This document shows, piece by piece, positions 1 through 55,688 of a DNA stretch of 55,688 nt (position 1 is the stretch's first letter; each line of letters starts with the position of its first letter). The DNA is taken from the sequence record DRR723986_5549; one strand, given 5' to 3'. Below the pieces are notes generated by a model. It searched no databases, had not been told where the DNA came from, and worked only from the letters and a program-made list of their open reading frames with translations. The translations under genes and the position numbers were made by a program.

Positions 1-1
1 A

Positions 2-1138
2 ATGAACACCCGTCTGCAGGTTGAACACCCTGTAACCGAGTTGATTACCGGTCAAGACCTTGTGGAATGGCAAATTCTCGCTGCGCAAGGAAATGAGCTG
101 CCACTATCGCAAGATGAGATCGACTTGTTAACCAATGGGCATGCGGTTGAGGTGCGCCTTTATGCCGAAGACCCGTTCAATGGCTTCATGCCATCCATAG
201 GCACAATTGGCATGTTTGACCCGTTTGCTGACGTACCGCCAAACGCCCGTATTGACGCTGGCGTTCGCGCTGGCGACGAAGTGTCCATTCACTATGACCC
301 CATGATTGGTAAGCTGATCGCTTGGGGCGAAACCCGTGAAGATGCAATCCATACGTTAATAGACTTGATCAGCGAAACACCCATAACCGGGCTTTCCACC
401 AACCGAGACTTTTTACTGCGCGCGCTAAAACACCCGCAATTCATTGCTGGTGATGTGCACACGGGTTTTATCCCAGATAACGAGGCCATGCTGTTAGCCC
501 CGCATAATATTAATGATAATGACTATATAATTGCTTCGCTTGCGATATGGGCAAACCGCCAGACAATTACTACGGATGATGACTCGTTTGACCCTTGGTC
601 TCACATGGATAACTTCCGTCTTAATTTGCCGCAAAGCGAGAAACTGAAGTTTATTGGGGCTAACAACGAAGATCTTACCGTGGTGCTGGAGCAAAAAGCG
701 GACACCCTAATAGCCCGTATCGGTGATGCATCTGTCGAGGCAACAAATATTCACCTGTCGGGTATTGTCCTCTCTTTTGAGCTGGACGGCCTGCGCCATC
801 AGATATTTACCGAAGTAACTGATGAAACTGTAAGCCTGATTGACGCAAACCGCAGTTTAACACTAACCAGACAAGCTCGGGATGGCGGCGGCGGTGATGA
901 TGCAGACGGCCCCGGCACAGTGATTGCGCCTATGCCTGGTAAAATTCTCGAACTAAAAGCAAAAGTCGGTGACACCGTTGAACGAGGCGCGCCCCTGTTG
1001 GTAATGGAAGCCATGAAAATGGAACAAACCATTACCGCCCCCAAAGACGGCACTATTTCAAAGCTTGATGTAAAAGCAGGCGACCAAGTGGCAGACGGCA
1101 CTGTTTTGGTTGTCGTTGACGACGCTGAACAACAATGA
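2..1138 (+). CDS. mccA: Biotin-dependent carboxylase alpha subunit (biotin carboxylase C-terminus plus biotinyl domain), probably 3-methylcrotonyl-CoA carboxylase; 5' end lies outside the window
   Basis: MNTRLQVEHPVTE and YDPMIGKLI biotin-carboxylase motifs; C-terminal MEAMKME biotinylation motif; directly upstream of isovaleryl-CoA dehydrogenase, which supports the leucine-pathway assignment. Confidence 0.85.
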   Translation: MNTRLQVEHPVTELITGQDLVEWQILAAQGNELPLSQDEIDLLTNGHAVEVRLYAEDPFNGFMPSIGTIGMFDPFADVPPNARIDAGVRAGDEVSIHYDPMIGKLIAWGETREDAIHTLIDLISETPITGLSTNRDFLLRALKHPQFIAGDVHTGFIPDNEAMLLAPHNINDNDYIIASLAIWANRQTITTDDDSFDPWSHMDNFRLNLPQSEKLKFIGANNEDLTVVLEQKADTLIARIGDASVEATNIHLSGIVLSFELDGLRHQIFTEVTDETVSLIDANRSLTLTRQARDGGGGDDADGPGTVIAPMPGKILELKAKVGDTVERGAPLLVMEAMKMEQTITAPKDGTISKLDVKAGDQVADGTVLVVVDDAEQQ

Positions 1139-1180
1139 ATAACCCGCCAGAAATGCTGGCATCATTAACAAGGACGCCTC

Positions 1181-2347
1181 ATGTTTGAATTTCCACACCT
1201 TCAGTTCAACCACGGTGAAGACATTGACATGCTGCGCGACATGGTTTCGCGGTTTGCCAAAGATGAAATAGCCCCGCGCGCTGGCGAAATTGATGAAACC
1301 AACATGTTCCCCGCTGACTTATGGCAAAAAATGGGTGAACTTGGTCTACTCGGCATGACCGCGCCGGAAGAGTTTGGCGGCTCTAACATGGGTTACCTGG
1401 CCCATGTTATTGCGCTGGAAGAAATAAGCCGGGCGTCGGCCTCTGTCGGTTTAAGCTACGGCGCGCACTCTAACCTGTGCATCAACCAAATCGTGAAAAA
1501 CGCAAGCCCCGAACAGCGTGCCAAGTATTTACCAAAGCTGATATCAGGTGAGCATGTGGGTGCACTGGCTATGTCTGAACCCGGCGCTGGCTCTGACGTG
1601 GTTTCCATGAAGTTAAAAGCCGAGAAGACCAACCGGGGTTATATACTTAACGGCAACAAAATGTGGATAACCAATGGCCCCGATGCCAATGTTTTGCTGG
1701 TTTATGCAAAAACAGACATGGATGCAGGACCGCGCGGCATTACCGCCTTTTTAATTGAAAAAGAAATGGATGGTTTTTCAACCGCACAGAAACTAGACAA
1801 ACTCGGCATGCGCGGTTCCAACACATGTGAACTGGTCTTTGAGGACTGTTTTGTGCCATTTGAAAACCGGGTCGGCGAAGAAGGCGACGGTGTGCGGGTT
1901 CTCATGTCTGGTCTAGACTATGAGCGGGTCGTTTTGTCCGGCGGGCCACTTGGCATTATGCGGGCGTGCCTTGATACAGTTGTACCATATGTTCATGAAC
2001 GGCAGCAGTTTGGTCAGCCCATTGGCACGTTCCAGCTAATGCAGGGAAAAATTGCCGACATGTACGCAACATGGGGTTCTGCGCGGGCTTACGTTTATGC
2101 GGTGGCCGCCGCTTGTGATCGCGGCGAAACAACCCGCAAAGACGCGGCAGCCTGTATTTTATATGCAGCCGAAAAAGCCACGTGGATGGCAGGAGAGACC
2201 ATTCAGGCATTGGGCGGCAATGGATATATCAACGAATATTCTGCCGGGCGCCTGTGGCGCGACGCAAAACTATATGAAATTGGTGCCGGTACATCGGAAA
2301 TTCGCCGCATGTTAATTGGGCGAGAGCTTTTTAATGAGACTCGGTAA
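1181..2347 (+). CDS. ivd: Isovaleryl-CoA dehydrogenase
   Basis: [52 protein letters not shown] are IVD-typical; AAGGA RBS upstream. Confidence 0.95.
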
Positions 2348-2367
2348 CCTGACCCCCAAATGAAACG

Positions 2368-2396
2368 AAAAAAGCGGGTTTTATCCCGCTTTTTTT
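2368..2396 (+). terminator. Intrinsic terminator after ivd (may be bidirectional)
   Basis: AAAAAAGCGGG-ttttat-CCCGCTTTTTTT hairpin about 20 nt after the stop codon. Confidence 0.9.
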
Positions 2397-2469
2397 ATGG
2401 GCAAATGACATACCCATCACATTTTGCGAAAGCATCTTTCAAAAAAAAGCTGATATGGAACTTTTAGAG

Positions 2470-2494
2470 CTTACAAAAAGGTTATTTTTGTAAG
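2470..2494. promoter_or_regulatory. Inverted repeat upstream of the Leu/Phe/Val dehydrogenase, candidate operator
   Basis: CTTACAAAAA-ggtta-TTTTTGTAAG, perfect 10-bp arms about 95 nt before the ATG. Confidence 0.4.
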
Positions 2495-2589
2495 TTCATT
2501 TCAAATCTTTAGTGCCATACTGCCGCGATCATTAGGGCGCATACAGCGTTGAACAGGCCTCTATCAGGCTGACTAAAAGGAAACGGCCC

Positions 2590-3711
2590 ATGCCGGTATT
2601 TGACTCGCGTAGCTTCAAAGATCATGAACAAGTTGTATTTTGTGCAGACAAAGAAACCGGCCTAAAGGCAATTATCGCCGTTCATTCTACCGCGCTTGGC
2701 CCTTCCGGCGGCGGTATCCGTTTTTGGGACTATGCAGCCGCACACAGGCTTGTTGCACCTGGCGACATTGCAGACATTCGCGGCGAAGAAGATGCTGTAT
2801 ATGATGTTCTTCGCCTCTCACGTGGCATGTCCTACAAAAACGCCATGGCAGGCCTTCGGCTTGGCGGCGGAAAATCTGTCATCATCGGTAACCCGCGCCA
2901 ATTAGGTACGCCCGAACTTATGATGGCCTTTGGTCGTTACATTGAACGCTTAGGCGGCTCTTACTATGCGGCCGAAGATGTAGGCACCAGCCCAGACATG
3001 CTGGCTTCTGTCGCCAAAAGCACCAAGTATGTTTCTGGCCTCGACAGCGGCGAATTCGCTACTGGCGATCCCTCACCGCACACAGCGCTGGGTGTCTTTG
3101 TCAGCATTCAAGCGGCAGTAAAACACCGGCTAGGCAAAACAGATCTCAAGGGCGTTCGGGTTGCGGTTCAAGGAGTTGGTCATGTGGGCCTTTATTTAGT
3201 TGAACACCTTGTTAATGCTGGCGCCCTAGTCACTATCACCGATATCGTTGATAGCAACATTGAGGCTGCAAAGTCCAAAGGTGATGTGACAGTTGTTGAA
3301 CCATCAGAAATTCACGCTGTGGACTGCGATGTATTTGCGCCCTGCGCGTTAGGTGGCGGGCTTAACCCAAAAACCATTCCTGATATCAAAGCAACCGTTA
3401 TTGCCGGTGCTGCAAACAACCAGCTAGAGCATGAAGGCGTGCAAGACGAAGACCTTCGTCAGCGCGGTATACTTTATGCACCTGATTATGTCGTGAATGC
3501 GGGTGGCATCATTTCAGTTGAATCAGAGGTGCACCGCGAAAAGGTAAGCGATGCTGAACGCGAAGCCAAAGTGCTGCGCATCGGCGAAACATTGGCCACG
3601 GTATTTGCCGCCAGCGACAAACAAGGCAGGCCCACAGGTGAAGTGGCCAATAAAATGGCAGAAGATATCATTCGCAAGGCAAGTGAACGCAAAAGCATGG
3701 CTGCTGAGTAA
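2590..3711 (+). CDS. ldh: Glu/Leu/Phe/Val dehydrogenase (leucine dehydrogenase-like)
   Basis: HEQVVFC..TGLKAIIAVH, LSRGMSYKNA..LGGGK, AEDVGT, GDPSP.TA.GV, QGVGHVG, GAANNQL, PDYVVNAGG. Confidence 0.9.
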   Translation: MPVFDSRSFKDHEQVVFCADKETGLKAIIAVHSTALGPSGGGIRFWDYAAAHRLVAPGDIADIRGEEDAVYDVLRLSRGMSYKNAMAGLRLGGGKSVIIGNPRQLGTPELMMAFGRYIERLGGSYYAAEDVGTSPDMLASVAKSTKYVSGLDSGEFATGDPSPHTALGVFVSIQAAVKHRLGKTDLKGVRVAVQGVGHVGLYLVEHLVNAGALVTITDIVDSNIEAAKSKGDVTVVEPSEIHAVDCDVFAPCALGGGLNPKTIPDIKATVIAGAANNQLEHEGVQDEDLRQRGILYAPDYVVNAGGIISVESEVHREKVSDAEREAKVLRIGETLATVFAASDKQGRPTGEVANKMAEDIIRKASERKSMAAE

Positions 3712-3749
3712 AATAAGACCGGGCGACAATATTCAATATACGCGCAGCC

Positions 3750-5450
3750 CTACTGGTTAGGGTCGGTGGCCAATGCCCGGTAATTGTCTGATCGCAAAAC
3801 CTTTACAACTGTGCGAATATCGTCCTCATCTGCGTCAAGCGCGCGGGCCACTTCTGCCCCTAAACTAATGCTAGCCTCTAAGGTTTCAGGCACAGTGTGA
3901 GTTGCACCCAGCACACGGAGTTTCCCGGCGACGCTATTGTCATGTACACGTACATATGTAGGCAAATGTGGGCATTCGGCCTTGGCACTACGTATCATGC
4001 GCTCTGCCGCCTTTTGATCATCAATCGTAATCACAAGCAACGCAGCGTCTTCTGCATCAACCGCCCGCAATATCTGTGTGCGCGCGGCATCCCCGTATAC
4101 GGCATCAAAACCACAGGCCCGCGCTTTTTTAATGTGCTCTGGGTCAAGGTCAATAACGGTAAACGGTATTTCCAAGTCCGATAAAATGCGGGCAACCGCT
4201 TCACCCACGCGGCCATATCCTGCGATAATAACTTGTTTTTTGTCCGCATCCGATTTTTCGACAGGTTCTTGCTTAGCCACAGCTTCGCGCGTCATCCGCC
4301 GAGACAACCACATGCCGGCGGCATAGAGCAGCGGCGTTATCGCCATCGACAATGCAATCACCGCTGTCAGCAATTCAGCAAGCGGCCCATTAAGAACGCC
4401 TTCACTGCGGGCATAGGCAAACAACACGAAGCCAAACTCACCAGACTGCGCAAGCAAAGCACCCACTTTAATAGCCTCTGGCAAAGTATGCTTCATGAGA
4501 CGGACTAAGCCCGTAATAACCATGGCTTTCAGAACAACCAAAACCACAAGAGCCAGCAAAATCGTATACGTTTGCGCTGACAAGGTACCCAAATTAATGC
4601 TCATACCCACCGACATGAAAAACAAGCCAAGCAACAGGCCCCTAAATGGCTGGATATCAACTTCTACCTGGTGGCGAAATTCGGATTCTGCCATTAATAG
4701 ACCTGCAATAAAGGCGCCCATGGCCATTGAAAGGCCAATGCTGTCCATCAACCAGCCAAAACCCAGAACCAGCAATAAGGCGAACCCGGTAAAAACTTCA
4801 GGAGTGTCATTCGATGCCACCAGCCTGAACATAGGGTTGATCGCTAGCCTCCCAACCAACACCGTGCCGGCAAAAATGACAATGGTTTCAAGGAACGCAT
4901 AACCAAAAGATGCCCCAACAGTGGCTTGCTCCGCCGCTAAAAGCGGCACAAGCGCCAAAAGCGGCACAACAGCAATGTCTTGTAACAATAATATTGATAA
5001 GCCCAGCCGCCCCCATTGTACCGAAAGCTGTTTTTTAGTTGCCAGCAATTGAATACCAAAAGCCGTGCTAGACAGGGCCATGCCCAAACCCACAATCGAA
5101 GCTTGGCCTAACTCAAGCCCGAAAACCGACTTGGAAAGCAATGCGAGCACAAGACCAGTAACCAATACTTGGGCGCTACCAAGACCAAAAACCTGTCGTC
5201 GCATTACCCACAGGCGGGCGGGCTTCAGTTCAATACCAATTAAAAATAAAAGAAAAACAACGCCAAACTCGCCCAAATGCGCGATTTGTGCAGGGTTGGT
5301 GATTAAGCCCAAACCCCAAGGCCCAATCAAGACGCCGCCGACTAGATACCCAAGTATAGCGCCCATGCCGAGGCGCCTAAATATGGTGGCAGCGACAACC
5401 GCCACAGCCATTAAGGCTAGAATTTCAAGAAGCATCGTGTCGTGCGACAT
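3750..5450 (-). CDS. CPA2 monovalent cation:proton antiporter, KefB/KefC-like, with C-terminal TrkA-N/KTN domain
   Basis: Many TM segments, EFGVVFLLF.IG.E, LSSTA, LLQD, DIQPFRGLLLGLFF, GEFGFV and GYGRVG KTN motif; start placed at MSHDTM (5450), ORF track extends to 5489. Confidence 0.9.
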   Translation of the reverse strand: MSHDTMLLEILALMAVAVVAATIFRRLGMGAILGYLVGGVLIGPWGLGLITNPAQIAHLGEFGVVFLLFLIGIELKPARLWVMRRQVFGLGSAQVLVTGLVLALLSKSVFGLELGQASIVGLGMALSSTAFGIQLLATKKQLSVQWGRLGLSILLLQDIAVVPLLALVPLLAAEQATVGASFGYAFLETIVIFAGTVLVGRLAINPMFRLVASNDTPEVFTGFALLLVLGFGWLMDSIGLSMAMGAFIAGLLMAESEFRHQVEVDIQPFRGLLLGLFFMSVGMSINLGTLSAQTYTILLALVVLVVLKAMVITGLVRLMKHTLPEAIKVGALLAQSGEFGFVLFAYARSEGVLNGPLAELLTAVIALSMAITPLLYAAGMWLSRRMTREAVAKQEPVEKSDADKKQVIIAGYGRVGEAVARILSDLEIPFTVIDLDPEHIKKARACGFDAVYGDAARTQILRAVDAEDAALLVITIDDQKAAERMIRSAKAECPHLPTYVRVHDNSVAGKLRVLGATHTVPETLEASISLGAEVARALDADEDDIRTVVKVLRSDNYRALATDPNQ

Positions 5451-5595
5451 GGGTAAAACAACCTTTTCGGCTGAAAATAACAGCAACAATTTACTTAAAG
5501 CGCAATGATAAGCTCAGCAATACACGGCGTAAAGCCATGCAGCGCTATACTACATAGGCATAACATAATTGCCGAAACGACCCTAAAAGCACTTT

Positions 5596-6987
5596 TTATA
5601 TATGTAGCGCGTGCCCCAGAGCTTTAAGCGCGGCTTCCTGGAAACCCTCACTTTGAGTTGGGTGCGCGTGGATAGTGCCCGCAACATCCTGCAAGCAAGC
5701 GCCCATTTCCAGTGCCAAAGAGAATGCCGCCGACAGTTCAGCAACGCCTTTGCCTACAGCCTGAATGCCCAGAACCAGATCATTGTCGTCGCGCGCAACA
5801 ATACGCACAAAGCCTGATTCCGCTTCCATCGTCATGGCGCGGCCATTGGCGGCAAAGGGAAAAATACCAATTTTAGTTTTATAACCCGCTGCTTTGGCCT
5901 CGTCTGGCGACAGGCCAGCCGTTACAATTTCAGGATCAGTAAAGCAAACCGCCGGGATAGACACCTTATCAAAACGACGATTTTGACCTGCAATAATTTC
6001 AGCAACCATTTCACCCTGCGCCATGGCACGGTGTGCCAGCATAGGCTCACCAGTGACATCACCAATGGCGAAAACATCGGTCATTGACGTGCGGCATTGA
6101 TCATCAATGGCAACCACACGGCCATTCATGGTCAGGTCGAGCCCCTCTAAGCCCCAGCCTTCAGTTTTTGCTTTGCGTCCAACAGTCACGAGTATCTTGT
6201 TTGCAGAAAGCTTCTTGTCGCCGTCTGCCGTTTCTACAATCAGAGACGTACCTGTTTTATTGGCAGATTTGGCTTTGGTGCTAAGGAGAACTTCGATACC
6301 CAGCTTTTTCAAGCTTTCCGCTACAGGTTTTGAAAGTGCAGCATCATATTGCGGCAATATACGCTCGGCCGCCTCAACAACTGTCACTTTACTACCCATT
6401 TTGGCATAGGCTGTGCCTAGCTCAAGGCCGATGTAACCACCGCCAATAACAACCAGCTTTTCCGGCACACTGTCAAGCGCCAACGCCTCGGTTGAGGAAA
6501 TGATATTGCCGCCATAAGGCAAGGATGGAATTTCAATAGGCTCAGAGCCCGTCGCTAAAATGACATGCTTGGCCTTGATCACAACGGTGCCGTCTGCGGT
6601 TTTAACTTCACAGGTTTTTCCGTTGGTCATGTGTCCCCAACCGATGACGGAGCGCACTTTATTTTTCTTCAATAATCCGCTGATACCGCCCGTTAGGCGA
6701 CCAACGATGGCATCTTTCCACGCAATGGTTTTAGAAAGATCCAGCTTTGGTGCATTTGCAGAAATACCCAAAACATTGTCGCCAGCAAAATGCATGGCTT
6801 TTTCAAATTCATCTGCAGCGTGAATAAGCGCTTTAGACGGGATACAGCCAACATTGAGGCATGTACCGCCGTGCGCTTCGCCTTCGACGATGATTGTATC
6901 CAAGCCCAGTTGCCCTGCACGAATTGCCGCAACATACCCACCAGGGCCAGCGCCCAACACCAAAACATTACACGATAGCGTTTCCAT
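5596..6987 (-). CDS. lpdA: Dihydrolipoamide dehydrogenase (E3 of branched-chain 2-oxoacid dehydrogenase)
   Basis: [20 protein letters not shown] redox disulfide, HAHPTQSE; last gene of the bkd operon. Confidence 0.97.
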
Positions 6988-8301
6988 TTAACCCTCCATA
7001 AAGAGCGTTGCAGGGTTTTCGAGTAAACCCTTGATGCGCTGGATAAATTCAGCGGCGTCATAGCCATCAACAATGCGGTGATCAAACCCGGAAGACAGGT
7101 TCATCATTTTGCGCGGTACAAAGCCACCATCAATATATTCGGGGCGAACACGTATTTTATTCACGCCTACAATAGCCACTTCGGGGCTGTTGATGACAGG
7201 CGTTGAAACAACGCCGCCTAACTTACCAAGGCTTGTCAGAGTTATGGTTGAACCGGTTAATTCTTCGCGGGAAATAGACCCATCGCGTGCGGCATCAGCC
7301 AAACGCTTACTCTCTGCAGCCAAGCCCCAAACATCATGGGTTTCAGCGTGGCGCAAAACCGGCACCATTAGGCCGCCGGGTGTTTGAGCCGCCATGCCAA
7401 TATGTGCAGCGCCGTATTGGTACAAAAGGTCTTCGCCGTCCGCATAGTGAGAACTGAGCTTTGGGTAATCCTTAATTGCAATTACCATCGCTTTCATGAT
7501 GAAGGGCAAGATGGTTAGCTTTGGCTGGTCATCGCGTTTGGTGCTATTAAGGTGCGCGCGCAATTTCTCAAGTTCAGTAACGTCAACTTCTTCCACATAA
7601 GTAATGTGAGGAATGCGTTGCTTGGCATCTTGCATACGCTGAGCGATTTTGCGGCGCAGACCGATAACCTTGATTTCTTCAATCGACGTGTTGGGAGCAT
7701 TACCTGCCCGCCCAACCGGGGCCGTCGCGCCGGATATATAGGCGTCTAGATCTTCGTGACTTATGCGGCCTGCAGGGCCTGTGCCGTGAACATAGGCAAG
7801 TTTAATACCAGCATCCATGGCGCGCTTACGAACAGCGGGGGAAGCAAGCGGCGCTTCGCCTTCCGCGCGGGGCGCACCAGATATGACCTTTGCGCCTGCT
7901 ATAACGGTGGATGGCTTTGCAACCACTGCCGCAACCGCCGGCTCTGGTTTTGGCGCGGGTTTAGCCTCTGCTTTCGGTTCTGCTTTTGGCTCGGCTTTTT
8001 CTTCAAGCTTATGTGCTGAAGCCGCCGCCTCTGCTGAAATTGATGCCTCGTTGCCCTCGCCGTCTACTTCCAGTGTGATGATAACAGTGCCAACCGCCGT
8101 CATTGCACCGATCTCACCGCTGATTGACATCACTGTACCGTCTTCAGGTGATGGAATTTCAACTGTAGCTTTGTCTGTCATAACAGCGGCGAGCACATCA
8201 TCTTCTTTGACAACATCCCCTACCTTGACATTCCACTCAACAATCTCGGCTTCGGTGATACCTTCGCCGACATCAGGCATTTGAATCTTATGCTGTCCCA
8301 T
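6988..8301 (-). CDS. bkdB: Branched-chain 2-oxoacid dehydrogenase E2 (dihydrolipoamide acyltransferase)
   Basis: Lipoyl domain MTDKATVEIPSP, Ala/Pro linker, ASPAVR..GTGPAGRI E3-binding domain, DHRIVDG catalytic motif. Confidence 0.95.
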   Translation of the reverse strand: MGQHKIQMPDVGEGITEAEIVEWNVKVGDVVKEDDVLAAVMTDKATVEIPSPEDGTVMSISGEIGAMTAVGTVIITLEVDGEGNEASISAEAAASAHKLEEKAEPKAEPKAEAKPAPKPEPAVAAVVAKPSTVIAGAKVISGAPRAEGEAPLASPAVRKRAMDAGIKLAYVHGTGPAGRISHEDLDAYISGATAPVGRAGNAPNTSIEEIKVIGLRRKIAQRMQDAKQRIPHITYVEEVDVTELEKLRAHLNSTKRDDQPKLTILPFIMKAMVIAIKDYPKLSSHYADGEDLLYQYGAAHIGMAAQTPGGLMVPVLRHAETHDVWGLAAESKRLADAARDGSISREELTGSTITLTSLGKLGGVVSTPVINSPEVAIVGVNKIRVRPEYIDGGFVPRKMMNLSSGFDHRIVDGYDAAEFIQRIKGLLENPATLFMEG

Positions 8302-9317
8302 TAGATTGCCTCCATCATGGCTTTAAGCTCGCGTCCAACACGTGCAGGCCCAGGGAAATAATCCCATTCCTGCGCATGTGGATAGGGTGTGTCATATCCG
8401 GCGACACGCACAACTGGTGCCTCTAGGTGATAGAAGCATCGCTCTTGAACTTGGGCCGATAATTCAGCACCAAAGCCCGAGGTTTGTGTTGCTTCATGCA
8501 GCACCATGCAACGCCCCGTTTTAGTGACAGATTTTACAATCGCGTCAACGTCAAGCGGCAACAAAGAGCGCAGATCAATAATTTCGGCATCAATACCAGT
8601 TTCTTGCGCCGCAGCTTCTGCCACATACACCATAGTGCCATAGGTCAGAATAGTAACGTCTGTGCCTTCGCGGAAAACAGACGCCTTACCAATTTCGACT
8701 GTGTAATGACCCTCAGGCACATCACCAAGCGGATGTTTGGACCAGTTACTTGCCGGACGGTCATGGTGGCCATCAAAGGGGCCATTGTATAAACGTTTAG
8801 GCTCAAAAACGATCACTGGGTCTGGGTCTTCGATTGCTGCAATCAACAACCCTTTTGCATCATATGGGTTAGACGGAATAACAGACTTAATGCCGGCAAT
8901 ATGCGTGAACAGCGATTCCGGGCTTTGGCTGTGCGTTTGGCCGCCAAAAATACCACCGCCAACCGGCGTGCGAATGGCAATCGGCGCTGTAAACTGTTCA
9001 CCGGAGCGATAACGCATACGCGCCGCTTCTGACACAATTTGATCATAGGCTGGATAAATATAATCAGCGAATTGAATTTCTACACATGGGCGTAGGCCGT
9101 ATGCCGCCATACCAACCGCAGCACCAACAATACCGCTTTCGTTAATGGGGCTATCGAAAACGCGGCTGGTACCATATTTCTTCTGCAAGCCATGCGTGCA
9201 GCGGAAAACACCGCCAAAGTAACCAGCATCTTCACCGAAAACGACAACGTTATCATCTTCGGCCATTTTCACATCCATTGCATCGCGAATGGCTTCAATC
9301 ATCGACATTTGCGGCAT
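8301..9317 (-). CDS. bkdA2: Branched-chain 2-oxoacid dehydrogenase E1 beta
   Basis: GED.GYFGGVFR, EIQFADY, GGQTHSQSPE, FEPKRLY; TAATG overlap with E2. Confidence 0.95.
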   Translation of the reverse strand: MPQMSMIEAIRDAMDVKMAEDDNVVVFGEDAGYFGGVFRCTHGLQKKYGTSRVFDSPINESGIVGAAVGMAAYGLRPCVEIQFADYIYPAYDQIVSEAARMRYRSGEQFTAPIAIRTPVGGGIFGGQTHSQSPESLFTHIAGIKSVIPSNPYDAKGLLIAAIEDPDPVIVFEPKRLYNGPFDGHHDRPASNWSKHPLGDVPEGHYTVEIGKASVFREGTDVTILTYGTMVYVAEAAAQETGIDAEIIDLRSLLPLDVDAIVKSVTKTGRCMVLHEATQTSGFGAELSAQVQERCFYHLEAPVVRVAGYDTPYPHAQEWDYFPGPARVGRELKAMMEAI

Positions 9318-9319
9318 GG

Positions 9320-10573
<1,254 letters not shown>

Positions 10574-10578
10574 CTAAA

Positions 10579-10605
10579 AAATACGTCAGTAATAATGACG
10601 TATTT
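10579..10605. promoter_or_regulatory. Perfect inverted repeat just upstream of bkdA1 (operator or terminator/attenuator)
   Basis: AAATACGTCA-gtaataa-TGACGTATTT; followed by a T run on the minus strand. Confidence 0.5.
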
Positions 10606-10749
10606 ACCGGCGCGAAAGCAATCGATTCTTGGTGGGATTGGAAAATTGAAATTTAAGAAACAAAAAATTCAATAAATCTTTCCTAAAAACATACAATACT
10701 TACAAAATGTGCCCGAAAATTATTCAGCAAAATTGTGCTTTGGGCCATT

Positions 10750-11628
10750 TCACACTGGCCGCGCGTGATGGACTCCTGCTCGGGCATATTCCTGTGTGCC
10801 ATGGTGGAAAACTTTGTCAGAAGGCAGCACGGCGTCCACCCGATAAATTGACAGGTCATTTTCTAACCGATCATATATTGGTCCAAAGTCCTCATAGGTT
10901 TTTTCCAAAAGGTCTTCAAAGCTTTCAATAACCATGTAAGTCTTCTGATAATCATCAATGTGATACTCAGTTTTCATGGTGCGTTCCACATCAAAGCCAA
11001 TACGGTTCGGACTGGTATCATGAATTGAGAAATGGCTCTCAGACTTTGAGCTTAATACGCCTGCTCCGTATATACGCAAACCATCTTTTGTATTAATCAA
11101 ACCAAACTCAACGGTATACCAATATAACCGCGCCAGATTAGCCAGCACACCACGGCCAGTAGCACGCCTGCCGCCTTTGCCATATGCTTCCATATACTCA
11201 GCGAACACAGGGTTAGCCAGTAAAGGTACATGGCCGTATACGTCGTGAAACACATCTGGTTCTTGCAAATAATCAAGCTGTCCTGCGCTTCGAATGAAAT
11301 TACCCGCAGGAAAGCGTTTGTTCGCTAAATGGTCAAAAAACACATCATCCGGCACCAAGTCTGGCACCGCTACAACTTGCCAACCAGTTTTCTTTGCCAA
11401 AATGTCAGATAAGCGGTCAAAATGCGGAATGCCGCCGCCCGCAAGCCCAAGAACATCCAGCCCATCTAGAAACTCCGTGCAGGCCAAAGTCTGCAAAAAC
11501 TGGCCCTGCCGCGCAAACAATTGGTCCCAACGCGCATGCTCCTCGGGCGTAAACAATTCCCATTCCTGGTCAATGGTATAGTCGTCGTTCACCTCGACCG
11601 TGCGACCCAACCGCGTAACAATTTCCAT
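10750..11628 (-). CDS. phhA: Phenylalanine 4-monooxygenase
   Basis: DYLQEPDVFHDVYGHVPLL, ARLYWYTVEFGL and YGAGVLSS aromatic amino acid hydroxylase motifs. Confidence 0.97.
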   Translation of the reverse strand: MEIVTRLGRTVEVNDDYTIDQEWELFTPEEHARWDQLFARQGQFLQTLACTEFLDGLDVLGLAGGGIPHFDRLSDILAKKTGWQVVAVPDLVPDDVFFDHLANKRFPAGNFIRSAGQLDYLQEPDVFHDVYGHVPLLANPVFAEYMEAYGKGGRRATGRGVLANLARLYWYTVEFGLINTKDGLRIYGAGVLSSKSESHFSIHDTSPNRIGFDVERTMKTEYHIDDYQKTYMVIESFEDLLEKTYEDFGPIYDRLENDLSIYRVDAVLPSDKVFHHGTQEYARAGVHHARPV

Positions 11629-11657
11629 GAAGCGCCTCAGACTTGTGCGCGCTTCAG

Positions 11658-12299
11658 TTATTGAACCGCGTCAGGTTGATTTTCTGGCAAAGCATCTGCA
11701 AAGGCTGCTAATGCATTACATGCGCTGTCAATTCGCATGATAGTTGGAAAGGCGTCAAGCGGTGTTTTAAATCGTCGGGCATTCCAAACTTGCGGCACCA
11801 AGTACACATCCGCCAGTGTCGGCGTATCACCAAAACAGAACTGCCCGGCTGTCATACCAACCAATGCTTCGAAAGCCGAGAAACCATCTATAATCCAGCG
11901 GTGATACCACTGCTGCACAGCGCCCTCATCTGCGCCAAAGTCACTTTTTAATGCTTTAAGCACAGACAGATTATTGAGCGGATGAATATCACAAGCGATA
12001 AGGCTTGCGAGCTGCCTAACAATGGCCTTATCAGCCGCATTCTTAGGCAATAATGGCACGTCAGGGTAGCAATCTTCCAGATATTCCAAAATAGCGGGGG
12101 ATTGGCTGATGGCAACATCACCGTCCTTGAAAAAAGGCACCCTGCCTTGTGGATTAACCGCCCTATATTCCGCACTGTGCTGCTCGCTAACGCCCGGCAT
12201 TAAATTGACCGGGATAGTATCATATTCAAGCCCCTTTAAGGCCAGTGCTATACGTACCCGAAAGGCAGCAGATGATCTGAAATATCCATATAATTCCAC
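11658..12299 (-). CDS. maiA: Maleylacetoacetate isomerase (GST zeta class)
   Basis: LYGYFRSSAAFRVRIAL, NPQGRVP, SQS.AI.EYL, ACDIHPLNNL; GTG start. Confidence 0.95.
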   Translation of the reverse strand: MELYGYFRSSAAFRVRIALALKGLEYDTIPVNLMPGVSEQHSAEYRAVNPQGRVPFFKDGDVAISQSPAILEYLEDCYPDVPLLPKNAADKAIVRQLASLIACDIHPLNNLSVLKALKSDFGADEGAVQQWYHRWIIDGFSAFEALVGMTAGQFCFGDTPTLADVYLVPQVWNARRFKTPLDAFPTIMRIDSACNALAAFADALPENQPDAVQ

Positions 12300-12302
12300 G
12301 GC

Positions 12303-13310
12303 TTATGCCTTAATAACCGTTTGATCGATAGCCCCGAATATGCTGGTACCGTCTTCGTCAAACATTTCAATGCGAATATGATCTCCAAAGTCCATAAAAG
12401 GGGTTGATGGTTTGCCATCTTCAATGGTTTCAATCATGCGAATTTCGGCGATACAGCTATAACCAACCCCGCCTTCTGACACAGGCTTACCCGGGCCATC
12501 ATTCAATTTATTCGAAACCGTTCCAGAGCCAATAATAGCGCCTGCGCCTAGAGGCCGTGATTTCGCTGCATGGGCAATAAGCTGTGCAAAATCAAAGGTC
12601 ATATCAATGCCTGCGTTTGGTTCGCCGAACTTTGAGCCATTCAAGTGAGAAACAAGTGGACGGTGCAATTTATTGCTATGCCAGTGCTCGCCTAATTCGT
12701 CGGGTGTTACGCATACGGGGCTGAAGGCACTAGAAGGTTTAGACTGAAAAAAGCCAAATCCTTTGCCTAGTTCTCCCGGTATCAAGCCGCGCAAAGACAC
12801 ATCATTCACCAACATTACCAGTTTGATATGAGCACCCGCATCATCAACAGTTACAGCCATTGGCACATCGTTGGTGATCACCGCGACCTCGCCCTCATAA
12901 TCCAGGCCCCACCCTTCAGTTTGCGGCATAACAATATCACCGCGTGGGTCCAGGAATGTGTCAGATCCGCCTTGATACATTAAAGGGTCGGTCCAAAAAC
13001 TGGCTGGCATTTCCGCGCCGCGCGCCCGGCGTACAAGCTCAACATGATTAACATAAGCGGACCCATCAGCCCACTGGAATGCTCGCGGTAACGGCGAGGC
13101 ACAGTCTGCTTCAACAAATGGGCTACCTTCAACCGCGCCAGAATTAAGCGACTGGTACAACCCACGCAGGCGTGGCATCGCCGCATCCCAGTCATCAAGT
13201 GCGGCTTGCAGTGTCGGTGCTATGCCCGCCGCTTCGGTCATTCTGGTCAAATCGCGCGATACAACAATGAGCTTGCCATCGCGGCCGTTCTTTAAGGATG
13301 CAAGTTTCAT
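12303..13310 (-). CDS. Fumarylacetoacetate hydrolase family protein (probable fumarylacetoacetase)
   Basis: WADGSAY..H, DPLMYQGGSD, DYEGE, NDVSLR, GFFQSKP, GSGTVSN; lies within the hppD-maiA operon. Confidence 0.9.
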   Translation of the reverse strand: MKLASLKNGRDGKLIVVSRDLTRMTEAAGIAPTLQAALDDWDAAMPRLRGLYQSLNSGAVEGSPFVEADCASPLPRAFQWADGSAYVNHVELVRRARGAEMPASFWTDPLMYQGGSDTFLDPRGDIVMPQTEGWGLDYEGEVAVITNDVPMAVTVDDAGAHIKLVMLVNDVSLRGLIPGELGKGFGFFQSKPSSAFSPVCVTPDELGEHWHSNKLHRPLVSHLNGSKFGEPNAGIDMTFDFAQLIAHAAKSRPLGAGAIIGSGTVSNKLNDGPGKPVSEGGVGYSCIAEIRMIETIEDGKPSTPFMDFGDHIRIEMFDEDGTSIFGAIDQTVIKA

Positions 13311-13367
13311 AAAATACCTATTTTCAATTACTTATTATCGTTTGTTAAACTAATGAATTAAATGCTT

Positions 13368-13913
13368 TTAAACCTTGGGCGGGAACTCACCCTCACCGTG
13401 CAACCAGGCAGCGTGCTTCGGCGCCTTCTTGGTTTGCGACCACTCTTCCAGCATAGCTGGAGCCACGCGCTTTAGTTCTTCAAGCATGCCCGGCTTGGCT
13501 GTATTGGTTGCCAACTCGAGCCTGTGCCCGTTAGGGTCAAAGAAGTAAATCGATTTAAAAATAGTATGTTCTGTCGGGCCCAAAACTTCGATTCCCGCTG
13601 CCTCTAATCGCTCTTTTGCCGCTAATAGCGTGTCCATATCCGCCACTTCAAAGGCAATATGCTGAACCCATTCCGGCGTATTTTGGTCGCGGTCCATTTC
13701 TTTTTGGTTTGGCAGTTCAAAGAAGGCCAACACATTGCCGTTTCCAGCATCAAGAAACAAATGCATGTAAGGGTCCGGCTCGCCAGTTGAAGGCACCTCG
13801 TCTTCTGCAATAGCCAGCAGAAAATCCATATCAAGGTTTTTTTGATAAAACTCTACCGTTTCTTTCGCATCTCGGCATCGATAGGCCACATGATGAATGC
13901 GCTCTAATTTCAT
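13368..13913 (-). CDS. VOC (glyoxalase/extradiol dioxygenase) family metalloprotein; candidate homogentisate ring-cleaving enzyme
   Basis: IHHVAY, LAFFE, QHIAF, SIYFFDPNGHRLE VOC motifs; family call is solid, function is inferred from position. Confidence 0.85.
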   Translation of the reverse strand: MKLERIHHVAYRCRDAKETVEFYQKNLDMDFLLAIAEDEVPSTGEPDPYMHLFLDAGNGNVLAFFELPNQKEMDRDQNTPEWVQHIAFEVADMDTLLAAKERLEAAGIEVLGPTEHTIFKSIYFFDPNGHRLELATNTAKPGMLEELKRVAPAMLEEWSQTKKAPKHAAWLHGEGEFPPKV

Positions 13914-13972
13914 CGAACTCCCCTTCTATTGCCGCTGATCAATTCCGCAATTCTTTAGATGACAAATTGGTT

Positions 13973-15061
13973 TTATGCTGCAGTCTCGTCATTTCCTATC
14001 ACACCGCGCGCAAGTTGGTCACGCTCAATGGATTCGAACAGGGCCTTGAAGTTACCCTCGCCAAAACCCTCGTCTTTCTTGCGTTGGATAAATTCGAAGA
14101 AAATGGGGCCAATCTGCGTTTCCGAAAAAATCTGCAACAGTAAGCGTGGGTCACCGTCCTCAGTTGAGCCATCAAGCAGAATACCGCGCTTTTGCAGCTC
14201 TTCAACCGGTTCACCGTGGCCAGGCAAGCGATCATCCAACATGGCGTAATATGTTTCAGGTGGCGCTGTCATAAACGGTACTCCTCTCGCCTTCAACCGG
14301 TCCCAACATTCGAGTAAATTGTCGCAAGAAAATGCAATATGCTGAATGCCTTCGCCGTTATACTGCATCAAATATTCTTCGATTTGGCCCTTGCCGCCAC
14401 CTGATTCCTCATTCAGCGGAATGCGGATTAATCCGTCAGGGGCTGTCATGGCACGAGATAGAAGTCCGGTATATTCGCCTTTAATGTCGAAATATCTGAT
14501 TTCACGGAAATTAAACAAACTCTCGTAAAAGTTTGCCCAATAATCCATCCGCCCGCGATACACATTATGAGTTAAGTGATCAATAACGTTGAAGCCGCAC
14601 CCAACAGGGTTTCGGTCAACGCCCTCCAACCATTCAAAATCGATATCATAAATCGATTGCCCCTCTTCAAAACGATCGATGAGATAGAGCATGGCGCCGC
14701 CAATGCCCTTGATGGCAGGCAGTTTCAGCTCCATCGGCCCTGTCGGCACATCAATTGGCTGGGCGCCGAGTTCAAGGGCACGCGCGTATGCTTTTGCGGC
14801 GTCTTTAACACGAAATGCCATGCCAGATGCACACGGCCCGTGTTCTTCAGCAAAATATGCTGCGGGTGATTTTGCCTCATAATTGGTAATAAAGTTAATG
14901 TCGCCTTGCCGCCACAGCTCTACATCCTTCGACCGGTGGCGGGCCACCAGCGTGAAGCCCATAGCCTCAAAAACTGGCTCAAGCAGGCCCTTTTCACCAG
15001 CCGCAAACTCGACAAACTCGAAACCACACAAACCCATTGGGTTTTCAAATAAATCTGCCAT
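13973..15061 (-). CDS. hppD: 4-hydroxyphenylpyruvate dioxygenase
   Basis: [57 protein letters not shown]. Confidence 0.98.
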
Positions 15062-15141
15062 GCTCTAACTCTCCAAAAAACTTGTTTAGAAAAAACCAGA
15101 AATGCTATTCAATTATTAACTTTAGTAGTATTTGAGTGCAC

Positions 15142-15163
15142 ATTAGTTTCATTAGAAACTAAT
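15142..15163. promoter_or_regulatory. Palindromic operator in the divergent hppD/MarR promoter
   Basis: ATTAGTTTC-atta-GAAACTAAT, perfect 9-bp arms, flanked by TGCA on both sides. Confidence 0.7.
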
Positions 15164-15196
15164 TGCAATATTTCAATGACCATGTTTGGGGAAAAA

Positions 15197-15640
15197 ATGA
15201 CAGACCACACACTTTCGCTATCTGAATTTCTGCCTTACCGGCTTTCGGTTCTGTCAAACCGCATCAGCCGGTCTATTGCCGACGGCTATGAAGAGCAATT
15301 TCAACTATCCCTGCCCGAATGGCGGGTGATGGCTATTCTAGGGGAAGAGCCCAATCTTTCTGCCGGTCAGGTAGCGGACAGAACAGCAATGGACAAAGTG
15401 GCTGTTTCCAGAGCGGTGAGCAAATTGCTGGAGTCTGGCAGACTAGAGCGCCATTTTGCTGATGATGATAAACGCAGGTCTGTGTTGGCGCTGTCACAGT
15501 CTGGTCAAGAGACTTACACCGAGATCACACCTATTGCCCTAGCTTATGAAGAAAAGCTTCTAGGGCATTTTTCAGAAGACGAAAAACAACAGTTGGATGC
15601 ATTGCTCAAAAAACTAAACTTAAGCCAAGTAAAGACCTAG
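15197..15640 (+). CDS. MarR family transcriptional regulator, divergent from hppD
   Basis: FLPYRLSVL, EWRV, MDKVAVSRAV HTH, DKRR wing; start at MTDH (15197) after GGGGA, ORF track 15176. Confidence 0.92.
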   Translation: MTDHTLSLSEFLPYRLSVLSNRISRSIADGYEEQFQLSLPEWRVMAILGEEPNLSAGQVADRTAMDKVAVSRAVSKLLESGRLERHFADDDKRRSVLALSQSGQETYTEITPIALAYEEKLLGHFSEDEKQQLDALLKKLNLSQVKT

Positions 15641-15664
15641 CACTCTTGGGCCAATGACTTGGCA

Positions 15665-16639
15665 TCAAACTTGATTCACCACTTTCGTAAACGCCGTGCG
15701 CCAATCAGTTGTTTTCAATCCAAGCAGCAGAGACAACAAGATACGAGCCTTACGGCCAGTTAACCGGCCTGATGGGACTAAGCCTTTACTAAGCAAGTCA
15801 ATTTCGGCACCACGATAACCATACGTTCGTTCAAACACCGAGCCTGCCCGCACCCGAGATGCTAAAATCACCGGGATTTCTTGCGCGATCACTGCCAATT
15901 TTTCAGCAATATTTTCTGACACATGTCCTGCCCCAAACCCTTCAACCACAAGCCCGGCATAGCCTGCGCTTAAAACCGCATCAAAAAGGGCGCCATCATC
16001 ATCAAGCACTGTGCTTAATAGCGCAACAGGGGCAAATTCCTTGGGGATATCAAATACAGGCGATGGTTTCACCGGGTGCAAAAACACATTGCCTTCCGCT
16101 ATTTGCCCGATGGGGCCACGAACCGGGCTTTGGAAAGCGGCAACATTCGATGTGTGCGACTTGGTGACGTAAAATGGATGGTGAATTTCATCATTCATTA
16201 CCACTGAAACGACTGGCCCGCCTTTCTCCACAGCTGTCAAAGCGGCTGCCATCAAATTTGCACGCCCATCAGCACCGGGCTGTGTCGGCGAGCGCATAGC
16301 ACCCGTAAACACCATGCGTTGCGGCCCTTTGTGCATGAGGCTTGCTAAAAAAGCAGTTTCTTCAAGCGAGTCTGTACCCTGTGTGACCATAATACCGTCA
16401 CCATCAACGGCGGCAGCACGCGCGCACAAGGATGCGATTTCCGGGAAAAACAGATTGGCGCTAGCTTTCAGGGACACATTATGGGCTTGAATGTCCGCCA
16501 CATCAGAAAGCTCTGGCGCGGCAGCCAAGAGATCTTGAGCAGTGAAGGCCGGACGCACACCCGACCCTTCATTTTGAATGGGCGCCATGGCAATGGTGCC
16601 CCCGAGGCTAAAAATATGTAAAACTGGCTTTTTTGTCAT
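15665..16639 (-). CDS. L-asparaginase family protein (cytoplasmic)
   Basis: GGTIAM, TQGTDSLEET, TGAMR, ADG..NL, K.HT motifs; no signal peptide. Confidence 0.9.
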   Translation of the reverse strand: MTKKPVLHIFSLGGTIAMAPIQNEGSGVRPAFTAQDLLAAAPELSDVADIQAHNVSLKASANLFFPEIASLCARAAAVDGDGIMVTQGTDSLEETAFLASLMHKGPQRMVFTGAMRSPTQPGADGRANLMAAALTAVEKGGPVVSVVMNDEIHHPFYVTKSHTSNVAAFQSPVRGPIGQIAEGNVFLHPVKPSPVFDIPKEFAPVALLSTVLDDDGALFDAVLSAGYAGLVVEGFGAGHVSENIAEKLAVIAQEIPVILASRVRAGSVFERTYGYRGAEIDLLSKGLVPSGRLTGRKARILLSLLLGLKTTDWRTAFTKVVNQV

Positions 16640-16660
16640 AACCAGTGTTTAGCCCATATT

Positions 16661-17782
16661 TTATGATGCGCCAATTGCTTCCTTGGCAGGTTTATATGCA
16701 AGCTGCTGATCATTCGCCACGGCTTCATACGTGATGTCGCCCAAACAAACATTAAGCCCTTCTAGCAAATGCTCATCGTCGGCCAATGCTTTCTTCCAGC
16801 CTTTGTTTGCAAGAGCAAGAGCGTAACCCAATGTTGCATTATTCAGCGCCAATGTTGATGTGCGAGCAACGCCGCCAGGCATGTTAGCAACGCAGTAATG
16901 TACAACATCATCAACCAGATAGGTCGGGTCTTGGTGGGTGGTTGCCTTTGAGGTTTCAAAACAACCGCCCTGGTCAATCGCCACATCCACAAGGACAGAC
17001 CCGCGCATCATTTTGCCAATCATTTCACGGCTAACCAGCTTGGGCGCAGCAGCACCCGGAATAAGAACCGCGCCAACAACCAAATCAGCGGCAAGAACAT
17101 GCTCTTCAACCGAGTCTTGCGTTGAGAAAACCGTTTTCACCTGCCCTTTAAAGATATCATCCAATTGCTGCATGCGCCGGATAGACCGGTCAATGATGGT
17201 TACATCAGCGCCCATACCAACCGCCATGCGCGCAGCGTTGGTGCCAACAACACCGCCACCGATAATCGAAACCTTGGCAGGCGCAACACCCGGCACACCG
17301 CCCAGCAACATGCCGCGGCCACCTTGGCTCATTTCAAGGGCATGAGCGCCTGCCTGAATTGACATGCGGCCAGCAACCTCTGACATCGGCGCAAGCAATG
17401 GCAAACCACCAAAGCGGTCAGTAACTGTTTCATAAGCAATAGCAACACAGCCTGACTTAATAAGCCCCTGTGTTTGTGCAGGGTCGGGCGCAAGGTGAAG
17501 GTATGTATACAGAATTTGACCCTCACGCAGCATTTCACATTCAACAGCTTGGGGCTCTTTCACTTTCACGATCATGTCTGCTTTGGCAAATATTTCTGCC
17601 GCCGTTGGCAAAATTGAAGCACCAGCCGCTTGGTACATCTCATTTGGAAAACCAATGGCAAACCCGGCATTATGTTCTACGACAACATCATGCCCGTTCA
17701 CGATTAGCTCCCGCACAGATGCAGGGGTAAGGCCAACGCGGTATTCATGGTTTTTAATTTCTTTTGGTACGCCGATCAGCAT
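16661..17782 (-). CDS. ald: Alanine dehydrogenase
   Basis: [50 protein letters not shown]; start 17782 after GGAGAG, ORF track 17794. Confidence 0.97.
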
Positions 17783-17972
17783 GACACTCTCCATAAAGTG
17801 GGTAATTCAGGAACCCAAAGCAGTTTTACAGGTGAATTATCAGGCCTAAATATGCTCTGATATTTTCGGAATTTACTGCAGTTTATTTGACGTGTCCTTG
17901 CATAGTCATTTAATTTTTGACATAAATTCACAAGATTATTGTGTTATTTATAAAATATAGGTGTTTTCCTGC

Positions 17973-18443
17973 ATGCAGAAGTTTGACACGATAGATGCCA
18001 CCATTCTGGATGAATTGCAGCGTAATGGCCGCTTGAGCAACGTTGAACTTGCCGAACGCGCAGGCCTATCCGATTCTGCATGCCTGCGGCGCGTGAAAGC
18101 CTTAGATGAAAAAGGCATTATCACCCATTATGCTGCACACTTGGATGCACCTGCGGTTGGGCTACCGGGAACCGTGTTCGTAAGAGTTTCGCTTACAAGC
18201 CAGCGAGAAGAACAACTACTCACATTTGAAGACGCGGTTACTCATGTGCCCGAGGTTATGGAATGCTATCTCATGAGCGGCGACGTGGATTATATCATCA
18301 GGGTTGTGGTCAAAGACGCGCCTGATTATGAGCGCGTCCACCACTTACTAACCAACCTGCCCGGCGTTGACCGTGTTCACTCCAGCTTTGCCCTCAGAAC
18401 AATCCTTCGTCGTACACGGCTGCCTTTATTCCCAAGAAGCTAA
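17973..18443 (+). CDS. Lrp/AsnC family regulator divergent from ald (AldR-like)
   Basis: D.ID..IL.ELQ.NGRLSNVELA..GLS.SACLRRV HTH; PEVMECYLMSGD.DY; ORF track start 17961. Confidence 0.92.
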   Translation: MQKFDTIDATILDELQRNGRLSNVELAERAGLSDSACLRRVKALDEKGIITHYAAHLDAPAVGLPGTVFVRVSLTSQREEQLLTFEDAVTHVPEVMECYLMSGDVDYIIRVVVKDAPDYERVHHLLTNLPGVDRVHSSFALRTILRRTRLPLFPRS

Positions 18444-18457
18444 TAGGCACTGATGCG

Positions 18458-19456
18458 CTAAAGCCAGCTTGGTACGGGTAAGTCTTTGCTGCGCAGAAAC
18501 TCAGGGTTAAACAGCTTTGATTGATAACGCATGCCACTGTCACAAAGCAGCGTGACAATCGTATGCCCCGGCCCCATTTTTTTTGCCAGTTTAATGGCAC
18601 CCGCTACATTCACCCCTGATGAAGACCCAACACACAAGCCCTCCTTAGCCAAAAGGTCAAAGGCGATTGGCAATGCTTCTGTATCTGTCACCTGAAAAGC
18701 TTCATCTATTGGTGCATCTTCAAGGTTAGCTGTAATTCTGGATTGGCCAATGCCCTCAGAAATCGACCCGCCCTCAGACTTCAATTCTCCCGTGGTGTAA
18801 TAGCTGTAAAGCGCGGCGCCCATGGGGTCCGCAAGGCCAATAACTATATCTTTGTTATGCGCTTTAAGCCCCATACCCGTGCCAACCAAAGAGCCACCGG
18901 AACCAACAGCTGTAATGAAAGCATCAACTTTGCCATCTGTTTGCTGCCATATCTCTTGTGCTGTTGTTTTAATATGGGCTTCTCGATTAGCAACATTGTC
19001 GAATTGATTGGCCCAGATAACACCGTGTTGCTCTGTTGCGGCTAATTCTTCAGCTGTTCGGCGCGCTACATGCTGAAAATTACCCGGCTTTGAATAGGGA
19101 GCAGCAGGCACCAGCTTCAACCCTGCCCCCATTATCCGTAACGTATCAATTTTTTCCTGACTTTGCGTTTCAGGCATAACGATAAGCGTTCGATACCCTT
19201 TTGCATTAGCAACCACCGTAAGGCCAATGCCAGTATTGCCAGCCGTGCCTTCCACGATCAAACCGCCGGGCTCAAGAAGGCCTTTCTTCTCAGCTTCTTC
19301 CACAATGTTAAGCGCAGGCCTGTCTTTCAACGAACCCCCGGGGTTTGCATATTCCGCTTTACCCAAAATTGTGCAGCCAGTGAGTTCAGACGCATATTTC
19401 AGCTTTATCAAGGGCGTATTACCGATTGCTGCGAGCGCTCCGGTGAAATCATTCAT
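18458..19456 (-). CDS. cysK: Cysteine synthase (PLP-dependent O-acetylserine sulfhydrylase family)
   Basis: IGNTPLI, K.E..NPGGS.KDR, EGTAGNTG, NQFDN, GSGG, EGIG, LCDSG.RY. Confidence 0.88.
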   Translation of the reverse strand: MNDFTGALAAIGNTPLIKLKYASELTGCTILGKAEYANPGGSLKDRPALNIVEEAEKKGLLEPGGLIVEGTAGNTGIGLTVVANAKGYRTLIVMPETQSQEKIDTLRIMGAGLKLVPAAPYSKPGNFQHVARRTAEELAATEQHGVIWANQFDNVANREAHIKTTAQEIWQQTDGKVDAFITAVGSGGSLVGTGMGLKAHNKDIVIGLADPMGAALYSYYTTGELKSEGGSISEGIGQSRITANLEDAPIDEAFQVTDTEALPIAFDLLAKEGLCVGSSSGVNVAGAIKLAKKMGPGHTIVTLLCDSGMRYQSKLFNPEFLRSKDLPVPSWL

Positions 19457-19600
19457 GAAGATATCCAGTATAAATTAGTATTATAAGCTTAAATGCGCAT
19501 CATTTCTGCTAATTCAATGACAGCTTCAACTAATATTTTTGTGATAATAGAAAAAAAATTCTAACACTAAGAAATTGCGCTTTCTTGAAACCACACATAC

Positions 19601-21367
19601 TTAACTAAGTTCCTTAAGCAACGCATCCAACGGGTCAACGCTTTCTTCAACAGGGGTTGTTATGTCAGTCGGCACTTCATTGTCTTGGAAACCCTCTACC
19701 AATTGTTTGGCCCCCTTTTTCGCGCCTAAATTCTGAATAGTGTGAATATCTTCGCCTAAAACCTCGTTAATAGCGGTCAATAGCCGCGTTCGGTTAATGG
19801 GTTTTGTCACAACATCTTGCATGCCGGCTTGCATAAAACGCTCAAGCTGCTCTGGAAATGCATCGGCAGTACAGCCAACAATTGGCAGGGCTGCTTTATT
19901 TTCGTCCATTGCGCGTATCCATTTAGTGGCGTCGATACCCCCCAAAACCGGCATTTGAATATCCATTAGCACCAAGTCAAAGTCTTCCTCTTCAACCCGT
20001 GAGCAAGCCAAAGCACCATTTTCAACGGCAACCAACTCATGGCCAAGTTTGCCAAGCATGTTGGCCAGAATACGCTGATTAATTTCATTATCATCTGCCA
20101 CCAATATCTTGAGAGGTCGCGTTGCCATTGCATAGCGCATATCCCCGTAAGACAAACCAGCGGTATCGGTGGTCAGGTCTGTTTCTTCACCAATTTCACA
20201 TTTAAAGGTAAACCAGAAGCACGACCCTTCTCCCTCTTCACTGTCCACGCCAATTTCACCACCCAGCAAAGAACAAAGCTGTTTACAAATAGCCAGGCCC
20301 AAGCCTGTGCCACCAAAGCGCCGAGTTGTAGAAGCATCTGCCTGCATGAAATTTTGGAACAACTTTCGCTGTGCCTCGTTGCTGATGCCAATGCCCGTAT
20401 CTTGAACAGAAACCTTAACGGTAATGCCTTTATCATCAACGGCTACTTGCTCAGCAATTATATCAACGCCGCCCCGCTCAGTGAACTTGATCGCGTTACC
20501 AACCAAATTAAACAAAATTTGCCTTAGCCTTGTTGGATCAGAAACAATCACATCTGGCATCGCAATGCCCGGTAACCACTGAACTTGCAGGCCCTTTTCC
20601 GACGCTTTCGGCTTTAAAAACTGAACCGTGTCGTCAACAACTTGGCTAAACTTGATTGTCTGAAACTCCAATTCAACCTTTCCGGCTTCAAGTTTGGAGA
20701 TATCAAGAATGTCATTGATCACAGTTAGAAGCGTTTGGCCTGATTGCTGCAGCGTTTCCGCAAAATACTGTTGGCTTTCGTCCAGCCCAGTATCGCGCAG
20801 CAAATCAACCATACCAATAACACCGTTCAGAGGCGTGCGAATTTCATGGCTCATCGTCGCCAGAAATTCAGACTTGGCAACATTTGCAGATTCAGCAGCA
20901 TCACGTGCTTTTGAAAGCTCGTTAGCCAGTTTGGCAAATGCTTCACGCTGCTCTTTTAAAATATCTTCATTACGGCGTTTATCTTTAACAACATCCTCAA
21001 GCTGCGCTTTGGTCAGATTAAGTTCCGATACCTGGGCATGAATTTGAGAAAATTCACGGTACAAGTCCTCAAATGCTGAAGCTATGTCTGGTCTGTTAGC
21101 TAGCCCTCTAGTGACCTTGCCTACATTTATGCCTTCTTCACTAAACATTTGCTGTATTGCGCCATGATACACGGTGCTCGGCACAATAATTTTAACCACC
21201 ACATAACGGTAGAAAAGCAAGCTTACCAATGAGGCAACGATCACCCCCGCGATAAGCGAACCCCAATCAAACATGTCTTGCGGCACTAAAAGATAGTTAC
21301 AAACTGCCACTACCACAGCTGGTAGTGCCACGAGGAAAGGCATAAAAATCAAAGATTTTTTAAGCAT
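19601..21367 (-). CDS. Membrane-anchored hybrid sensor histidine kinase/response regulator
   Basis: Two N-terminal hydrophobic segments, coiled coil, [19 protein letters not shown]-box, [22 protein letters not shown]; receiver ADD..DIQMP..KP; start uncertain (21367 or 21391). Confidence 0.92.
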
Positions 21368-21458
21368 ATTTACTGCACAGCCATTCTTCAAAAATCACAT
21401 TGGAAATGCACATTAATATCATCGCAACCAATGGATACAAATCAATCATTGAAACAAG

Positions 21459-21474
21459 GTTAAGCGACAATCAA
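21459..21474 (-). promoter_or_regulatory. CtrA-like box upstream of the hybrid kinase
   Basis: Minus strand TTGA-N7-TTAAC, one mismatch to TTAA-N7-TTAAC. Confidence 0.4.
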
Positions 21475-21696
21475 CGAGAACTGAACCCTTTTGTGATGCC
21501 ACAACTGACGTATACGCTGGTGCGTATCAGCATCGCTACCATATCGTGAGCAATAAGCGCACTATGGTTGAAGCCTTCTTCGGTAACCAAATCTATCCGT
21601 ATCAGAGGCGGCAACAATAATTTTATATTGGCTACTTATTACTATATCCATCTTCGCAATTCCTTCCCCAAAAGGCTATTCGATTACTGGTTAAAT

Positions 21697-23394
21697 TTAT
21701 GCAGTCTCCATTACGCGGTCACGCAGCTCCCGACGTAAGACTTTTCCAACAGGTGATTTTGGCAAATCATCGACTAAACAAATAGTTTTAGGCACCTTAT
21801 AACTTGTGAGGTGGTCTCTGCAGTATGAAATAATCATTTTCTCATTAAGCGCCCGGTCACGCAGCACCACAAAAGCAACAACTCTCTCACCCGTTGACGC
21901 ATCAGGCGCACCAACAACTGCTGCTTCCGCGATGCCAGGGTTCTTCGTCAACACATCCTCAATATCCACGGGAAAAACATTAAAGCCGGACACAATAATC
22001 ATATCTTTAATGCGGTCCACGATGGTCAGATACCCCTCTTCATCCATCTTGCCCACATCACCGGTCTTTAACCAACCGTCAGTGAAAGACTGTTCCGTGG
22101 CCTCAGGGCTATTGAGATACCCTTTCATCACCTGTGGGCCCTTAACCCACACTTCGCCGGTTGCCCCTAAAGCAACGTCTTTTCCCTCGCCGTCAACAAT
22201 GCGCAATTCAGTTCCGGGAATGGGCGTACCGCATGTGCCTCGTTTGGGTGGCTTGTTAAGGGGCATAGTCGTTACAACGCACGTGCACTCTGTCATGCCG
22301 TAACCCTCATAAATCTGCTGGCCCGTAAGCTTTTCCCAGGCATCTGCCGTTGCAGGCTGCAAAGGTGCAGCGCCAGAATAACATGCCCGCAATGACGCCG
22401 GAGGCTTCTCCAGAAACCAGCTTTCCTGCATTAAGCCCATATAAAGCGTATTAATACCCGGCAGAATACTGACATCAAATTTATCAAAAGCATGTTTGAG
22501 ATTAATCAAAGGCCGTGGAACTGGTAGCAGCACCACATGCACACCGTTGCGCATACTGGCCAAAGCCCCCACTGCCAGTGCGTATACATGATACAAAGGC
22601 AAGATAAGAAGCATTACATCGCTATCTAAATGCTCAAGGCTATCATCACGCTTATCCGCCTGCGACAAGTTCCCAACCACATTATAGTGGCTAAGAGCAG
22701 CGCCTTTGCTGCGCCCTGTTGTGCCGCCGGTATATTGGTATATAGCAACATCATTTGCAGACTGATTGCTTCTGTATTTCTCAGTGCTACCCACTGTTTT
22801 TAAATGCTTAAGACCGCTTGCGATGACGGATTGAGTGGTACCAGCAACCTCACCGTTAAACTTAGGGATAGCCTTTTTGACGTATTTCATGGCTGCACCA
22901 AGAAGCAGCCTCTGCGCAGCGGGAAAGAAATCCAACAATGACAGCTTATACACGCGTTCCACAGCTGTCCCGTCAACGGACTGGGCAACCCGGTCACCAA
23001 AAACATCAATAACAAACCAAATTTTTGCGCCACTATCTTTCAGCTGATGATTGGTTTCATCCACCGTATAAAGCGGGTTCACGTTAGTAACAGTAAGCCC
23101 TGCCTTCAGAATACCAAATGCAATGATAGGATAGGCCAATGTATTTGGAGATTGAACCGCAACAACATCGCCGTCCACAAGGCCTAATTCCTCGCGCAAA
23201 TAGGCAGCGACAGCATCTGAATACCGACCCAGTTCTTCAAAAGTTAAAGTTTGCGTATGACCTGTAGGCAAAACGCAACTGAAGGCCTTTTTTGCTGAAT
23301 GACTGCGAACACATTCGTCAACCAAACTGCCTAAATGGTTAGAAAGCAGATCCTCAGAGCTGAAAGGAATGTGACTAGTATAGGGTGCGCCCAT
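21697..23394 (-). CDS. Long-chain-fatty-acid--CoA ligase (FadD-like)
   Basis: NVNPLYT, QYTGGTTGRSKGA, LPLYHVYA, EGYGMTE, GPQVMKGY, TGD, DRIKDMIIVSGFNV, PKSPVGKVLRR. Confidence 0.92.
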   Translation of the reverse strand: MGAPYTSHIPFSSEDLLSNHLGSLVDECVRSHSAKKAFSCVLPTGHTQTLTFEELGRYSDAVAAYLREELGLVDGDVVAVQSPNTLAYPIIAFGILKAGLTVTNVNPLYTVDETNHQLKDSGAKIWFVIDVFGDRVAQSVDGTAVERVYKLSLLDFFPAAQRLLLGAAMKYVKKAIPKFNGEVAGTTQSVIASGLKHLKTVGSTEKYRSNQSANDVAIYQYTGGTTGRSKGAALSHYNVVGNLSQADKRDDSLEHLDSDVMLLILPLYHVYALAVGALASMRNGVHVVLLPVPRPLINLKHAFDKFDVSILPGINTLYMGLMQESWFLEKPPASLRACYSGAAPLQPATADAWEKLTGQQIYEGYGMTECTCVVTTMPLNKPPKRGTCGTPIPGTELRIVDGEGKDVALGATGEVWVKGPQVMKGYLNSPEATEQSFTDGWLKTGDVGKMDEEGYLTIVDRIKDMIIVSGFNVFPVDIEDVLTKNPGIAEAAVVGAPDASTGERVVAFVVLRDRALNEKMIISYCRDHLTSYKVPKTICLVDDLPKSPVGKVLRRELRDRVMETA

Positions 23395-23443
23395 TATAAC
23401 TCCCGGCGAATAACGCCTTTAATATTTAAACTGCAAAGTACCA

Positions 23444-24517
23444 TTAGTGTGCGCCCGGCGCTCGTTCTAAACTGTCAACCAATTTGCCGTGGTCGTCCAG
23501 TAATTCCGCGAATTCATCGGCAAGTCGTTCACTTTCGTCCACAACAATCTTCCATCGGGCCAGTCTTTCATCGTCTGAAAATTCAGTAAAGTCCTTGCGT
23601 TCCGTAATTTTACCTCCTGGCAACGCCTGCACAAACTCTGCGCTTGGCGCCAGTAGCAATACTTGATCCCACGCTGGGCCTGCTGCTCGGCGTTCAGGAC
23701 GTTTCTTGTCAAACCAGCCCGGTACGATATGGTCGTAAAAATGCGGGTATAGAACGATGCCATCATTATAGTTCCAAGGGATATCAAAATGATAGTCAAT
23801 CACGCCGCCATCTCGGTACACACCCGGCCCTGCGCCTTTGATGTCAATAACTGGCTCGGAGACAAAAGGAATAGACCCGCTGGCCATCAACGCATCAGCC
23901 AAAGTTTCCGCTAAAAGCGGCACATCTATTTTACCAAAACCCTGCCACACATCCGGGCAGGCAATATGGTTGCCGGTATAAAACACGACCCGTTCAAAAA
24001 AATTCGCCAAGTGCGCGCGCGAAACGCGGTTTGCCATGGCTGCCGTTACCATGCCCGCAACTTCAGTTGCTTTACCTTTACTGCCTGCCATGCCCTTGCC
24101 GCGCACAGCAACAATATTCAAATTACGATTGGCGTTTTCAATGAGCCGCCTTGTTTCCGAAGGCGGGTACAAATTATGGATAATATCATAAGAAGCTTTC
24201 GTCAGGTCTGCCGCACTTGAAACACTGTCGGTTCTGAACTGGAAATAGCCTTCAATAAAGGCATCAAAGGTTTTGCCCGGATTGGGGTGGGCATATACCG
24301 TCATGCGCCATGCACCGATGGACGAACCAACCAAATCAACAGGTTGTGGCGCGTTCGGCAGCCAATTATGACACAAAAAGCGATCAAGGCCCTTGAGAAC
24401 CAGCCACTTTGGTCCGCCAGATGCACCGACAATCAGCCGCAACATTTCAGGGCCCAAGCCGCATTCTTCAATGCGTCTTCGGGCAGTTTTTCCAGCGATC
24501 AACTTTAGTGCAGGCAT
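23444..24517 (-). CDS. Patatin-like phospholipase/lipase
   Basis: GASGGPK Gly-rich loop, GSSIG nucleophile, ASGSIP and DGG catalytic Asp. Confidence 0.8.
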   Translation of the reverse strand: MPALKLIAGKTARRRIEECGLGPEMLRLIVGASGGPKWLVLKGLDRFLCHNWLPNAPQPVDLVGSSIGAWRMTVYAHPNPGKTFDAFIEGYFQFRTDSVSSAADLTKASYDIIHNLYPPSETRRLIENANRNLNIVAVRGKGMAGSKGKATEVAGMVTAAMANRVSRAHLANFFERVVFYTGNHIACPDVWQGFGKIDVPLLAETLADALMASGSIPFVSEPVIDIKGAGPGVYRDGGVIDYHFDIPWNYNDGIVLYPHFYDHIVPGWFDKKRPERRAAGPAWDQVLLLAPSAEFVQALPGGKITERKDFTEFSDDERLARWKIVVDESERLADEFAELLDDHGKLVDSLERAPGAH

Positions 24518-24589
24518 TCGGTATTTTACTCCTGATGCCTGAGAATATGGCGCTGCGAATTTTTATCAAGACAGAACAGTCTGAAAACG

Positions 24590-24620
24590 AAAAAAGGCGG
24601 CTTTATAAGGCCGCCTTTTT
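24590..24620. terminator. Intrinsic terminator (A/T tracts on both sides) after the quinone oxidoreductase
   Basis: AAAAAAGGCGGC-tttataag-GCCGCCTTTTT. Confidence 0.85.
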
Positions 24621-24638
24621 GAAATATTTGAGATGCTT

Positions 24639-25613
24639 TTAGGGCGTCAATATTACTTTGCCCTTGGCACGGCGTTCCGTCAGGCAGGCATAGGCCTGTT
24701 CAACATCTGCCAGTGGGAAAACATCATTAACGCTGGCACGCACAGCCCCAGTGGCCACCATACCGAGAATCTCTTTCATATTCTGAATTTGCTCACCCGG
24801 ATTTTTGCTGGCCCAGGCGCCCCAGAACACACCTACAAGCGAGGCTTGTTTCAGAAGACATAAATTAATCGGTATTTTCGGAATATCGCCTGCGGCAAAG
24901 CCAATAACCAGCAAACGCCCGCCAGCGGCCATGCTACGAAACGCCGTTTCGGTGTAATCGCCGCCAACCGGGTCATAAATGACATCAACGCCTTTGCCAC
25001 CTGTAATCTCTTTAAGGCGCGCTTTCATATCTTCAGTGGAATAGTTGATCAATTCATCTGCGCCAGATGCCTTGCAGAATGCCAACTTTTCATCAGTGCT
25101 GGCAGCGGCAATAACTTTCGCGCCCATGGCCTTTGCCAGTTCAACTGTTGCAATGCCAACGCCGCCAGCTGCACCAAGTACAAGAACGGTTTCGCCTTCT
25201 TTAAGCTCAGCGCGCTGCTTCAAGGCATGATAGCTGGTGCCATAAGTCAGCGTAATGCCAGCCGCCATTTCAAATGACAAAGCATCGGGCATTGGGATAG
25301 CCGTCATGGCTGGCACAACGACCTTTTCTGCGAATGCGCCAGTTTGGCACATAAAGATAACCTTATCGCCAACATTCAGGTGCTTAACACCCTCACCTAC
25401 TGCAGCAATTACCCCCGCACCTTCACCGCCCGGTGTAAAAGGTAGATCTGGCTGAACTTGATATTTCCCTTGAATGATCAAAGTGTCCGGAAAGTTAAGC
25501 CCTGCCGCTTTGACATCTATCAGAACATGCCCGGGGCCGGGTGTGGGGTCTTCAACATCACCGATAACCAGCTTATCGGCCAAACCAAGCTCTTTACACA
25601 AAACAGCTTTCAT
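24639..25613 (-). CDS. NADPH:quinone oxidoreductase / MDR family (zinc-free)
   Basis: GLNFPD, G.YQ..P.LPF.PG.E, LGAAGGVG, DPVGG, IGFAAG; start MKAVLC (25613) after AAGGAG, ORF track 25664. Confidence 0.9.
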   Translation of the reverse strand: MKAVLCKELGLADKLVIGDVEDPTPGPGHVLIDVKAAGLNFPDTLIIQGKYQVQPDLPFTPGGEGAGVIAAVGEGVKHLNVGDKVIFMCQTGAFAEKVVVPAMTAIPMPDALSFEMAAGITLTYGTSYHALKQRAELKEGETVLVLGAAGGVGIATVELAKAMGAKVIAAASTDEKLAFCKASGADELINYSTEDMKARLKEITGGKGVDVIYDPVGGDYTETAFRSMAAGGRLLVIGFAAGDIPKIPINLCLLKQASLVGVFWGAWASKNPGEQIQNMKEILGMVATGAVRASVNDVFPLADVEQAYACLTERRAKGKVILTP

Positions 25614-25640
25614 GAGCCGCTCCTTATTTATATGTATCGA

Positions 25641-25664
25641 AAAAGGGGGCCGCATAGCCCCCAA
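25641..25664 (-). terminator. Short intrinsic terminator/hairpin after the thiolase
   Basis: Minus strand GGGGGC-tatgcg-GCCCCC-TTTT immediately after the thiolase stop. Confidence 0.6.
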
Positions 25665-25669
25665 TGCCC

Positions 25670-26851
25670 TTATGCAACTTCAAACAAACCCGCTGCACCC
25701 ATGCCGCCGCCAACACACATAGTACAGACAACATATTTAGCGCCGCGGCGCTTGCCTTCGATAAGCGCATGACCAACCATGCGCGCACCCGACATACCGT
25801 ATGGGTGTCCGATAGAAATCGCGCCGCCGTTCACATTAAGCAGCTCGTTCGGGATGCCCAGCTTGTCGCGGCAATAAACAACCTGCACGGCGAACGCTTC
25901 ATTCAGCTCCCACAAACCAATGTCATCCATCGTCAGGCCGTTTTTCTCAAGAAGTTTAGGGATAGCATAAACTGGTCCGATGCCCATTTCGTCTGGCTCA
26001 AGGCCCGCAACGGCAATGCCGCGGTATATTCCTAGTGGAGCCAAGCCCTTTTTCTCTGCGGTTTTTGCTTCCATCAACACAGAGGCAGATGCACCGTCAG
26101 ATAGTTGACTAGCGTTACCAGCCGTGATTGTGCCACCTTCGATAACTGTTTTAAGACCAGACAAGCCTTCGAGCGTTGTTTCCGGACGGTTGCCTTCGTC
26201 TTTCTCAAGCGTTACTTCATGGAATGACATTTCCTTCGTTTCTTTGTTCACAACAGCCATGTTGGTTGTGATAGGAACGATTTCATCGTCAAAATGCCCC
26301 GACTGCTGACCTGCTGCTGTACGCTGCTGCGACTGCAAGCCATATTCATCCATGGTTTCGCGAGTGATTCCATACCGGCTTGCAACTACTTCTGCGGTTT
26401 GCAACATCGGCATGTAAGTATCTTTGTGCATAGCAACCAGGCTTTTATCAACTGCTTGAAAACGGTTCATGTTTTCGTTTTGCACAACCGAAATACTATC
26501 GATGCCTGCACCAATAGCCACGTCCATACCGTCATGGACAATTTGTTTTGCAGCTGTCGCAATCGCCATCATGCCCGACGAGCACTGGCGGTCAATGGTC
26601 ATGCCGGAAACGGTAACCGGCAGGCCACCACGTAGGGCGGCCAAACGACCAATGTTCTGACCGGTTGAACCTTGTGTCAGGGCGCAGCCCATAATTACAT
26701 CATCAACTTCTGCGCCGTCGATGCCCGCGCGCTTAACGGCATGCTCAATGGCATGGCCGCCCAGTGTGGGTCCGAGAGTGGCATTCAAAGAGCCACGATA
26801 GGCGCGGCCAATCGGCGTCCGCGCTGTTGATACTATTACTGCTTCACGCAT
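25670..26851 (-). CDS. Acetyl-CoA C-acyltransferase (thiolase)
   Basis: [34 protein letters not shown]. Confidence 0.96.
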
Positions 26852-26860
26852 GGGTAATTC

Positions 26861-27781
26861 CTATCCTACTTTCACGCCGAGTGCGGCGGCTGCTTTGGTT
26901 ATAAATTTAATAGACTGCTGACCACCCTGAACAAACTCTTGTTGCCCTTCAGGGTTATCAACATCGGCAATCGCCGCTCGAACATTTTCCGGCGTTTGCT
27001 GATCAGGTGTCAGATAAATACCGTCGGTTTCATAAACGATAGCTCTGGCGAACCCGCCGCCACCGGCACACAAAATAGTGCGGTTCGGTGCCTCATCGTC
27101 GCAGAGGGTTAAAACACCCGCTGTTACAGATTCTGGCGTTAGCAAATCAAGTGCTTCTTGCGGCATTAGGCCTTCGGTCATGCGGGTTGCGGCTGTCGGC
27201 GCAAGACAATTGACATTGATGTTATATTTCGCGCCTTCAAGGCACAATGTGTTCATAAAGCCAACCAGCGCCATTTTGGCCGCGCCGTAATTGCTTTGAC
27301 CGAAGTTACCATAAAGCCCAGACGAAGAAGTTGTCATAACAATACGACCATATGCCTGCTCACGCATGATGTCCCAAACGGCTTTGGTGCATGTAACGGA
27401 TCCCATTACATGGACCTGCATAACAAAATCAAAGTCGGACAGGCTCATTTTCACAAAGGTTTTGTCGCGCAACACACCAGCATTGTTGATTAGAATGTCC
27501 GCCCGGCCCCAAGTGTCCATGGTTTTCTTAACCATGTCTGCCACCTGGCCTTCGTCGCAAACATTCGCGCCGTGGGCGATTGCCTCACCGCCGGCATCAA
27601 CAATTTCTTTTACCACTGCTTCAGCGGCAGCAGATGAACCACCCTCGCCGTGCACATCACCGCCAAGATCATTGACCATAACTTTGGCACCACGCGCTGC
27701 CAGCGCTAGTGCATGGCTGCGACCCAAACCGCCGCCAGCGCCTGTGACGATGGCAACTTTTCCCTCATAGGAAATACTCAT
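26861..27781 (-). CDS. SDR resembling the MFE-2/HSD17B4 (3R)-hydroxyacyl-CoA dehydrogenase domain
   Basis: TGAGGGLG, VNDLGG, NNAGVLRD, SGLYGNFGQSNYGAAK, P.A.TRMT. Confidence 0.88.
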   Translation of the reverse strand: MSISYEGKVAIVTGAGGGLGRSHALALAARGAKVMVNDLGGDVHGEGGSSAAAEAVVKEIVDAGGEAIAHGANVCDEGQVADMVKKTMDTWGRADILINNAGVLRDKTFVKMSLSDFDFVMQVHVMGSVTCTKAVWDIMREQAYGRIVMTTSSSGLYGNFGQSNYGAAKMALVGFMNTLCLEGAKYNINVNCLAPTAATRMTEGLMPQEALDLLTPESVTAGVLTLCDDEAPNRTILCAGGGGFARAIVYETDGIYLTPDQQTPENVRAAIADVDNPEGQQEFVQGGQQSIKFITKAAAALGVKVG

Positions 27782-27831
27782 TCTATTCTCCGAACTTACT
27801 ATCTATTTATTCTACTTTAGAAACGGCAGGC

Positions 27832-28296
27832 TTACCCGCCGATAACAACCATTGTGAGCCACTCAGCAATCAACGCCGGATGCTTCTCATCTTTAATCTC
27901 GATGGTGATTTCATTTTTTATCAGAAGGCGGTTGCCTGGCTTTTCAGTTACTTCAGTAAGCTTAACCCGCGCGCGCACATCGCTGTCCACTTTAACCGGT
28001 GCCAAAAAACGAACCTTATCACAGCCATAGTTGATGCCCATCACCGCGCCTTCAACGGCAAGCATGCCTTTACCAGCCAAATGGGACAATAACGACAACG
28101 TTAAAAAGCCATGCGCAATCGTGGTGCCAAACGGCGTCTTTGCTGCGGCTTCTTTGTCAATGTGGATAAACTGATGATCCTCAGTTACATCTGCAAATTG
28201 ATTGATGCGCTCTTGATCAATGTGAAACCAATCTGACAAACCAGTTTCTTTACCAATGTAGTTTTTGAGATCATCTTTGTTCACTGTTTCAGTCAT
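27832..28296 (-). CDS. MaoC family (R)-specific enoyl-CoA hydratase/dehydratase
   Basis: FADVTEDHQFIH (D-x4-H), TIAHGFLTLSL, NYG.DKVRF; start 28296 after GGAGAG, ORF track 28308. Confidence 0.9.
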   Translation of the reverse strand: MTETVNKDDLKNYIGKETGLSDWFHIDQERINQFADVTEDHQFIHIDKEAAAKTPFGTTIAHGFLTLSLLSHLAGKGMLAVEGAVMGINYGCDKVRFLAPVKVDSDVRARVKLTEVTEKPGNRLLIKNEITIEIKDEKHPALIAEWLTMVVIGG

Positions 28297-28395
28297 TTTT
28301 CTCTCCATTATTCGGCTGTATCATTGCCAAAGTCCTGATATCAGGTTCTGATTCAACAAATTCTCACAAGTGCTTGTTGCGAATCATATAATCAA

Positions 28396-28428
28396 AAAAC
28401 GAATCACTGATTCGAAGTGATTCGTTTT
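28396..28428. repeat. 13-bp inverted repeat with a nested palindrome (terminator and/or operator)
   Basis: AAAACGAATCACT-gattcga-AGTGATTCGTTTT; internal CGAATCA-c-TGATTCG. Confidence 0.6.
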
Positions 28429-28445
28429 ATCTATTTTATACCGCT

Positions 28446-29240
28446 CTATGGCATGGCCGATAAACCGCCATCCAACGGAATAATTCCACCAGTAATATAG
28501 CTACCAGCCCGCGAACAAAGCATCAAAAGCAGCCCTGCAATGTCCTCTGGCTCACCGCACCGATGCAAAGGCACGCGTGCCTCCATTGCTTTCTTGCGGG
28601 CGTCGTCCCGTATTACATGCGCCATCATCCGGCTAGGGAATGGTCCCGGTGCAATGGCATTTACTGTCACATGCATCGAGCCAAATTCGTTGGCCAGCAT
28701 TCGTGTTAAATGGTGAATAGCCGCCTTACTAGCACCGTAACTATAGGCTTGATTTGAAGCTGGCCGCGTACCAACAACAGAACCCAAGTTCACAATGCGT
28801 GCCGGGTCATCCGCGGTGCCAGCCTTGCGTAATAGCGGCAAAAGACATTTGGTCAGGTCCGCAACAGCTGTCACATTCAGGGCCATAACTTCGTCCCATT
28901 TGTTGCGCGGGAATTCCTCAAACGGGGCACCCCAGGTTGTGCCTGAGTTATTAACCAGTATATCCAATTGGTCTTCGTGCGAAGCAAGGGCATCGGCTAA
29001 TGCCTTAGTGCCCTCTTCCGAACTCAAGTCAGCCTGCAAGGCAATAACCGAACCTGGTCCCTCAGCATTAAACTCATCCGCAACTGCCTGACAGCTCTCC
29101 AGCCGACGAGATGCAATATATACTTTGCACCCAGCGCTAACCAATGCTTCGGTTGCCATTGTGCCAATACCGGAGCCGCCCCCTGTTACAAGGGCGACTT
29201 TGCCGCGCACGTCAAAAAGGCTATCGATATTAATCGCCAT
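28446..29240 (-). CDS. SDR family oxidoreductase (RhlG-like ketoacyl reductase subfamily)
   Basis: TGGGSGIG, NNSG.TWGAP, YGASKA, APGPFPSRM, DGG. Confidence 0.88.
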   Translation of the reverse strand: MAINIDSLFDVRGKVALVTGGGSGIGTMATEALVSAGCKVYIASRRLESCQAVADEFNAEGPGSVIALQADLSSEEGTKALADALASHEDQLDILVNNSGTTWGAPFEEFPRNKWDEVMALNVTAVADLTKCLLPLLRKAGTADDPARIVNLGSVVGTRPASNQAYSYGASKAAIHHLTRMLANEFGSMHVTVNAIAPGPFPSRMMAHVIRDDARKKAMEARVPLHRCGEPEDIAGLLLMLCSRAGSYITGGIIPLDGGLSAMP

Positions 29241-29255
29241 TAACCGCTCACCCGG

Positions 29256-30488
29256 TTAAACGCTATTGGAGCGGTATTTTTTAAGCTCCGTTCGCGCAAT
29301 AACCATGCGATGAACGGCATCAGGGCCGTCCGCGAAGCGCAGCGTACGCTGACCGTGCCACATGCTGGCGAGCGGGAAGTCCTGGCTGATTCCGCGCCCA
29401 CCATGCATCTGCATAGCTTCGTCGATAACCTCAAGTGCCATGCGCGGCGCCTGCACCTTAATCTGCGAAATGTACGGCTGTGCGGCCTGTGTGCCGATCG
29501 TGTCCATCATATAGGCTGCTTTCAGGCACAACAGGCGTGACATTTCGATGCTGATACGCGCTTCAGCAATAATGTCATAGTTGGCACCCAGTTTCGCCAG
29601 CGGTCGACCAAAAGCTTCTCGCGTTGTTGCGCGCTTGCACAAAAGCTCAAGCGCACGCTCTGCAGCACCGATAGAACGCATGCAATGGTGAATACGCCCA
29701 GGGCCAAGCCGCCCCTGTGAAACCTCAAAACCGCGGCCTTCGCCCAAAATCAGATTTTCTTTAGGAACGCGAACATTAGTAAAGCGGATATGCATATGAC
29801 CGTGTGGCGCATCATCGTGGCCAAATACCATCATTGGGCGTAATATTTCGATGCCTTCAGTACCTGGCTCAACAAAAATCATGCTGTGACGGCTTTTACG
29901 CGGCGTGTCTTCATCGCCGGTTTTAACCATAACAACATACAATGCGCAGCGCGGATCACCAGCGCCAGAGGCCCAGTACTTCTCTCCGTTAAGTACATAT
30001 GCATCACCGTCCAACACGGCGCTCATTTCAAGGTTAGTCGCATCCGATGAAGCAACATCAGGCTCGGTCATGAGATATGCAGAGCGCATTTTTCCCTCAA
30101 GAAGCGGCTTCAACCATTTATCTTTATGAGTTTGACTACCATAACGCTCAATAACTTCCATATTGCCGGTATCCGGCGCGCTACAGTTAAACGCTTCGGC
30201 TGCAATGTGTGACCGACCCATTTCTTCTGCTAGATACGCATACTCAACCGTAGAAAGGCCATAACCAGCATCTGAGTCTGTAAGCCAGAAGTTCCACAGG
30301 CCTTCGGTTTTAGCCGCTGCCTTCAAATCTTCCAGAATTTCGGTCATTCGGTCAGTAAATTCGAAACGGTTTCCATTCTTACCAACTTCGGCGTGATATT
30401 CCTCTTCAACAGGTACCACTCTATCATCAATAAACGTCCGAATTTTATCGCGCAGTTCCTGACCGCGTTTACTCAAACCCAAATCCAT
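29256..30488 (-). CDS. Acyl-CoA dehydrogenase, ACAD10/11- or LvaC-like subfamily
   Basis: GLWN, NCSAPDTGNMEV, MTEPDVASSDATN, SGAGDPRC, PHGH, QGRLGPGRIHHCMR, RTLRFADGPDAVH (Asp at the usual catalytic Glu position). Confidence 0.9.
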   Translation of the reverse strand: MDLGLSKRGQELRDKIRTFIDDRVVPVEEEYHAEVGKNGNRFEFTDRMTEILEDLKAAAKTEGLWNFWLTDSDAGYGLSTVEYAYLAEEMGRSHIAAEAFNCSAPDTGNMEVIERYGSQTHKDKWLKPLLEGKMRSAYLMTEPDVASSDATNLEMSAVLDGDAYVLNGEKYWASGAGDPRCALYVVMVKTGDEDTPRKSRHSMIFVEPGTEGIEILRPMMVFGHDDAPHGHMHIRFTNVRVPKENLILGEGRGFEVSQGRLGPGRIHHCMRSIGAAERALELLCKRATTREAFGRPLAKLGANYDIIAEARISIEMSRLLCLKAAYMMDTIGTQAAQPYISQIKVQAPRMALEVIDEAMQMHGGRGISQDFPLASMWHGQRTLRFADGPDAVHRMVIARTELKKYRSNSV

Positions 30489-32224
30489 TATGCGTTCCTC
30501 TCTAACTCTGTCTGATACAAATTTTGATAATGTTCTTTGATCGCTTTTCGGTCGATTTTACCTGAGGCAATAAGTGGTAATTCTTCTTTAATCAGCCAAA
30601 TTTTGGCTGGCACCTTATAGCCCGCGAGTTGCTTGCTGGTTTGCTCTAAAATCTGTTCAACAGACAGCGACCCGTCTGCGCAAACCACCACAGCGCCAAC
30701 AATTTCACCCAATATTTCACATGGCAGAGAGAAAACCATCACATCGTCAACACCGTCGATGCCGTGCAAAACGCCCTCGACCTCAAGCGAACTGATGTTT
30801 TCGCCGCCTCGGATAATGATGTCTTTTAGGCGATCAACAATGTAAATGTAGCCTTCTTCATCTTTGTAACCAACATCGCCTGAATGGAACCAACCGTCTT
30901 TGAAAGCGCGCTTTGTTGCTTCCGGGTTATTCCAGTAATGGGTTACATTCATGACAGAACGCATGCAAATCTCGCCGCGTTCGCCTTGCGCCACTTCATT
31001 ACCTTCAGAATCAACGATCTTGATCTGCATCACCGGCGGCGTTGCGACACCAACGCTGGTTGGTCTGGCCACATATTCATCGCCGGACAAAACCGAACCC
31101 ATCGCGTTGGTTTCTGTTAGGCCGTAACCAATGCCAGGATTAGAGTGCGGCATAACCTCTTTAATGAGTTTAACATGCTCTGGTGGGCGCGCAGCACCAC
31201 CACCGCCCATATCAACCAAAGTCGACAGGTCATATTTACCGTCTTTCGCCAACTGCGCCATTTCAAAGGACATTGTAGGTACGCCGGTAAAGGTGGTCAC
31301 CCCCTCCGCTTCAACCAATCGGCACGCTTCTTCAGCGCTCCATTTATGCATAACCACCAGTTTGCGGCCAACCGTTGCCGATACCATCATAACAGGCAAC
31401 AAGCCGGTAACATGGAAGAAAGGCACCGCAACCAGCATAACGGGTTGATAGTCTTCGTCCTCAGGCACCCTGCCCTGCATTTTGAGGCACAAAGCCAGCA
31501 CAATCCAGGTAAACAGCACACTGATAACCGCCTGATGGGTGGAAGGCGCTCCTTTAGGAAAGCCGGTAGAGCCCGAGGTGTATAGCATCATCGCCAAGTC
31601 ATCGGTGGCCAGCTCAACTTCTGGCCAAACCATCGGCTGCTTGCCTTCAAGTGACGCTTCGAAAGAACTCATGCGAGGGTGCGCGTCAAACGCATCACGG
31701 GCAACTATGATCTGCATGTCTAGATCGTCCGCCACGGGCAGAATGCAGCGTGCGCGGGGCGTATCGGTTACAGCCACTTTAGCGCCGCAATCCTTAAGCG
31801 CCCAGCCAAGCTCTTCTTCTTTCCACCATGCATTCATCAAGACGGCAATGCCACCTGCAGCGACAATACCCATGTAAACCATGGGCCATTCTGGATAGTT
31901 GCGCATGGCAATGGCAACGCGGTCACCTTTTTTTACGCCGTAGTCTTCAACCAATGCCTGAGAAAACTGTGTGGCTTTCGCGATGGTTTCCTTGAATGTG
32001 TAACGCTCATCACCGTACACAAGGTATTCTTTATCACCGTGTCCTAGGAACATCATGAAAACATCGCGCAGCGTTTGCGGCTGATGCGTGAACACCGGCA
32101 AAGTTTGGCCGTTTACTTCCTTTTCGGTGGTAGAAAAAGGCATATGAGGTGCAGTGAGCATCTCAATCATCTTTACCATAGGTGTTGATGGATCAACTTT
32201 CGGCAGTTCTAAGCTATCAAGCAT
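30488..32224 (-). CDS. Class I adenylate-forming enzyme (acyl-CoA ligase)
   Basis: MRNYPEW, YTSGSTGFPKG, P.FHVTG, GYGLTET, SGD, DRLKDIIIRGGEN, SGKI; TAATG overlap with the downstream ACAD. Confidence 0.92.
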   Translation of the reverse strand: MLDSLELPKVDPSTPMVKMIEMLTAPHMPFSTTEKEVNGQTLPVFTHQPQTLRDVFMMFLGHGDKEYLVYGDERYTFKETIAKATQFSQALVEDYGVKKGDRVAIAMRNYPEWPMVYMGIVAAGGIAVLMNAWWKEEELGWALKDCGAKVAVTDTPRARCILPVADDLDMQIIVARDAFDAHPRMSSFEASLEGKQPMVWPEVELATDDLAMMLYTSGSTGFPKGAPSTHQAVISVLFTWIVLALCLKMQGRVPEDEDYQPVMLVAVPFFHVTGLLPVMMVSATVGRKLVVMHKWSAEEACRLVEAEGVTTFTGVPTMSFEMAQLAKDGKYDLSTLVDMGGGGAARPPEHVKLIKEVMPHSNPGIGYGLTETNAMGSVLSGDEYVARPTSVGVATPPVMQIKIVDSEGNEVAQGERGEICMRSVMNVTHYWNNPEATKRAFKDGWFHSGDVGYKDEEGYIYIVDRLKDIIIRGGENISSLEVEGVLHGIDGVDDVMVFSLPCEILGEIVGAVVVCADGSLSVEQILEQTSKQLAGYKVPAKIWLIKEELPLIASGKIDRKAIKEHYQNLYQTELERNA

Positions 32225-32259
32225 TGTTTCTCCCCAAACAATTCATTGATGGAAATATA

Positions 32260-33396
32260 TTAATATCCTGAGCAAGCGGCAAAGCGGTCAGCATGGTAAT
32301 TATAGTCACCAAGCAAGGCTTGAAGAATGCGTGCGCGCTTGATGTAAAAGCCTATATCAAATTCGTCGGTCATACCAATACCGCCGTGCATTTGAATGGC
32401 TTCATTTGTGGCAAGTTCAGCTGTTTTCGAAGCTTTTGCCTTAGCAAGGCTTGCAAACCAACGAACATCGCCGCCTGCATCTGCAACTTGCATTGCTTTC
32501 AGTATGGCTGAGCGCGTAACTTCTATTTCACTAAATAAGTGTGCAGCACGGTGCTGCAGCCCTTGGAATGTGCCAATCACAACGCCGAATTGCTTGCGTT
32601 CCTGTAAGTAGCCAACGGTTTGATCGAGACATTGTTGCGAAATACCCAAGAGTTCCGCAGCGATAATAATACGTGCATTGTCAAGCGCGGGCTCAATAGC
32701 ATCAAGCGCTGCGCCTTCAGCGCCAACAAGCACAGTCGCGTCTAGCTTAACGCCCTCGAAAGTAATTTTCGCCCAATTGCGGCTGTCCGCCATAATGGTG
32801 CGGTCAACAATCAATCCCGCCGCACCCTTGTCCACCGCAAAGAGGCTTAGCCCCTTTCTGTCTCCGGCTTCGCCAGACGTTCTTGCCAGCACTAAAATAG
32901 TATCGGCAACATGACCGTCACACACAAAAGTTTTCATGCCCGACAAAACATACCCGCCTTCACCGGCAGTTGCTTTCAAGGCCGTATTTTCCGGGTTGTG
33001 ATGGGCTGTTTCGTCAATTGCTAGTGTTACAATTTTCTCGCCCGCTGCAATTTGCGGCAGCCATTCTTGTTTTTGCTCGTCAGAGCCGGCCGCTTTTATA
33101 ACCGAGGCGCCCATAACTGCACTGGCCAAAAACGGCGATGCTGTTAGGGTTTTTGCCATCGCTTCGGCAACGATGCCCGCACCCACAAGACCAAAGTCCG
33201 TGCCGCCGTTGTCTTCATCGACAAGCAAGCCTGCAAAGCCCATTTCAGCCATTTCAGACCAAAGCTCTTGGGAATAACCAGTTTCGTCGGCGTCATCGCG
33301 CAGTTTACGCAACTGCGATACGGGTGCTTTCTCGGCAAAAAAACCATCCGCAGACTCTTTAAGGAGTTGCTGTTCTTCGTTTAAAATCAAAGCCAT
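32260..33396 (-). CDS. Acyl-CoA dehydrogenase family, PimD-like (probable non-catalytic subunit)
   Basis: EEQQLL, RKQFG..IG.FQ.LQHR, QMHGGIGMTDE; lacks SEP..GSD and the C-terminal EG motif. Confidence 0.85.
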   Translation of the reverse strand: MALILNEEQQLLKESADGFFAEKAPVSQLRKLRDDADETGYSQELWSEMAEMGFAGLLVDEDNGGTDFGLVGAGIVAEAMAKTLTASPFLASAVMGASVIKAAGSDEQKQEWLPQIAAGEKIVTLAIDETAHHNPENTALKATAGEGGYVLSGMKTFVCDGHVADTILVLARTSGEAGDRKGLSLFAVDKGAAGLIVDRTIMADSRNWAKITFEGVKLDATVLVGAEGAALDAIEPALDNARIIIAAELLGISQQCLDQTVGYLQERKQFGVVIGTFQGLQHRAAHLFSEIEVTRSAILKAMQVADAGGDVRWFASLAKAKASKTAELATNEAIQMHGGIGMTDEFDIGFYIKRARILQALLGDYNYHADRFAACSGY

Positions 33397-33410
33397 TACT
33401 CGGGTACTCC

Positions 33411-34583
33411 TTAAACTGGCAGGTCTAGAATGCGTTTAGAAATGATGTTTAGCTGCACCTCAGATGTTCCGCCCTCAATTGAGTTCGCTTTGGTGCGCAG
33501 CCAGTTACGCGCGATATCGCCGTTATTGGAGTACTGGCCTTCCCACTCTAAGCCATCGGAACCATTCACTTTTACAATCAATTCATGGCGTTGCTTGTTT
33601 AGCTCTGTTCCGTAATATTTAAGCATGGAAGAAAAAGCGCCGATGTCGCCGCCTGCTTTGGCTTGGTCTTTCGCACGCTCTAACGTGAATACAAATGCTG
33701 CGGCATCAAGTTCGTGCTCGGCGATCTGATGGCGCATCATTGCACCTGGCAGTTGACCGTTCTCATCGGTGCCTAACTTGTCTTTCGCCAACATATTCAA
33801 GGGTGTAGGCATACCCATATCGCTAATGCCTGTACGCTCATGCGTCAGCAAATACTTCGCAATCGTCCAGCCTTTGTCTTCTTCGCCCACCAAATTGGCT
33901 TTTGGCACTTTTACATCATCAAAGAAGGTTTCACAGAACGGCGAGTTACCAGAGATGAGTTTAATTGGCTTGGTCGATACGCCTTCGCTTTCCATATCGA
34001 ATAACACGAAGCTAACGCCGTGGTGCTTGGAGCCAGAACTATCCGTGCGCACAAGACAGAAAATCCAGTCCGCCTGATCTGCGTATGAGGTCCATACTTT
34101 TTGGCCGTTAACCAAGTAATGGTCGCCTTTATCTTCCGCCTTCGTCGCCAGCGACGCAAGGTCAGACCCCGCATTGGGCTCTGAATACCCCTGACACCAG
34201 CGTATTTCGCCGCGGGCAATTTTAGGCAAATGCTCAAGCTTCTGCTCGTGACTTCCAAACTTCAATAAAGCTGGGCCAAGCATCCAGATACCAAAGGATG
34301 TAAGAGGCGAACGCGCTTTGATACGGCGCATTTCGCTGGCTAATACTTTGGCTTCTTCGGCAGTGAGGCCGCCGCCGCCATATTCCTTGGGCCAAGTAGG
34401 CACAGTCCACCCACGAGATGCCATACGATCCAGCCAATTTTTTTGATCTTCTGATTCAAACTTGAAATTTCTACCACCCCAACAGGCGTTCACATCGGTT
34501 AGTAAAGGTGTCCGCATTGAAGCCGGGCAATTTTCCTCTAACCAGGCTCGGGTTTCTAACTGGAACGCTTCCAAGTCTGCCAT
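33411..34583 (-). CDS. Acyl-CoA dehydrogenase family, PimC-like
   Basis: WPKEYGG, WCQGYSEPNAGSDLASL, NGQKVWTS, ER, SIEGGTSEVQ.NII. Confidence 0.9.
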   Translation of the reverse strand: MADLEAFQLETRAWLEENCPASMRTPLLTDVNACWGGRNFKFESEDQKNWLDRMASRGWTVPTWPKEYGGGGLTAEEAKVLASEMRRIKARSPLTSFGIWMLGPALLKFGSHEQKLEHLPKIARGEIRWCQGYSEPNAGSDLASLATKAEDKGDHYLVNGQKVWTSYADQADWIFCLVRTDSSGSKHHGVSFVLFDMESEGVSTKPIKLISGNSPFCETFFDDVKVPKANLVGEEDKGWTIAKYLLTHERTGISDMGMPTPLNMLAKDKLGTDENGQLPGAMMRHQIAEHELDAAAFVFTLERAKDQAKAGGDIGAFSSMLKYYGTELNKQRHELIVKVNGSDGLEWEGQYSNNGDIARNWLRTKANSIEGGTSEVQLNIISKRILDLPV

Positions 34584-34810
34584 TATTCTCTCCCACTCTT
34601 GGCCGCTTTGCCTAAACTCAGCATTTGCGGTCCATATTACTGCTAATCAAAAATAAATTTTGTTCCTGAGTGACATCGGTCTGAGATGCCCTAAGTCAAG
34701 CATAAGAGTAATTTTTACCTGTTTCTTTGCACTATTGTGCGAGATCAACAGCAATAATCGGCATTTTATGAAGTAAAGACGTCCAAATCAGTGACAAACT
34801 ATAGCGTTTT

Positions 34811-36220
34811 ATGACTAAACTTTCCTACCGCAGTGTGTGGCAATTGGCTGGCCCAAACATCGCCAGCAACATTCTTATGGTGTCGATTTCCTTTGCGCAC
34901 CTCTGGATTGTCGCTCCCTTTGGGCCCGAGGCCAGCGCGGCGGTTGTTACGGGTGGCCGAATTCATTTTTTGCTTATGTCTGCATCCATGGCGCTTTCAG
35001 TTGCGACTACAGCCGTGGTAGCGCGTGCTTGGGGTGCTGAAAATGCGCAAGAAGCCTCTGAAGCAACAACCAGTTCCCTAACCCTAGCAGTTCTTATTTC
35101 AATAAGCTTGGGGGCAATTACATTTCTTTTTGCCGAACAATTTGTTGCGCTGTTTAATCTGGATGCTGTTTCCAGCCAATTAGCGGTCGATTATGTTAAA
35201 CCGGCTGCAATTCTAAACATTGTTTTTGCTATAGCTCTCACCATTTTTACCGCTTTCCGCGCCATCGGCGATGTGGTGCGTCCCTTATGGTTCAGTGCTA
35301 TTGCCACCGTGTTTGGCACAATTGGCTCATATACATTTGTACATGGCAGCTTTGGCATGCCAGAAATGGGCATGGCCGGCATCCCTTGGGGTACGGCAGC
35401 AGGTCAATTAATTGTGGTCTTGTGGGCAGGCTTTAATTGGCTAACGCGCCGCTACGACCTGTTTCCAACCACCCACGCTATTTTTGACGCTGCTCGGCTA
35501 AGACAGCTTGCAAAAATTGGCATGCCCGCAGCTATGGAGCAAGTTGTTCTGCAAAGCAGTTTGGTTTTGTTTATGGTTTTGGTTGCTGGATACGGCACCG
35601 CCGCATTCGCGGCATATGGCATTGGCATCACCATCCTCAGCATATGCATCGTTATCGGCATGGGTTTCGGCGCAGCCAGCGCAACCCTCTCGGGGCAAAG
35701 CTTAGGCGCCGAGGACCCAGACGCCGCTCGTGCCAATGGCTGGATGGCTATGAAAATGGCGGTTGTTGCTATGTCGATTGTAGCTGTCATTACCATCCTG
35801 TTGAAGACGCAGCTTGCAGCTATGTTATCCATTGACCCTGAGATTCAGCGCTATACAGAGTTTTTCATCATCGTGTTGGCGATTGTTCAGCCTTTGATGG
35901 CGATTGAGTTTGCTATTGGCAGCGCCCTGCGAGGTGGCGGCGAAACACGCTACCCACTTTTGGTCACTTTCATTGGCGTGGTGCTGGTCCGTTTCAGCGT
36001 TGGTATTGTTGTTATTCTGCTTGATGGGTCCGTAGAGGCCATCTATTCGGTTATCATCGTGGATTATGCAATAAAATCATTGCTTTTGGTTTTGCGCTTT
36101 CGGTCAGACAAATGGATCAAAGGTCAAGACGATCACGCCCCTCTCGCTGTCCAGTCACTTGCGGGTATTGTTCGCGCACCCGTTCGGCGTTATTTCAGTC
36201 GAAAGTCAAACAGGCGATAA
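34811..36220 (+). CDS. MATE family efflux transporter
   Basis: About 12 TM segments with internal repeat: VARAWGA / GQSLGA, FRAIGD..P / LRGGGET..P, G.PEMG.AG. Confidence 0.9.
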   Translation: MTKLSYRSVWQLAGPNIASNILMVSISFAHLWIVAPFGPEASAAVVTGGRIHFLLMSASMALSVATTAVVARAWGAENAQEASEATTSSLTLAVLISISLGAITFLFAEQFVALFNLDAVSSQLAVDYVKPAAILNIVFAIALTIFTAFRAIGDVVRPLWFSAIATVFGTIGSYTFVHGSFGMPEMGMAGIPWGTAAGQLIVVLWAGFNWLTRRYDLFPTTHAIFDAARLRQLAKIGMPAAMEQVVLQSSLVLFMVLVAGYGTAAFAAYGIGITILSICIVIGMGFGAASATLSGQSLGAEDPDAARANGWMAMKMAVVAMSIVAVITILLKTQLAAMLSIDPEIQRYTEFFIIVLAIVQPLMAIEFAIGSALRGGGETRYPLLVTFIGVVLVRFSVGIVVILLDGSVEAIYSVIIVDYAIKSLLLVLRFRSDKWIKGQDDHAPLAVQSLAGIVRAPVRRYFSRKSNRR

Positions 36221-36344
36221 TCATTCAACAAGCTCAGGTTCGTTTTTAACCAAACGAGCTTGGACCAAAACAACTTTCACACTAGTTTATAATTCAAACA
36301 GGCAGCATGCCAAAACTGTACCAGCCAAAGCAGGAGATATAGTC

Positions 36345-37124
36345 ATGAGCAAAAAAGGTGTTCTCGATATTCCGTCAGTTAAAGACCAAGTCAGTGAAGA
36401 AGAATGGCAGGCGCGGGTTGACCTCGCTGCTGCTTATCGCATGTGCGCGTATTTTGGCTGGGACGATCTGATCTACACGCATATATCTGCACGTGTTCCC
36501 AACAGCGACCATCACTTCCTGATCAACCCACTGGGCCTAATGTTTGAGGAAATGACTGCTTCAAGCCTGATCAAGGTTGATCTGAACGGCAACGCGCAAA
36601 TGGAAACACCCTTCATCCCTAATGCTGCTGGCTTCGTTATCCATAGTGCCATTCATGCTGCGCGTGAAGACGCGGGCTGTGTTCTACATTTGCACACAGA
36701 TTACGGCGTGGCAGTTTCTAACCTGAAAAGCGGGCTGGAGCCCCTGAGCCAAAGTTCAATTCCAGCATGGTCAGTGATTTCCTATCACGACTATGAAGGG
36801 TTTGCCGTCAATGACGGTGAGCAAGAACGCTTGGTTGCAGACTTGGGCGACAAGAACGCCATGATTTTGCGCAACCACGGTACACTCACGACGGCCAACA
36901 CAACTGCGCAGGCATTTGAATTGATGTTTTTCCTGGAAAAAGCCTGCAAAATTCAAATTCTTACCCGTGCAACTGGCATGGAACTACACAACCCAAGTCA
37001 GGAGTCTATTGACAATGCCTTGCGTGACTTGCGTGTTGTTGCCGGTGCAAACGGCGCAGACAATTTTGTTTGGCCCGCCATCTTACGTAAAATGGACCGC
37101 TTGGACCCAAGCTTCCGGACATAA
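36345..37124 (+). CDS. Class II aldolase/adducin family protein
   Basis: EW..RVDLAAAYR, HISARVP, FLINP.G..FEE.TASSL, AGFVIHSAIH, HLHT, LRNHG; start 36345 after AGGAG. Confidence 0.9.
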   Translation: MSKKGVLDIPSVKDQVSEEEWQARVDLAAAYRMCAYFGWDDLIYTHISARVPNSDHHFLINPLGLMFEEMTASSLIKVDLNGNAQMETPFIPNAAGFVIHSAIHAAREDAGCVLHLHTDYGVAVSNLKSGLEPLSQSSIPAWSVISYHDYEGFAVNDGEQERLVADLGDKNAMILRNHGTLTTANTTAQAFELMFFLEKACKIQILTRATGMELHNPSQESIDNALRDLRVVAGANGADNFVWPAILRKMDRLDPSFRT

Positions 37125-37133
37125 AGAGGCTAT

Positions 37134-37994
37134 ATGCAAACTCTCGCTGAATTTACCAAGGGGCTAGCTGTTGAGCAGTTGGACCGCCTACTGTTTCGAG
37201 GCAATCCAAACGACTGGCCAAACCGGCATGTGTTTGGTGGCCATGTTGTTGCGCAAGCAATGGAAGCGGCAGAAAAAACCGTCGATGAAGGCGTTTCTCT
37301 ACATTCACTGCACGGCTATTTCCTTCGGCCCGGCATTGCGGGCCAGCCAATAATTTATGATGTCGACCCCATTCGCGATGGTCGAAGCTTTGTAACGCGG
37401 CGCGTAGTTGCCCTTCAAAATAGTGAAGCCATTTTCACGCTTGAAGCCTCTTTTCACGTTGGAGAAGATGGTGTTTCGCACCAAATTGATATGCCCAAAG
37501 TTCCCATGCCCGAAGACCTCGACGACGACGAAGCTTACTATGAGAAAATCTTGAAAGCATTCAGCTCTGGGAAAGGCGGCCGCCCGTTTCTTCCTTTTGA
37601 AACGCGCGCCATTGACCGTATGGATATTGAAAATATTCAGCCAAAAGACCCTGTCACAGGCTATTGGCTCAAGTTAAAAGAGCCTATTGGCGACGACCAG
37701 AAACTGCACCGCAGACTTCTTGCTTACATTTCAGATTTCGCTTTTCTTTCTTCCAATTTGCGCCCCCATGCCATGATCCCACGGGACCCTCGCCTGAAAA
37801 CCGTTGCCAGCCTTGATCATGCTATGTGGTTTCACCGTGAAAATTTCCGGTCTGATGAATGGATTTTTTATAAAACGGAAGGATATTGGACAGGCAAAGG
37901 GCGCGGATTGGCGCGCGGTGCATTATATTCGCGCGATGGTCGTCTTCTTGCCTCAACAGCACAAGAGAGCCTGTTAAGGCTGAAGAAGGACTAG
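37134..37994 (+). CDS. tesB: Acyl-CoA thioesterase II
   Basis: VFGG.V.AQA, HSLHGYFLRPG, RDGRSF..RRV, AYISD, ASLDHAMWFH, QE. Confidence 0.9.
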   Translation: MQTLAEFTKGLAVEQLDRLLFRGNPNDWPNRHVFGGHVVAQAMEAAEKTVDEGVSLHSLHGYFLRPGIAGQPIIYDVDPIRDGRSFVTRRVVALQNSEAIFTLEASFHVGEDGVSHQIDMPKVPMPEDLDDDEAYYEKILKAFSSGKGGRPFLPFETRAIDRMDIENIQPKDPVTGYWLKLKEPIGDDQKLHRRLLAYISDFAFLSSNLRPHAMIPRDPRLKTVASLDHAMWFHRENFRSDEWIFYKTEGYWTGKGRGLARGALYSRDGRLLASTAQESLLRLKKD

Positions 37995-38010
37995 CGCTAA
38001 GCTTTTGTTT

Positions 38011-38751
38011 TCACACGTTTACTGAAATCGGCTTAATAGTATCTGCCAGTGTTTTCGCTGAAACTTTGCGCCGCCAGACCACATAGCGCACCTCGGCACC
38101 ACTCATGATATTGCGTCTAAGGCCAGAACCTGACTTCACAATACCCAAAGTTTCCATTGCCATTTTCTTCTTGCCGCTATCGGGTTCCCAATCATGTAAT
38201 GACAAATAGCTGTCCCGAATTTGCTCGGCCGTTCGCTCGCTAACATCATAATTGCCTGACAGGGTAAAATAGTTTTTCAGTGTGTTCTGCTTACCGGGCA
38301 ACTTTGTAGACACTTGAGAGTATATAAAATATCCGCCGGGGCGGACCACCTGCTGGACATAGTCTGTCCATTCCTGATTTTCCCTAAAAGCCCGAAGGTC
38401 ATCCATACAAAATAACGCATGAAATCGTTTTTTGCCGCGCATAAACGGGTCGTTTAAATGCTTCATGGGGTATAGCCGAACCGCACTGTTCTTTTTAAAC
38501 ATGCTTTCCAGATGGCTGAGACATTCACCGCGACCCTCGTAAGCGTCTACGATATAGCCCCGATCAAGCAAAGACTTAACCAATCTGCCACCGCCAGGGC
38601 CAACAACACCGACATGGGCACGCTCGGGCAAATCATCAAACATCGCCATTGTCTCAATCACATCGAGACTTAAAGGACGCTCACAATAATCAATATTTTG
38701 GCCATTGAACATCAGGTCCAAAGCCATGGAAAAAGCTAAACTCTCACTCAT
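38011..38751 (-). CDS. Hypothetical protein with a degenerate class I SAM-methyltransferase-like fold
   Basis: 246-aa ORF with GAGGG/GGA upstream; VGVVGPGGG (motif I-like), VDAYE, RFHALFC, VRPGGYF. Confidence 0.6.
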   Translation of the reverse strand: MSESLAFSMALDLMFNGQNIDYCERPLSLDVIETMAMFDDLPERAHVGVVGPGGGRLVKSLLDRGYIVDAYEGRGECLSHLESMFKKNSAVRLYPMKHLNDPFMRGKKRFHALFCMDDLRAFRENQEWTDYVQQVVRPGGYFIYSQVSTKLPGKQNTLKNYFTLSGNYDVSERTAEQIRDSYLSLHDWEPDSGKKKMAMETLGIVKSGSGLRRNIMSGAEVRYVVWRRKVSAKTLADTIKPISVNV

Positions 38752-38886
38752 ACGCGTTCCATACCCTCACTGGTTACGGGGCAACGCCCCCACAGTGTGA
38801 ATTGGCGCCCCTTTCCCTGAGCGAAAATCACATCACAAAACCTGTGCTGACTGCCATCAACACAGGGACAAAGTTAGTAGCTTAAG

Positions 38887-38902
38887 GTTAAGTAAGCGCT
38901 AA
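38887..38902 (-). promoter_or_regulatory. CtrA-like box upstream of the methyltransferase-like ORF
   Basis: Minus strand TTAG-N7-TTAAC followed by CTTAA. Confidence 0.4.
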
Positions 38903-38946
38903 CAATTGGTGAAAATTGTCAGGAACTTACGCTTATTTTAAGAAAA

Positions 38947-40020
38947 CTAAATATTGGAGTCTTCAATAAGCTGGCGTGCGTATCCGCCCAACAAATTGGT
39001 ACGACCCGCAAAAGACGCAAAGGCCGGATTTTTGCTTTGGCCGTGATAATAGCGGTAATAAATTTGCTGCAAAATCACTGCTAATCGGAAAACGCCGTAA
39101 ACGTGATAATAATCGAATTTTGACAGGTCATAGCCGGTGCGCTCTGCATAGAGGTCACAAATTTCCTCACGGGTCAGCATACCAGGCTCCAGACAAGGCT
39201 GCATTCGCATCATTTTAACTTGCTCCGGATCACTGGGTTGGCTCCAGTAAGCCAATGTATTGCCCAGATCCATCAAGGGGTCACCCAATGCACTGATTTC
39301 CCAGTCAAGTACAGCAACAATATCAAAGGGGTTTTCCTCCGCGAGAATAACATTATCCAACCGGTAATCGCCGTGCAGAATTGAATGCCCTACTTCGCCT
39401 TTCGGCATGTTATCTTCCAGCCATTTCCTTACGTCTTCGAAGCTTTCCACATCGTCCGTCATGGCCTTCTCATAGCGCCGGTTCCACCCCAGAACTTGAC
39501 GCTCCACATAGCCTTCTGGTTTACCAAAGTCCCCAAGACCAATGGCGTTATAGTCGACTTTGTGAAGATCAATCAGCTTGTCAAAGAAAGACAGGCAAAG
39601 CTTGCGTCCTTCTTCCTCGCCGAAACCCCATTCCGTAGGGATATCGCGCTCCAACTTACGCCCGACAACTTGTTCCATCACGTAAAACTCTGCACCAAAC
39701 GGGCTGTCTTCATCACTTACGTGAAAATAGGTTTCCGGCACAGCCGAGAACACAGGCTTGAGCGCATTCATAACCTTGAATTCGCGGATCATACTGTGAC
39801 CAGACTTTGGCCGCGTGCCAAAAGGCGGACGGCGCAAAACAAAGTTACGGTCTTCATATTGAATTGAATAGGTAAGATTTGAATTGCCGCCAGCAAATTG
39901 CCGCACAACAGGCGTTCCCGTAACGCCGTCTACATTCTGCTTGATAAGTTTATCAACCACTGCGCCGTCCAGCTCTTCGCCTTCGCGCACATCAACCGTT
40001 TTATTCAATTCGTCAGACAT
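38947..40020 (-). CDS. APH/choline-kinase-like phosphotransferase (ACAD10/11 N-terminal or LvaA-like)
   Basis: QF.GG.SNLTY, VLRRPP, H.M.RE, FYVME, G.P.GY..RQ, HGDYRLDN, LDWE...LGDP..DL. Confidence 0.9.
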   Translation of the reverse strand: MSDELNKTVDVREGEELDGAVVDKLIKQNVDGVTGTPVVRQFAGGNSNLTYSIQYEDRNFVLRRPPFGTRPKSGHSMIREFKVMNALKPVFSAVPETYFHVSDEDSPFGAEFYVMEQVVGRKLERDIPTEWGFGEEEGRKLCLSFFDKLIDLHKVDYNAIGLGDFGKPEGYVERQVLGWNRRYEKAMTDDVESFEDVRKWLEDNMPKGEVGHSILHGDYRLDNVILAEENPFDIVAVLDWEISALGDPLMDLGNTLAYWSQPSDPEQVKMMRMQPCLEPGMLTREEICDLYAERTGYDLSKFDYYHVYGVFRLAVILQQIYYRYYHGQSKNPAFASFAGRTNLLGGYARQLIEDSNI

Positions 40021-40048
40021 TCATGCGTCCTACTTCAGATATTACTAG

Positions 40049-40816
40049 TTAAGCTATGTGACCGCCGTCCATGACAAGCGTTGTTCCGGTTGTAAAGGCC
40101 GCTGCATCAGAAGCCAGATAAAGCACACCACCAACCATGTCCTCGGGCTGACCAGCGCGCGGAATGGGGAAACTATCTGTGTGCGACTTCAACAGCTCGT
40201 CGTTAGCGGTAAATACTGCCGTCATTTTTGTGTCAACCAGTCCCGGGCATATTGCATTAACCCGAATACCGTCATGGCCGTACTCGCGCGCATAGGCCTT
40301 GGTCATGTTGATCATCGCGCATTTGGTCATGGAATAAATGCCCTGTAAATGGCCCGGTGTAATGCCGTTGATAGACGCGACATTAACGATTGCGCCACCG
40401 CCATTTGGCTTCATCATTTTCACAGCCTCTGCAGACAGGTAAAATGGCCCTTTCAGGTTCACATCAATGGTTTTATCAAAGGCAGCTTCAGGTGTGTCAC
40501 CGATCAACCCATAAAATGGATTGGTTCCACCGCAGTTAACCAGCACATCCAACCGGCCATATTCGGCTTGAATCCATTCGAATATTGCTTTTACATCTTC
40601 CATTCGGCCTGCATGCGCGGCCTTGGCAGTTGCTTTTCCGCCATCTGCACGAATGCTTTCGGCCACAACTTCACACGCGCCCTGATCACGGCTTGAAACA
40701 ATAACATCAGCGCCGTTAGCGGCAAACGCCCTTACAACAGCTTCGCCGATACCGCGCGATGAACCGCTGACAAAAACAACTTTACCCGTGAAATCCATTA
40801 ATTTTGTATAATCCAT
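40049..40816 (-). CDS. SDR family oxidoreductase (DHRS4-like)
   Basis: GSSRGIG, TNPFYG, VNLKGPF, QGIYSMTK, PGLVDTK. Confidence 0.88.
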   Translation of the reverse strand: MDYTKLMDFTGKVVFVSGSSRGIGEAVVRAFAANGADVIVSSRDQGACEVVAESIRADGGKATAKAAHAGRMEDVKAIFEWIQAEYGRLDVLVNCGGTNPFYGLIGDTPEAAFDKTIDVNLKGPFYLSAEAVKMMKPNGGGAIVNVASINGITPGHLQGIYSMTKCAMINMTKAYAREYGHDGIRVNAICPGLVDTKMTAVFTANDELLKSHTDSFPIPRAGQPEDMVGGVLYLASDAAAFTTGTTLVMDGGHIA

Positions 40817-40859
40817 TGTATTTCCTAGACTTTATATACTTTTTTAATATGGCGTAGCG

Positions 40860-41663
40860 CTAAACTGGGCGGCCTGTTTTTTCTATCTGATGACGGCGGA
40901 ACTTCCGCATGCCGCCAATCCAACGATCATAATCAGTGGCTTTATGCTTAAAGTAGCCCTCGACCTCCTCATGCGGCCTGATCATAAAACAACCATCCCG
41001 CATTTGTGCTAGAACTCGCCGGGCAAATTCATCGGCTTCCATCAAGCCGTCACCAGCTGCTGAGCTGTTTTCGGCGCCAGCTGTCATCTTAGATTTAACC
41101 GCCTGAGGGCATAGGGCCGCCACATACAAACCATCATCGCCGTGCGTAATGGCAAGGCTTTCAGCAAAACCAACAGCCGCGTGTTTTGTGGTGGAATATG
41201 AGATATCGCCTATTTGGCTAAGCAAGCCTGCCGCAGAGGCCGTAATGATGAAACCACAGCCGCCGCGCTCAAGCATACTTGGCAAAACGGCACGAAGAGC
41301 GTGTACATGGGCATGGACATTCACTTGCCAAATTTTTTCCCATTGGGCATTGGTTTGCTGCGTCGCCGTCCAACTGGGGGCGTCGGAAAAGAAAATGCCC
41401 GCGTTAGAGAAATACAGGTCAACTGGTCCGGCACGAGCGACCACATCATCAACCATCGCGCTTACAGCGGTTTCGTCTGTCACGTCCAGGCTATAAGCCT
41501 TTGCGCCATCGCCAATAGAAGCGGCAACTTCTTTAGCGCCGTTCGTGTCCATATCTGCTACCGCGATAAACTTGGCACCTTCAGCGGCATAGAGTTCCGC
41601 CATTGCTTTACCAATACCGCTGGCACCGCCCGTGATTACGATAACTTTATCTTTAACGTCCAT
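40860..41663 (-). CDS. SDR family oxidoreductase
   Basis: TGGASGIG, SNAGI, TASAAGLL, YSTTKH, LCPQ.V; start 41663, ORF track 41678. Confidence 0.88.
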   Translation of the reverse strand: MDVKDKVIVITGGASGIGKAMAELYAAEGAKFIAVADMDTNGAKEVAASIGDGAKAYSLDVTDETAVSAMVDDVVARAGPVDLYFSNAGIFFSDAPSWTATQQTNAQWEKIWQVNVHAHVHALRAVLPSMLERGGCGFIITASAAGLLSQIGDISYSTTKHAAVGFAESLAITHGDDGLYVAALCPQAVKSKMTAGAENSSAAGDGLMEADEFARRVLAQMRDGCFMIRPHEEVEGYFKHKATDYDRWIGGMRKFRRHQIEKTGRPV

Positions 41664-41714
41664 GAAACTCCCCAACAATCAACTACAAGGTTGCAACACA
41701 ACAGCGCGTGATAA

Positions 41715-42149
41715 TCACTCCGCCGTTTTTATAGTTTTCAACACAGATTTCATCTTCTCCGGTATTGATGTGGGGCGTCGGCTCGTCCTGTCCACATAAA
41801 CATGCACAAAAAAACCCTGTGCCGCTGGTAAGGCCTCGCCTTTTTTAAAAAGGCCGATCTCATAGCGCACGCTGCTGGTGCCAATGTGAGAAACAGCGAT
41901 ACCGGCTTCTATTTCATCTGGAAAAGACAATGGTGCAAAATATTTACAGCCCGTTTCCACCACAAGGCCGATGGTTTCGCCGTTCTCGATATCAAGAACG
42001 CCTTCTTCAATCAGGAAACCATTCACGGCAGTATCAAAAAAGCTGTAATAATTTACATTATTTATGTGGCCATAAACATCGTTGTCCATCCAACGCGTTA
42101 ATATAGTTCGGCGGCAAGAATATTCAAAAATTTCTATTTTTTCAGACAC
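41715..42149 (-). CDS. Acyl-CoA thioesterase (4HBT/YbgC hotdog family)
   Basis: TRWMDNDVYGHINNV.YYS.FDT, G.SSVRY, HVYVD; GTG start abuts the upstream stop. Confidence 0.9.
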   Translation of the reverse strand: MSEKIEIFEYSCRRTILTRWMDNDVYGHINNVNYYSFFDTAVNGFLIEEGVLDIENGETIGLVVETGCKYFAPLSFPDEIEAGIAVSHIGTSSVRYEIGLFKKGEALPAAQGFFVHVYVDRTSRRPTSIPEKMKSVLKTIKTAE

Positions 42150-43304
42150 TTACCATGCCTCTTGGTATATTTTAAGGGCATCAGATTCGCTTACATCGAC
42201 CGGGTTATTTACCAGTAAGCGCGACTGGTCCATTGCATCTGTCGCCAACATTGACAGGTCTTCTTGCCCAATCCGCATATCCCTCAAACGTCGTTCAATG
42301 CCGGTCGCTTCGGTAAGCTCTTCCAACCATTTGATAAAGGCGTCGGTTAGCTGCGCATCAGATGAACCTGCCAGGCCAACTGCAGTGGCCAGCTCAGCAT
42401 ATAAAGGCGCGGCTGTTGGTGCGTTAAACTTTAAAACATGCGGCAATACGAGTGAATTTGAATGCCCGTGCGGAATATGAAAACGACCGCCCAGCGGGTA
42501 GGCCAATGCATGTACCGCCCCCACAGGCGCATTCGCAAAAGCTTGGCCCGCGAGCATGGCGCCAGTTAGCATCGCTCTGCGTGCTTCAATGTCATTAGGG
42601 TTGTTGCAAGCTTCAACAATGTTGTTACCCAGCATTAGCAGTGCGCGTTTCGCCAATGTGTCTGAGATCAGGTTTTTCTTGATGCGCGAAGTATAGGCCT
42701 CAATGGCATGAACCATGGCATCAATGCCCGTGGCGGCCGTAACATGACGCGGCAAGCCTGTGGTTAAAGTCGCATCAATAATGGCTAGGTCAGCAAATAA
42801 GGCGCGATCAGAAACGCCCATTTTGGTATGCTCACCGGTTGTTACGACCGAAATTGGGGTTACTTCCGACCCAGTACCCGCCGTTGTAGGCACTAGAACG
42901 AGCGGCAGTCTGCTCGAGCACACTTTGCCGACACCATACATGTCGGGCAGTGCCTGCTCTCCTTTGGCGAGAATGGCCACCAACTTGGCTACATCCATTG
43001 AGCTGCCGCCACCAAAGCCAATAACAAGGCCAATATCAGCCTCAATAGCTATATTGGCGGCGTCAAGAATGATACTTTCTGCGGGGTCTGCAGCCACCTC
43101 GTCAAACACCCGCACTTCAAAACCGCTTTTGTTTAACGAATGAATCGCCGCATCAGCCAGGCCGAGCGCCATGATACCTTTGTCCGTGACCAAAAGTGTT
43201 TTGGTAGCGGTATATCTGTCAGACAAAATAGTCCCTAATTTTGCGGCGCTACCATCGTCCACCATGATGCTTGCTACACCATCAAATATGAAAGACTCAC
43301 TCAT
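42150..43304 (-). CDS. Iron-containing alcohol dehydrogenase
   Basis: VTD.G, GGGSSMD.AK, PTTAGTGSE, DA..HAIE, HAL, PHG..N. Confidence 0.93.
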   Translation of the reverse strand: MSESFIFDGVASIMVDDGSAAKLGTILSDRYTATKTLLVTDKGIMALGLADAAIHSLNKSGFEVRVFDEVAADPAESIILDAANIAIEADIGLVIGFGGGSSMDVAKLVAILAKGEQALPDMYGVGKVCSSRLPLVLVPTTAGTGSEVTPISVVTTGEHTKMGVSDRALFADLAIIDATLTTGLPRHVTAATGIDAMVHAIEAYTSRIKKNLISDTLAKRALLMLGNNIVEACNNPNDIEARRAMLTGAMLAGQAFANAPVGAVHALAYPLGGRFHIPHGHSNSLVLPHVLKFNAPTAAPLYAELATAVGLAGSSDAQLTDAFIKWLEELTEATGIERRLRDMRIGQEDLSMLATDAMDQSRLLVNNPVDVSESDALKIYQEAW

Positions 43305-43334
43305 AAGCTGTCCTTACAATTCACTACCAATCTA

Positions 43335-44786
43335 CTATTTAATGATCCGATCAACGTTTTTCTTAAGTTTGTCCGTGTATGGTGGTACCACACCAAGCAA
43401 ACGGCTGATGCTGGTTTTCGCAGGGTGCTTCAACACCGGCTTCATGTGGCTAAATTCTTTAAAGCCATCATAGCCATGATAGGTGCCAATCCCGCTGTTG
43501 CCAACGCCGCCAAAAGGCAAGCTATCGTGGCCGCCGTGATACAAAACATCATTCACTGTTACGCCGCCAGAAGTGGTTTTCGTCAGAACTTCCGTTTCTT
43601 CGGCGCTGTCAGTGCCAAAATAATAAAGGGCCAAAGGACGCTCATTCTGGTTCACATAGGACAGGACTTCATCTGTGCGTTCATAAGTTTTAACCGGCAA
43701 AATTGGCCCAAAAATTTCTTCCTGCATAACTTTCATATCATCGGTAGGATCCAAGATTAGCGCGGCCGGGAGTTTATTGCCCTGGTTTTGACCGGAGAAA
43801 TCTTCATCGGCCGGGTTAATGATACGAACGTCAGCACCCTTCTCGCGTGCATCTTCTATATAGCCTTCCAAGCGCTCTCGGTGGCGGCTTGAAATAATCG
43901 AGGTATATTGGTCATTCGCCAGCATGGTTGGATACATTTCGCTGACGGTTTTCGAATAGGCATCGACGAACTCATCGCGCTTGGCTTTTTTTACATTGAT
44001 GTAGTCTGGTGCCAGGCATATTTGCCCCGCATTCAGCAGCTTCATTGTTGCCACACGTTCAGCAACCATAGCCAAATCAGCACTTTCACCGGCTATTACA
44101 GGGCTTTTTCCACCCAGTTCCAATGTAACCGGCGTAAGGTTTTCCGCAGCTGCACGCATTATTAATTTGCCAACCACAGGTGCGCCGGTGAACATCAAAT
44201 GATCCCATTTTTGTCGCGCAAATGACTGGCTGGTTTCAACAGCGCCGTTAATTACCTTTACTTCCGTATCATCAAAATTTTCAGCAAAAACCTTGGCAAA
44301 CAGCGCCGACGTCAGCGGTGTATGTTCTGACGGTTTGATCACAACTCGATTGCCAGCCGCCAGCATCTGGGCAAGCGGTACAAAAACCATCGTCAATGGA
44401 AAATTCCAAGGTGTAATAAGCCCGACAACACCTTTAGGCTGTGGCACAACCTGTGCCTTGGCACCGAGCAACCCTAACGGAAACTGAAGTGAACGTTTTT
44501 CAGGCTTCATCCAGCCTGCAACATGCTTGATAGCGTCTTTAATAGCCCCTGCACTGGCACCGACATCAGCAAACAAGGTTGTATCGTCAGAGCGATTGCC
44601 AAAGTCTTCCGAGATAAGACGGATAAATTCTTGTTGGTTGTCGAGTAGGCATTTAAGCGCGCGCTTCAGTCTGTCTTTTCGAACTGCGAGACTTACCTGC
44701 CCCTCCGCCAGATAGGCGGCCCTTTGGCGCGTTAGAATGTCCGCAATGTCCTGCTCCGGTGTTTCAACATAATGCATTCCATCCAC
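43335..44786 (-). CDS. calB: Aldehyde dehydrogenase, coniferyl-aldehyde/ALDH3-like
   Basis: PKGVVG...PWNFP, KPSE, FTG, LELGGKSP, NAGQIC, EEIFGP, PFGGVG.SG.G.YHG; GTG start 44786 after AAGGAGAG, ORF track 44816; substrate uncertain. Confidence 0.8.
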   Translation of the reverse strand: MDGMHYVETPEQDIADILTRQRAAYLAEGQVSLAVRKDRLKRALKCLLDNQQEFIRLISEDFGNRSDDTTLFADVGASAGAIKDAIKHVAGWMKPEKRSLQFPLGLLGAKAQVVPQPKGVVGLITPWNFPLTMVFVPLAQMLAAGNRVVIKPSEHTPLTSALFAKVFAENFDDTEVKVINGAVETSQSFARQKWDHLMFTGAPVVGKLIMRAAAENLTPVTLELGGKSPVIAGESADLAMVAERVATMKLLNAGQICLAPDYINVKKAKRDEFVDAYSKTVSEMYPTMLANDQYTSIISSRHRERLEGYIEDAREKGADVRIINPADEDFSGQNQGNKLPAALILDPTDDMKVMQEEIFGPILPVKTYERTDEVLSYVNQNERPLALYYFGTDSAEETEVLTKTTSGGVTVNDVLYHGGHDSLPFGGVGNSGIGTYHGYDGFKEFSHMKPVLKHPAKTSISRLLGVVPPYTDKLKKNVDRIIK

Positions 44787-44890
44787 GACACTCTCTCCTT
44801 GATACAACCACAGCACAAATTCACCTTTAAACTAACGCTAAAAGGCTCGCGGTCAAAGGTTGCAGGTAAGAAAAACGCGTGGTTTAGGCT

Positions 44891-45487
44891 TTAGGGATAA
44901 ATTTCTTCCACATCCCAGCCTTGGCCTTGCTCGTTCAGGGTATATGTTTTGCGTTCATGAAGGCGGAATTTTCGATCGCGCCAAAATTCAAAATATTTCG
45001 GCACTACACGAAAGCCAGACCAGAAATCTGGTCGTGGCACTGTGCCCGTACCAAACTTGGCAGTGTAGCGGGCAATTTCAGCTTCAAATTCAAACCGGCC
45101 AGCCATCGGACGAGATTGTTTGGATGCCCATGCGCCAATTTGGCTCGCTCGAGGGCGCGATGTAAAATAGTTGTCAGCTTCTTCGTCGGTTACAACCTCA
45201 ACACGGCCCTCAATCCTAATTTGCCGACGCAGGGTTTTCCAATGAAATAGAAGCGCCGCATTGGGGTTCTGTAGCAATTCATTACCCTTACGGCTTTCGA
45301 AATTGGTGAAGAAGACGAACCCGCGCTCGTCAATGCCGCGCATTAGAACCATCCGCAAGCTAGGTAGTCCATCAGCGCTAACCGTTGCCAAGGCCATTGC
45401 GGTCGGGTCATTCACTTCCGACTCTTCAGCGTCCGCAAGCCATTGCTGGCTTTGTTCAAATGGGGTTTGAAAAGGTGCTTTTTGCAT
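44891..45487 (-). CDS. pdxH: Pyridoxamine 5'-phosphate oxidase
   Basis: AM.LATV, FFTN.ESRKG, RQ.RIEG, SRPR.SQIGAWASKQS, EFW...FRLHER. Confidence 0.97.
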   Translation of the reverse strand: MQKAPFQTPFEQSQQWLADAEESEVNDPTAMALATVSADGLPSLRMVLMRGIDERGFVFFTNFESRKGNELLQNPNAALLFHWKTLRRQIRIEGRVEVVTDEEADNYFTSRPRASQIGAWASKQSRPMAGRFEFEAEIARYTAKFGTGTVPRPDFWSGFRVVPKYFEFWRDRKFRLHERKTYTLNEQGQGWDVEEIYP

Positions 45488-45673
45488 TTTGACGTCCTTT
45501 TGCCAGCGCTTTTCTGCAGCTTAATATAAAAGAAACCAATTAGTACCATAAGAATAGTTTACAAATGCGCCATTTCGCCCCACCTATGTAAGGCAGCGAT
45601 TGCAGCATCGATTGTGTCTTGTGTATAGTGGCCTTAAAGGCCGAACAATAAGTTTTGTCAGCAGAAATAAACC

Positions 45674-46600
45674 ATGCAAAATCTTTACAATATTCTTGGT
45701 GTAAAAAAAATGGCGTCGCAAGCCGATGTGAAAAAGGCTTACCGGGCTTTAGCCAAGGAATTTCATCCAGATTTAAACAAAGATGATGAGAATATAGCTA
45801 ACAAATTTAAACAAGTCTCTGCTGCCTACGCCATACTCGGCGATGAAGAACAACGCGGGAGATATGACCGCGGTGAAATAGACGAAAACGGTAATGACAA
45901 AGCCCCATCATTTGGCCAAGGGTTTGGCGGCCGCTCTGCACCGGACTTTGATATGGAGGAAGCTGAAGGTGCTTTCTCTGACTTTTTCCGTTTTACGGGT
46001 GGTCGAGGCCGTCGTGGCACTTATGGCAAACACGGACCGAACCCTTACCAAAACAGTGCCCGCTCAAAAGGCCTTGATATCAAGTATGAAATTACCGTTG
46101 GCTTCGAAGAAGCGATCACAGGCGGCACAAGACGCGTAACACTTAATGACAATAAAAATGTCGATGTAAAAATTCCCGCTGGCATTAAAAACGGACAAGT
46201 TATTCGGCTTAGTGGTCAAGGTGGCCCGGGTTTAGGTGCTGCCCCAAAGGGGGATGCACTGGTTGAAGTTCATGTGGCAAAACATCCTTATTACAGGCGT
46301 GAAGGCAACGACATCCACTTGGAATTACCCATTTCATTCGATGAAGCTATTTTGGGTGGTGATATAAAAGTACCAACACCTAGGGGGAAACTCACAGTAC
46401 GAATCCCCAAAAATGCATCAAGCGGCAAGAAACTTCGCTTAAAGGGCAAAGGTGTTGAGACCAAAAATGGGACAGGTAATATGTATGTTGCTCTTAAAAT
46501 TATGGGACCAGAAACCCGCGACCCAAATTTAGAAAAAATAATAAAAACCTGGAGCGGCGGAAACGGGGATGAGTTGCGAAAAAAAGCAGGGCTAAATTGA
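45674..46600 (+). CDS. DnaJ-class J-domain chaperone without zinc finger (CbpA-like)
   Basis: Y.ILGV..KKAYR.LAK.FHPD, G/F-rich region, C-terminal KIPAG..RL.GQG, EA.LGG..VPT. Confidence 0.92.
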   Translation: MQNLYNILGVKKMASQADVKKAYRALAKEFHPDLNKDDENIANKFKQVSAAYAILGDEEQRGRYDRGEIDENGNDKAPSFGQGFGGRSAPDFDMEEAEGAFSDFFRFTGGRGRRGTYGKHGPNPYQNSARSKGLDIKYEITVGFEEAITGGTRRVTLNDNKNVDVKIPAGIKNGQVIRLSGQGGPGLGAAPKGDALVEVHVAKHPYYRREGNDIHLELPISFDEAILGGDIKVPTPRGKLTVRIPKNASSGKKLRLKGKGVETKNGTGNMYVALKIMGPETRDPNLEKIIKTWSGGNGDELRKKAGLN

Positions 46601-47484
46601 CTGACCAACTTCACACTTCGTTGCTCGACCGACACGCCTTCGCCTGGCGGCGCACGTTAAAGCAATTTGGCCGCAACCACGGCATGGCCGCGGCGGGCAA
46701 CATGGCATTCCTGACGATGCTGTCTCTGTTTCCCTTCATCATCTTTCTGGTCGCACTTTCCGGTTTCCTTGGTCAAACCGAGCGGGGTTTGGAAGCCATA
46801 ACCTTCTTATTTTCTGTGCTCCCACCCGAGGTATCGGCGGTTATTGACGGCCCCATAAAAGGTATTATTGCCAACACAGGGCCTAGAATTCTTACAGGTT
46901 CTATTCTTTTTGCTGTCTGGACAGCCGCGCTGGGTGTTGAAGCTGCAAGAGATGCTCTTATTAAGGCTTATGGTCGGCAAAACGCCAATGCTGCTTGGAT
47001 TAGAAGATTGGAAAGCCTTGCGATCATCATTTTTGGTGCCGTGTCAGTGCTTTTGGCTATGTCAGTACAAGTACTGGGGCCACCGCTTTTAATGGCGGCG
47101 GGTAATCATGTGCCTGATTTCGTCACTGGTGGTGTGGAAGTCTTATGGGGTTATCTAAGCCTTTTGGTCAGCCCTGCTCTCATCTTGCTAGGATTATATT
47201 CTATGTTCCTATCGCTAACACCGCGCAAGGTAAAAAAGGCCTCGCGCCTGCCCGGCACACTGTTCACATTGTTTGTTTTGCTGGCAACAGCGAAAGGCTT
47301 GTCTGTCTACCTAAAGTATGTCGACAATTATGACTTAACCTATGGCTCACTAGCAGGCGTTGTAATCCTTCAGTTATTTTGTTTTCTGGTAAGTATTGGC
47401 TTCGTAATTGGTGCAGAGCTAAATGCTTCATACACAGTTATGAACAAGCGCATGAGGCATGCGAAAGCCAAAGCCGTGAATTAA
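46597..47484 (+). CDS. YihY/BrkB family membrane protein
   Basis: AF..LSLFP, multiple TM segments, Y..YGSL.G, GAELNA; TTG start overlaps the upstream stop. Confidence 0.88.
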   Translation: MTDQLHTSLLDRHAFAWRRTLKQFGRNHGMAAAGNMAFLTMLSLFPFIIFLVALSGFLGQTERGLEAITFLFSVLPPEVSAVIDGPIKGIIANTGPRILTGSILFAVWTAALGVEAARDALIKAYGRQNANAAWIRRLESLAIIIFGAVSVLLAMSVQVLGPPLLMAAGNHVPDFVTGGVEVLWGYLSLLVSPALILLGLYSMFLSLTPRKVKKASRLPGTLFTLFVLLATAKGLSVYLKYVDNYDLTYGSLAGVVILQLFCFLVSIGFVIGAELNASYTVMNKRMRHAKAKAVN

Positions 47485-47585
47485 GCCAACTTTTAGATTG
47501 ATCCAACAAAAACAATATATAAGGTGCGCCTTGGTTCCAGCTATGGTACCAGAAAATGTTGAATTGAACCGTTAAGGGGGCAGGC

Positions 47586-48401
47586 ATGACAAAACTTATG
47601 GAAGGCAAACGTGGCCTTATCATGGGCGTTGCAAACGATAAATCAATGGCATGGGGAATTGCGCAAGCATGTGCTGAACAAGGGGCAGAATTAGCCTTTA
47701 CCTATGTTGGTGACGCCTTGAAAAAAAGGGTTGAACCCCTTGCAAGTTCACTGGGATCAGACTTTCTGGAAGACTGCAATGTTTCAGAAAGCGCTTCAAT
47801 TGATGCAATGTTCGAAAAATTAAACGCCAAATGGGACCGCCTTGATTTTATCGTCCATGCCATTGGCTACTCTGACAAAAGCGAACTTAAGGGCCGCTAT
47901 GTAGACACGTCGCTGGATAACTTCCTTATGACGATGAATGTATCTGCCTATAGCTTCGTTGCAGTTGCACAGCGCGCCGAAAAAATGATGACCAACGGCG
48001 GCAGCATGCTGACACTTAGCTACTATGGCGCCCAAAAAGTTGTCCCACGCTATAATGTTATGGGCGTTGCGAAAGCCGCACTGGAGGCCAGCACCCGCTA
48101 TATGGCGCGTGACTTGGGTGAGAAAAATATACGCGTAAATGCTATTTCAGCAGGCCCCATGAGAACACTGGCAGCGTCAGGCGTTGGTGATTTCCGTATG
48201 CTCTTGAAATACAACCAGAAAAATGCCCCTTTGAAACGAAATATTACGATGGATGATGTCGCTGGCGCAGGTCTGTATATGCTGTCAGATCTGTCTTCAG
48301 GTGTAACTGGCGAAATCCACTATGTTGACGGTGGCTTTAACACGACCTGTATGCCAACAGATGACGAGTCAATGAAACTGTTTGTTTCCAATATTGAGTA
48401 A
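47586..48401 (+). CDS. fabI: Enoyl-ACP reductase
   Basis: [43 protein letters not shown]. Confidence 0.97.
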
Positions 48402-48415
48402 AGTTTGGATCCCCC

Positions 48416-49489
48416 ATGTCTTACAACACCTTTGGCCGCTTGTTTCGCTTTACCACATGGGGTGAAAGCCATGGGCCCGCTATTGGTTGCACTGTTGACG
48501 GCGTTCCACCAAAACTTGCGCTATCTGAGGCAGATATTCAGAAATATCTGGATGAGCGAAAGCCGGGCCAATCCAAATATACCACGCAGCGGAAAGAGCC
48601 GGACTCTGTTAAAATCTTATCGGGTGTATTTGACGGCCAAACCACAGGCACGCCTATCCAATTGATGATTGAAAATGTTGACCAACGGTCAAAAGATTAC
48701 GGCAACATTGCAAAAGCCTATAGGCCCGGCCATGCTGATTTCACCTATAACGCTAAATATGGCATTCGTGACTACCGCGGCGGCGGCAGATCCAGTGCAC
48801 GAGAAACCGCCATGCGGGTTGGCGCAGGCGCGATCGCCCGTAAAATTCTGGGCGAAACGATCACCATTAAAGCTGGCATGGTTCAAATGGGCCACCACGT
48901 TATAGACCGAGACAAGCTGGATTGGAGCGAGACGCGCAACAACCCCCTCTTTTGCCCAGACCCCGTGGCAGCCGATAAGTGGGCAAGTGAGTTAGACAAA
49001 ATTCGTAAATCAGGCAGTTCTGTTGGGGCAGTCATTGAAGTTGTTGCAGACGGTGTGCCTGCGGGTTGGGGTGCGCCGGTATACGGCAAGCTGGATGCGG
49101 ACCTGGCATCAGCTATGATGAGCATAAATGCCGCCAAGGGCGTTGAAATTGGTGCGGGTATGGGCGCAGCAGCCTTAACCGGTGAAGAAAATGCTGACCA
49201 AATGCGACCCGGCAGCGATGGCGCACCAACATTTTTGTCCAATAACGCGGGCGGTATCTTGGGTGGCATTTCTACGGGCCAACAAATTGTTGCCCGTTTT
49301 TCAGTTAAACCAACAAGTTCCATATTAACGCCGCGCCAGAGCATTACAGAAAACGGCGAAGCCACAGATGTAATGACAAAGGGACGTCATGATCCTTGTG
49401 TTGGTATTCGTGCCGTTCCAATCGCGGAAGCCATGATGGCAATTGTTCTGGCTGACCATTTGATGCTGCACCGCGCCCAGTGCGGTTAA
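48416..49489 (+). CDS. aroC: Chorismate synthase
   Basis: [44 protein letters not shown]. Confidence 0.98.
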
Positions 49490-49508
49490 ACTTTTTACCG
49501 AAGGAAAA

Positions 49509-50477
49509 GTGCAGATGCTGAAATGGTTAAAATATAGCCTTGGTATATTAGTCATTCTGAGTGCGCTTGTTGTTTATTGGGGCTGGGCATCCGATATCCC
49601 GCATGACACGCTCGCTGCCAAATACGCCACTGGCGCGTCTGAATTTGTTGAACTCCCTTCCGGCGCAACGGCGCATTTCAGAATGCAGGGCAATCGAAAT
49701 GGTAAAACCATTGTTCTCCTGCATGGGTCTAACTCGTCGCTTCACACGTGGGAACCCTGGGTTGATATTCTCTCTAAGGACCACTTCATAGTGACTGTAG
49801 ACCTGCCGGGCCACGGTTTAACCGGTGAAACACCGGCGGATGATTACACCTATCAGGGCATGACTGACTTCATGAAAGAGGTGACGGAAACCCTTGAGCT
49901 AAATAATTTTATTCTTGGTGGCAATAGCATGGGCGGCGGCATAACCCTTTCCTATACGCTTACCTACCCTGATGATGTCTCCGGCCTCATTCTTGTTGAT
50001 GCTTCTGGCACGCGTATGACATCGGCAGCGGCTGAAAAGGTTGATTACCCGCTGGCATTTGATCTGGCAGGCCGGTGGTATACAGATTGGATTTTCGAAA
50101 ATATCACCCCGCGCAGCTTGGCATCTGAAGGCCTAATGCAAAGTGTCAGCGTAAAAAATATCGTAACTGAAGAAGCCATTGACCGTTACTGGGAGCTAGT
50201 GCGCCGCCCCGGAAATCGCCGCGCCACCAGCCTGCGTTTTGCATGGTACCGAAGCCAAGAAGGCCGAAACTTACCCGTTCAGAATATCGATCAACCTGCC
50301 CTGATTTTATGGGGCGATGAAGACACTTTAATTCCCGTTGAAGTGGGACGTGCAATGCACGCACGCATGCCAAATAGCACCCTTAAAATATTCGAAGGGG
50401 TTGGCCACTTACCGATGGAAGAAGTGCCCGACAAGACCACCGCAGCAGTTCAAAAATTTCTTATGCAATTGCCATAA
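49509..50477 (+). CDS. Alpha/beta hydrolase with N-terminal membrane anchor or signal (lipase/esterase-like)
   Basis: LLHG, DLPGHG, GNSMGG, WG.ED, GH.P.EE. Confidence 0.88.
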   Translation: MQMLKWLKYSLGILVILSALVVYWGWASDIPHDTLAAKYATGASEFVELPSGATAHFRMQGNRNGKTIVLLHGSNSSLHTWEPWVDILSKDHFIVTVDLPGHGLTGETPADDYTYQGMTDFMKEVTETLELNNFILGGNSMGGGITLSYTLTYPDDVSGLILVDASGTRMTSAAAEKVDYPLAFDLAGRWYTDWIFENITPRSLASEGLMQSVSVKNIVTEEAIDRYWELVRRPGNRRATSLRFAWYRSQEGRNLPVQNIDQPALILWGDEDTLIPVEVGRAMHARMPNSTLKIFEGVGHLPMEEVPDKTTAAVQKFLMQLP

Positions 50478-50550
50478 ACATTTCTGCTATTATCTTGAAT
50501 TTCATAATAGACTTCCCACAAAATTAGCGTGGTAAAGAAAAGAACTAAAA

Positions 50551-51828
50551 TCAAGATCTGGTAAAAATACCCACAACTTCTAAATGGCTGGACCACAAAA
50601 ACTGATCAACTGGTAAAATACTATCAAGAGTATAGCCACCATCAGCCAATATGCGGGCGTCCCGTGCAAATGTATTGGGGTTACAGGATACAGAAACCAC
50701 CCGTTTTACCGCTGATTGAGCAATTTCTGTCATTTGCGCTTGCGCTCCGGCGCGTGGCGGGTCAATCACCACGGCATCAAAGCCCGCCAATTCCTTGGCG
50801 GTTAAAGGCCGCCGAAACAAATCACGGTGTTTGGATACAATTTGCTTTAATTTTACGCCATGAGCAGCACTGAAGTTGCGCCCCGCTTCCAAACAGTTAA
50901 TTGATTGCTGTGCACCCTCAACTGCTAACACTTGATGTTTTAGTGCCAAAGGAAAGCTAAAAGTGCCCAGGCCACAAAACAGGTCTGCCACTCGGCCAAA
51001 TCCTTCGCATGCATCAACTACATGCTCGACCATTGCCTTTTCGCATGCAGCAGATGCCTGAATGAAAGAGGCAGGTGGTAGTGGCACTTTTATACCGGCA
51101 AAGTCCATCACAGGTTCTCGTCTGATAGATACCGGGTCCATAAACCCATCGTGCTGCCAATACAGGCTTGCTATATCCATCGTGTCCGCAAAGTTGGCGA
51201 GCAACTCGCGCGCAGCCAAGTCCAGCGGCAGCGATGCATCGATCAGTATATCCAAGCCATTAGAAGCAACGGTACAATGCACGGCTGCCAAAGACCGAGC
51301 GGGTAAAATCTTGCTCAGCACAGTTTTTAACTGCGGCACAATTTGCATGATCGCAGGCGTTGTAACCGTGCATTCTTCCAAGCTGATAATTTGATGGCTA
51401 CTTTTTGCATTAAACCCCAGAACCAGACCTGAACCACCTTTATGGGCTTTAAACGATACACGCCGCCTACCGCCAATAGGCGCGAATATTGGCTCAAGTA
51501 CTGGTATATTTTCAAAACCATGCTGACCCAGCGCAAGACTTGCACGCTGTGTAATCCAGCGTTGATAAAAATCATCACTCAAATGCTGAAGCTGGCAGCC
51601 ACCACATTTGCTGAAATGCTTACAATCCGGCTGGGTTCGGTATGCACTCGGTTTTTCAACCGATTCCAATTTGGCATAAAGACCGCCACGCTTTTTCTCC
51701 TGAACACTGACTGAAACCACCTCATCAGGTAGTGCTCCTGGCACGTATACAGGCAAGCCCTCATACTCACCTATACCGTCCCCTTGGGCACCAAGCCGCT
51801 TAATGGCTACAGAAAATAGTTCAGACAC
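50551..51828 (-). CDS. rlmD: RNA m5U methyltransferase, RlmD/TrmA family
   Basis: N-terminal TRAM-like domain, C.HF..CGGC.LQH, SFIQ, DLFCGLG, DPPRAG, VSCNP, VDQF.WS.H.E; GTG start 51828, ORF track 51843. Confidence 0.85.
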   Translation of the reverse strand: MSELFSVAIKRLGAQGDGIGEYEGLPVYVPGALPDEVVSVSVQEKKRGGLYAKLESVEKPSAYRTQPDCKHFSKCGGCQLQHLSDDFYQRWITQRASLALGQHGFENIPVLEPIFAPIGGRRRVSFKAHKGGSGLVLGFNAKSSHQIISLEECTVTTPAIMQIVPQLKTVLSKILPARSLAAVHCTVASNGLDILIDASLPLDLAARELLANFADTMDIASLYWQHDGFMDPVSIRREPVMDFAGIKVPLPPASFIQASAACEKAMVEHVVDACEGFGRVADLFCGLGTFSFPLALKHQVLAVEGAQQSINCLEAGRNFSAAHGVKLKQIVSKHRDLFRRPLTAKELAGFDAVVIDPPRAGAQAQMTEIAQSAVKRVVSVSCNPNTFARDARILADGGYTLDSILPVDQFLWSSHLEVVGIFTRS

Positions 51829-52564
51829 GGTCCTTGACCCCATGTATCAAAAACTCAATATTGCCTTCAGGTCCCTTAATCGGGCTTTGTACAACACCAA
51901 TAGACCGCCAAGCTGGGAGTGTATCAAGCCAATCGCGTATATCTTGGCAAACGGCTGTATGAAGTTCGGGGTCGCGCACGACGCCGCCCTTACCTACGTT
52001 ATCCCTACCTACCTCAAATTGAGGCTTGATCAATGCAATCAAAGCACCACCCTGCTTCACAAAAGACAGTGCTGTAGGCAAAACTGTTTTCAGGGAGATA
52101 AAACTTGCGTCGCAAACGACCAAATCAACTGAGTCTGAAATTTGGTCTTCAGTCAGGTAACGGGCGTTCGTTTTTTCCAGAACTACCACCCGGTCATCAT
52201 TTCTAAGTTTCCAGGCCAACTGACCACGACCAACATCGACGGCGTAAACCTTCGCGGCTCCATTTTCCAAAGCTACGTCAGTAAAACCCCCGGTCGAAGA
52301 GCCAACATCAATGACTATTGCGTCTTTGCAATTAACCGAGAATTCGCTCAGGCCTTTTTCCAGCTTTAATCCGCCGCGACTAACCCACGGATGGTCTTTG
52401 CCGCGCACTTCAAGAGCAGTATCTTCCTTAATTTGATGTCCGGCTTTCGTAATTTTGGTTTCACCGGAGTAAACCACACCCGCCATAATTAAAGCCTGCG
52501 CCTTTGAACGTGTCTCCACCAGCCCACGGTCAACCAGCGCTACATCTACTCTGATTTTTGCCAC
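51821..52564 (-). CDS. tlyA: TlyA family RNA methyltransferase
   Basis: S4 domain, VSRGGLKL, DVGSSTGGFTD, DASFISL, KPQFE, SPIKG..GN.E. Confidence 0.95.
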   Translation of the reverse strand: MAKIRVDVALVDRGLVETRSKAQALIMAGVVYSGETKITKAGHQIKEDTALEVRGKDHPWVSRGGLKLEKGLSEFSVNCKDAIVIDVGSSTGGFTDVALENGAAKVYAVDVGRGQLAWKLRNDDRVVVLEKTNARYLTEDQISDSVDLVVCDASFISLKTVLPTALSFVKQGGALIALIKPQFEVGRDNVGKGGVVRDPELHTAVCQDIRDWLDTLPAWRSIGVVQSPIKGPEGNIEFLIHGVKDRV

Positions 52565-52584
52565 GAGCTGGTTTTTCCAAAAAT

Positions 52585-54510
52585 TTACTTATTAGCAGCC
52601 GACTGACCAAAACTATTATGGCCTAGAGCTTTAAGTGCCGCTGACACGATGCCGGAAGCATTTAAGCCTGCATCTTCATACATTTGTTCAGGCTTACCGT
52701 GATCGATGAAAGCATCAGGTAATTTGAGTGCACGAACTCGCACACGACCATCAAGAATGCCTTCTTCAGCGCAGAAATCCATTACATGGGCACCAAAGCC
52801 ACCAATAGAACCCTCTTCTACCGTCAATACCAAATCATGTGTTGCCGCTAGGTCACGGATTAACTGGTGATCAATGGGCTTTGCGAAACGTGCATCTGCT
52901 ACAGTTGTTGAAAGACCACGCGCTTCCAACTGCTCAGCGGCAGCCATAGCCTCGCCTAAACGAGCCCCTAATGACAAAATGGCAATCTTGGTGCCTTTTT
53001 TAACGATACGGCCTTTGCCGATTTCCAGCACTGTGCCGCGATCAGGCATCTCAACGCCGGACCCTTCGCCGCGCGGATAACGCACCGCAGAGGGCCGGTC
53101 ATTAATCGAAACGCATGTGGCAACCATATGCTTCAGCTCAGCCTCATCAGCTGCCGCCATAACAACCATGTTCGGCAAGCTGGCCAAATAGGTCACATCA
53201 AAGCTGCCCGCGTGGGTTGGGCCATCTGCACCTACGAGCCCGGCACGGTCAATGGCAAAACGTACTGGCAGGTTTTGCACCGCCACGTCGTGCACGATTT
53301 GGTCGTATGCCCGTTGCAGAAAGGTTGAATATATTGTCGCGAAAGGCTTGTAACCCTCACAGGCCATGCCAGCGGCAAATGTAACAGCATGCTGCTCGGC
53401 TATGCCCACATCAAATGATCTGTCGGGGTAAGCGTTGGCGAATTTATCAATGCCTGTACCCGAAGGCATAGCCGCCGTTATAGCAACAATTTTATCGTCC
53501 CGGCTCGCCTCGTCTATCAGTGCTTCCGCGAAAACATTGGTGAATGTAGGTGCCGCAGGCGCTGATTTTTTCCGCTCACCCGTCACCAGATTAAACTGGG
53601 GCACCGCATGATATTTTTCTTGGTGTGGTTCTTCAAAGGGATGCCCACGGCCTTTTTCTGTAACCACATGCACCAGCATTGGACCATCGGATGCGTCGCG
53701 CACATTTTCCAGAACAGGCAACAAATGCTCCATATTGTGCCCATCTATGGGGCCAACATAGTAAAAACCTAATTGGTCAAACAAGGTGCCAGTACCGGCC
53801 GCAAGGCTGCGTGCAGTTTCTTCCGCTAACCGCGCCCTTTCCGCCAGAGGCTTGGGCAATATATCGACTATTTTCTTACCAAACCCTCGCAAACTCAGGA
53901 ATGTTTCAGAACTGATAATTTTTGCCAAATATGCACTGAGGCCGCCCACTGCAGGCGCAATTGACATATCATTGTCGTTCAAAATAACAACAAGGCGGTT
54001 ACCGGCCTGTTCAGCGTTATTCATTGCCTCGTAAGCCATGCCTGCGCTCATTGCGCCGTCACCAATGACCGCAATGGCACGGCCTGGGTCACCAGACAAT
54101 TTGTTAGCAACAGCCATACCCAGCGCAGCACTAATAGATGTTGACGAATGGCCAGCGCCAAACGGGTCATAGTCACTTTCACTACGTTTAGTAAACGGTG
54201 ACAACCCTTTGGGTTGGCGAATTGATCTGATTTTATCGCGTCGCCCCGTTAAAACTTTATGAGGGTACGCCTGATGGCCTACATCCCATATCAGACGGTC
54301 ATCCGGGGTGTTAAACACATAGTGAAGCGCAACGGTTAGTTCTACAACGCCGAGCCCGGCACCAAAATGACCACCTGAAACCGATGCAGCATCAATAATT
54401 TCAGTGCGCAATTGGTCAGCGACCTCTTGCAAGTCTTCGCGAGGAAGCTTTCGAAGATCAGTCGGAGACTGGATTTTATCCAGCAAATGTGTTTCTGGTC
54501 GATTTGTCAC
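52585..54510 (-). CDS. dxs: 1-deoxy-D-xylulose-5-phosphate synthase
   Basis: [59 protein letters not shown]. Confidence 0.98.
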
Positions 54511-54572
54511 GAGATATTCTTTTCGCCTTCTTCAGCTTTTGTCAACATAATGACACTTTTAATACACTGTCT

Positions 54573-55481
54573 TCAGGTGCGGCGAAATATAGCAAAGTGC
54601 GCTATGGCCCGCAAAAGTGACGCCTTTTCATCAAACTCGCTCAAATGCGCAATGGCCTGATCAGCGAGAATGCTTGCCTGCGTTCGCGCGCGCTCAACGC
54701 CCATAATGCCAACAAGCGTTGCTTTGCCGGCGTCTGCATCTTTATTAACCGCTTTTCCAACTTCAGCTTCATCGCCTTCAACATCCAGCAGGTCATCTGC
54801 AATCTGGAAGGCCAAGCCCATGTCCCGAGCATATCCCTGCATAGACGCAAGAGCTTCCTTGCTGGCATGTCCAAGAAGCGCCCCTGCCTCGACAGAAAAA
54901 CTGATCAAAGCACCGGTTTTCATTTGCTGGAGCCTAAAAATCTCGGCCTTGTCCAATTCATGCTCACTTGCACTTAAATCAATCATCTGGCCCCCAACCA
55001 TTCCATGATGGCCAGACGCATGCGCCAAGTTTTTTATAAGTTCCAGGCGCACATGAGGGTCCGGGTGCGTTGCTTCATCAGCCAGTATTTCAAAGGCAAG
55101 CGTCATGAGTGCGTCTCCCGCCAAAATGGCGGTCGCTTCATCAAAAGCTTTATGAACAGTGGGCTTACCGCGACGCAAGTCGTCGTCGTCCATGGCCGGC
55201 AGGTCATCATGTATCAATGAATAACAATGAATGCATTCAACAACCGCAGCAACTCTCAGTGCTTGTTTTTTATCAACACCGAACAACTCTGAGCTGGCAA
55301 GAACTAAAAGGGGTCGAAGCCGCTTTCCACCGGAAAAAAACGAATAGCGCATGGCCTCAACTACCTTGGCTTCTGGTCCAGATGGAACCGCAAGTATAGG
55401 GTCCATTAAGCGCTCAATAGCCTTAGAAGTCGCATGAAGTGCATCCGTTAGCGCATTGTTATCAAAAGATTTATCAGACAT
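54573..55481 (-). CDS. ispA: Farnesyl diphosphate synthase (geranyltranstransferase)
   Basis: GGKRLRP, SLIHDDLPAMDDDDLRRGKP, GQ..D, KTGAL, FQIADDLLD; ATG 55481 overlaps the xseB stop (TGATG). Confidence 0.96.
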   Translation of the reverse strand: MSDKSFDNNALTDALHATSKAIERLMDPILAVPSGPEAKVVEAMRYSFFSGGKRLRPLLVLASSELFGVDKKQALRVAAVVECIHCYSLIHDDLPAMDDDDLRRGKPTVHKAFDEATAILAGDALMTLAFEILADEATHPDPHVRLELIKNLAHASGHHGMVGGQMIDLSASEHELDKAEIFRLQQMKTGALISFSVEAGALLGHASKEALASMQGYARDMGLAFQIADDLLDVEGDEAEVGKAVNKDADAGKATLVGIMGVERARTQASILADQAIAHLSEFDEKASLLRAIAHFAIFRRT

Positions 55482-55688
55482 CAAATATCAGCATCAAACG
55501 AAGCAGTTGAAACAGCTTCACCCTTTTCATCGAGTGTTATTTTTTCGATCTTGGCTTGTGCATTTTTCAGCAAAGATTCGCAGTGCGCTTTCAATGCTGT
55601 ACCACGAGTATAGAGGTCAATTGACTTCTCCAAGGGTGCCGAGCCCGATTCCAGTTGTGCAACAACTTGATCTAGCTCTGCCATCGCC
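55481..55688 (-). CDS. xseB: Exodeoxyribonuclease VII small subunit; 5' end lies outside the window
   Basis: A.AEL..V..LESG..PLE.SI.LY.RG..L..HC...L..A; conserved xseB-ispA-dxs order. Confidence 0.93.
   Translation of the reverse strand, partial: AMAELDQVVAQLESGSAPLEKSIDLYTRGTALKAHCESLLKNAQAKIEKITLDEKGEAVSTASFDADI

Follow-up and report, generated by a model that had tools for sequence, protein, structure and literature searches.

A predicted non-cupin homogentisate 1,2-dioxygenase of the VOC fold in a bacterial tyrosine-catabolism cluster

How does a bacterium open the ring of homogentisate when its tyrosine-catabolism cluster carries no gene for the cupin enzyme HmgA? This question is raised by a locus of sequence record DRR723986_5549, which was analysed as a single window, that is, a whole stretch of DNA of 55,688 nucleotides. 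The original prediction had described a minus-strand run of hppD, a VOC gene, FAH, maiA and phhA, and had proposed that the short VOC protein occupies the position of the missing hmgA and performs ring cleavage. The gene order was confirmed; successive genes of the run are separated by 59, 57, 3 and 29 nt. The following features were assigned:

15176..15640, plus strand: divergent MarR-family regulator, likely controlling the cluster (PF12802/PF01047).
13973..15061, minus strand: hppD, 4-hydroxyphenylpyruvate dioxygenase, which makes homogentisate (TIGR01263, 396.4 bits, cut-off 277).
13368..13913, minus strand: candidate homogentisate 1,2-dioxygenase, a single-domain VOC (glyoxalase-fold) protein of 181 aa, of the Acinetobacter 9U42 type (PF00903, 9U42 match, invariant site residues).
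12303..13310, minus strand: FAH-family protein of the 335-aa type, likely the fumarylacetoacetase of the pathway (PF18288 and PF01557).
11658..12299, minus strand: maiA, maleylacetoacetate isomerase (TIGR01262, 282 bits, cut-off 171).
10750..11628, minus strand: phhA, phenylalanine 4-monooxygenase (TIGR01267, 324.5 bits, cut-off 264.75).
10579..10605, minus strand: possible intrinsic terminator 3′ of phhA, putative, with a 10-pair stem and a T tail (terminator scan at chance level, 7 such sites against 5.8 expected in shuffles).

A promoter scan of the window likewise gave results at chance level only. The FAH-family protein is not of the classical type, as it falls far under the TIGR01266 cut-off (18.4 against 375.3). 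In other genomes, the same PF18288-type FAH of about 335 aa pairs with all three dioxygenase types, and it comes after cupin hmgA at loci L081 and L093-L096. The absence of a cupin HmgA from the window was borne out by tblastn with both long and short HmgA sequences (best E 0.91) and by a scan of the 38 other window ORFs at E <= 1e-6, none of which matched any HmgA family. The surroundings (window 2-10564 and 15665-19456) form a wider amino-acid catabolism region, with genes for a biotin carboxylase, an acyl-CoA dehydrogenase, a Glu/Leu/Phe/Val dehydrogenase and an asparaginase, a 2-oxoacid dehydrogenase E1/E2/E3 run whose E1 alpha carries a 2-oxoisovalerate N-terminal domain, and an alanine dehydrogenase with a divergent Lrp regulator. 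Further away, two minus-strand ORFs (23444-24517, 357 aa, and 38011-38751, 246 aa) gave no match to any Pfam family at E <= 1e-6.

The VOC ORF starts with ATG, with a ribosome-binding-like stretch (GAAGGGAG) just 5′ of it, and its product matches PF00903 in Pfam with an E-value of 1.7e-19. Among the 25 NCBIfam families listed, none has its cut-off reached by this protein; the HmgA profiles (TIGR01015, PF04209/PF20510) give no match at E <= 0.001 in Pfam and in those same families, and comparison with short-type HmgA reveals no sequence similarity (best E 3.0). The residues singled out at the outset (H7, H8, H51, E66, H85, H116 and E133) are all in place, and so is the segment F119-x-S121-x-Y123-F124-x-D126-P127-x-G129-x-x-x-E133. 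Moreover, H7, H8, C13, H51, E66, H85, H116, Y123, H130, E133 and H172 are the same in all 121 close homologues, an invariance that partly reflects closeness, as all of these are at least 77% identical to the VOC protein. Five distant paralogues (43-51% identity) all keep H8, H51, H85, Y123 and E133, while H7, E66 and H116 vary there. Since H8 holds in these paralogues and H7 does not, H8 is favoured as the first metal ligand.

A further indication comes from the PDB. The best sequence match is 9U42 chain A (182 aa), with an E-value of 3.5e-73 over residues 3-174, the next match being at 5.4e-07. The title of this Acinetobacter entry is homogentisate 1,2-dioxygenase and its molecule name is 'Glyoxalase'. 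An AlphaFold2 model of the VOC protein, built on 52 of the 121 homologue sequences (pLDDT 89), superimposes on 9U42 with a Z of 21.1 and an rmsd of 1.6 A over 165 residues at 66% identity, the next structure reaching a Z of 16.1; Foldseek also ranks 9U42 best (E 3.9e-25, 64% identity; next 4.6e-09). In the alignments, the candidate metal and second-sphere residues H7, H8, H51, E66, H85, H116, Y123 and E133 are all identical in 9U42, whose deposited structure contains Zn, not Fe. Model and structure have in common a single-domain VOC fold with a C-terminal helical extension (residues 143-172). Specifically, both beta-alpha-beta-beta-beta modules lie within one chain of the model, and for this reason the oligomer invoked in the original prediction is unnecessary for building one site; single-domain VOC ring-cleaving enzymes, such as L-DOPA dioxygenase, do exist.

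The likeness to the Acinetobacter type thus extends to length (181 against 182 residues), identity (64-66%) and an hpd/maiA/fah cluster, whereas residues ~138-150 diverge and the host lineage is different, the nearest GTDB loci of the window gene being those of a Kordiimonas MAG and other marine bacteria. The regulator also differs, being a divergent MarR protein here and of the IclR type in the Acinetobacter Tol 5 cluster, as described in the accessible part of PMC13572102; and phhA belongs to the window cluster, while A. baumannii AB4353 is without phhAB according to the corresponding part of PMC7646211.

According to the available text of PMC13572102 (2026), the gene annotated as a glyoxalase in the Acinetobacter cluster encodes a homogentisate 1,2-dioxygenase, as demonstrated in A. 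baumannii; the work cited for this is that of Seo, Hwangbo, Kim and Park 2025 (Proteins 93:2150, doi 10.1002/prot.70020). The latter work is known here through the PDB title and through PMC13572102, from which its own title is seen to include 'without glyoxalase I functional convergence'. Genetic evidence is found in the accessible sections of PMC9431530: A. baumannii with a transposon-interrupted hmgA makes pyomelanin, and plasmid-borne hmgA abolished the pigment while the empty vector did not. These sections never use the term VOC for the gene. Its primers, though, translate to MTFAIKKI (forward) and EEELGA followed by a stop (reverse), which fits residues 4-8 (AIKKI) and 177-179 (EEE) of 9U42 as well as its length of 182. 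As both ends fit, the gene complemented in that study is, judging from these peptides, very likely the 9U42-type VOC gene. An earlier paper, PMC7646211 (2020), had in its accessible part judged the A. baumannii gene from sequence alone to be a distant homologue, probably without dioxygenase activity, and PMC13572102, as far as available, also records that Acinetobacter Tol 5 carries the cluster yet does not grow on homogentisate. The available parts of PMC11945678 and PMC8449657 contain nothing on the VOC gene. In other words, the suspicion that similar arrangements had already been noted was correct: the enzyme class is published, with the Acinetobacter protein as its example, and is not new chemistry. 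A family-wide survey of VOC-type homogentisate dioxygenases was not found in the literature searched, and Seo et al. 2025, known by title and citation, may contain one.

The gene neighbourhood in relatives was followed in the best 80 of 595 GTDB loci, whose orthologues are 68-83% identical to the VOC protein. Homologues of hppD, FAH and maiA occur at 47, 52 and 40 of these loci, respectively; hppD is the immediate upstream neighbour at 41 loci and FAH or maiA the immediate downstream neighbour at 49, and any of the three (in their window types) lies within 6 kb at 68. Cupin hmgA is found in none of the 80. With pathway homologues at 68/80 loci and cupin hmgA at 0/80, the cluster arrangement is not due to chance. 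A homologue of the MarR regulator is present at 21 of the 80 loci, and it also adjoins the short cupin hmgA clusters L093 and L097. For the remaining 12 loci, 23 selected neighbours were scanned: seven loci have a classical fumarylacetoacetase (TIGR01266), five a PRK08132 FAD monooxygenase and nine either or both, while three (L022, L042 and L060) have neither gene among the neighbours scanned.

At L067, L068, L070, L072 and L078, the VOC gene adjoins the PRK08132 FAD monooxygenase in place of hppD. This monooxygenase presumably makes homogentisate from a hydroxyphenylacetate, and by analogy its position suggests a supply of homogentisate from that source. At one further locus (L098, on contig C63 of genome G132; 2720-4075, 4179-5435, 6546-8231 and 8452-8994), the VOC gene (70% identity) and a long cupin hmgA lie in one cluster, together with a classical fumarylacetoacetase, a metallo-hydrolase-fold gene, the PRK08132 FAD monooxygenase and maiA. 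The two adjacent ring-cleaving candidates may reflect redundancy or different substrates.

If the VOC protein replaces HmgA, the two genes should tend to exclude each other. A baseline of 251 genomes from each of the classes of G001 (Kordiimonas MAG) and G006 (Alteromonas facilis) was searched with the VOC protein, PF04209 and hppD. VOC orthologues were called at E < 1e-75 (at least 66% identity, the next matches being at most 52%), and the counts exclude both centre genomes as well as G171, whose hppD is below cut-off, G337 (unpublished) and G517 (not scored). Weak matches to PF04209 were accepted as cupin HmgA, including one below the Pfam cut-off (G134), because 5 of 5 inspected loci held a gene of about 380 aa related to HmgA_N/TIGR01015 in an hppD or FAH/maiA cluster. 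In addition, a short-type HmgA query was run on the 58 genomes with the VOC gene or with neither gene; of the 35 in the 'neither' group, 30 proved to have the short type.

Among the resulting 126 hppD-positive genomes, 3 have both genes, 16 VOC only, 102 cupin only and 5 neither, for a pooled Fisher p of 2.4e-13 that ignores kinship and incomplete assemblies (the genomes are related and many are incomplete). That is, the VOC gene is present in 16 of 21 hppD genomes without cupin HmgA against 3 of 105 with it. In the class of G001 (78 hppD-positive genomes: 3 both, 12 VOC only, 63 cupin only, 0 neither), every one of the 12 hppD genomes that lack a cupin has the VOC gene; in the class of G006 (48 genomes), the corresponding figures are 0, 4, 39 and 5. 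The anticipated exclusion is therefore strong but not absolute, and it is clear only when the divergent HmgA of about 380 aa is counted. With strong PF04209 matches only, the class of G001 gives 2 both, 13 VOC only, 17 cupin only and 46 neither (p 0.34), and exclusion is not significant; without the hppD condition, a strong PF04209 match occurs in 2/19 VOC genomes against 22/232 others, with no depletion. This strong-match count was set aside because the weak matches proved to be of the ~380-aa HmgA type.

Divergent cupins of this short type occupy the same slot at L093:5022-6167 (-), L094:5008-6147 (-), L095:4822-5961 (-) and L096:2943-4106 (+). On TIGR01015, the two that were scanned reach only 82 and 101 bits against a cut-off of 510.75, and in 30 hppD genomes the type went unrecognised by PF04209. 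Claims that hmgA is absent are consequently unsafe when made from TIGR01015 or PF04209 alone. The five hppD-positive genomes in which neither cupin HmgA nor a close VOC orthologue was found (L110-L114, in G412, G423, G426, G455 and G481) may be incomplete assemblies, pigment producers or hosts of a further enzyme; in G423, hppD adjoins phhA on a 4.4-Mb contig, and a VOC paralogue of 46% identity lies elsewhere (L107).

Co-occurrence also bears on the alternative that the VOC protein is an accessory factor, acting in metal delivery, in homogentisate or quinone binding or in the cleavage of a substituted homogentisate, while a cupin HmgA elsewhere in the genome does the main cleavage. VOC and cupin genes do occur together in seven genomes (G026, G042, G023, G087, G113, G132 and G264), G132 having them in one shared cluster. 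In the class samples, a cupin is present in 4 of 23 VOC-positive genomes (G087, G113, G132 and G264), G113 being without an hppD match; and among the 50 genomes of the closest orthologues, which underlie the first 50 of the 80 loci, a cupin was found in three (two by PF04209, one more by the short-type query) and none in the other 47. A protein that assists the cupin would be expected to accompany it, however, and only 3 of 105 cupin-bearing hppD genomes have the VOC gene; furthermore, G001 and G003, which share the six-gene order of the window, have no cupin with either query (PF04209 or short type). This alternative is accordingly regarded as very improbable.

Hardly credible is the reading as a glyoxalase I-like or thiol-transfer enzyme that detoxifies reactive by-products of tyrosine catabolism while another protein cleaves the ring. 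Glyoxalase I binds its metal through a His/Glu/His/Glu pattern. Such a set is kept here (H8, E66, H85 and E133), glyoxalase I and fosfomycin-resistance structures rank after 9U42 with Z of 13-16, and the 9U42 molecule name fits; but the protein shares about 20-29% identity with those structures, compared with 66% for 9U42, TIGR00068 (lactoylglutathione lyase) gives 27.7 bits against a cut-off of 120, all Fos families fall far below cut-off, the title of Seo et al. (via the available text of PMC13572102) points the other way, and both the anti-correlation with cupin HmgA and the pigment rescue in the accessible part of PMC9431530 are left unexplained. A low rank was thus given to each of the three alternatives, namely glyoxalase I, a Fos-type transferase and an accessory factor.

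Taken together, the 9U42 title, the demonstration reported in the accessible text of PMC13572102, the A. baumannii genetics in that of PMC9431530 and the co-occurrence pattern support the proposed homogentisate ring cleavage, and the VOC protein of the window is predicted, with high confidence, to be a non-cupin homogentisate 1,2-dioxygenase that opens the ring with O2 to give maleylacetoacetate. PhhA and HppD would feed homogentisate to the VOC protein, in which a divalent metal, probably Fe(II), would be held by H8, H85 and E133, with H51, H116 and Y123 as putative second-sphere residues of extradiol-type chemistry. The residue roles, and the placing of H8 and H51, we take to follow those of extradiol dioxygenases. 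Specifically, Fe(II) on the H8/H85/E133 triad would bind homogentisate and O2, and H51 would serve as acid/base; extradiol-type cleavage would yield maleylacetoacetate, and MaiA and FAH would then produce fumarate and acetoacetate.

The inferred reaction is the same as that of cupin HmgA (TIGR01015; PF20510 and PF04209; long form ~435-450 aa, short form ~380 aa), which at L094-L096 sits in the same hppD-FAH/maiA slot; the VOC protein nevertheless differs from it in fold, has under half its length and matches no HmgA family. A fold is shared, instead, with the type I extradiol (VOC) dioxygenases, namely catechol 2,3-dioxygenase (1MPY, 5ZSZ) and the single-domain L-DOPA dioxygenase (6ON1/6ON3). 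H85, H116, Y123 and E133 align with H220, H252, Y261 and E271 of 5ZSZ, and residues 2-137 match positions 142-265 of TIGR03211. The two-domain extradiols, in contrast to the 181 aa found here, have about 300 aa and four modules, and the VOC protein scores far below their cut-offs (TIGR03211, 37.9 against 320.2 bits; TIGR02295, 28.5 against 321.4 bits); L-DOPA dioxygenase aligns with a Z of 14 over 147 residues at 16% identity. Type I extradiol substrates are catechols, whereas homogentisate is a hydroquinone. By analogy, the VOC protein would resemble a type I extradiol catalytic domain standing alone, with a C-terminal helical extension added.

The original prediction had drawn its analogy with the hydroquinone-cleaving VOC enzymes LinE and PcpA. 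LinE performs Fe(II)-dependent hydroquinone ring cleavage. The analogy is supported for PcpA, which, according to the accessible part of PMC3204407, is a VOC-superfamily protein of 320 residues with His/His/Glu(/Tyr) ligands that carries out Fe(II) hydroquinone ring cleavage and is specific for 2,6-dichlorohydroquinone. Among the matches listed, catechol 2,3-dioxygenases are the closest of the two-domain sequences over the active-site segment, and neither PcpA (320 against 181 residues) nor LinE is named among the matches listed in the PDB sequence, structure, Foldseek and alignment searches.

The distant paralogues (L103:5453-5959, L104:5050-5580, L105, L106 and L107:5047-5658) carry E66D in four of five cases, and homologues of the window-type hppD, FAH and maiA are absent within about 5 kb of all five; judging from their sequences, they are possibly ring-cleavage enzymes for other substrates. 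Tentatively, and with chances put slightly short of even, the VOC type may be a widespread third form of homogentisate dioxygenase, filling the gap in most cupin-less hppD proteobacteria (16/21 sampled) and swapping with long and short cupins in one operon slot, while members of its sister group (43-52% identity, mostly E66D, encoded away from tyrosine genes) may cleave other hydroquinones. The VOC gene is related to at least 8,000 protein clusters, and those that are named bear generic labels such as 'VOC family protein'.

Given the published Acinetobacter enzyme, the remaining value of these findings is modest and lies in the breadth of the family and in the way the VOC type and the long and short forms of cupin HmgA exchange with one another. 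For annotation, the VOC protein reaches the cut-off of no NCBIfam model among those listed, and for organisms of the VOC type, metabolic reconstructions that consider cupins only would mistakenly score tyrosine catabolism as broken or lead one to expect pyomelanin. More generally, ring cleavage by the VOC and cupin enzymes would be a clear example of chemical convergence between two unrelated folds.
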